Source of the DNA: Macrostomum lignano
Taxonomy: Eukaryota
Direction: 5' to 3'
Assembly (NCBI GenBank): GCA_002269645.1
Contig: NIVC01004866.1
Span: forward strand, 1 to 32,907
Length of the DNA stretch: 32,907 bases
Below, piece after piece: positions 1 through 32,907 of the stretch. The position numbers and the translations under genes were made by a program. The first letter of the stretch is position 1. The number at the start of each line of letters is the position of its first letter. The notes below the pieces were generated by a model that saw only the letters and a program-made list of their open reading frames with translations, did not search any database and was not told the origin of the DNA.

Positions 1-424
1 GATATTCAACAATGTCGTCAATATATAGTTCAAAAAGAATGGTAGAGAGAGGGTTGCTTGAAGAACACCTTTAGATATTGGGATTGGCTGGGTTTCATCA
101 TCATCATCATCTTTTTTTAGAATGAAGCAGGCATTTTTTATGCATGTTCTTGATAAGTTCCATCATTTGACCTTTAATACCCTGATTATCCGTTTTCCAC
201 AAAGGGTCGGTTGATTTAAGCTATCGAAGGCTTTTTCATATTCAACAAATCCAATAAAGAGTTCTTCTTTGTTGTAGATGGATTGGTTTATAATGTTGTA
301 AAGATTAAAACATTGGTCGATTGTGCTGTGATTGGGCTTGAAACCGTATTGGTATTTTGATATAAGATTGTTTGCGTATGCTAGGTTTTCGAGTCTGGAT
401 TTAATAATTTGGCAAAAGAGCTTG
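1..424 (-). mobile_element. Non-LTR retrotransposon (LINE) reverse-transcriptase fragment, duplicate of 8812-9236
   Basis: Near-identical to 8812-9236 apart from a few small indels. The minus strand encodes QYGFKPNHSTIDQ, FVEYEKAFDS and the GVLQG/LYIDD region. It is cut by the window edge on the left and by an abrupt junction to LTR sequence at 424/425. Confidence 0.88.
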
Positions 425-622
425 ACGCGGTATTTGGCAGCACCAAAAACACGAAGGCCCCGGCCGTGAGGCAGTGATCGCTTTATTTATGCAAGTTGAA
501 GTTAAGCCTGCGATGTACATAGAGAGCGAACGTACATTAAATCAATACGATGATTCAGCTAATTATTTGTCACGATTGCTAACAGTTCAGACTGCCTCTA
601 AGGCAAGGAATAAAATATTACA
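425..622 (-). repeat. 3' LTR copy lacking its terminal 6 bp (TGTAAC on +)
   Basis: Matches 9798-9995 and carries all four variants diagnostic of the 9792 LTR rather than the 14263 LTR. The PPT (TTTCTCCCCCAC on +) follows at 623-634. Confidence 0.93.
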
Positions 623-762
623 TTTCTCCCCCACAAAAGGAGCATAGCAACAGGGAATAAAAAGATGAGAGTGAAACACAGCTAGCGAAATGTAGAGTAA
701 AAAGAGGAACGCAGACTGTAATATACATTTCAATCACAGTCTCTGACAGTCCATGGCCTCAG

Positions 763-3695
763 TCACTCAGCGCTCACACCGAGGTAGTCCGGAGGACGCC
801 GCACCCTGGCCGGGTACCGCCGCTCGGCCTGGCTCGACTCCGGGGCGACCTCGTGGGTCACCGGCTGCTCGCGGAGCTGCTCCGCATCGGCCTGGGCTGC
901 GAGCCGCCTGCGCAGCCGGTTCACGTGCACCCAGTGGACCGGCCGAATGCCGAAGGCGCGGCGGATGCGCACCGAGTGGCCGCGCTGCTCGAGCACCGTC
1001 CAGTCCGGCTCCCAGTACGGCGCCAGCTTCGATCGCCGCATCTCGATCTGAGCAACACCTGGGTGCCTTGCGGAAACTGCGGCAGGTCCGACGCCTTCTT
1101 GTCGTGCGCCGCCTTCTGTTGCTGTCCGGCGGTCACCAGGTTTTCCTCAACGAACTCGTGGATGCGGGCCAACCGACGCTCCAGCAGCGCCGAGTAGGTG
1201 CCGATGTCATACTGCTGCTCGCTGGCCTGCACCTGCGGTGGAAGCTGCGGGTCGCGGCCGGTCATCACAGTCAGCGGCGTCACCTTGGTTGAGCTGTGGA
1301 CCCTGGAGTTGTAGGACAGGACCACCAGCGGCAGCTGCTCCTCCCAGCTGGACTCGGTCTCGGTGAACAGCCGCAGCAGTTGCAACAGCGACTTGTTGCC
1401 GCGCTCCACAAGGCCGTTTCCCTGCGGATGGTAGGGCGATGTGCGCGTCTTCCTGATGCCCAGCACTCGCAGCGTCTCCTGGGACAGCTCGCTCTCGAAG
1501 TTCGCGCCCTGATCCGAGTGGATGACCGATGGACTCCGAATAGCGAGAAAACCTTGACTGCAGCGTCCGCGATGGTCTTGGCAGTCTGGTCTGGCATCGG
1601 CATGGCGGTCAGGAACTTGGAGAACTGGTCCTGCATCACCAGCAGGTATAGCTGTTGCCGCGGTCTGACAGCGGCACCTTCAGCACGTCGATGGCCACAG
1701 TCTGCCAGGGCTTGCCGATCGGCATCTCTCCAAGTGGGGCCGCGGGGCGCTGCTGCGCCTTCTTTAGCTGGCAGGTCTGGCACTCCTGGCAGAAACTCAC
1801 CACGTCGCTCTGCAGTCCCGGCCAGTACGCGGCCTGCTTCAGCGTATCGGCCATCTTCTCTGGCCCGAAGTGGCCGCCGATGCCTTCGTGGAAGTCGGTC
1901 AGGAACTGGCGCCGCAGCGACTCCGGAATCACAGGAACGTCTCTCGGTCCTGCGGCGTCGTTGAATGCCCGGCAGAGAAAGCCATCTTGGATCCTCAGCT
2001 TCCGCCAGATGCGGCTGAGGTGTCTCAGGCTGGTGTCCGACCATCTTGGTGGAGTCGTGCTGTCCTTCTCCAGCGCCGCGAGGACCAGCTTGAGCTTCGG
2101 ATCGGCAAGTTGCGCCTGCCGCATCTCCTGATTGGACACCTTCGGCTTTAGCTCCGTTGCCGACGCTCCGATCACCTCGCCGTGGCTTTCGTGCATCCTG
2201 GACAGGCCGTCCGCCTCCACGTTGTCGACGCCCTTGGTATACTTGATGGTGAAGGCGAACTCCTGCAGCAGCAACCGCCAGCGCCCAAGCCGGCCATGGC
2301 TGTCGACCCGCTGAGAATTCAGAAACGTGAGTGGGCAGTGGTCGGTGAAGACCGTGAAGTGCCGGCAAGCAGGTAGTGCCTGTAGGTCTTCAGGGCGTGC
2401 AGGATAGCCAGGCACTCCTTCTCGACAGTTGAGTAGCCCTTCTCCGGTGCCGTAAGCGCTCTGCTGCAGTACTCAATCACCTGGTCTCCTTGCTTGAGCA
2501 CGATGCCGACTCCGGTGTTGCTGGCATCCGTGTAGAGCTGGAACTCCTTGGAGAAGTCCGGGTGGCCGATGATCGGCGGCTGCTGCAGGGCCTCCTTGAG
2601 ACGTCGGAATGCCGTGCCGCACTCGCTGGTCCACTCGAACTTCTCTGTTTTGCTCGTCAGTCTGTGCAGCGGCCCGGCGATGTCGGAGAAGCTCGGCACG
2701 TACTTCCTGTACTGGTTGCAGAGGCCCAGGAACTGCCGCACCTGCGTTGGCGAATGCGATATCGGCCACTCCTGGATAGCGCGCACCTTCTCAGGGCTCA
2801 CGGTGGCACCCTTGGCCGAGAACACGGTGCCGAGAAAAGTGACCTCCGGCAGGCCTAGCTGGCACTTGCGCCTCGGACGGTGAGCCAGCGCCTCTGATCT
2901 TCTCGAAGACTTCTCGCAGGTGCCGGAGATGCTCAGCCTTCGATCTGGAGAAGCACAGCGTGTCGTCCATGTAGGTGAAGGTCTGCGCGGCGCCTTTGAA
3001 CACGCGGTTCATTAGGATGGTGAACGAGCTCGGGCCGCCGCAGACGCCCTGCGGCATCCGCTTGAACTGGTACAGCGGCTTTCCGGCCCTGGGCTGAAGG
3101 CCGTCTTCTGCTTGTCTTCCGGCTTCATCGGAATTTGGAAGTAGCCGCCGTTCAGGTCGATCACCGAGAAAATCTCGTTGCCAGCCAACTTGTCCTTGAC
3201 GAAGTCCATCTGCGGAATGCCCTGCGCTGACCGCACCGTCTTCTTGTTCAGCTCGCGGTAATCGATCGTCAACCGCAGGTCACCGTTATTCTTCCGCACG
3301 TACACTGGAGTCGCCACGTACGGGCTGTCCGACTCCTCGATGACGTCATTGTCCAGCAGCTCCTGAATCAGCTTCCTCACCTCGGGCTCCCAGTGCACCG
3401 GGAGCTTCCTCGGCGGGATCCGCACCGGAACATCGTCAGTCAGCGGGATGCTGTGCTCGTGTCGATCCGTCAGCCCTGGCCGCCTGGTGAAAATGTCGCT
3501 GAACTCGCGCACCAAAGCTCGGATGTCCGGGTCCTCCGCGACTGGCAGGTCGATCTTGGTGAAATCCGGCACCAGCTTCTCTTCAATGTCCTCGAGCTGA
3601 CTGTCAGCATCGAGGTGACTCATGCCGTTGATCACACAAGAGTCCTTTGATGGGGTCTCTGCTGCACTGTCGCTGAAGTCCAGGCACATGTTGCA
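763..3695 (-). pseudogene. pol: pol fragment (RT-RNase H-integrase) split by frameshifts
   Basis: ORF pieces 3012-3689, 2791-3057 (YMDD), 2319-2825 (TDAS RNase H), 1636-2415 (HHCC zinc finger), 921-1466 (integrase core HPQGNGLVER) and 763-1041 (C-terminus RYPARVRRPPDYL). Confidence 0.92.
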
Positions 3696-6600
3696 TAGTG
3701 TTCGACATAGTGGCTCTTTTATGTTTTACATGGTGGCTCTTTTATGTTTGAAACGATGGCTTTTTAATGTCTGACATGGTGGCTCTTTTATGTTTTACAT
3801 GGTGGCTCTTTTATGTTTGACATGGTGGCTCTTTATTGTTTGACATGGTGGCTCTTTAATGTTTAACCTGGTAGCTCTTTTATTTTTGACACAGTGGCTC
3901 TTTAATGTTCGACAAAGTGGCTATGTAATGTTTGACAAGGTGGCTTTTAAATGTTTGACATGGTGGCTCCTTAATGTTCAAAATGGTGGCTCTTTAATGT
4001 TTGACATAAAGACATATATATAATTGACATGGTGGCTCTTAAATGTTTGACATGGTGGCTCTTTATTGTTTGACATGGTGGCTCTTTAATGTTTGACATG
4101 GTGGCTCTTTAATGTTCTAAATGGTGGCTCTTTAATGTTTGACATGGTGGCTCTTAAATGTTTGACATGGTAGCTCTTTTATGTTGACATGGTAGTTCTT
4201 TTAGGTTTGACATGGTGGCTGGTTAATGTTCGGTATAATGGCCCTTTAATGTTCAACGTAGTGGCTCTTTAATATTCTACATGGTGGCTCTTTTATGTTT
4301 AACATGGTGGCTCTTTAATGTTCGAAATGGTGGCTCTTTTGTTTTACATGGTGGCTCTTTAATGTTTTACATGGTGGCTCTTAAATGTTTGACATGGTAG
4401 CTCTTTTATGTTGACATGGTAGTTCTTTTAGGTTTGACATGGTGGCTGGTTAATGTTCGGTATAATGGCCCTTTAATGTTCAACGTAGTGGCTCTTTAAT
4501 ATTCTACATGGTGGCTCTTTTATGTTTAACATGGTGGCTCTTTAATGTTCGAAATGGTGGCTCTTTTGTTTTACATGGTGGCTCTTTAATGTTTGACATG
4601 GTGGCTCTTTAATGTTTGACATAAAGTCCCTTATATGTTCGATATGGTGGCTCTTTTATGCTTGACATGATGGCTCTTTTAGGTTTAACATGATGGCTCT
4701 TTTAGGTTTAACATGGTGGCTCTTTTAGGTTTAACATGGTGGCTCTTAAATGTTTGACATAAAGTCACTTATATGGTTGACATGGTGGCTCTTTTATATT
4801 CTACATTTTGGCTCTTAAATTTTCGACATGGTGGCTCTTTTAGGTTTGACATGGTGGCTCTTTAATGTTTGACACGGTGGCTCTTTAATGTTTAACATAG
4901 TGACTCTTTTAGGTTTGACATGGTGGCTCTTTAATGTTTGACATGGTGGCTCTTTAATGTTTAACATAGTGACTTTTAATGTTTGACATAATGGCTCTTT
5001 AATGTTCGACATGGTGGCTCTTTAATATTCGACATGGTGTCTCTTTAATGTTCGACATGGTGGCTCTTTTATGTTTTACATGGTGGCTCTTTTATGTTTG
5101 AAACGATGGCTTTTTAATGTCTGACATGGTGGCTCTTTTATGTTTTACATGGTGGCTCTTTTATGTTTGACATGGTGGCTCTTTATTGTTTGACATGGTG
5201 GCTCTTTAATGTTTAACCTGGTAGCTCTTTTATGTTTGACACAGTGGCTCTTTAATGTTCGACAAAGTGGCTATGTAATGTTTGACAAGGTGGCTTTTAA
5301 ATGTTTGACATGGTGGCTCCTTAATGTTCAAAATGGTGGCTCTTTAATGTTTGACATAAAGACATATATATAATTGACATGGTGGCTCTTAAATGTTTGA
5401 CATGGTGGCTCTTTATTGTTTGACATGGTGGCTCTTTAATGTTTGACATGGTGGCTCTTTAATGTTCTAAATGGTGGCTCTTTAATGTTTGACATGGTAG
5501 CTCTTTTATGTTCGACATGGTGGCTCTTTTAGGTTTGACATGGTGGCTCTTTTAGGTTTGACATGGTGGCTCTTTAATGTTCTAAATGGTGGCTCTTTAA
5601 TGTTTTACATGGTGGCTCTTAAATGTTTGACATGGTAGCTCTTTTATGTTGACATGGTAGTTCTTTTAGGTTTGACATGGTGGCTGGTTAATGTTCGGTA
5701 TAATGGCCCTTTAATGTTCAACGTAGTGGCTCTTTAATATTCTACATGGTGGCTCTTTTATGTTTAACATGGTGGCTCTTTAATGTTCGAAATGGTGGCT
5801 CTTTTGTTTTACATGGTGGCTCTTTAATGTTTGACATGGTGGCTCTTTAATGTTTGACATAAAGTCCCTTATATGTTCGATATGGTGGCTCTTTTATGCT
5901 TGACATGATGGCTCTTTTAGGTTTAACATGATGGCTCTTTTAGGTTTAACATGGTGGCTCTTTTAGGTTTAACATGGTGGCTCTTAAATGTTTGACATAA
6001 AGTCACTTATATGGTTGACATGGTGGCTCTTTTATATTCTACATTTTGGCTCTTAAATTTTCGACATGGTGGCTCTTTTAGGTTTGACATGGTGGCTCTT
6101 TAATGTTTGACATGGTGGCTCTTTAATGTTTAACATAGTGACTTTTACTGTTTGACATAATGGCTCTTTAATGTTCGACATGGTGGCTCTTTAATATTCG
6201 ACATGGTGTCTCTTTAATGTTCGACATGGTGGCTCTTTTATGTTTTACATGGTGGCTCTTTTATGTTTGAAACGATGGCTTTTTAATGTCTGACATGGTG
6301 GCTCTTTTATGTTTTACATGGTGGCTCTTTTATGTTTGACATGGTGGCTCTTTATTGTTTGACATGGTGGCTCTTTAATGTTTAACATGGTAGCTCTTTT
6401 ATGTTTGACACAGTGGCTCTTTAATGTTCGACAAAGTGGCTATTTAATGTTTGACAAGGTGGCTTTTAAATGTTTGACATGGTGGCTCCTTAATGTTCAA
6501 AATGGTGGCTCTTTAATGTTTGACATAAAGACATATATATAATTGACATGGTGGCTCTTAAATGTTTGACATGGTGGCTCTTTATTGTTTGACATGGTGG

Positions 6601-8127
6601 CTCTTTAATGTTCGACAAAGTGGCTCTTTAATGTTCTTCATGGTATAGCTCTTTTATCTTCGACATGGTGGCTCTTTAGGTTTGACATGGTGGCTAATTT
6701 AGGTTTGACATGGTGGCTCTTAAATGTTTGACATGGTGGCTCTTAAATGTTTCAAATGGTGGCTCTTCAATGTTTTACATGGTGGCTCCTAAATGTTTGA
6801 CATGGTGGCTCGTAAATGTTTGACATGGTTGCTCTTTAATGTTCGAAATGGTGGCTCTTTTGTTTTACATGGTGGCTCTTTAATGTTTGACATGGTGGCT
6901 CTTTAATATTCTACATTGTGGCTCTTAAGTGTTCGAAATGGTGGATCTTTTAGGTTTGACATGATGGCTGTTTAATGTTTGACATGATGGCTCTCTAATG
7001 TTTGACATGATGGCTCTGTAATGTTTGACATGGTAGCTCTTTTATGTTGACATGGTGGTTCTTTTAGGTTTGACATGGTGGCTGTTTAATGTTCAGTATA
7101 ATGGCTCTTTAATGTTCAACATAGTGGCTCTTTAATATTCTACATGGTGGCTCTTTTATGTTTAACATGGTGGCTCTTTAATGTTCGAAATGGTGGCTCT
7201 TTTGTTTTACATGGTGGCTCTTTTAGGTTTAACATGGTGGCTCTTTTAGGTTTAACATGGTGGCTCTTTTAGGTTTAACATGGTGGCTCTTTTATGCTTG
7301 ATATGGTGGCTCTTTATTGTTTAACATGGTGACTTTTAATGTTTGACATGGTGGCTCTTTAATGTTCGACATGGTGGCTCTTTAATGTTTGGCATGGTGG
7401 CTCTTTAATGTTTTACATGGTGGCTCTTTTATGTTCGACATGTTGGCTCTTTAATGTTTGACATGGTAGCTCTTTAATGTTCGACAAAGTGGCTCCTAAA
7501 TGTTTGACATAGTGGCTCTTTAATGTTCAAAATGGTGGCTCTTTTATGTTTGACATGGTGGCTCTTTAATGATTGACATAGTGGCTCTTTAATGTTCGAC
7601 ATAGTGGCTCTTTAATATTTGACAATGTGGCTTTTGAATGTTTGACATGGTGGCTCTTTAATGTTTGACATGGTAGCTCTGTTATGTTTGACATGGTGGC
7701 TCTTCTAGTTTTGACGCGAAGGCTCTTAAATGTTTAACATGGTGGCTCTTTAATGTTTCACATGGTGGCTCTTTAATGTTTTACATGGTGGCTCTTTTAT
7801 GTTTAACATGGTAGCTCTTTAATATTTTACACGGCGGCTCTTTTATGTTCGACATGGTGGCTCTTTAATGTTCGAAATGGTGGCTCTTTAATGTTCGAAA
7901 TGGTGGCTCTTTAATGTTCGAAATGGTGGCTCTTTAATGTTTGACATAAAGTCACTTATATGTTTTACATGGTGCCTCTTGAATATTAGACATGGTGGCT
8001 CGTTTATGTTTGACATGGTGGCTCTTTTATGTTTGACATGGTAACTCTTTTATGTTCGATATGTTGGCTCTTTAATGTTCGACATGGTGGCTCTTCTATG
8101 TTTGACATTGCGCTTCTTTTATGTTTA
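3696..8127. repeat. Tandem satellite, 23-bp unit (consensus CATGGTGGCTCTTTAATGTTTGA), about 190 units, with higher-order repeats
   Basis: Unit starts at 4028, 4051, 4074 and 4097 give a 23-bp period. Rare variant blocks recur at 3751/5101/6270 (AAACGATGG) and at 4011/5361/6530 (GACATATATA). Confidence 0.97.
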
Positions 8128-8171
8128 GCAGTTTTGTGTTTTTAAGGTGTTTTAATAAAAAAAATCTATTT

Positions 8172-8236
8172 TGCACTACTAAGATTCGAACCCAGGTCGC
8201 TAAATTAGCATTCCAGTCTGTTCGCATCAGGGCTAT
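8172..8236 (-). mobile_element. Possible decayed tRNA-derived SINE head
   Basis: The minus strand has a B-box-like GGTTCGAATCT (8182-8192) after ACTGGAATGCTAATTTAGCGACCTG. There is no clear A box or cloverleaf. Confidence 0.3.
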
Positions 8237-8239
8237 CTT

Positions 8240-8733
8240 TTTTCAATTGGAGAACATGAATTGTGGCCCTTATAATTCAATTCTTAGAGCAAGTCAATTG
8301 GAGTAAAAAGTTATGACATAATCAATTTCTCTGTCAGCCAGAATCAGTCTCAATTTAAGTTGGCAATATGGTTACGCAATTTAAACCAAGTCGTGTGTGC
8401 ATTTCTTCGACACTGTTTTCAACTTGTTGTGATGCAATCTTTATCACAATCGGAATTCAGCCAGTCAGTCATTCTTACAATGCATTTCAAGTCGAAAATT
8501 TGGCTTGACCTTTGCAAAAAAGAATGTTTTTCGAATATTTAATCCCTTTAACATTGAGCAATTTCTTAGCCAGGATGCATGTACCGTGCCAGGAAAATTT
8601 CTGATCAAATGGTGCAAGTTTGAAGAAAATCGGTTGAGCCATTTTTTCTGAAATCTATCGCATACCGACAGACAACTCATTTTTAGTATATTGGAAGCAA
8701 GCATACAAATATTAGAGATTTAGTATATTTAGA
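8240..8733 (-). mobile_element. Helitron-like non-autonomous element 5' region
   Basis: The minus strand starts A|TCTAAATATACTAA exactly where the LINE RT frame stops. It continues with TATACTAAAAATGAGTTGTCTGTCGG...GGCTCAACCGATTTTCTTCAAACTTG, resembling invertebrate Helitron 5' ends as recalled, not searched. No CTRR 3' end with hairpin was found. Confidence 0.45.
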
Positions 8734-9330
8734 TGGCTTGATCGTCTGCAAAGAGTAGGATGAGTGGGAAAGCAGATCTCGTAAGAGAGCGCCTAGCGCT
8801 AGAGAGTTCAAGATATTCAACAATGTCGTCAATATATAGTTCAAAAAGAATGGTAGAGAGAGGGTTGCCTTGAAGAACACCTTTAGATATTGGGATTGGC
8901 TGGGTTTCATCATCATCATCATCTTTTTTTAGAATGAAGCAGGCATTTTTATGCATGTTCTTGATAAGTTCCATCATTTGACCTTTAATACCCTGATTAT
9001 CCGTTTTGCACCAAAGGGTCGGTTGATTTAAGCTATCGAAGGCTTTTTCATATTCAACAAATCCAATAAAGAGTTCTTCTTTGTTGTAGATGGATTGGTT
9101 TATAATGTTGTAAAGATTAAAACATTGGTCGATTGTGCTGTGATTGGGCTTGAAACCGTATTGGTATTTTGATATAAGATTGTTTGCGTATGCTAGGTTT
9201 TCGAGTCTGGATTTAATAATTTGGCAAAAGAGCTTGCCAAGAATTGGTTGAATGCAGATTCCTCTGTAATTGTTGGGGTCGGCACTGCTGCTGATGGATG
9301 ATGTTCAGCCAAATTTGAAAAAAATATTTA
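8734..9330 (-). mobile_element. LINE reverse-transcriptase domain fragment (CR1/L2/RTE-like)
   Basis: Minus-strand translation: DPNNYRGICIQPILGKLF...QYGFKPNHSTIDQCF...FVEYEKAFDSLNQPTLW...KGVLQGNPLSTILFELYIDD...LFADD. It is truncated immediately after the FADD motif. Confidence 0.9.
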
Positions 9331-9791
9331 ACATTCTCTGTGTTAATAGGAAATATATACAAAATGAGCAAAAAACTTTTTCACACGAAAAATTTACTTA
9401 TAAAAAGAATACTACCTTAAGATCCAAAAGCTTAGGATTGCCCATTAGCAAAGAAAAAAATATACGCAACTGTGTAATTTGTTTTAATCGTAAATTTTCG
9501 TTACCGAAAACAACTGGACTAACAACAACCCAGAGACTTCTTAATCTTATATTCTTTGCTGAAAAAATTCTGCCCGACAATGGCGAGGACTAACCTTTTT
9601 TTCAACTCAAAGCTACTTATTATCTGCTTCCCCAGATTCACAAATTGAGGTTATGGAAAGGTAGACAAATTTTAGAAAAACTCAGAAGCTGAGCCTATAT
9701 CGTTGGTTTAAGACTGTCCATCGAGCTCGCTGAGAGACGAAACTGCCAGGTTTTTTTGCAGTTTCAGTCGTGGCGTATACATGTATGCATA

Positions 9792-9995
9792 TGTAACACG
9801 CGGTATTTGGCAGCACCAAAAACACGAAGGCCCCGGCCGTGAGGCAGTGATCGCTTTATTTATGCAAGTTGAAGTTAAGCCTGCGATGTACATAGAGAGC
9901 GAACGTACATTAAATCAATACGATGATTCAGCTAATTATTTGTCACGATTGCTAACAGTTCAGACTGCCTCTAAGGCAAGGAATAAAATATTACA
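9792..9995 (-). repeat. 3' LTR (204 bp)
   Basis: TGTAACAC...ATATTACA. It differs from the 14263-14462 LTR by 3 substitutions and one 4-bp indel. Confidence 0.96.
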
Positions 9996-10007
9996 TTTCT
10001 CCCCCAC
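9996..10007 (-). other. Polypurine tract
   Basis: GTGGGGGAGAAA on the minus strand directly abuts the 3' LTR. Confidence 0.9.
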
Positions 10008-10135
10008 AAAAGGAGCATAGCAACAGGGAATAAAAAGATGAGAGTGAAACACAGCTAGCGAAATGTAGAGTAAAAAGAGGAACGCAGACTGTAATATACA
10101 TTTCAATCACAGTCTCTGACAGTCCATGGCCTCAG

Positions 10136-13100
10136 TCACTCAGCGCTCACACCGAGGTAGTCCGGAGGACGCCGCACCCTGGCCGCGGGTACCGCCGCTC
10201 GGCCTGGCTCGACTCCGGGGCGACCTCGTGGGTCACCGGCTGCTCGCGGAGCTGCTCCGCATCGGCCTGGGCTGCGAGCCGCCTGCGCAGCCGGTTCACG
10301 TGCACCCAGTGGACCGGCCGAATGCCGAAGGCGCGGCGGATGCGCACCGAGTGGCCGCGCTGCTCGAGCACCGTCCAGTCCGGCTCCCAGTACGGCGCCA
10401 GCTTCGATCGCCGCATCTCGATTCTGAGCAACACCTGGGTGCCTTGCGGAAACTGCGGCAGGTCCGACGCCTTCTTGTCGTGCGCCGCCTTCTGTTGCTG
10501 TCCGGCGGTCACCAGGTTTTCCTCAACGAACTCGTGGATGCGGGCCAACCGACGCTCCAGCAGCGCCGAGTAGGTGCCGATGTCATACTGCTGCTCGCTG
10601 GCCTGCACCTGCGGTGGAAGCTGCGGGTCGCGGCCGGTCATCACAGTCAGCGGCGTCACCTTGGTTGAGCTGTGGACCCTGGAGTTGTAGGACAGGACCA
10701 CCAGCGGCAGCTGCTCCTCCCAGCTGGACTCGGTCTCGGTGAACAGCCGCAGCAGTTGCAACAGCGACTTGTTGCCGCGCTCCACAAGGCCGTTTCCCTG
10801 CGGATGGTAGGGCGATGTGCGCGTCTTCCTGATGCCCAGCACTCGCAGCGTCTCCTGGGACAGCTCGCTCTCGAAGTTCGCGCCCTGATCCGAGTGGATG
10901 ACCGATGGGACTCCGAATAGCGAGAAAACCTTGACTGCAGCGTCCGCGATGGTCTTGGCAGTCTGGTCTGGCATCGGCATGGCGGTCAGGAACTTGGAGA
11001 ACTGGTCCTGCATCACCAGCAGGTATAGCTGTTGCCGCGGTCTGACAGCGGCACCTTCAGCACGTCGATGGCCACAGTCTGCCAGGGCTTGCCGATCGGC
11101 ATCTCTCCAAGTGGGGCCGCGGGGCGCTGCTGCGCCTTCTTTAGCTGGCAGGTCTGGCACTCCTGGCAGAAACTCACCACGTCGCTCTGCAGTCCCGGCC
11201 AGTACGCGGCCTGCTTCAGCGTATCGGCCATCTTCTCTGGCCCGAAGTGGCCGCCGATGCCTTCGTGGAAGTCGGTCAGGAACTGGCGCCGCAGCGACTC
11301 CGGAATCACAGGAACGTCTCTCGGTCCTGCGGCGTCGTTGAATGCCCGGCAGAGAAAGCCATCTTGGATCCTCAGCTTCCGCCAGATGCGGCTGAGGTGT
11401 CTCAGGCTGGTGTCCGACCATCTTGGTGGAGTCGTGCTGTCCTTCTCCAGCGCCGCGAGGACCAGCTTGAGCTTCGGATCGGCAAGTTGCGCCTGCCGCA
11501 TCTCCTGATTGGACACCTTCGGCTTTAGCTCCGTTGCCGACGCTCCGATCACCTCGCCGTGGCTTTCGTGCATCCTGGACAGGCCGTCCGCCTCCACGTT
11601 GTCGACGCCCTTGGTATACTTGATGGTGAAGGCGAACTCCTGCAGCAGCAACCGCCAGCGCCCAAGCCGGCCATGGCTGTCGACCCGCTGAGAATTCAGA
11701 AACGTGAGTGGGCAGTGGTCGGTGAAGACCGTGAAGTGCCGGCAAGCAGGTAGTGCCTGTAGGTCTTCAGGGCGTGCAGGATAGCCAGGCACTCCTTCTC
11801 GACAGTTGAGTAGCCCTTCTCCGGTGCCGTAAGCGCTCTGCTGCAGTACTCAATCACCTGGTCTCCTTGCTTGAGCACGATGCCGACTCCGGTGTTGCTG
11901 GCATCCGTGTAGAGCTGGAACTCCTTGGAGAAGTCCGGGTGGCCGATGATCGGCGGCTGCTGCAGGGCCTCCTTGAGACGTCGGAATGCCGTGCCGCACT
12001 CGCTGGTCCACTCGAACTTCTCTGTTTTGCTCGTCAGTCTGTGCAGCGGCCCGGCGATGTCGGAGAAGCTCGGCACGTACTTCCTGTACTGGTTGCAGAG
12101 GCCAGGAACTGCCGCACCTGCGTTGGCGAATGCGATATCGGCCACTCCTGGATAGCGCGCACCTTCTCAGGGCTCACGGTGGCACCCTTGGCCGAGAACA
12201 CGGTGCCGAGAAAAGTGACCTCCGGCAGGCCTAGCTGGCACTTGCGCCTCGGACGGTGAGCCCAGCGCCTCTGATCTTCTCGAAGACTTCTCGCAGGTGC
12301 CGGAGATGCTCAGCCTTCGATCTGGAGAAGCACAGCGTGTCGTCCATGTAGGTGAAGGTCTGCGCGGCGCCTTTGAACACGCGGTTCATTAGGATGGTGA
12401 ACGAGCTCGGGCCGCCGCAGACGCCCTGCGGCATCCGCTTGAACTGGTACAGCGGCTTTCCGGGCCCTGGGCTGAAGGCCGTCTTCTGCTTGTCTTCCGG
12501 CTTCATCGGAATTTGGAAGTAGCCGCCGTTCAGGTCGATCACCGAGAAAATCTCGTTGCCAGCCAACTTGTCCTTGACGAAGTCCATCTGCGGAATGCCC
12601 TGCGCTGACCGCACCGTCTTCTTGTTCAGCTCGCGGTAATCGATCGTCAACCGCAGGTCACCGTTATTCTTCCGCACGTACACTGGAGTCGCCACGTACG
12701 GGCTGTCCGACTCCTCGATGACGTCATTGTCCAGCAGCTCCTGAATCAGCTTCCTCACCTCGGGCTCCCAGTGCACCGGAGCTTCCTCGGCGGGATCCGC
12801 ACCGGAACATCGTCAGTCAGCGGGATGCTGTGCTCGTGTCGATCCGTCAGCCCTGGCCGCCTGGTGAAAATGTCGCTGAACTCGCGCACCAAAGCTCGGA
12901 TGTCCGGGTCCTCCGCGACTGGCAGGTCGATCTTGGTGAAATCCGGCACCAGCTTCTCTTCAATGTCCTCGAGCTGACTGTCAGCATCGAGGTGACTCAT
13001 GCCGTTGATCACACAAGAGTCCTTTGATGGGGTCTCTGCTGCACTGTCGCTGAAGTCCAGGCACATGTTGCAGGCCTTGATGAAGTCCAGCCCGATGATG

Positions 13101-13480
13101 ACGGCAGCAACCAGACCTTCAGACACGTAAAACGGGTGCCGCCGCTCGATGCCGCCGAGCGACACTGCCAGGCTGGCCACCTGCCGCACCGGCACCGCTT
13201 GCTGGTTGACTGCCCGCAGCTCCAGGTGCACGCTCTCCAGCTGAGCTGGCCGCATGCTCTGCAGAACCCGCTTGTCCACGATTGACACCTGGCTGCCTGA
13301 GTCGATAATCGCCGTGACGTCCACGCCTCCGATCCTGCACTGCAGCTTGGATGTCGCCGAGTTCGGCCTGATGACGACAGCTGCTGCGCTGCTGCTGGCT
13401 GCACCGCTCCCCTCTGCGCCCAGGAACAACCCACTCACGCTGGGGCCCGCGCTCAGAACTGGCCAGGGGTGCGGGCTCTG
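10136..13480 (-). CDS. pol: Pol polyprotein (aspartic protease, RT, RNase H, integrase), broken by several 1-2 bp indels in this assembly
   Basis: Motifs IIDSGSQVS (PR), YMDD (RT), YTDAS (RH), HEGIGGHFG...CQECQTC (IN zinc finger) and SDQG...NGLVER (IN core). The stop at 10136 is inferred from the frame preserved in the duplicate. The 5' boundary is approximate. Confidence 0.88.
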
Positions 13481-14243
13481 CCCCGGCCTGTGCCGTATCC
13501 CGGCGGATGATTGCAGTTCCTGGCGATGTGGCCGCGGCGGTGGCAGTTCCAGCAGGTCACCTCGCGCTGTCTCCTCGCACTGCGAATCGCGCAGGAGTCC
13601 GAAACCTTTGAGCCCAGCTTTGCCGCCAGGTCTTGGACCGTCGCCTGCAGCGAGCTGACCGCAGCCCTCAGTTCTGCCGTCTCCGCGCTGCCTGCAGCTC
13701 CGGCTGCCGCTGCAAGAGGCTGCTTGAATCCGTCCGTGGTGGCAGAAGGCAGCTCCAGTAGCAGTTGTGCCCGTGCGAGAGCGTCACTCACGGTCTTGGC
13801 TGACGCGTCCGCTCTGATCTGCTTGCTGATGTCCACCGGCAGTCCGCGATGAACTGGTGAGTCAGCATGGTGGCCGTTGCGCCTGCCTCGCTGATGCCAG
13901 CGTCCTTTAGCAGCTGCTTCAGGTGATAGAGAAAGAGCCGAGGAGATTCGCCCGGCAGCAGCTTCCGGCTCTCGAATGCATCCAGCGCTGAGAATTGCTG
14001 GCTGTCCGGGTGAAATGCCTGGCTCAGAGCTTTGGTCACTTTGCTGTAGTCGCTCTTGCTATTCTCGTCGAGCTCAAGAAAAACAGCCAGAGCCTCACCA
14101 TCCAAAAACGTTGGCAGGTGCAAATGCTTGTCATTTACCCACTTGTTGGCTGCCGCGCACAGCTCAAACCGCTGGAGCCACTCCTTAAAGTTGCCTGAGC
14201 TGAACGCCCTAGGAATCGCACGGTGACTGCCACCATCTGCCAT
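13453..14243 (-). CDS. gag: Gag with CCHC zinc knuckle (one frameshift near 13845)
   Basis: The ATG at 14243 gives MADGGSHRAIPRAF...WLQRFELCAAANKW, and the C-terminal piece has CWNCHRRGHIARNC. Adding one G restores QFIAGLPVDISKQIR. Confidence 0.85.
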
Positions 14244-14249
14244 AGTACA

Positions 14250-14260
14250 CTCTGCTACCA
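14250..14260 (-). other. Primer binding site complementary to tRNA-iMet 3' end
   Basis: TGGTAGCAGAG lies 2 nt inside the 5' LTR boundary. The eukaryotic initiator tRNA-Met ends ...CTCTGCTACCA, an 11-nt match. Confidence 0.9.
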
Positions 14261-14262
14261 CT

Positions 14263-14462
14263 TGTAACACGCGGTATTTGGCAGCACCAAAAACGCGAAG
14301 GCCCCGTGAGGCAGTGATCGCTTTATTTACGCAAGTTGAAGTTAAGCCTGCGATGTACATAGAGAGCGAACGTACATTAAATCAATACGATGATTCAGCT
14401 AATTATTTGTCACGATTGCTAACAGTTCGGACTGCCTCTAAGGCAAGGAATAAAATATTACA
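14263..14462 (-). repeat. 5' LTR (200 bp)
   Basis: Direct repeat of 9792-9995, bounded by TG...CA and followed by the TSD CATA. Confidence 0.96.
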
Positions 14463-15196
14463 CATATAGCTAAGTACGTATAGCTACTAGTAGTAGCTAT
14501 AGCTCTTTATACAGTGTACATTCAAAAAGCAACTGACTTGAATAGAAATACTAGAGGCCCTTATAATTACAGTAAAACCCATGTATCTGGTGCGACAAAA
14601 ACAACAAAAGCAGAATATACAGCTTATAGCACGCTTTCAGCTGGGTCTTTTTGGAAAGCAGCACATTTACATGTACAGTACGATGCGTTTAGTAGTAGGC
14701 GTGCGACTGTAAGCCAGGTACGATCGCCTAGCCTACCGAAGGATCGAGGACCACGCCGCCCACAGAATTCCTTTCAACATCTCGACTGGACTGAAAGGTT
14801 CTGCTTCCTACATGAGAGAGTTCGTTCGCCTTTTCTGTATACCCTCACAAATACAATTACATGTACCATGCACACTACTGATTTTCCAACTGATTTAGCT
14901 TCCACCATTTTTTATTTACACATGATCCCATGTATGATCTGTTGATGACGATAAAATCCCTGACCTAAGCCGGGTTGCTTGGCAGTCGCATATCTGTCAC
15001 AATGAGTATTTCATGTTTGCCACGGAGACTGCAGAAGGTGCAGCACAAGTAGTGCATGTTTTCAAATATCGTGAGGATGGCGTGAGGCTAGGTTTACGTC
15101 ATTTGCATGCGGATCGTCATCGCGAGACGCAAGATAGATAATCGATCGTATAGGCTGTCGTGCACAACAATACACCTTTTTGCGTTCTATTTTGAT

Positions 15197-15470
15197 AAAT
15201 CTGCATTCAATTTCGGCAAACTGGCATCAGCTATATGGCCGCACATCCAAACTGCATTGGAATTCGACAAACCGAGAACCAATTTCGGCAAACTGCATCC
15301 AATTTCGGCAACTCGAGTTTCTATTTAGACAAACTGATATTCAACTTCGGCAAACTGCATTCAATTTCGGCAGACAGCGCCTCGTGACACAGACTGTCTA
15401 TGTAAATAGGTACGCATCTATACCCAAAACTGATTTTCAATTTCGGCAAACTGCACTCAATTTCGACAGC
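15197..15470. repeat. Degenerate 20-bp tandem/clustered repeat (AAACTGCATTCAATTTCGGC), about 10 copies
   Basis: AATTTCGGCA recurs at 15281 and 15301 (20-bp spacing), with further copies at 15201, 15341-15371 and 15428-15466. Confidence 0.75.
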
Positions 15471-15750
15471 GCTAATCTAAAAGGGAATAAAGAAAGAAAA
15501 GAGGACTTAGGACTTAGAGTCTGCACTGCATTTGGAGTACAGTTACGGTGTAATTGAATGCGGATCACTTGTGCACGAAGACTATGTGCATCCTGTGCAA
15601 TTGTTTCTGGCTATGCGCTTTGTTCCTTCGCGCGCCATGTTTGCTGATGAGTGCACAGGTTTTTGCGTGTTACAGCAGCTTACACCTATATGGAGCCGCG
15701 AAACCTGAACGATAACTCGTCATACCAGAAACCTAGTAAAATTTAGTATG

Positions 15751-15784
15751 CAGGGACTACTCAAACATGTTTGAGTAGTCCCTG
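15751..15784. mobile_element. 34-bp perfect palindrome, probably a minimal hAT-type TIR-only element
   Basis: CAGGGACTACTCAAACA|TGTTTGAGTAGTCCCTG, flanked by TTAGTATG and GTAGTATG (7/8 match, consistent with an 8-bp TSD). Confidence 0.6.
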
Positions 15785-15916
15785 GTAGTATGTTAGAAGG
15801 CTCAAAAGACGAAATCCTCTATCCTATGAACCACAAAAGTGCATATGCTAGTTTATATAAAGTTTTCTCAACTGACTCAATCTCACGATCTCAATAATTT
15901 TTTTACATTCTTTTAT

Positions 15917-17893
15917 GCCATAGTCCCGACGGCTTGGTCCGAAATCGGGCCATAGACAAATTAGACAAATTTTCTTAGTCTAACTTTCACACCCGTAGAC
16001 GTCGGGAGCTGTTAAAGTCAAATGCATTTCATAGAGTTCTAGCATAGAGTTTCCAAGATCCATTCAAACTAATCGTTTATCAACATACCATGGATTCTGG
16101 TGCGAGTTCGGATTCAGCTGATTCGTCTAGCTATTACTCAACTGCTGACGAGGCCGTTGATGAGTTTGAAGATGAGGTAGAGAACCCAGGAGTCGAACAC
16201 GTTGGTGAGTGGCAGTGGCACATGGTTCAAGCTGACACTGATAATCGACCATCAGCCTTGCCTTAATTCCTCGGTACCCCCGGTGCACGACCTGATTGGC
16301 ATTCTCCACATGCTGCGGATGGAAACGAAGAAGCTTTCCTGAAGCTATTTCTGACGGATCAACTGTTTGAAGATATTAGCTGATGGACCAACGCAAAAGC
16401 TTGGAAGATCTTTCAGGAGGCAAGACTCAGGATGCTGTACCGAAGCTGGTGTTAAACTGGCGTGATTGCACGATTAATGAAGCTCGAAAAGTTGGTGGGC
16501 ATTGTGCTGCTCATGGGAGTCGACAAGAAGCCAGAAATAGCCCAGCTACTGGTCAACCGACCTGGTCTTTCACTGCCCGTTTCTTTCCAAGCCTTTCTCT
16601 CTATCAAGAGACCGATTTAAGCAGCTCCTGTCGTGTCTCCGTTTCTACGACTGCTCCGAGGCTTTAGGTGCTGGTCCATTGGCAAAGATGAAGCCCTTTC
16701 TCGATCGTGTGAGGCACCTCTGCAGCAATAACTACATGCCACGACAGCGACTTTCAATTGATTAGACGCTGGTGCTTTACAAAGGGAGGGTTGATTTCAA
16801 GCAATATATCCCATCGAAGCGAAGCAAGTATGGCATAAAGCTTGCTGCCTCTGCGAGACTGAGAGTTCATATTTATGGAACTTCGTCATACACACGTCTC
16901 CTGAGGTTAATCAACAGTTTGGTGAAGGACTCGGATGTCAATGCTTGAGTATGAGCGAGAGAGTTGTGGCAGAGCTGTGCCGCGGTCTCCTCCATCTCGG
17001 ACATCATGTGTTCACTGATAGTTGGTTTACATCACGCCGGCTGGCCGATTGGTTGCTGCAACACGATACGCTGCTGCCGGACGGTGCGGAAGGATCGCGG
17101 CATTCCCGCTGATTTGCAGGCTGTCAACATCCACCCAACTTCATCTGCATTCGCACGTTCAGGTGACCTCTTAGCGTGTAAATTTGTCGACAGGAAGCAA
17201 AGCGGCACCAAGACTCTGTATTTGCTGGACACGGTGGGCAAGAAAGAATGCATTCAGGTTCAACGCAACCGTCGCGGTGGTGCAATCGAATTTTTGTTGG
17301 TGTTAATGTTCGTTATTTAACTGAATTGTTATGCGTTGCAATATTCGTTTATGATTTTTTTCGGCTCTATTGCAGTCTCGTGCAAGTGCATGCACAGTTT
17401 TGAGTCTCCTATTCAGGCACAATCCCTTTACTGGCCGTTCCCTTTCATCGTCTACCCACATGTACCTAACCACCTACTACCTACCTACCTACTCATTGTA
17501 CCATCCTGCTTACTCGTATCTGACACATGCTCCAGTGTTTGCATCTTTTCCTACTTGGAAATTGTCCCTTATAAGTCATGTAATTAGACTATTCCGGCTT
17601 CATTGGGAACAAGCTTACTTCCTACAAGCAATTTTTACAGTTTTGTTGAAAACTTCCTCAGTATAAACGAATTATTAAAACTACAGGTATGACATATCTA
17701 AGCTAAAAATTCTCATTTTTGCGTCATCTACTATTATTTGCAACATTCTTAGACACTGACCGAAATCGGGCCATTCCCGTCGGGAACGGGTGTGCTGAGA
17801 TGATGATTGATTTGCCATAGACTTTTACAAACGCACAGCCGTTCGCTTCGGTGCTGGTGGGATGACCCGAAATCGGGCCATCCGCCCGCATGG
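15917..17893 (+). mobile_element. Decayed piggyBac DNA transposon
   Basis: It contains a transposase remnant. The right end ...CCGCCCGCATGG is followed by TTAA (17894-17897), and the 15-mer CCGAAATCGGGCCAT occurs at 15939, 17760 and 17867. The left boundary is approximate because no TTAA was found there. Confidence 0.8.
16090..17290 (+). pseudogene. piggyBac transposase pseudogene
   Basis: Acidic N-terminus, then LKLFLTDQLFEDI, LVGIVLLMG..KKPEI, LSID*TLVLYKGRVDFKQYIPSKRSKYGIK (nonsense at 16763), GHHVFTDSWFTS and TVRKDRGIP. It has stops and frameshifts, and the third catalytic Asp region and C-terminal cysteine-rich domain were not seen. Confidence 0.9.
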
Positions 17894-18259
17894 TTAAATA
17901 ACTATACTAAACAAATTTGTTAAAAAAGTTAATCGACTGCGGCTTTTTGATTCATCTCTAATTTGAACAGTTTACAGTGTTGCTCGTTGCTAATCGCGAT
18001 TAAAAGTGAACGGTGAACATACTTTTCTGACAACAAGAATTTCTAATCACGAAAACGAAGAAAAAAGGAATATAATATGTATGGTTATTGTATTAATAAA
18101 TAGTTCGTAATAATTGGTAAGTTCGCAATTATTAGTAGTTATATCGCGACCAAAGTACGCCTGAGGCAATACTTAAGGGACAAAAAAGAACAAAGAAACT
18201 TCATGGACTAATATTTGCTTATCGTTAAATAGGCAAACAAGACTATTATAATAACAGCA

Positions 18260-19951
18260 TCATTCAACGTCAGATACACGTACTTCTTCAGGGAGCTGCT
18301 TTTCTGAGCCTTGAATATCTTTGCGTTGTCCTTGCGGATCACCCAACTGCTGAGCGCTCGATACTTTGGTCTTCTTCCTGCCAAAGGAGGCGATGTCGAA
18401 GATGAGCTCGAACAGCTCGCACAGGGTGAGCAGAGACATTCCCAGGTAGATGCCCATGATGCCGCCGACGTCCGAGATGAAGTTCTGCAAACCGTAGTCG
18501 ATCGAGAAGTTCATCCGATCGCACAGAACTCGATGCGGCTTGAAGTGCACTTTGAGCATGTTGCTGCGGATGTATGAGGACACGATCGACTCGTTTCCGT
18601 TCACGACGAGGTCGAGAGCCGGAACACTCAGATTCTTAGACTTGGCCCTCATCCAAACAGGTTCGATGGAGCTGCTGACGAACGGCATCATTGAGCTCTG
18701 AGTGGGCCAGTCGGAACTGGAGATGGTCGCGCTGTACTGCAGTGTGCTGCAAAGTCGCTTAGCTTTACATGCTTCTTTCGATATTCCGTCGAACTGAGTG
18801 GTGAGAGGTTCCAGAGATGGGTCGCTAAAAAATACCAAGAAGTTTGGATCACCTGTAAGGTTAAGTGCGAACTTCTTTCCACGCAGAGGCCACGGAAGAG
18901 GACCGGCATCGCTTGACAGATTGACGAGCTGCTGCATCTGTCGGTGGAACTCGTAGTAGAAGCAGTACGAGTAGCTGTACGAGTGCTTGTATGGAGTCTC
19001 GTCGTACGGGTTCACGAACTGAACGTCCGGCGGGTCGCTCAGACAGTCGAACTGACCAGCCTTGTACACCTGCTGCGTCATGTCGATCTCGACGGTGTGG
19101 GACTTTCCGGGTCCAAGCGAGAACGAGCTCACGAAATCGGACGGATACTCACCTGGAGGCGTGAGGAACACTTTCACACCTGCTTGTCTGTCGGGTCCGT
19201 TGTAGTCGGCGACATCGAGCGACCAGTCGGACACAGGAATGAGAGTTCGTCCTGCGTACACCATCTTGCGGATCGAGTGTCCGCTCGATGCGAGTCCTTG
19301 GAACGCCGAGTCCGTAACCAGGGTGACCACAATGCCGGATGATGAGCCGGTCTGTTCAATCTGTTGTTGCCACGTGCTGTTCAGAGTCCACTTGAGACAG
19401 CGCAAGTACATCGGATGGTAGAAGGTCTGCGCTTCGATGGGCGCATACTGGGCCATTCCAAATAGCTTAAACTTGAAGTCACTCGTGATGATGCTCTGTT
19501 CGTTTCGGTGAGCCAGAGCATCAATCAACAGCTGATATGATATTGACTGAGGATAAGCACGGGATAGCCTCATTTCTTGGGGTGTAGTTTCTGTTAATCC
19601 GTTTATTTGCAATCCCCGCCGTAGGACGGTTTGAGAGCTATTGAGCTGATCGTTGATTGCAGCAGCCGATGCCTCATCAATAGTAGCAGAGTAGCTGCCA
19701 GAGATCGGGTTCTCGAAACAGGCGTACACATCCGGGAACTGGAAGTTGAGACTGTTTCCATCAAGCGAGCTGGTGACCTGCCGAGACTGCAGCTTGACAA
19801 CGAATTGGTAGAATCCGTAAAAGAAGAGTCCCGACATCAGCAGCATCAGGATGAGCCAGAAAGCTCGCACAACCAACGGTTTGCTGCTCACTACTCTGGG
19901 CAGTCCGTGCGCTGAGGTGGAAGACATGGCTTCCTTGATCGGCTGCAGCAT
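18260..19951 (-). CDS. DEG/ENaC (amiloride-sensitive sodium channel family) subunit, paralog A, 563 aa, single-exon CDS
   Basis: N-terminal TSAHG motif, TM1 (AFWLILML...), FPDVYAC, AGVKVFL/SLGPGKSHTV palm motifs, and TM2 ISDVGGIMGIYLGMSLLTLCE with the GxS filter. Confidence 0.93.
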   Translation of the reverse strand: MLQPIKEAMSSTSAHGLPRVVSSKPLVVRAFWLILMLLMSGLFFYGFYQFVVKLQSRQVTSSLDGNSLNFQFPDVYACFENPISGSYSATIDEASAAAINDQLNSSQTVLRRGLQINGLTETTPQEMRLSRAYPQSISYQLLIDALAHRNEQSIITSDFKFKLFGMAQYAPIEAQTFYHPMYLRCLKWTLNSTWQQQIEQTGSSSGIVVTLVTDSAFQGLASSGHSIRKMVYAGRTLIPVSDWSLDVADYNGPDRQAGVKVFLTPPGEYPSDFVSSFSLGPGKSHTVEIDMTQQVYKAGQFDCLSDPPDVQFVNPYDETPYKHSYSYSYCFYYEFHRQMQQLVNLSSDAGPLPWPLRGKKFALNLTGDPNFLVFFSDPSLEPLTTQFDGISKEACKAKRLCSTLQYSATISSSDWPTQSSMMPFVSSSIEPVWMRAKSKNLSVPALDLVVNGNESIVSSYIRSNMLKVHFKPHRVLCDRMNFSIDYGLQNFISDVGGIMGIYLGMSLLTLCELFELIFDIASFGRKKTKVSSAQQLGDPQGQRKDIQGSEKQLPEEVRVSDVE

Positions 19952-20042
19952 AAATGTTTCTGGTTGCAGTTTCTGGGTTCCAGATTTAGTCTCGCATTTA
20001 CTGCTCGTAGAGAAGTTTTAGGTCGACAAACTTATCAGCATG

Positions 20043-20050
20043 TATTTATA
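20043..20050 (-). promoter_or_regulatory. Candidate TATA box of paralog A
   Basis: TATAAATA on the minus strand 92 bp upstream of the ATG, in the same 10-mer (TATAAATACA) as the 29687-29696 promoter. Confidence 0.4.
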
Positions 20051-20726
20051 CAACGATACTGTACTGCATTTCTAGGATAGCAAGTCTGAGTGGCGATTCC
20101 CATTATTACGAGCGAAGATTTCTGAATCGCTTCTAGACTTGCTTTTCCACAATGGACTGTCAAGGGCCTTTATGTATTGGCCAGGTCTGGATGCGTTTTC
20201 ATTTTGGTTAATTGATTAATTAATGTGGTCCCCTTGTCGAGTATCTATGCCATTGTTAGCAGCTTGATTGTGCCCAGTCCGAAAGCAGTAGACTGCTTGA
20301 GTGGTTATAGGTACTTTGGATATTTTTGGCACAAAATACACCCTAGTTTCCATTCCATTTCGATGCCCTACAAATATAGTACTTTTCACTGGATTGCTGT
20401 CCACTGAGAGAAATAACTCAGCAAACATGGTATTGTGCTTCAGACCCACTTTATATAATTAGTATTTGTGACCGCTCCGCCAACCGTCAATTATCAAATA
20501 AAGAGAGCAAAAATTATTCCAGAGAGACATATCTGGTATTTCTACACACAAATCTATATTCTTGTATATATATGAAGGCTAAGACTAATCTTATCTCGTA
20601 CTTGTCTACCAATAGAGAACAATTGTCAGATGCAGGTAGCCACTGGGAAAATAATTGGCTATTGTCAACGCTAAACATTCGCACTCACATGTACGTGAAC
20701 AGTAAAATTTACTCAAGAGTCAAAGC

Positions 20727-20732
20727 TTTATT
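20727..20732 (-). terminator. Candidate polyadenylation signal of paralog B
   Basis: AATAAA on the minus strand about 30 bp after the stop codon at 20764. Confidence 0.4.
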
Positions 20733-20763
20733 GCACAATGGATACGTTGCTGCTGATGTTTAA

Positions 20764-22488
20764 TTATTCGGGAAGATCTCTTGACGATTGATGATTAGTC
20801 AATGCTGCCACACCAATCTTGTTTGTTACTCCACTTGTGTTCGAAGGTCTCCATTTTTTTAAGCTGACTGAGACGATGTCGAAGATAAGCTCGAACAGCT
20901 CGCACAGGGTGAGCAGAGACATTCCCAGGTAGATGCCCATGATGCCGCCGACGTCCGAGATGAAGTCCTGCAAACCGTAGTCGATCGAGAAGTTCATGCG
21001 ATCGCACAGAACTCGATGCGGCTTGAAGTGCACTTTGAGCATGTTGCTGCGGATGTATGATGACACGATCGACTCGTTTCCGTTCACGACGAGGTCGAGA
21101 GCCGGAACACTCAGATTCTTAGAGTTGGCCCTCATCCAAACAGGTTCGATGGAGCTGCTGACGAACGGCATCATTGAGCTCTGAGTGGGCCAGTCGGAAC
21201 TGGAGATGGTCGCGCTGTACTGCAGTGTGCTGCAAGGCTTCTTGGTTTTACATTTAGCGTTTGTTACTTTAGCAAACTGCTCCATGTTATAATTTGCTTT
21301 GTAAAATATCAAAAAGTTTGGCTCGTCAGTAAAATTCGTGACGAACTTTTTTCCACGCAGCGGCCACGGAAGTGGTCCGACAGCGTTTGACAGATTGACG
21401 AGCTGCTGCATCTGTCGGTGGAACTCGTAGTAGAAGCAGTACGAGTAGCTGTACGAGTGCTTGTACGGAGTCTCGTCGTACGGGTTCACGAACTGAACAT
21501 CAGGCGGGTCGCTCAGACAGTCGAACTGACCAGCCTTGTACACCTGCTGCGTCATGTCGATCTCGACGGTGTGGGACTTTCCGGGTCCCAGCGAGAACGA
21601 GCTCACGAAGTCGGACGGATACTCACCTGGAGGCGTGAGGAACACTTTCACACCTGCCTGTCTGTCGGGTCCGTTGTAGTCGGCGACATTGAGCGACCAG
21701 TCGGACACAGGAATGGGAGTTCGTCTTGCGTACACCATCTTGCGGATCGAGTGTCCGCTCGATGCGAGTCCTTGGAACGCCGAGTCCGTAACTAGGGTGA
21801 CCACAATGCCGGATGATGAGCCGGTCTGTACGATCCTTTGTTGCCACGTGCTGTTCAGAGTCCACTTGAGACAGCGCAAGTACATCGGGTGGTAGAAGGT
21901 CTGCGCTTCAGCGTCCTCGAAGTCAAGCATTCCGTAGTTGCTATTGAACTTTATGTCGCTTGAAATGACTGCCTGTTCGTGTCGGTGGGCCAGCGCGTCG
22001 ATTAAAAGTTTGTAAGATATCGACTGTGGAAAGACACTTGTAAAGTATTTTTTAAAATGTTTTGTTTCTCTGTCCAATTTTTTTAACTCGCGCGTTAGGG
22101 CAAAGTCGAAGCTGTTGAGCTGATGATTGATTGCAGCAGCCGATGCCTCATCCACAGTCGCAGAGTAGCTGCCAGAGATCGGGTTCTCGAAACAGGCGTA
22201 CACATCCGGGAACTGGAAGTTGAGGCCATTTCCTTCAAGCGTGCTCGTTACCTGCCGAGACTGCAGCTTGACAGCGAATTGGTAGAATCCGTAAAGGAAG
22301 AGGCTCGACATCAGCAGCATCAGGGTGAGCCAGAAAGCTCGCACAGCCAGAGGTTTGCTGCTGACAATTCTCGAGAACCCATGGGCCGAAGTTGAGGCCA
22401 TGGCCATCTTCAACTGTTGTTTCATTTTGATTTGAGAATAACTCGTACAGTTTTTTTGCAATATGAGCTTGAGTTCCTTTCGGTTCAT
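20764..22488 (-). CDS. DEG/ENaC subunit, paralog B, 574 aa, single-exon CDS
   Basis: Same motifs as paralog A (TSAHG, FPDVYAC, ISDVGG...GMS) in an uninterrupted ORF. The finger, thumb and tails are divergent. Confidence 0.93.
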   Translation of the reverse strand: MNRKELKLILQKNCTSYSQIKMKQQLKMAMASTSAHGFSRIVSSKPLAVRAFWLTLMLLMSSLFLYGFYQFAVKLQSRQVTSTLEGNGLNFQFPDVYACFENPISGSYSATVDEASAAAINHQLNSFDFALTRELKKLDRETKHFKKYFTSVFPQSISYKLLIDALAHRHEQAVISSDIKFNSNYGMLDFEDAEAQTFYHPMYLRCLKWTLNSTWQQRIVQTGSSSGIVVTLVTDSAFQGLASSGHSIRKMVYARRTPIPVSDWSLNVADYNGPDRQAGVKVFLTPPGEYPSDFVSSFSLGPGKSHTVEIDMTQQVYKAGQFDCLSDPPDVQFVNPYDETPYKHSYSYSYCFYYEFHRQMQQLVNLSNAVGPLPWPLRGKKFVTNFTDEPNFLIFYKANYNMEQFAKVTNAKCKTKKPCSTLQYSATISSSDWPTQSSMMPFVSSSIEPVWMRANSKNLSVPALDLVVNGNESIVSSYIRSNMLKVHFKPHRVLCDRMNFSIDYGLQDFISDVGGIMGIYLGMSLLTLCELFELIFDIVSVSLKKWRPSNTSGVTNKIGVAALTNHQSSRDLPE

Positions 22489-23547
22489 TTGTCGCTTTTA
22501 AATCGTCTCGCAACAGTATAGTGGGTGGTGTGCTGTTTGACGAACTAATGGCGTTTTGTTTGGCTATTTTTTGAGTGGGAAGTACACTGCTATCGCTTAA
22601 ATAGTGCAACTGATCTATAAAGCGCTGGAAAAGACTTCTGAAATTGTATCTTGGGAAAATACGAGAATTATTTAAAATGACTATGGGGGCTTTGGCTATG
22701 GAAAAATTTAAAGGTAAGAATTAATCATTACAGCACATCAGTGACAGTGTTAAAGCTTTTATCAAGTTTCAGCTGCACGCTGATATGTCAATATTTGGTG
22801 AGCTTTTCGATTTAACGTATTATTGCTTTTCCGTTTGCTTGGCCAGCCGCTCTTAGCAAACTGTAGCTAATTGCTGCTGCCAAAAGTGACTTGTTATTTG
22901 AGTGTAAATTCCTGCATTGCTATCTATTAAAAGCTTCCCTCCATCGGACGCAACCAGCAACCAGGTAAAAAGCTTTTTATTTGACAGGCAGCACACAGCT
23001 TAAGCTGATGGAAAATTATTAGATTGGGGGAAACTGAGGGATGAGACAAGACAGGGGAGAGGGAAGATAAAAGAGGAGAGGAGATTAGAGAAAAAGAGCA
23101 CGCTTTTTCTATTGTAAAAGCAAACTCAACAACGGAATTAATAATCTTTGCGCACTCGTGTCTAGATCGTTGCTGCACTCAAAAGCCGTGCACCATGTCT
23201 CCACTGGTGAACGCCCGAAATGTTTGTATAGTCTAAAGCAGACAGTTTGAAGAGTTAGCAGTCACACCAAACGTGTGACTGTCAACAATTATGAATGAAA
23301 TTGATCTTGAAATAGATGGGCGCTTCGAAGTTTTGGCGGGGCGCTAAAAATCAATGACTATACTCACCGACTCTATAGGACCGCCGAAACTAAATAGCCA
23401 GAAGTAATAAAATACGACTTGTAAACTCACTACGGTCAACTTTACTAAACAATCGAAGATTGTGCCTGGTTTTGTTTGGGCCACAAACGATTGCGTCGAC
23501 GGAAATTGTGAACTAAGTAAATTTTTGCGCGCCTTTCAGGCATCGAA

Positions 23548-23672
23548 ACAGGAATACAACAGATTGCTTATCTGCGAATAGTCTATGGTCAAGCCGCCCT
23601 CCATCTTTGGATATTCCCAACGGTTATATTTGGATATACCCATTTGCAGATGAGCAATCTGTGTATTCCTGT
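23548..23672. mobile_element. Small MITE-like element with ~31-bp imperfect terminal inverted repeats
   Basis: ACAGGAATACAACAGATTGCTTATCTGCGAAT (23548-23579) is the inverted match of ATTTGCAGATGAGCAATCTGTGTATTCCTGT (23642-23672). No clean TSD. Confidence 0.6.
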
Positions 23673-25186
23673 ATCAATGCGTTTGCAATGATATTTTTTA
23701 TTCGATACAACAAAGCTGAATAAACAGATTACGAAAACGGTAACACAGCCTGCAGCACAGCAGTATCCATTGCGGATACGTCAGCCGAAGAAATATCTTT
23801 AGACGTTACACTCACATCGGCCGAATTGCATGGTTTGTTCCGCATGGGATCCTCGGGGTAAGCCTCTTCTTCGCTTGGCAGTGGTGGCAGAGCATCATCG
23901 TTACCGCATTCAATGAATCGGATGAACTCCATCAACTCTTAGTCATCCGCCTCGTCACGTCCACCCATACTCAAGTCGCTGAGAAAGTTGACCTCATTTC
24001 CATTCAAGCCGTCAATGCTTTCAATCGGCAAATTCGACCAATTTATCATTCGTATGAGTGGCATGAATAGAGGTTAGGGCAAACAGGAGAAACAGGAACA
24101 TGTATCCTCTGCTGCAGAGTTCCAGCTTATAAGACCACAACTTCATTTAACATGTTTCGTCTATGGTAATTTCAGACTGTTCCGCTTAACTTTTCGTTCC
24201 AGACGTTTATTCTATGGCCATCATTTGGCTTGCACCAAGTGGAAAATGCCTATGACACAAATCCCTAGAATCGCTTAGTGAACAATTCCCGTCTGGGAAG
24301 TTGTGTCCTAGCCGTTTTGAATTGGTTTTTTGGACGAAAATAGACACAATTCCACTATCGAGAGGTCACGCTTCACACACAACTGCCATAGCGTCGAGGC
24401 CGGTAGGTTCTCCTCCTTGTCCTCGTGTTTTCTATGTAAGAAAGGTCAAATATAGCGTATAATCTTTGCCTGGTTCTGGCCATAGACATTGTGCAGCATT
24501 TGCAACAATTTGGCTTTATTGGTGTACCCCTAAAAACCCCATTCAAAATGATAGTCGTACAATGATCTACGAGTTTTTGCAATCAAAAAACTACTCAAGT
24601 ATCTGCGGTATCTACCGAGTTTAAAAAATATCGAAGTTAAATTCAATCGTGGTGTTGCTTCCTTTTACAGTAAATAATAGGAAACCCATTTCGGCCACAA
24701 TAGCATTATTTGCCGGAATTGTTAAATGTAGATTGTGTTGTGTTTTTAGTTATAGTGAAGTTCACGTAGACTCTCAGGTCTCGCTTAATATGTTTATACT
24801 CATGCGCGTTGACAACAGTGTTACGCAGTCAAACGAACGATACTCATAATTGAACGCACGATGCATATAAGGTAATTGAACAGCCATGTATACATTCTAG
24901 CCCCAAAGTTAGTCAGTTAGTTAAAACACTTGGACCCGATATGGACAGTTACTACAGATTGTGTATATGGTTGCTAGCCGGCTGGGATCCTTTTGCAGCA
25001 ACCGCATATGTCATGGTCATAAAATATAAAGGGAACCATAACAATCTACGAGATGCCCTTTTCCAGAAGTTATAGCAATACTAAGGTTCAGCCGCTACAC
25101 TGATTGCTGCAGGAAAAAGGGAAAATACGAGTACATGCTGACATTGCTCATAATATACGAACGTACACACACCTTTCTCAAACAGA

Positions 25187-25333
25187 TGTCATAGCTGCTC
25201 GAAAGCCTGCGGTCCTCCTCTTCCATGGCTTGTCCTTCTTTAGCAGTTTGATGAGGGGCTCCGCAAGCCTGGAGAGGCTGGGAATGAAGTTGCCAATGTA
25301 CTTCACGAAACGAGCCACTTCCTTGGCTTCAGT
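25187..25333 (-). mobile_element. Short Ty3/gypsy pol remnant (RT thumb/connection region) of a second family
   Basis: Minus-strand translation TEAKEVARFVKYIGNFIPSLSRLAEPLIKLLKKDKPW matches the gypsy motif FIPxLSxxAxPLxxLLKKD..W. Confidence 0.7.
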
Positions 25334-25705
25334 ATTTTTGAATTGGTCAACATATTATTCTTCAATTTCAAAAAATCATCAAAAATTCCAAGAAAGATCT
25401 ACCTGAAGGCAGCCATCAAAACAAAAATTTATCACGATAAAAATATTAGCAACAACAACAAAAACAAAATGCGCACGCCGTTATTGGGCCGCACTTCTAA
25501 AACAGTCAGGTCCCCCAGTCAGAGTCAGAATAGGGGCTCTCGCATCCCTCAGAAGCAGCTCGGAGTAGGTGATGAGGTCAATCGCTCATCTTTCAGAAGT
25601 CAATGGGATCAAATTCTTGCACGCTTAATCCAACAAATAAAACGCGTTTATTTACTACTGTTGTAGGATATTTCAACGCCATGTCAGATTAAAAAAATCT
25701 TTAAT

Positions 25706-27424
25706 TCAAGGCTCGCTTGAGATGCTGCTGATGCTGAGGCTCTTTGTAGACTGTTTTGGCGGCGGCGCGTGACTCTTTTTTCTGACTCCCAACTGCTGGA
25801 TTGAAGAAGCTGCCGGCTTGGAGCTTGACGCTCTTGCTTTCTTCCTGCCAAAGGAGGCGATGTCGAAGATAAGCTCAAACAGCTCGCACAGGGTGAGCAG
25901 AGACATTCCCAGGTAGATGCCCATGATGCCGCCGACGTCCGAGATGAAGTCCTGCAAACCGTAGTCGATCGAGAAGTTCATCCGATCGCACAGAACTCGA
26001 TGCGGCTTGAAGTGTACTTTGAGCATGTTGCTGCGGATGTATGAGGACACGATCGACTCGTTTCCGTTCACGACGAGGTCGAGAGCCGGAACACTCAGAT
26101 TCTTAGACTTGGCCTTCATCCAAACAGGCTTGATGGAGCTGCTGACGAACGGCATCATTGAGCTCTGAGTGGGCCAGTCGGAACTGGAGATGGTCGCGCT
26201 GTACTGCAGTGTGCTGCAAAGTCGTTTAGCTTTACATGTCTCTTTCGATTTTACGTCGATCTGACTGGTGAGAGGTTCCAGAGATGGGTCGCTAAAAAAT
26301 ACCAAGAAGTTTGGATCACCTGTAAGGTTAAGTGCGAACTTCTTTCCACGCAGAGGCCACGGAAGAGGACCGGCATCGCTTGACAGATTGACGAGCTGCT
26401 GCATCTGTCGGTGGAACTCGTAGTAGAAGCAGTACGAGTAGCTGTACGAGTGCTTGTATGGAGTCTCGTCATACGGGTTCACGAACTGAACGTCCGGCGG
26501 GTCGCTCAGACAGTCGAACTGACCAGCCTTGTACACCTGCTGCGTCATGTGGCATGTGACCACGTCAGGTGTGGGACTTTCCGGGTCCCAGCGAGAAAGA
26601 GCTCACGAAATCGGACGGATACTCACCTGAAGGCGTGAGGAACACTTTCACACCTGCCTGTCTGTCGGGTCCGTTGTAGTCGGCGACATTGAGCGACCAG
26701 TCGGACACAGGAATGGGAGTTCGTCTTGCGTACACCATCTTTTGGATCGAGTGTCCGCTTGATGCGAGTCCTTGGAACGACGAGTCCGTAACCAGGGTGA
26801 CCACAATACCGGATGATGAGCCGGTCTGTACGATCTTTTGTTGCCACGTGCTGTTCAGAGTCCACCTGAGACAGCGCAAGTACATCGGATGGTAGAAGGT
26901 CTGCGCTTTGATGGACACATATTCGGCCATTCCGTAACCTGTTTTAAACTTGAAGTCACTCGTGATGATGCTCTGTTCGTTTCGGTGAGCCAGAGCATCA
27001 ATCAACAGCTGATATGATATTGACTGAGGATAGGAACGTGAGAGCGTCATCTCTTGGGTGTAGCGTCCATTGATCCGTTTCTTTGAAGTTTTCGCCGTAG
27101 GAGTGTTTGAGAGCCAATGAGCTGAGCGTTGATTGCAGCAGCCGATGCCTCATCAATAGTAGCAGAGTAGCTGCCAGAGATCGGGTTCTCGAAACAGGCG
27201 TACACATCCGGGAACTGGAAGTTGAGACTGTTTCCATCAAGCGAGCTGGTGACCTGCCGAGACTGCAGCTTGACAACGAATTGGTAGAATCCGTAAAAGA
27301 AGAGTCCCGACATCAGCAGCATCAGGATGAGCCAGAAAGCTCGCACAATCAGCGGTTTGCTGCTCACTACTCTGGGTAGTCCGTGTACTGATGTTGAAGC
27401 CATGGCTTTCTTGACTTGCTGCAT
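25706..27424 (-). pseudogene. DEG/ENaC paralog C, disrupted
   Basis: Full-length homolog. It has a 1-bp homopolymer loss near 27055 (possible assembly error) and a 10-to-17-bp replacement at 26551-26567 that introduces an in-frame TGA and a frameshift. Confidence 0.85.
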
Positions 27425-28296
27425 GCTTGATTTTTCTGGGTTTTAATTTTTTGAATGCGAAGCTTCCTCTCTGACCGGGATGACTTGCTATTTTTGTGAT
27501 GCTTTTTTAACCATTTGGCGATCGCCTCCGTTCTTCGCCCCCCGGCGGACGGCTCATTGTGCATTGTCTGATCGCATATCTATGTAAAGTACATTGCTCA
27601 ATGCTCAATATCGGCACCGAACAAATCTTCTAAATAAATATTATGGCTCCGCCCATGTGGAGGCTTTGAGCTTTTTCTACATTTTTTAACTTTCTTTTTT
27701 CGTCGGAGTCCGCCATTCATTTTCGCCACTGCTGTACCACTCACATGAAAATCAATTCTATTGAACTTGAAAGTGACTGGTCATACGCAGACAAGTCTGC
27801 TGAAGTTAAAATATGGGTTGCATTGTAACACTGCAACTATTTACTCAGCTAGACGTTGCTCACAAAAAATACGAACGTATTGTACAGCACCTTTTACAAA
27901 CAGATGCCATTGAAACAGACTTAGTAAAAGGCTTTTTGGTATAGAGAAAGTGCATTTTGCTGGTTGAAGCCACATAAACGCATTGGAAGCAGGGCAAACG
28001 ATAGAACCTTAAATCAATACTCTTTTGGAACAAATGGTTTCAAAAAGATCCCACTGAATTATGGATATGCTATGAAAATTTGCTGTGCTACTGCAAACGC
28101 ACTGTGTAAAATTAAAATCAACTATTTATCAGAGAGCGAGAGTTGTGTCCATCAACTTGGGAAGAGAGCCAAAGCGATTTTGGGAGTGTTTGTACAGCTT
28201 AGAGATCGCGATTTATGAGTAGCAGCCAAAATTAAATCTTAGCAAAGTTTTGAAACACTGCATTATAAGTGCAGCACACTAGAGCTCTGAAGAAGA

Positions 28297-28568
28297 ATGC
28301 AGCAAGTACTGGATGCCACAGCATCTTCCGAAACAGACCGACTGTCACGGGTTGGAAGCAAGACGCTGTACGAGCGTATATGCGATTGGAAACAGGTGGT
28401 GGAAACAGGTTGAACTTCCAGTTTTCCTGTAAGCTTTTTGTTATGAGAACCCGATCTCTGGTAGCTACTCTGCGACTGTGGATGAGGCATCAGCCGCTGC
28501 AATCAATGCTCAGCTCAGTGGCTCGCAAGTTGTAATGAGGCGAGGCTTTCAATGCTTGGGTACGTCAG
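28297..28568 (+). pseudogene. Inverted DEG/ENaC 5' fragment (paralog D) lacking TM1
   Basis: MQQVLDATASSETDRLSRVGSK aligns to MQQVKKAMASTSVHGLPRVVSSK. After a deletion spanning TM1, 28445-28528 matches C 27107-27190 at 75/84 nt, mostly at synonymous sites. Confidence 0.8.
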
Positions 28569-29390
28569 TGTTACGTTTTCTACTTCAACAATTATTACAT
28601 CCTCAAGGCTATCATCGGACATAAAAGTATAAGTCGAAGAAGCTTTGTTTAGAGTACCGCGATTCACGGCTTATATTTGCCTCTAACGAGCTCACACAGA
28701 TGATTGTTCTTTGCGGTACTGTAGTATTCGGCTCTTAAGGTAATAAAAGGTCCTACCCTAGACAATAGACATGCAGAGAGAACTAAAGTCCGTTTAGTTT
28801 TTGTCTATACACAACATTCCCCTTTGTCAATATTTTTTCTCCGGATCTGCATGCTTTAACTATACTGTAGGCGATCCGATTTCTCAGCTTGCTTCGATCG
28901 CTCAGTATCCTTGTAGGCTCTCCTCTGGTCCCGCCTGAGATTCTCCTCGGCTTGGGACGTCTTAGACCCGCTGAGTTGATTCACTCTCTCGCCGCTCTTT
29001 CTCGGTAGTAGTTTGGTCGCTCTGAACTCTCCTAGGATCCTCCAGAATAGTTCAGAGAGTAGTTCAAATGATAGATGACGAGCCTGGACACAACGGTTTG
29101 TTGTGTCCAGGTAATTCTGCTCTGACGATTTGGTCGACGTGTCGCTTCCAGGCTTGTCCGTTGACCAACAGTGCGGACGATCACCTTGGCAGAAATCCAC
29201 CTATTCTCTCGCTCCCTTCTGAAGTCCAACGTCAGAACTGAGTCTCCTTGGATGCAACCGACGCAGAGTTGAACAATAAAGATTGGAGTCAGGTGAATGA
29301 AGAGCTGTCTTTTCATGAGCTGTAGCTCGCATACAAGCTAGACCGCTTGCTCCCTCGAGCTAAGACTTAAATTGGCGCAGTACTGCGCTT
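28569..29390 (-). mobile_element. Decayed 3' end of a Ty3/gypsy element (integrase C-terminus, PPT, probable 3' LTR 28569-28816)
   Basis: The minus strand has QGDSVLTLDFRRE..NRWISAKVI (SH3-like integrase tail) and ERSKQAEKSDRLQYS*. A PPT-like AAAGGGGAA (28817-28825) is directly followed by TGTTGTG, and the putative LTR ends ...GTAACA at 28569. There is no second LTR to confirm the boundary. Confidence 0.55.
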
Positions 29391-29662
29391 TGCAATGTGC
29401 TTTTCTGTTCTGATCTCTGTTTACGTTTTTATATTTTTCACTGCATTTGTTTTGTATTTTCTTGTTATTTTTCTATTATATATTCAGCAGTTAAGAACGT
29501 GTATCTTTTTTTCAACAGCTTACCAGCATCAAAATTTATCAGCACAAAACTTCTTAGTCTGTAGAATTTTCTTTAATTGATTATTGAATAAGAGCAAGGC
29601 GGTGGTTCATTCAGTTATTTATCAACGGTACTTAGATCAAAGAGAAAACAAGGGAGAGTGAG

Positions 29663-29922
29663 TGATTTGTTTCACTGCCGCCGCCGTGTATTTATAGCTT
29701 TGTTATTGTCTTCCGGAAATTTCTAGAAAGATTTAGCTAATTTTAAAAAAGCGAAATAACCCTTTAATTATATACATTACGTAAATATAATTAGAACATT
29801 AATACTTAAGTGATAATTAATTATTTACTATTTATATGCGTATGTTATAAATTAGCTGCTAACTCAAAGAAGTTTCTGGAAATAGTTTTTGACTTTTAGA
29901 AATCTGAAGAAATTTCGGGAAA
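29663..29922 (-). promoter_or_regulatory. Heat-shock-type core promoter: three perfect HSEs, TATA box and Inr-like start
   Basis: 4-unit HSE at 29710-29729 (TTC/GAA/TTC/GAA at 29711/16/21/26) and 3-unit HSEs at 29868-29882 and 29908-29922. TATAAATA lies at 29689-29696 (minus) and TCACTC near 29663. Confidence 0.7.
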
Positions 29923-30896
29923 GTCATTAAAGTACGCTACAAGTCTATTTTTTGTCCTGAGAAAGGGCACATAAACTGCATGTGCCGCTGTCCAATATTG
30001 GATAATCTACTGCGATGCATTAGGCTGTAGTATTGAAGTATTGAATTTACATTTAGCAAAACGTCATGACGTCATTCGTGATCTACATGTACAAATCGCA
30101 CACAGTGAATCAAATCACGGAGTACATTTGCTCATCATGTAAAGTAAATTAAACGAGAAAGTAAATTCACTTAGGCAAAGTAAATTAACCTGCTGAACGC
30201 ATGGTGCCGGCTAGGCAAATTACCTTTCAGCAGTAAATTTGCTCCCAGGAAGATTTTGCGGGAGAATAATTTGCCGAAATTTACTTCACCAGCGCAGCAG
30301 CGGCGTCAGTTAATTTACGTTAATAAACGTTAATCGCGTGACGAAATTTATTATTGTTTGAAAGTTAATTAACCATTAAGCTACATGTATTAGTTATAAC
30401 CCTCAATATTAACCCTCGTTTTAAAGGGGCAATAAAATTTTGTGCTGAGAAAATAAAGACTTCCTGTCTACGTAGTGTATTTTTCGGCGAAAATTGGCCT
30501 TCAAAACTTTTTCCGTGAAACGTGATCCTCGCTTCCTGCATATACGCTGCTTGTCCTAGTCTAAGCAAGGCTTAACCTGTTCGGTTTAGAGCTAAATAAA
30601 AAATTCAAGTTCGAATTTCTGAAAAGGCATTATGAATGACGAGCATTTCTAACCAGGACAAAGAGGAAAAGAGAACAGATTATCATGTGCAGCTATTTTA
30701 ATGTTAATAGAAGTTTGTCATTAACCCTTATTTTGTATCGCCTCAAAAGAACCGGCAAAGCTATACTCGTACTCCAGGAAAGAAGAGAACTAAATAATTG
30801 ACTAATATTTGCATATTGCTTGAGATCTGCATAACAGTACATGTACTATTACAATAATAGCTTCCTTCAACAGCAGATACTTCCTCACGGAGGATG

Positions 30897-32562
30897 CTAT
30901 TCTGTGCACTGATTATCGCTACTTTGTTCTTGCAGATCACCTAGCTGCTGAGCGCTCGATACTTTGGTCTTTTTCCTGCCAAAGGAGGCGATGTCGAAGA
31001 TGAGTTCGAACAGCACGCACAGGGTGAGCAGAGACATTCCCAGGTAGATGCCCATGATGCCGCCGACGTCCGAGATGAAGTCCTGCAAACCGTAGTCAAT
31101 GGATCGCAAGTTCATCCGAAGTGCACTTTGAGCATGTTGCTCGATGCGGCTTGAAGTGCACTTTGAGCATGTTGCTGCGGATGTATGAGGACACGATCGA
31201 CTCGTTTCCGTTCACGACGAGGTCGAGAGCCGGAACACTCAGATTCTTAGACTTGGCCCTCATCCAAACAGGTTGGATTGAGCTGCTGACGAACGGCATC
31301 ATTGAGCTCTGAGTGGGCCAGTCGGAACTGGAGATGGTCGCGCTATACTGCAGTGTGCTGCAAAGTCGTTTAGCTTTACATGCCTTTTTCGATTTTACGT
31401 CGATCTGACTGATGAGAGGTTCCAGAGATGGGTCGCTAAAAAATACCAAGAAGTTTGGATCACCTGTAAGGTTGAGTGCGAACTTCTTTCCACGCAGAGG
31501 CCACGGAAGAGGACCGGCATCGCTTGACAGATTGACGAGCTGCTGCATCTGTCGGTGGAACTCGTAGTAGAAGCAGTACGAGTAGCTGTACGAGTGCTTG
31601 TATGGAGTCTCGTCGTACGGGTTCACGAACTGAACGTCCGGCGGGTCGCTCAGACAGTCGAACTGACCAGCCTTGTACACCTGCTGCGTCATGTCGATCT
31701 CGACGGTGTGGGACTTTCCGGGTCCAAGCGAGAACGAGCTCACGAAGTCGGATGGATACTCACCTGGAGGCGTGAGGAACACTTTCACACCTGCCTGTCT
31801 GTCGGGTCCGTTGTAGTCGGCGACATTGAGCGACCAGTTGGACACAGGAATGGGAGTTCGTCTTGCGTACACCATCTTGCGGATCGAGTGTCCGCTCGAT
31901 GCGAGTCCTTGAAACGACGAGTCCGTAACCAGGTGACCACAATGCCGGATGATGAGCCGGTCTGTTCAATCTGTTGTTGCCACGTGCTGTTCAGAGTCCA
32001 CTTGAGACAGCGCAAGTACATCGGATGGTAGAAGGTCTGCGCTTTGATGGACACATATTCGGCCATTCCGTAACCTGTTTTAAACTTGAAGTCACTCGTG
32101 ATGATGCTCTGTTCGTTTCGGTGAGCCAGAGCATCAATCAACAGCTGATATGATATTGACTGAGGATAGGAACGTGAGAGCGTCATCTCTTGGGGTGTAG
32201 CGTCCATTGATCCGTTTCTTTGAAGTTTTCGCCGTAGGAGTGTTTGAGAGCCAATGAGCTGAGCGTTGATTGCAGCAGCCGATGCCTCATCAATAGTAGC
32301 AGAGTAGCTGCCAGAGATCGGGTTCTCGAAAACAGGTGTACACATCCGGGAACTGGAAGTTGAGGCTGTTTCCATCAAGCGAGCTGGTGACCTGCCGAGA
32401 CTGCAGCTTGACAACGAATTGGTAGAATCCGTAAAAGAAGAGTCCCGACATCAGCAGCATCAGGATGAGCCAGAAAGCTCGCACAATCAGCGGTTTGCTG
32501 CTCACTACTCTGGGTAGTCCGTGCACTGATGTTGAAGCCATGGCTTTCTTGACTTGCTGCAT
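30897..32562 (-). pseudogene. DEG/ENaC paralog E, disrupted
   Basis: Full-length homolog with homopolymer indels near 32330 and 31933 (possible errors). A templated duplication/replacement at 31098-31141 breaks the frame before TM2. Confidence 0.85.
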
Positions 32563-32761
32563 GCTTGGTTTTCTCGTTTTAATTTTTTGAATGCGAAGCT
32601 TCCTCTCTGACCGGGATGACTTGCTATTTTTGCGATGCTTTTTTAAGTAGTTGGCAATCGCCTCCGTTCTCCGCCCCGGCGTACGGCTCAGTGTACATTT
32701 CTGATCGCATTTTTATGTAATGTACATTGCTCAATGCTCAATATCGGCACCGAACAAATCT

Positions 32762-32805
32762 AGAACTTTCTAGAACCCCTAGAACTTTCTGGAACATTCT
32801 AGAAG
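32762..32805. promoter_or_regulatory. Heat-shock element array (perfect 3-unit plus perfect 5-unit nGAAn inverted repeats) upstream of paralog E
   Basis: GAA/TTC/GAA at 32763/68/73 and GAA/TTC/GAA/TTC/GAA at 32782/87/92/97/32802, 200 bp upstream of the ATG at 32562. Confidence 0.75.
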
Positions 32806-32907
32806 CTTACTATGTGGGTATATTTTGAGGGTGGTGCGTGCGATCTTGAGAGACTACTTTTCATGATTGTTGCTATCGAAGACAGATCAACTACATGGAT
32901 CTCTCTC

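Follow-up and report, generated by a model that had tools for sequence, protein, structure and literature searches.

Does a cluster of DEG/ENaC channel genes in Macrostomum lignano form a locus under HSF control, built on the pattern of the inducible hsp70 genes? An earlier note on this DNA had proposed as much from the presence of HSEs, intronless reading frames, tandem copies and partial homogenisation of those copies. Inducible hsp70 loci (e.g., Drosophila 87A/87C) are intronless, with tandem or inverted copies, concerted evolution and proximal HSEs. We analysed the whole 32,907-nucleotide stretch (the window) and asked which of its genes are intact, where its HSEs lie relative to those genes, and what kind of DNA carries the HSEs.

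Results

There are four DEG/ENaC copies in the window (A, B, C and E), arranged head-to-tail and all on the minus strand. Copy A (18260..19951) is a single intact, uninterrupted minus-strand ORF of 563 residues, as is copy B (20764..22488, minus strand; 574 residues), in which the start homologous to that of A is probably the ATG at 22425. Both gave full-length matches to the Pfam ASC profile (PF00858; model positions 3-455 of 455 in each case) that scored far above the curated cut-off of 23.6 bits (copy A, 147.8 bits, E-value 6.6e-43; copy B, 163.7 bits, E-value 1e-47), which bears out their assignment to the DEG/ENaC family. Copy A has the other marks of the family, namely two TM segments (hydrophobic stretches at approximately residues 26-44 and 500-518), a large ectodomain, an N-terminal HG motif (in AHG, residues 14-16) and a G/S-x-S filter (GMS, in the LGMSLL of TM2); the full-length ASC domain, HG motif, two TMs and G-x-S filter (GMS) are features that both A and B have in common with the family. 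The nearest solved structures were FaNaC, ENaC beta and ASIC, relative to which the A and B ectodomain is very divergent, with PDB matches essentially confined to TM1 plus TM2 (best E-value 5e-10) and just 8-9 cysteines. A and B are ordinary yet very divergent DEG/ENaC subunits, and from their sequence they presumably contribute to trimeric Na+ channels. Their dN/dS, compared with each other, is 0.36, and both are under purifying selection.

Copies C and E are pseudogenes. Copy C (25706..27424, minus strand) is divided into three ORF pieces; it has lost 1 bp near 27059 and gained 7 bp near 26567. In copy E (30845..32562, minus strand), 1 bp has been inserted near 32332 and 1 bp deleted near 31934, and a local duplication has added 10 bp near 31131, with loss of TM2. 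The 1-bp changes in both copies are located in homopolymers and could be assembly errors, but the 7-bp and 10-bp lesions are not of this type. A single-exon CDS, which had been ascribed to all copies, was thus found in A and B and not in the frameshifted, broken C and E. Tandem clustering, similarly, describes A, B, C and E but not fragment D (28439..28528, plus strand), an inverted stretch of 90 bp from the N-terminal DEG/ENaC region with 86-88% identity in reverse orientation to A, C and E, so tandem order is not true of every copy.

Identity among the copies is mosaic, changing from 52-65% to 97-100% between adjacent 100-bp windows. In the A/B comparison the 100-bp windows range from 54-65% up to 97-99%, and in A/C 100% tracts adjoin 82% tracts; overall, copy C shows 94% identity with A and 95% identity with E, and B has 87-88% DNA identity to the other copies, also in mosaic tracts. 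This alternation of near-identical and divergent tracts is the mark of a concertedly evolving tandem family and, as expected from gene conversion, reflects partial homogenisation of the copies, which upholds the earlier reading on this point. Outside the array, residues 293-524 (~230 residues) of an unlinked M. lignano paralogue (protein P0001) are 100% identical to copy C, compared with 74% identity at the N-terminus.

The lack of introns initially speaks for a heat-shock locus of hsp70 style, since M. lignano genes have a mean of 5 introns and an intronless 1.7-kb CDS is therefore atypical. Against this, a distant paralogue (38% identity) has one tiny intron and no HSE within its 21.5 kb; as this HSE-less gene is also near-intronless, the condition is a trait of the lineage or subfamily and not a heat-shock adaptation.

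The HSEs are a different matter. Eight perfect 3-unit HSEs were seen in the window, compared with 0.31 expected from window shuffles and an expectation of 0.13 in the array's own intergenic DNA, and they fall at four sites only: 29711-29728, 29869-29881 and 29909-29921 (cluster 1, upstream of C), and 32763-32804 (within cluster 2, upstream of E). These canonical HSEs are genuine, functional-looking sites that HSF would be predicted to bind. Perfect HSEs distal to C and upstream of E, as first described, are accordingly real and above chance, but they are tied to the pseudogenes only and lie outside the duplicated gene unit. When each copy was examined for an hsp70-type promoter of its own (at least 3 contiguous inverted nGAAn units), A and B had only one-mismatch matches, C had no HSE within 2.2 kb, and E had an HSE array ~200 bp upstream of its ATG, outside the duplicated unit.

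The upstream regions of A and B share no sequence with those of C/E beyond ~15 bp. Upstream of A, the 10-mer TATAAATACA (20041..20050, minus strand), a TATA box, lies 90 bp from the ATG and is the probable core promoter. This 10-mer occurs twice in the window versus 0.02 expected, the second occurrence being that of cluster 1 (29687-29696) and both being on the minus strand; the sharing between A and cluster 1 pointed out earlier is present, but there is no wider homology around it. No perfect HSE was found upstream of A, where the sole candidate is the one-mismatch GAAgaTTTctGAA at 20114-20126, and the other degenerate TTC/GAA runs that had been cited there are out of phase. Copy B has a one-mismatch HSE at 22655-22667. 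The TATA box of A, and the presence of a one-mismatch HSE in the 250 bp upstream of either gene, would fit inducible promoters of hsp70 type; however, stand-alone one-mismatch HSEs are at chance density in the window (4 seen versus ~11 expected), any one promoter has a probability of ~0.1 of having one or more in 400 bp, and the middle TTC unit is altered in both the A and B sites, leaving it defective. Counting against a transposon reading of the HSEs, of the three stand-alone one-mismatch HSEs that the array's intergenic DNA contains, two are located no more than 400 bp upstream of A and B (nominal P ~0.015, an estimate).

Cluster 1 (29711-29921) lies within a 382-bp LTR-like unit (29560..29941, minus strand) with termini TGTAG...CTACA, flanked by a 4-bp target-site duplication, AGTC, at 29556-29559 and 29942-29945. 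By post hoc tests, the chance of such termini with a duplication is 0.14 if any TG..CA is accepted up to 1200 bp, 0.021 if the limit is set at 600 bp, and 0.002 if TGTA..TACA is required at this lower limit. A further element in the window (9792-14462) has the same terminal style and also a 4-bp duplication. The 382-bp unit contains TATAAATA and HSEs at three sites, which give four overlapping regex matches. Two of the sites are distal and have perfect 3-unit HSEs (29869-29881 and 29909-29921, no strand assigned); the third is a proximal HSE of 4 perfect units (TTCtaGAAatTTCcgGAA; 29711..29728, minus strand) followed after 14 nt by the TATA box (29687..29696, minus strand). This TATA box is 2.26 kb from C's ATG, and it would place a transcription start near 29665, inside the transposon-like unit and 2.2 kb upstream of that ATG. 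We found no coding domain downstream of cluster 1.

The unit sits 2.1 kb from pseudogene C among retrotransposon debris. It adjoins, on its downstream side, the 3' end of an LTR retrotransposon that is truncated on its 5' side (28531..29250, minus strand) and in which we recognized an integrase C-terminal remnant in two frames (29250-29112; match to protein P0007; tblastn E-value 7e-15), the pol stop at 28856, a polypurine tract (28817-28825) and a 3' LTR (28816-28531, TGTTGTG...CATTACA), all on the minus strand. Another contig (L002) has the same protein followed by the polypurine tract, the LTR and gag/protease, and there the tract and the LTR start align with those in the window. With its TG...CA ends forming a short inverted repeat, its duplication (4-6 bp is usual), and HSEs upstream of a TATA box, the 382-bp unit has the termini and promoter layout expected of an HSE-bearing LTR and looks like a solo-LTR-like insertion.

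Cluster 2 (32758..32809, no strand assigned) comprises a perfect 3-unit HSE and a perfect 5-unit HSE with imperfect flanking units, the five contiguous units being included in the site at 32763-32804; TRF described it as 4.7 copies of a 10-bp unit. It has no homology to cluster 1. The HSE-free 5' flank of C (27425..27628, minus strand) is common to E (32563-32761), and the two copies cease to be homologous at 27628/32761, a single base short of the HSE array of E; no TG/CA terminus was present at this break, and 98 bp of the window remain after cluster 2. A TATA-like TATATTTTGA (32819..32828, plus strand) follows the final GAA of cluster 2 at a distance of 14 nt, a spacing that equals that of cluster 1 and occurs on the plus strand only, and from its position it would send transcription out of the window, away from E. 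On E's strand there is a weak CATAAAAAT ~45 nt downstream of cluster 2. The ATG of E is ~200 bp away from cluster 2, and HSEs can act in either direction.

Discussion

Taken together, we think it reasonably probable that the locus consists of intronless DEG/ENaC paralogues that form a young tandem array within DNA rich in transposons, with its HSEs residing in self-contained, probably transposon-derived promoters. There would be two heat-shock promoter modules, each consisting of an HSE array, 14 nt and a TATA box, that are separate from the duplicated gene unit and most likely came from HSE-bearing LTR retrotransposons of M. lignano, although cluster 2 may instead be part of a neighbouring heat-shock unit beyond the window. 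Upon heat shock HSF would fire both modules, and pseudogenes C and E may then be covered by read-through or bidirectional transcripts. A and B would be driven by promoters of their own that lack HSEs, that of A with a TATA box. Gene conversion holds blocks of the array copies near-identical. Since the HSEs are in separate promoters beside dead copies, the intact A and B show no sign of heat-shock control in their sequence, and HSF regulation as the design of the channel array, the central proposal of the earlier note, is not borne out: A and B have no HSE beyond chance, and the true clusters adjoin pseudogenes outside the gene unit.

HSE-bearing, strongly heat-induced LTR retrotransposons and solo LTRs have already been documented in M. 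lignano (Ustyantsev et al., Mob DNA 2025, PMC12801592). The LTRs of its Mag, CsRN1 and Gmr1 (Gmr1-Osvaldo) elements have 1-4 canonical HSEs upstream of a TATA box and are induced >250-fold, the HSEs being required in reporter assays (PMC12801592). Cluster 1 likewise has HSEs upstream of TATA within TG...CA boundaries a few hundred bp apart, and the gap between HSE and TATA, 14 nt in both modules here, is ~12 nt in the LTR promoter of Mag ID206, which has been validated; the 382-bp unit has no homology beyond the HSE motif to the Mag ID206 LTR, the one family sequence compared. HSE-carrying transposons are also known as ONSEN (Ty1/copia) in Arabidopsis and Helitron1_CE in C. elegans (PMC12801592); like these, the M. 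lignano units would be mobile elements with HSF sites, able to spread heat-responsive promoters beside host genes, but the element classes and hosts differ, and here we have an LTR-sized unit and not a full element.

The alternative that survives best, although we regard it as unlikely, is that the modules are host promoters, with cluster 2 driving a genuine plus-strand heat-shock gene just past 32907 and cluster 1 serving a heat-inducible non-coding RNA or being the promoter left orphaned by a lost gene. The canonical HSE-14 nt-TATA layout of both modules, the outward direction of cluster 2, its breakpoint without a TG/CA terminus, and the absence of homology either to the Mag ID206 LTR or between the clusters would all suit host promoters. 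For cluster 1, on the other hand, the TGTAG...CTACA termini with their 4-bp duplication, the surrounding retrotransposon remnants and the lack of a coding domain after it argue for an insertion, as does the documented presence of HSE-bearing LTRs and solo LTRs in this genome (PMC12801592).

Less probable again is co-option, by which the HSE modules, whatever their origin, would make adjacent DEG/ENaC copies heat-inducible (C and E here; intact C/E-type copies such as P0001 elsewhere), the family having been partly rewired to HSF by transposon promoters. Cluster 2 is close to E's ATG and cluster 1 is oriented as C, and two host genes with mild induction are reported to have solo LTRs of HSE families less than 2 kb away (PMC12801592). 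Published RNA-seq shows mild up-regulation of at least four PF00858 transcripts (log2FC 1.6-3.2, base means 3-24) following 2 h at 37 C, which would suit both co-option and an inducible array. Yet no intact copy within the window has an HSE, and with ~1100 genes up-regulated in the published heat-shock RNA-seq the induction of some family members may be indirect or a matter of chance.

As for the remaining alternative, that the entire array including A and B is an HSF-regulated locus of hsp70 style in which intronlessness, tandem copies and concerted evolution serve heat induction, it shares with hsp70 loci the intronless CDS, tandem copies, gene conversion, real HSEs within the array and the HSE-~14 nt-TATA layout of the modules, but we consider it very improbable given that every functional hsp70 copy has HSEs inside the duplicated unit while here the HSEs are outside it and the functional copies A and B have none, and given log2FC values of 8-14 for HSPs and HSE-LTRs as against 1.6-3.2 for DEG/ENaC transcripts.

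For the preferred reading of transposon-derived promoters beside a channel array, the locus indicates that canonical HSEs beside M. lignano genes can be transposon cargo and not gene regulation, and it contributes one or two further promoters, probably of HSE-bearing LTR type, to what had been described before in this species. We would give little weight, for now, to a wider version in which HSE-bearing LTRs were captured by the DEG/ENaC subfamily, so that intact C/E-type paralogues elsewhere in the polyploid genome are HSF-inducible and C and E are decayed examples; if true, such capture would explain why several PF00858 transcripts are mildly induced by heat. With transgenesis and heat-shock reporters available in M. 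lignano, co-option is directly testable, and if the modules have been co-opted they would give a concrete example of ion-channel genes that transposons have linked to the heat-shock response.

DEG/ENaC gene copies and their homogenisation

Four near-full-length DEG/ENaC copies were identified by self-comparison of the window, each on the minus strand, at 18242-19963 (A), 20870-22362 (B), 25837-27628 (C), and 30969-32761 (E). The tandem array described in the earlier note stands for these copies, but not for D, a 90-bp fragment (28439-28528) that is inverted. A and B each contain a long minus-strand ORF (563 residues at 18260-19951 and 574 residues at 20764-22488, respectively) that matched Pfam ASC/PF00858 end to end (E-values 7e-43 and 1e-47, respectively), and both have an HG motif near the N-terminus, a pair of hydrophobic segments, and the G-M-S filter in TM2. 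By sequence, the nearest PDB chains to A and B were FaNaC, ENaC-beta, and ASIC, with the match lying mainly in the TM1 and TM2 regions. The two copies are intact with a dN/dS of 0.36, which indicates purifying selection. The description of all copies as intronless single exons thus held for A and B but not for C and E, whose frames are broken by indels: C has lost 1 bp at one site and gained 7 bp at another, and E has one inserted base, one deleted base, and a local duplication of 10 bp that removes TM2. All of the 1-bp indels in C and E fall within homopolymers, where assembly errors are a possible cause, but such errors cannot explain the 7-bp and 10-bp lesions. The 10-bp insertion in E belongs to a local duplication (31105-31135) that repeats an ...NMLKVHF... 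coding segment, and the frame is shifted before TM2.

Identity between copies was strongly mosaic; e.g., A and B were 54-65% identical in some 100-bp windows and 97-99% identical in neighbouring ones. The best database relative was P0001 (UniProt A0A1I8GD92), a Macrostomum lignano protein from an unlinked paralogue that was 100% identical to C over a core of ~230 residues and only 74% identical at the N-terminus. By this match to C, the window, which is eukaryotic, comes from M. lignano or an extremely near relative. On the mosaic A/B identity and the contrast between core and N-terminus in P0001, the partial homogenisation claimed earlier is real and attributable to gene conversion. The source name of P0001, 'Acid phosphatase', is a mislabel; it is a full-length DEG/ENaC protein (PF00858) and a mosaic paralogue of the copies in the window. 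Exact-protein look-ups returned no record of homeologous loci for A, B, or P0001, nor for the ORFs at the N-terminal ends of C and E.

Heat-shock elements and their relation to the gene copies

We defined a perfect three-unit heat-shock element (HSE) as GAAnnTTCnnGAA on either strand. There were eight of these in the window, relative to 0.31 expected from window shuffles and 0.13 when only the AT-rich intergenic DNA of the array was shuffled, and all were confined to two clusters. Perfect HSEs occur at 29711-29728 (four units), 29869-29881, and 29909-29921 in cluster 1 (29711-29921), and at 32763-32775 and 32782-32804 (five contiguous units) in cluster 2 (32758-32809). We rejected chance or a plain microsatellite as their source, given the excess over expectation, the five-unit perfect array, and a TATA at canonical spacing in both clusters. 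On the minus strand, cluster 1 has the order TTCtaGAAatTTCcgGAA, 14 nt, TATAAATACA; cluster 2 has the identical HSE-14 nt-TATA (TATTTTGA) layout on the plus strand, where it faces away from E toward the window end 98 bp further, and E-ward of it there is only a weak CATAAAAAT ~45 nt away. No homology beyond the motifs was found between the two clusters, or between either one and the rest of the window.

While the perfect HSEs noted earlier beside C and E are real, neither cluster is part of the duplicated gene unit. Identity between C and E is 95% from the CDS as far as 27628 and 32761, respectively; the HSE array of E starts one base past the end of this homology, where C runs on into unrelated sequence and is without an HSE for 2.1 kb. 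Upstream of the ATG, A has just ~12-15 bp in common with C and E, and B has none. From its layout, cluster 1 is predicted to be a complete, self-contained minus-strand promoter, whose transcripts would begin near 29665, 2.26 kb from the ATG of C.

Upstream of the intact genes we found one-mismatch HSEs, at 20114 for A (GAAgaTTTctGAA) and at 22655 for B (GAAaaTACgaGAA), each with a defective middle unit. Stand-alone one-mismatch matches numbered four in the window, relative to ~11 expected, and the chance of one in 400 bp of such sequence is roughly 10% for each of these two sites. The one-mismatch HSEs of A and B are thus at chance density, and the sequence does not support HSF regulation of the functional genes. 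The remaining TTC/GAA runs upstream of A, proposed earlier as degenerate HSEs, were out of phase. The TATAAATACA 10-mer shared by A and cluster 1 does have exactly two occurrences (20041-20050 and 29687-29696), but no homology beyond the motifs was found around them (the TATA region of A compared with cluster 1), and two good TATA boxes alone are sufficient to explain it.

A candidate mobile promoter in transposon-rich DNA

Cluster 1 sits inside a 382-bp unit (29560-29941, minus strand) with termini TGTAG...CTACA and a 4-bp direct repeat, AGTC, on both sides. In simulations, a candidate like this one around the HSE core arose by chance with a probability of 0.14 for any TG..CA pair of ≤1200 bp, 0.021 for pairs of ≤600 bp, and 0.002 for TGTA..TACA termini of ≤600 bp; this simulation was post hoc, and we regard it as supportive. 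In terminal style and 4-bp duplication the unit is like the resident Ty3/gypsy-type LTR retrotransposon (9792-14462, minus strand; protease, RT, RNase H, and integrase domains), which has ~200-bp LTRs (9792-9996 and 14263-14462, 96.6% identical, TGTAAC...TTACA), a CATA target-site duplication of 4 bp, and a TGG-type primer-binding site 2 nt past the 5' LTR. This element is intact-looking overall, although its domains are in broken frames, and it has no HSE; its integrase as a protein query returned distant gypsy matches only. Positions 1-424 matched 8812-9236 (99.1%) and 425-3695 matched 9798-13072 (99.8%), and 1-3695 is a second, truncated copy of the resident element and its flank, ended by satellite at 3696; this duplicate of 8812-13072 either arose by very recent segmental duplication or is an artefact of assembly. 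The 4.4-kb satellite (3699-8126) has ~193 copies of a 23-bp unit, TGTTTGACATGGTGGCTCTTTAA, at ~81% identity, and strong strand asymmetry (GC skew +0.25, AT skew -0.35).

Directly downstream of the cluster 1 unit, and different from it, lies the 3' end of a 5'-truncated LTR retrotransposon (28531-29250, minus strand), which consists of the C-terminus of integrase, a polypurine tract, and an LTR of 286 bp. The ORF at 29032-29316 matched retrotransposon protein P0007, which by tblastn aligned to 29250-29112 in two frames (E-value 7e-15); on its own contig L002 (Logan SRR31628435, 2.3 kb) P0007 is the end of pol, and beyond it come a polypurine tract, an LTR, and then gag with two CCHC knuckles and protease. 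The window keeps the polypurine tract (AAAGGGGAA) and adjoining LTR start (TGTTGTGTATAGAC) of L002, and the truncated element's LTR (28816-28531) runs directly into fragment D. From these remains, the C-E spacer is transposon debris. The truncated element's LTR lacks an HSE, although it begins TGTTGTGTAT, as does the LTR of Mag ID206, which is heat-induced. We rejected the possibility that the 5' LTR of this element is the 382-bp unit, since the two had no homology, the unit starts TGTAGC versus TGTTGTG, and no primer-binding site follows it.

The 382-bp unit is best read, on sequence grounds, as a solo LTR or similar mobile promoter inserted in the C-E spacer. In M. lignano, LTRs of the Mag, CsRN1, Gmr1/Osvaldo, and copia retrotransposon families have 1-4 canonical HSEs upstream of TATA, these families show >250-fold heat induction that depended on the HSEs in a reporter assay, and their solo LTRs are reported near mildly induced host genes (PMC12801592; preprint supplement). 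Mag ID206, the sole published LTR sequence compared, had only the HSE motif in common with the two clusters. Elsewhere, Pfam found nothing significant in any frame of the B-C spacer (22900-25700), and neither Pfam nor a tblastx comparison with the resident element confirmed a pol-like peptide seen by eye there (~25100-25400, minus strand), so we do not claim it. A 114-aa ORF used as a protein query had no match. The spacer downstream of A has a 21-bp tandem repeat at 15248-15372 (~6 copies, 69% match) and is otherwise featureless.

Interpretation and published heat-shock expression

We consider it fairly probable that the paralogues form a young array within transposon-rich DNA, where two self-contained heat-shock promoters, probably LTR-derived, lie beside the dead copies C and E. 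The HSE modules might be host heat-shock promoters for other transcripts, which we think unlikely. No Pfam domains were found in any minus frame of 27430-30960 (covering the region between cluster 1 and C), GC3 gave no coding periodicity downstream of cluster 1, and a search of the entire window for structured RNA with Rfam and a tRNA scan had zero matches. More doubtful still is co-option of the modules by the DEG/ENaC copies, in favour of which at least four PF00858 transcripts are on the up-regulated sheet of preprint Table S2 (2 h at 37 C): MligTCv3c-562.7397 (log2FC 1.63), MligTCv3c 562.1695 (2.97), MligTCv3c 562.9342 (1.59), and MligTCv3c 6151.0 (3.22). Their base means are low (3-24), and for comparison the Hsp70, Hsp90, and HSE-LTR families have log2FC of 8-14, with ~1100 genes up-regulated in the same experiment (preprint Table S2). 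These mildly induced transcripts, which may or may not derive from A-E, keep co-option alive; they do not support the canonical HSF-driven design. The full hypothesis of the earlier note, an HSF-regulated, intronless, concertedly evolving array at 18260-32805, is very improbable, with the HSE clusters lying outside the duplicated gene unit, the one-mismatch sites of A and B defective in the middle unit, and the intron-poor state also found in an HSE-less paralogue, P0002.

Intron-poor state of the subfamily

M. lignano genes have an average of 5 introns (PMC5730564), and a 1.7-kb single-exon CDS is therefore unusual in this species. The comparison of introns outside the window covered one family locus, that of P0002 (38% identity; L001, GCA_002269645.1 NIVC01004250.1), which has a single intron of ~75 bp; in 21.5 kb of this locus there was no perfect HSE. 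The P0002 intron is at the position equivalent to the junction of GKSHT and VEIDM, the site of the 7-bp insertion in C. The annotated 489-aa P0002 model (L001 9000-11700) is N-terminally truncated, and the DNA upstream of it encodes MLQL...TSAHG and the TM1 region in different frames, indicating a frameshift right after the HG motif that is either real or an assembly error. As P0002 is both near-intronless and HSE-less, the tie drawn earlier between intronlessness and a heat-shock design does not hold, and the intron-poor state is an old trait of this DEG/ENaC subfamily, unlinked to HSEs and perhaps of retrogene origin.

Follow-up and report, generated by a model that had tools for sequence, protein, structure and literature searches.

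In Drosophila-type hsp70 and other hsp promoters, a proximal multi-unit HSE lies near the TATA box, the Inr follows about 30 nt downstream, and extra HSEs occupy distal positions. ONSEN (ATCOPIA78), a Ty1/Copia element of Arabidopsis and other Brassicaceae, carries HSEs in its LTR and is activated directly via the heat-shock factor pathway, and solo or dispersed ONSEN LTRs can make adjoining genes heat-responsive.

In the flatworm Macrostomum lignano, Ty3/Mdg4 families of the Mag, CsRN1 and Gmr1/Osvaldo clades have independently acquired HSEs in their LTRs, with one to four canonical HSEs placed 5' of the TATA box (Ustyantsev et al., Mob DNA 2025, PMC12801592; preprint 10.1101/2024.12.18.629116). 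The HSE-LTR families comprise Mlig-id115|Mag (= ID206), Mlig-id55 and Mlig-id36 of the CsRN1 clade, and Mlig-id38 of Gmr1/Osvaldo (PMC12801592). Two hours at 37 C induced four HSE-containing families more than 250-fold, and a reporter driven by the Mag LTR lost its induction when the HSEs were mutated (PMC12801592). Solo LTRs of the HSE families were also found less than 2 kb from two mildly induced host genes (PMC12801592). A further mobile element that spreads HSEs and confers HSF-dependent induction is Helitron1_CE of C. elegans (PMC12801592).

The promoter module considered here lies in a 32,907-nt stretch of M. lignano DNA (contig NIVC01004866.1), the whole of which was analysed and is called the window below. 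It is read from the minus strand and comprises the following parts:

29921-29909, minus strand: distal HSE 1, TTCccGAAatTTC, three perfect units, preceded by gactTGTAGCGTACTTTAATGACT
29881-29869, minus strand: distal HSE 2, TTCcaGAAacTTC, three perfect units
29728-29711, minus strand: proximal HSE, TTCtaGAAatTTCcgGAA, four perfect units
29696-29689, minus strand: TATA box, TATAAATA, 14 nt 3' of the proximal HSE
29665-29656, minus strand: Inr-like TCACTCACTC with TCACTC, recognised from its sequence
29663, minus strand: predicted start site, an A 33 nt past the start of the TATA box
29580-29585, minus strand: AATAAT, beside the ATTAAA
29577-29572, minus strand: ATTAAA, a poly(A)-signal variant of putative function
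29526-29518, minus strand: donor-like CTG|GTAAGC, with its G at 29523, 34 nt outside the LTR proposed below

Each of the three HSE arrays contains at least three contiguous inverted nGAAn units (four, three and three), and the TATA box and Inr are correctly positioned 3' of the proximal array. By sequence, the module is a bona fide HSF-type promoter, which would presumably bind HSF and respond to heat. Distal HSE 1 runs on imperfectly to 29899 as ttCAGatTTC, so that 29899-29921 can be read as five units, one of them imperfect, and the spacer of approximately 140 bp between the distal and proximal HSEs is very AT-rich. On the minus strand, the leader 3' of the start site is A-rich and includes the ATTAAA, followed by ...TTCTACA ending at 29560 and then gact. 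An earlier, sequence-only reading had described the proximal HSE, the Inr, the two distal HSEs and the donor, all of which we recovered on the minus strand at the positions it gave; it had also correctly placed the TATA box downstream of the proximal HSE, although the spacing of 13 bp that it reported is 14 nt by our count. The layout is shared with the Drosophila hsp promoters, from which the module differs in having neither an HSP nor any recognisable coding sequence downstream.

A scan of the whole 32.9 kb window for perfect runs of at least three alternating GAA/TTC units returned exactly five arrays, grouped at two spots (29711-29921 and 32763-32804). Three form part of the module described above (29711-29728 with four units; 29869-29881 and 29909-29921 with three each), and the other two lie at 32763-32775 (three units) and 32782-32804 (five units). 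As the region is AT-rich, it could be argued that GAA/TTC-rich low-complexity sequence has given rise to these arrays by chance. Against this, a first-order Markov model predicted 0.455 arrays per window, with a maximum of 4 in 1000 simulations, and a local AT-rich model of the surrounding 1.6 kb (29300-30900) predicted 0.023 arrays where 3 were observed; none of 20000 simulations at local composition yielded 3 or more. Moreover, a TATA box and an Inr are also present at the correct spacing. A chance origin is effectively refuted by these simulations, and we regard it as having next to no probability. The clustering of five perfect arrays at two spots, and its non-random character, had been put forward from the sequence alone and are borne out by our own scan and Markov simulations.

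Self-comparison of the window identified four DEG/ENaC paralogs, all on the minus strand, in agreement with the ion-channel cluster that had been proposed for this stretch, and further searches added a fragment of a fifth:

18242-19963, minus strand: paralog A, from self-comparison
20764-22488, minus strand: paralog B, from self-comparison
25742-27628, minus strand: paralog C in the self-comparison (gene 25742-27424, ATG at 27424), the nearest same-strand gene to the promoter
28269-28687, plus strand: E', the 5' part of a fifth DEG/ENaC paralog, truncated and degenerate, from blastn and tblastn
30845-32761, minus strand: paralog D, from self-comparison

Paralogs A and B are intact single ORFs. 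The paralog A ORF (18260-19951, minus strand) encodes 563 aa with PF00858 and is 86% identical to M. lignano A0A1I8GD92, to which parts of paralog D are 95.5% identical; these matches place the window in the genus Macrostomum. Compared with the intact A, paralog C carries indels of -1 and +7 nt and first stops at codon 125, and paralog D carries indels of +1, -1 and +10 nt and first stops at codon 90. As assembled, C is probably a pseudogene, and D likewise looks like one. The E' fragment was detected by blastn, in which 28397-28528 is approximately 80% identical to A, C and D, and by tblastn with P0001 over 28439-28687 (E = 9e-17). It sits between the promoter and paralog C, antisense to transcription from the promoter and head-to-head with C.

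Six-frame translation of the 3.3 kb separating paralogs C and D (27629-30970) matched no Pfam family, the sole hit being RDD at E = 0.07, and no chaperone coding sequence (HSP70, HSP20, HSP90, DnaJ and the like) was found in these frames 3' of the promoter. ORFs of at least 60 aa within 27629-29663 likewise gave no meaningful Pfam match. For the 114-aa ORF at 28856-29200, the single match among 1.84 billion representative proteins was a spurious one to a translated tandem repeat, leaving it without a true homolog in that collection. Together, the ORF-level and six-frame Pfam scans gave no sign of a hidden heat-shock gene or transposable-element protein downstream, and the earlier statement that no heat-shock gene stands behind the promoter can be upheld.

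According to the same reading, the promoter points to paralog C across a gypsy remnant, for which we find no support: the region has no Pfam match, no homolog and no similarity to the gypsy pol found elsewhere in the window, a tblastn with which returned nothing significant between the promoter and C. A pattern resembling an integrase C-terminus could be picked out by eye in two frames at approximately 29250-29080; the peptide reconstructed from it had neither a homolog nor a Pfam family and was discarded. Genuine gypsy sequence is present further along the window, in two copies:

9792-14462: gypsy element with 200-bp LTRs (TGTAA...TTACA), a 4-bp TSD (TATG) and the primer-binding site TGGTAGCAGAG
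425-3695: second, truncated copy of this element

A search with the pol of this element had a 1-kb Logan contig as its only match. The window also contains a 4.4-kb satellite of 23-bp repeats.

An LTR that carries HSEs would be expected to look exactly like this, an entire hsp-style promoter lacking a chaperone gene. To test this reading, we listed all TG...CA pairs around the module that are flanked by a 4-6 bp direct repeat. Only one of them, at 29941 and 29560, has a terminal inverted repeat of 5 bp; it encloses all three HSE arrays, the TATA box, the predicted start site and the putative poly(A) signal:

29942..29945, minus strand: putative TSD GACT, upstream copy
29560..29941, minus strand: candidate solo LTR of 382 bp and 29% GC, 5'-TGTAG...CTACA-3'
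29556..29559, minus strand: putative TSD GACT, downstream copy

The first HSE begins 20 nt inside the 5' end of this unit and the ATTAAA stands 12 nt before its 3' end. With the HSEs and TATA box (29921-29689) in the 5' part and the ATTAAA in the 3' part, the sequence follows a U3-R-U5 order, the implied layout being U3 at approximately 29941-29664 and R/U5 at approximately 29663-29560, around 104 nt. The ends are of the same kind as those of the window's genuine gypsy LTR, which runs TGTAA...TTACA with its 4-bp TATG duplication, and the putative GACT duplication is likewise 4 bp long. When the same search was run on 624 random anchors of 260 bp, drawn from both strands of the window, 14% of them had a TSD of at least 4 bp together with a terminal inverted repeat of at least 5 bp if the search was wide, and 0.5% had one that fits as tightly as the candidate; since tightness was a post hoc criterion, the true significance lies between these two values.

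Several other hallmarks of LTR elements were sought around the unit. Neither a primer-binding site of TGG type nor a polypurine tract adjoins it, and with no remnant of gag, RT or integrase found nearby, it does not represent a full-length element. No second or paired LTR copy occurs in the window, and no further copy of the unit was seen across 21.5 kb of NIVC01004250, a contig of M. lignano, or in pattern scans of metagenome, prokaryote-genome and viral collections. Look-ups of the A and B proteins for exact matches were also negative. Given that neither a primer-binding site, nor a polypurine tract, nor gag-pol lies adjacent, only a solo LTR fits, which is the form of LTR element with the fewest diagnostic features.

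Comparison with the described HSE-LTRs of M. lignano reveals both similarities and differences. In common with them, the candidate unit has several nTTCnnGAAnnTTCn arrays 5' of a TATA box, a length of a few hundred bp and TG...CA ends, with no host chaperone gene attached. When the regular expression of Ustyantsev et al. is applied with overlapping matches, the candidate LTR contains 4 HSEs, equal to the maximum reported for CsRN1 (PMC12801592). The first three units of the proximal HSE are of the nTTCnaGAAnnTTCc form reported for the validated Mag LTR, and a 17-nt stretch of it, TCTTTCTAGAAaTTTCC, matches HSE3 of that LTR at 16 of 17 positions. Nevertheless, similarity to the Mag ID206 LTR (preprint Fig. 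S3) ends at this one 17-nt HSE match, which was the best local alignment and leaves the unit short of the nucleotide similarity of at least 80% expected of a member of Mlig-id115|Mag (ID206). The candidate is also much more AT-rich than the M. lignano HSE-LTRs and has the 140-bp AT-rich spacer between its distal and proximal arrays. The qPCR and cloning primers of the Mag and CsRN1 families and of hsp20 found no match in the window. The likeness to ONSEN lies in LTR-borne HSEs; ONSEN differs as a plant Ty1/Copia element whose HSEs were independently acquired.

On balance, we lean towards the view that the module is the U3-R-U5 promoter of an HSE-carrying LTR retrotransposon, presumably repetitive and present here as a solo LTR. 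The published excess of HSE modules in Macrostomum LTRs gives this reading a higher prior than that of a host promoter. Weighing against it are the lack of a second copy in the sequences searched, the dissimilarity to the Mag ID206 LTR outside one HSE, the 14% of random anchors with comparable ends in the wide search, and an AT-richness that shows no sharp break at the proposed 3' end. In this model, recombination between both LTRs of an inserted element would have left the solo LTR behind, and the empty site before insertion would read ...AATAGACTAAGAAG... / ...AAAAATAGACTAAGAAGTTTTG.... Under heat stress, HSF trimers would bind the three HSE arrays in U3, and the proximal four-unit array, 14 nt from TATAAATA, would recruit the transcription machinery, resulting in transcription from a start near 29663. 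The transcript of a full element would serve both as its genome and as its mRNA. A solo LTR would give either a short heat-induced transcript ending past the ATTAAA (at approximately 29555) or a read-through RNA, which would run antisense to the E' fragment and in the sense orientation of the frameshifted paralog C. An LTR was absent from the three explanations that the sequence-only reading had offered, where the interior of a repeat appeared solely as something that would refute them.

The alternative that deserves most attention is an orphan, single-copy host HSF promoter, either driving a non-coding RNA or very short ORF or surviving as the relic of a lost heat-shock gene. We consider it doubtful, although it is compatible with several features of the locus: its architecture follows the classical hsp pattern, the 29% GC resembles that of the surrounding AT-rich intergenic DNA, in which AT-richness passes through the proposed 3' LTR boundary at 29560 without a sharp end, and neither the window nor the public collections searched contained another copy. 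The region is also rearranged, with an inverted paralog fragment and frameshifted paralogs; in the lost-gene variant, the gene body would have disappeared in rearrangements between paralogs C and D. What tells against a host promoter is that the six frames hold no trace of a chaperone domain over 3.3 kb, that the window has no match to the primers for the hsp20 promoter and gene of M. lignano, and that the tight TGTAG...CTACA ends and the GACT duplication are left unexplained; its prior is also lower, given how often such modules have been reported in Macrostomum LTRs. It is possible that the module drives a non-coding RNA, as had been suggested earlier. The suggestion that it was left over from a deleted paralog is unsupported by the sequence, there being no same-strand paralog remnant downstream and no similarity between the leader and the upstream region common to C and D.

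Two further explanations appear much weaker. In one, the module belongs to another kind of mobile HSE carrier, such as a MITE-like unit or a Helitron-type element comparable to Helitron1_CE of C. elegans. The entire promoter is framed by a 16-nt inverted repeat (29662-29677 and 30103-30118, 94% complementary), one end of which falls exactly at the predicted start site, and we estimate that chance would provide about 0.07 such pairs in the 3.4 kb region. Yet its arms are not flanked by a TSD of any kind sought (TA, TTAA, TWA or 8 bp), so that a MITE bounded by this repeat was rejected, and neither a transposase remnant in the six-frame Pfam scan nor another copy in the window was found; Helitron1_CE is a rolling-circle DNA transposon, and no Helitron features were identified in the module. 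Such an origin is accordingly very unlikely. In the other, the module would be a heat-inducible alternative promoter of paralog C, spliced from the donor at 29523 to an acceptor near the ATG at 27424, an arrangement that would be compatible with an exapted LTR. The shared orientation with C, the good donor-like site and the second HSE cluster, located 200 bp 5' of the ATG in D, the sister paralog, all speak for this possibility, as does the report of solo HSE-LTRs less than 2 kb from mildly induced genes (PMC12801592). At least four PF00858 transcripts, untied to the locus studied here, are also mildly heat-induced in M. lignano (MligTCv3c-562.7397, 562.1695, 562.9342 and 562.10172; log2FC 1.1-3.0; Table S2, 10.1101/2024.12.18.629116). 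Conversely, C is frameshifted, stops at codon 125 and is probably a pseudogene, an antisense paralog fragment lies within the 2.2 kb that separates it from the promoter, and the LTR's own ATTAAA would tend to end transcripts before they reached it. The earlier proposal that the promoter drives C via a 5' UTR intron consequently seems highly improbable to us.

The remaining two arrays of the window form a second cluster near its end:

32763-32804, no strand assigned: second HSE cluster, three plus five perfect units

Homology between the two HSE modules was considered and set aside, as their alignment score of 43 is not significant against 33 +/- 5.5 for shuffled sequences. The second cluster begins exactly where the 95%-identical segment shared by C and D ends (27628 and 32761). 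When it is read on the plus strand, TATATTTT follows 14 nt on (32819-32826), the same geometry as in the first module, and then CTACA|TGG (32891-32898), within ...CAACTACA|TGGATCTCTCTC (32891-32907). The sequence CAACTACA|TGGATCTCTCTC could represent the LTR end and primer-binding site of a plus-strand element that runs past the window. In the minus-strand reading, the cluster stands 200 bp 5' of the paralog D ATG, with a CATAAAAAT box between, and no minus-strand LTR structure was found around it inside the window.

If the first module is a solo LTR, as we favour, it would be an ordinary case of a phenomenon shown experimentally in M. lignano in 2025, and would account for a textbook hsp70-style promoter that has no chaperone gene behind it. 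The candidate HSE-LTR has a sequence unlike that of the single validated LTR, and could belong to CsRN1, to Gmr1 or to a new family. It is also conceivable, albeit unlikely in our estimation, that HSE modules, transposon-derived or not, have been recruited within the DEG/ENaC cluster and make channel paralogs heat-inducible; the first module would then act on C or yield a regulatory antisense RNA over E'. Were this the case, a sensory/ionic channel family would be tied to the heat-shock response in a flatworm, and the mild heat response that several PF00858 transcripts show in M. lignano would be accounted for. With two independent HSE promoters in one DEG/ENaC cluster, this is a locus at which to ask whether, in an animal, dispersed HSE-LTRs bring host genes under the control of heat stress, which would parallel ONSEN in plants.

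The DEG/ENaC channel cluster contains four minus-strand paralogs (PF00858), A to D, of which A and B are both intact as single-exon open reading frames. When compared with intact paralog A, the reading frames of both C and D are shifted by indels. C and D are probably pseudogenes, provided that the 1-nt indels did not arise in assembly. Between C and D lies part of a fifth paralog, inverted and standing head-to-head with C; this fragment indicates an inversion or rearrangement within the C-D interval.

Features of the channel cluster and its repeat-rich flank
3699-8126: satellite with a 23-bp unit, TGTTTGACATGGTGGCTCTTTAA; 4.4 kb, ~193 copies, 81% matches
9792-14462, minus strand: full-length gypsy element with two LTRs, target-site duplication (TSD), primer-binding site, polypurine tract and pol
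25742-27424, minus strand: paralog C; indels of -1 and +7 nt, first stop at codon 125
28269-28687, plus strand: fifth DEG/ENaC paralog, degenerate 5' fragment
30897-32562, minus strand: paralog D; indels of +1, -1 and +10 nt, first stop at codon 90

The same interval holds the minus-strand promoter unit of heat-shock elements (HSEs), TATA box and initiator, which sits between the arms of a 16-nt inverted repeat (29662-29677 and 30103-30118, 94% complementary), one of which overlaps the predicted start site. No target-site duplication was found beside either arm, and the repeat is probably due to chance. A block on the minus strand at 28856-29316 has a GC content of 50%, compared with ~37% in its flanks, and contains two long, mutually overlapping open reading frames of 94 and 114 aa, neither of which had a homolog across the databases searched. 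Just downstream of this block, and preceded by AAAGGGGAA, the decamer TGTTGTGTAT (28807-28816) matches exactly the 10 nt with which the HSE-bearing LTR Mag ID206, as published, begins, a match too short for significance.

Within 32763-32907, a second HSE cluster, of 3 + 5 perfect units, begins exactly where the homology between C and D ends, and showed no homology to the first promoter unit. Read on the plus strand, it is separated from a TATA box (TATATTTT, 32819-32826) by 14 nt, the same gap as in the first unit, and the CTACA|TGG lying beyond this box at 32891-32898 could possibly represent an LTR end followed by a primer-binding site. Viewed on the minus strand, the cluster has the ATG of paralog D 200 bp downstream.

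The two LTRs of the full-length gypsy element are each 200 bp long, share 96.5% identity, have the ends TGTAA...TTACA and contain no HSEs. The element is flanked by a 4-bp TSD, TATG, and retains a primer-binding site (TGGTAGCAGAG) and a polypurine tract (GGGGGAGAAA), with its pol reading frames broken up by frameshifts; its nearest database relative, at 83% identity, lies on a 1-kb Logan contig (SRR31628414). The truncated gypsy copy at 425-3695 immediately adjoins the satellite, which shows strong GC and AT skew, and matches 9798-13072 at 99.76%, while 1-424 matches 8812-9236 at 99%. These paired segments would reflect either a recent duplication of the gypsy element and its flank around the satellite or an assembly artefact. 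A short, degenerate tandem repeat (20-21 bp, ~6 copies) lies at 15248-15372, in the DNA that separates the gypsy element from paralog A.

In M. lignano as a whole, at least four transcripts encoding PF00858 (amiloride-sensitive) channels are mildly up-regulated by heat, with log2FC values of 1.1-3.0 (Table S2, 10.1101/2024.12.18.629116).

Follow-up and report, generated by a model that had tools for sequence, protein, structure and literature searches.

At this locus of Macrostomum lignano, two copies of a DEG/ENaC channel gene, C and E, have a 5' flank in common, and a run of heat-shock elements (HSEs) lies beyond that flank in E only. This arrangement raises the question of whether one of two recent duplicates has gained or lost control by HSF, or whether the HSEs belong to the DNA on their other side. 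We approached the question by asking which of the copies could still encode a channel, whether the HSEs are more than a chance motif, which way a promoter built on them would face, and what kind of boundary separates them from the shared flank. The window referred to throughout is the whole stretch of DNA that was analysed, 32,907 nt in length, and the features on which the argument depends are collected in Table 1.

Table 1. Positions of the channel gene copies, HSEs, TATA-like boxes and junction features in the window.
Feature	Position	Strand	Description	Basis
Paralog A	18242-19947 by self-blastn; gene 18260-19951	-	Intact, intronless DEG/ENaC; 563-aa uninterrupted ORF	
Paralog B	20870-22410 by self-blastn; gene 20764-22488	-	Intact, intronless DEG/ENaC; comparable uninterrupted reading frame	
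Paralog C	25706-27628, including the 204-bp shared 5' flank (25839-27628 by self-blastn)	-	DEG/ENaC pseudogene	
Paralog E	30845-32761 by self-blastn, 5' flank included; pseudogene 30897-32562	-	DEG/ENaC pseudogene; A-like 3' end	
E 5' flank common to C (27425-27628)	32563-32761	-	90.7% identity; final 47 bp identical	
Junction TCT	32759-32761		Common to C and E; equally possible as the start of the HSE-bearing sequence	
HSE block 1	32762-32776		Three perfect inverted nGAAn units: aGAAc tTTCt aGAAc	Sequence reading and scan
HSE block 2	32781-32805		Five perfect inverted units: aGAAc tTTCt gGAAc aTTCt aGAAg	Sequence reading and scan
TATA-like octamer TATATTTT	32819-32826	+	14 nt right of the last GAA (32802-32804); candidate core promoter facing away from E	
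TATA variant CATAAAAA	32717->32710	-	44 nt left of the array, on the E strand	
Second HSE cluster	29689-29921	-	Four units at 29711-29728, three at 29869-29881, three at 29909-29921	

Self-comparison of the window with blastn resolved four tandem minus-strand copies of the channel gene (A, B, C and E) and an inverted fragment, D. A functional paralog was taken to be one whose reading frame is unbroken and encodes the amiloride-sensitive sodium channel (ASC) domain over its full length. The Pfam scan covered A, in which the domain is full-length (PF00858, E = 6.6e-43, profile positions 3-455 of 455), and B was judged by its reading frame. Neither E nor C has a full-length, uninterrupted ASC-domain frame. 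Three frame-breaking lesions interrupt E (+1 T near 32332, -1 C near 31933 and a net +13-nt duplication or rearrangement near 31135, before TM2) and two interrupt C (-1 near 27058 and +7 nt near 26567). The single-base changes lie within homopolymer runs, where assembly error is a possible cause; it is no possible cause of the +13 and +7 lesions, which are complex. No lesion is shared by the two copies, which indicates that both decayed after they separated. In addition, E is a mosaic. Its 5' end is 99% C-like, the part around 31672-31522 is 100% A-like, and the 3' end again resembles A (92% versus 79%), a structure that points to conversion among the paralogs; judging from these tracts, gene conversion or recombination has evidently been active in the cluster. 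The only close database relatives of A are M. lignano PF00858 proteins, which assigns the window to M. lignano or a species very near it and not to Caenorhabditis. The protein M. lignano P0001 is 86% identical to A, and it is essentially identical over ~235 aa to the C-terminal segment of C (92% over the whole 274-aa alignment). Since C and E are both pseudogenes, no channel protein has been put under heat control. The first-pass annotation had seen regulatory divergence between recent duplicates here; the sharp difference in HSEs between E and C bears out that part of the claim, but both copies are frameshifted and the difference has no consequence for a protein.

Fragment D (28299-28579; 130 bp at 28397-28528) comes from the 5' part of another paralog type; it is inverted and truncated, and is closest to the N-terminus of M. 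lignano P0001. Near it on the minus strand, at 28807-28839, TGTTGTGTAT comes after a purine tract, AAAGGGGAA, and matches the opening 10 nt of the published Mag ID206 LTR exactly, with an alignment score that is not significant. Judging from this sequence, D may have been truncated by insertion of an LTR element.

The HSEs were identified by scanning the whole 32.9-kb window for alternating GAA and TTC triplets at 5-bp spacing, with a minimum of three units. Five arrays of at least three units were found, two of them at 32762-32805 and three at 29711-29921, against 0.39 expected per window from mononucleotide shuffles and 0.47 from a first-order Markov model. Arrays of at least four units are expected 0.01 times per window, and arrays of at least five units appeared in 0 of 500 simulations. 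In a 21.5-kb M. lignano control locus (L001), no array of at least three units was found. The site at 32762-32805 has the canonical form of an HSE, that is, at least three contiguous, alternately inverted nGAAn units at 5-bp spacing. Read directly over 32400-32907, the plus strand runs ...aacaaatct, block 1, ccct, block 2, cttactatgtggg and then TATATTTT, with a degenerate unit at either edge of the blocks (aATCt and cTTAc). The GAA-to-GAA distance between the blocks is 9 bp, or 1 bp out of register, and the site is thus two adjacent HSEs of three and five units. An eight-unit HSE array had been described at first; the eight perfect units stand, but they form a pair of elements and not a single one. 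The array comprises two canonical heat-shock elements, in a form hardly attributable to chance, in M. lignano-type DNA, and on its sequence we consider it quite probable that the motif is a genuine HSF site. Rfam and tRNA scans gave no RNA gene near the array, and a bacterial promoter and terminator scan, of a type unsuited to eukaryotic DNA, returned nothing.

The array resembles canonical heat-shock promoters, such as those of Drosophila hsp70 and the C. elegans hsp-16 pairs, in having at least three contiguous inverted nGAAn units, and here too two adjacent HSEs would permit cooperative trimer binding and possible use in both directions. It differs from them in that no heat-shock protein gene is visible; the sole gene within reach is a DEG/ENaC pseudogene, and a rightward target would lie past the end of the window. 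The Hsp20 heat-sensor gene of M. lignano was considered as a neighbour of the array and rejected, as neither its promoter nor its qPCR primers occur in the window.

In canonical heat-shock promoters, the HSEs lie 10-50 nt upstream of a TATA box, and HSEs work in either direction. A TATA-like box is present on each side of the array. On the right, TATATTTT, with a T at position 6, matches a TATA box poorly; CATAAAAA, on the left, does so better, both being imperfect. The latter is the TATA variant that had been placed about 45 bp downstream of the array, and its distance of 44 nt agrees with that description; at the homologous site, C reads CATAGATA. The 14-nt gap between the array and TATATTTT is the same as that of an independent pair in the window, a 4-unit HSE with TATAAATA at 29689-29728, and is close to the ~12 nt of the validated heat promoter of the M. 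lignano Mag LTR. Because TATATTTT lies on the plus strand at the spacing used by the other HSE promoter of the window, the array would appear no worse suited to a promoter that fires rightwards than to one directed at E. By spacing, the rightward arrangement would be the canonical one, with the leftward box still within the working range. A plus-strand ATG at 32864 opens a 15-codon frame that runs off the window.

We propose that the DNA right of the junction has a heat-shock-type promoter of its own, of which the array forms the HSF-binding portion. What lies there would be a stress-inducible transcription unit that is cut by the end of the window; it is probably a mobile element, the alternative being a neighbouring or stress gene. 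Under heat stress, HSF trimers would occupy both blocks, one on the three-unit block and one to two, cooperatively, on the five-unit block. Bound HSF would then drive transcription from TATATTTT, with the rightward unit as the likelier primary target. Since HSEs act in both directions, divergent transcription from CATAAAAA into E may also occur; because E is a pseudogene, this would give at most a heat-inducible non-coding transcript on that side. We hold this composite picture, in which an HSF-driven rightward unit is combined with possible divergent transcription into E and with a boundary left by a tract end, with evenly divided confidence. A mobile-element origin of the array is something that we infer by analogy with the biology of the species, and only infer, because the window holds no second copy of the sequence, the resemblance to the Mag ID206 LTR is confined to the motif, and a TG terminus is lacking.

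The second HSE cluster is of interest in its own right. A textbook TATAAATA (29696->29689, minus strand) lies exactly 14 nt downstream of its 4-unit HSE (29728->29711), and the cluster would pass for a complete minus-strand heat-shock promoter. It lies inside a candidate 382-bp solo LTR at 29560-29941, with TGTAG...CTACA ends and a 4-bp direct repeat, AGTC; the chance expectation for such ends is ~0.16. No heat-shock protein ORF was found downstream of the cluster in the window. The ORFs at 28856-29316, beside the middle HSE cluster, were considered as an integrase tail and rejected, as they gave no Pfam match and their tblastx matches were spurious. Upstream of this promoter (minus strand) are a CArG-like CCAATATTGG at 29992-30001 and a perfect CRE palindrome, TGACGTCA, at 30067-30074. 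Within 29992-30285, AGTAAATT occurs in five copies in 143 bp, and it occurs eight times in the window against 1.2 expected. From its sequence, the 29992-30285 region may be either a stress or immediate-early-type enhancer or a set of transposon subterminal repeats.

The minus strand of 9798-14462 is taken up by a frameshifted Ty3/gypsy-type retrotransposon in which protease, RVT_1, RNase H, Integrase_H2C2 and rve domains are present; its LTRs contain no HSE. Positions 1-3695 match 8812-9236 plus 9798-13072 as a duplication of 99.7% identity, and a 23-bp minisatellite of ~4.4 kb (3696 to about 8130) lies between the duplicated parts. The duplication may be assembly redundancy at the contig end.

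ONSEN, a Ty1/copia element of Brassicaceae, is activated by heat, and HSEs in TE promoters can make neighbouring genes heat-responsive; ONSEN is a plant copia element, however, and its likeness to the array is conceptual only. Closer parallels exist within M. lignano. The Mag, CsRN1 and Gmr1/Osvaldo families of Ty3/Mdg4 elements have one to four canonical HSEs per LTR (Ustyantsev et al., Mob DNA 2025, PMC12801592; preprint 10.1101/2024.12.18.629116). HSE-bearing LTR families of this species are induced more than 250-fold at 37 °C, induction is lost once the HSEs are mutated, canonical HSEs upstream of the TATA box are necessary, and solo LTRs of such families occur near genes (PMC12801592). 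In the Mag LTR heat promoter, the proximal HSE lies ~12 nt from a putative CATAAATA box, and two more HSEs lie up to ~75 nt upstream (PMC12801592). TE-borne HSEs, which the first-pass annotation had invoked, are thus a real phenomenon and are documented in M. lignano for LTR retrotransposons (PMC12801592).

It is conceivable, if rather unlikely, that the array is itself the U3 of an LTR or solo LTR (Mag, CsRN1 or Gmr1), truncated at its 5' end at the junction, with a heat promoter that fires rightwards. The families just described, with their one to four HSEs per LTR and solo LTRs near genes (PMC12801592 and the preprint), make such a source plausible, and the array likewise has grouped TTCTAGAA-type HSEs in the same or a sister species. 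Between them, the published LTR promoter and the array have HSEs about 12-14 nt upstream of a (C/T)ATAAATA-like box; the gap at the array is 14 nt, and an HSE followed by a TATA-like box 14 nt on is typical U3 architecture. Scored with the overlapping regular expression of PMC12801592, the array has four HSEs, equal to the highest number given for CsRN1. It is also possible that the window is an entire contig with a repeat at its end, and the candidate solo-LTR ends and AGTC duplication around the second HSE cluster are also in keeping with this origin. The LTR comparison, which covered Mag ID206 alone among these families, weakens the case. Against Mag ID206, the sole published LTR sequence, the array gave only 11-13-nt matches within the HSE motif, the middle cluster gave 17 nt, and there was nothing beyond. 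The junction (AAATCT/AGAAC, with a slash marking the boundary) has no TG of a TG...CA-type LTR terminus, and the array is unlike both the other HSE cluster and the LTR retrotransposon of the window. Matches confined to the motif and the missing TG terminus together indicate that the array is not a clean insertion of the Mag ID206 family. The array was also rejected as a member of the families marked by the published qPCR primers.

We return to the proposed rightward promoter and to the boundary that separates it from E. By blastn, E 30970-32761 and C 25839-27628 are 95.3% identical. The roughly 200 bp of 5' flank first reported as common to C and E is indeed shared; it is absent from A and B, and A resembles E no further than the start codon. 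Homology between C and E stops at 27628/32761 and the first HSE unit starts at the very next base, 32762, so the HSEs begin precisely where they had been said to begin. Beyond the junction no residual similarity between C and E was found, the Smith-Waterman score being below the shuffle mean. Past 27628, C continues TCTAAATAAAT, again as first described. The scan found no 3-unit HSE array in the flanks of A, B or C, and no HSE in C beyond 27628. The junction letters are AAATCT/TCTAAAT in C and AAATCT/AGAACTT in E. In the 146 bp of E from the junction to the window end at 32907 (102 bp past the array), the C-type flank (TCTTCTAAATAAAT...) does not resume, and these 146 bp have no second copy within the window. 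No target-site duplication is visible at the junction. An exact 24-mer scan of metagenome contigs with the array-side sequence gave no match, and no contig encoding the ORF of paralog A or the first ORF of E was found in the contig index.

The TCT at the junction may be a 3-nt microhomology where a duplication or conversion tract stopped, an overlap that arose by chance when other DNA inserted, or a Helitron-type 5' TC after a host A. Microhomology is possible because an HSE normally reads TTCTAGAA. As far as the letters go, a duplication or gene-conversion tract that ended here would account for the boundary no less well than a discrete insertion or deletion. Since E is a mosaic, the boundary is most simply read as such a tract end with TCT microhomology.

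The alternative offered by the first-pass annotation, that E gained or C lost HSF control by a discrete insertion or deletion at 32761/27628 and that E is transcribed from CATAAAAA upon heat, is in our view unlikely. It would account for the sharp stop of homology at the first HSE unit, and HSE bidirectionality would allow it. Moreover, CATAAAAA is similar to the putative CATAAATA box of the LTR heat promoter validated in M. lignano, whose HSEs lie up to ~75 nt upstream of that box. Several M. lignano PF00858 transcripts, given with no coordinates, are mildly up after 2 h at 37 °C (log2FC 1.6-3.2; 10.1101/2024.12.18.629116, Table S2). Heat does therefore raise the transcription of some channel paralogs, and E could be one of them, although these transcripts are not assignable to E. 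On the other hand, E and C are both pseudogenes and CATAAAAA is not conserved in C. A discrete event also fares poorly at the junction itself, with no target-site duplication, no return of the C flank within 146 bp, and a tract end that fits equally well.

A further doubt concerns the motif itself, which might be a non-functional tandem repeat of 10/19-bp period that mimics HSEs, with no HSF binding and no heat response. TRF does call a period-10 repeat (4.7 copies, 32759-32804), and a 19-bp unit, CTAGAACTTTCT[A/G]GAAC, is present twice, which shows that local duplication contributed to the array. All eight GAA/TTC triplets are perfect, however, while the spacer bases vary, and this is the pattern of a binding-site array, as expected under selection for HSF binding, and not that of a drifting minisatellite. 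With TATA-like boxes at canonical distances, a second HSE promoter 3 kb away, and such motifs experimentally necessary for heat induction in M. lignano (PMC12801592), a mere repeat is very improbable.

The least probable origin, which we regard as remote, is the 5' end of an HSE-bearing Helitron-like rolling-circle element inserted between A and T upstream of E: the E junction reads AAA/TCTAGAAC (5' TC after host A), the empty-site-like AAA/TCTTCT of C starts with T, and the junction has neither an inverted repeat nor a TG terminus, but the match is of 3 nt only, with a chance of ~1/16 to 1/64, and a literature search gave no report of HSE-bearing Helitrons in Macrostomum. The model for such an origin is Helitron1_CE, which PMC12801592 cites as carrying HSEs next to genes in Caenorhabditis. 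In both cases HSE arrays would have been brought beside genes by a mobile element, and the array junction is compatible with A/TC; Caenorhabditis belongs to a different phylum, however, and the likeness to a Helitron at the array is limited to these 3 nt. Just as remote is the wider proposal that the array ends an undescribed flatworm mobile element other than an LTR retrotransposon, possibly Helitron-like (A/TC), that disperses ready-made HSF-binding modules and has made a DEG/ENaC copy 200 bp away heat-inducible. If true, this would be a second, independent route of TE-mediated heat-shock rewiring in Macrostomum.

The array has the appearance of a standard heat-shock promoter module, which a mobile element may have supplied, rather than of a novel mode of regulation. 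It is a set of canonical HSEs beside a dead gene copy, in a species from which mobile promoters with HSEs have been described before. Because C and E are pseudogenes and the phenomenon has been published for this species, the gain is incremental; it would be of greater interest if the flanking sequence were a new family of HSE-dispersing elements. If the array is bound by HSF, it would provide another case of heat-shock regulatory DNA set beside an unrelated gene. With HSEs upstream of E and none upstream of C, and with proximal flanks that are 91% identical, the two copies form a natural paired comparison of the reach of an HSE module.
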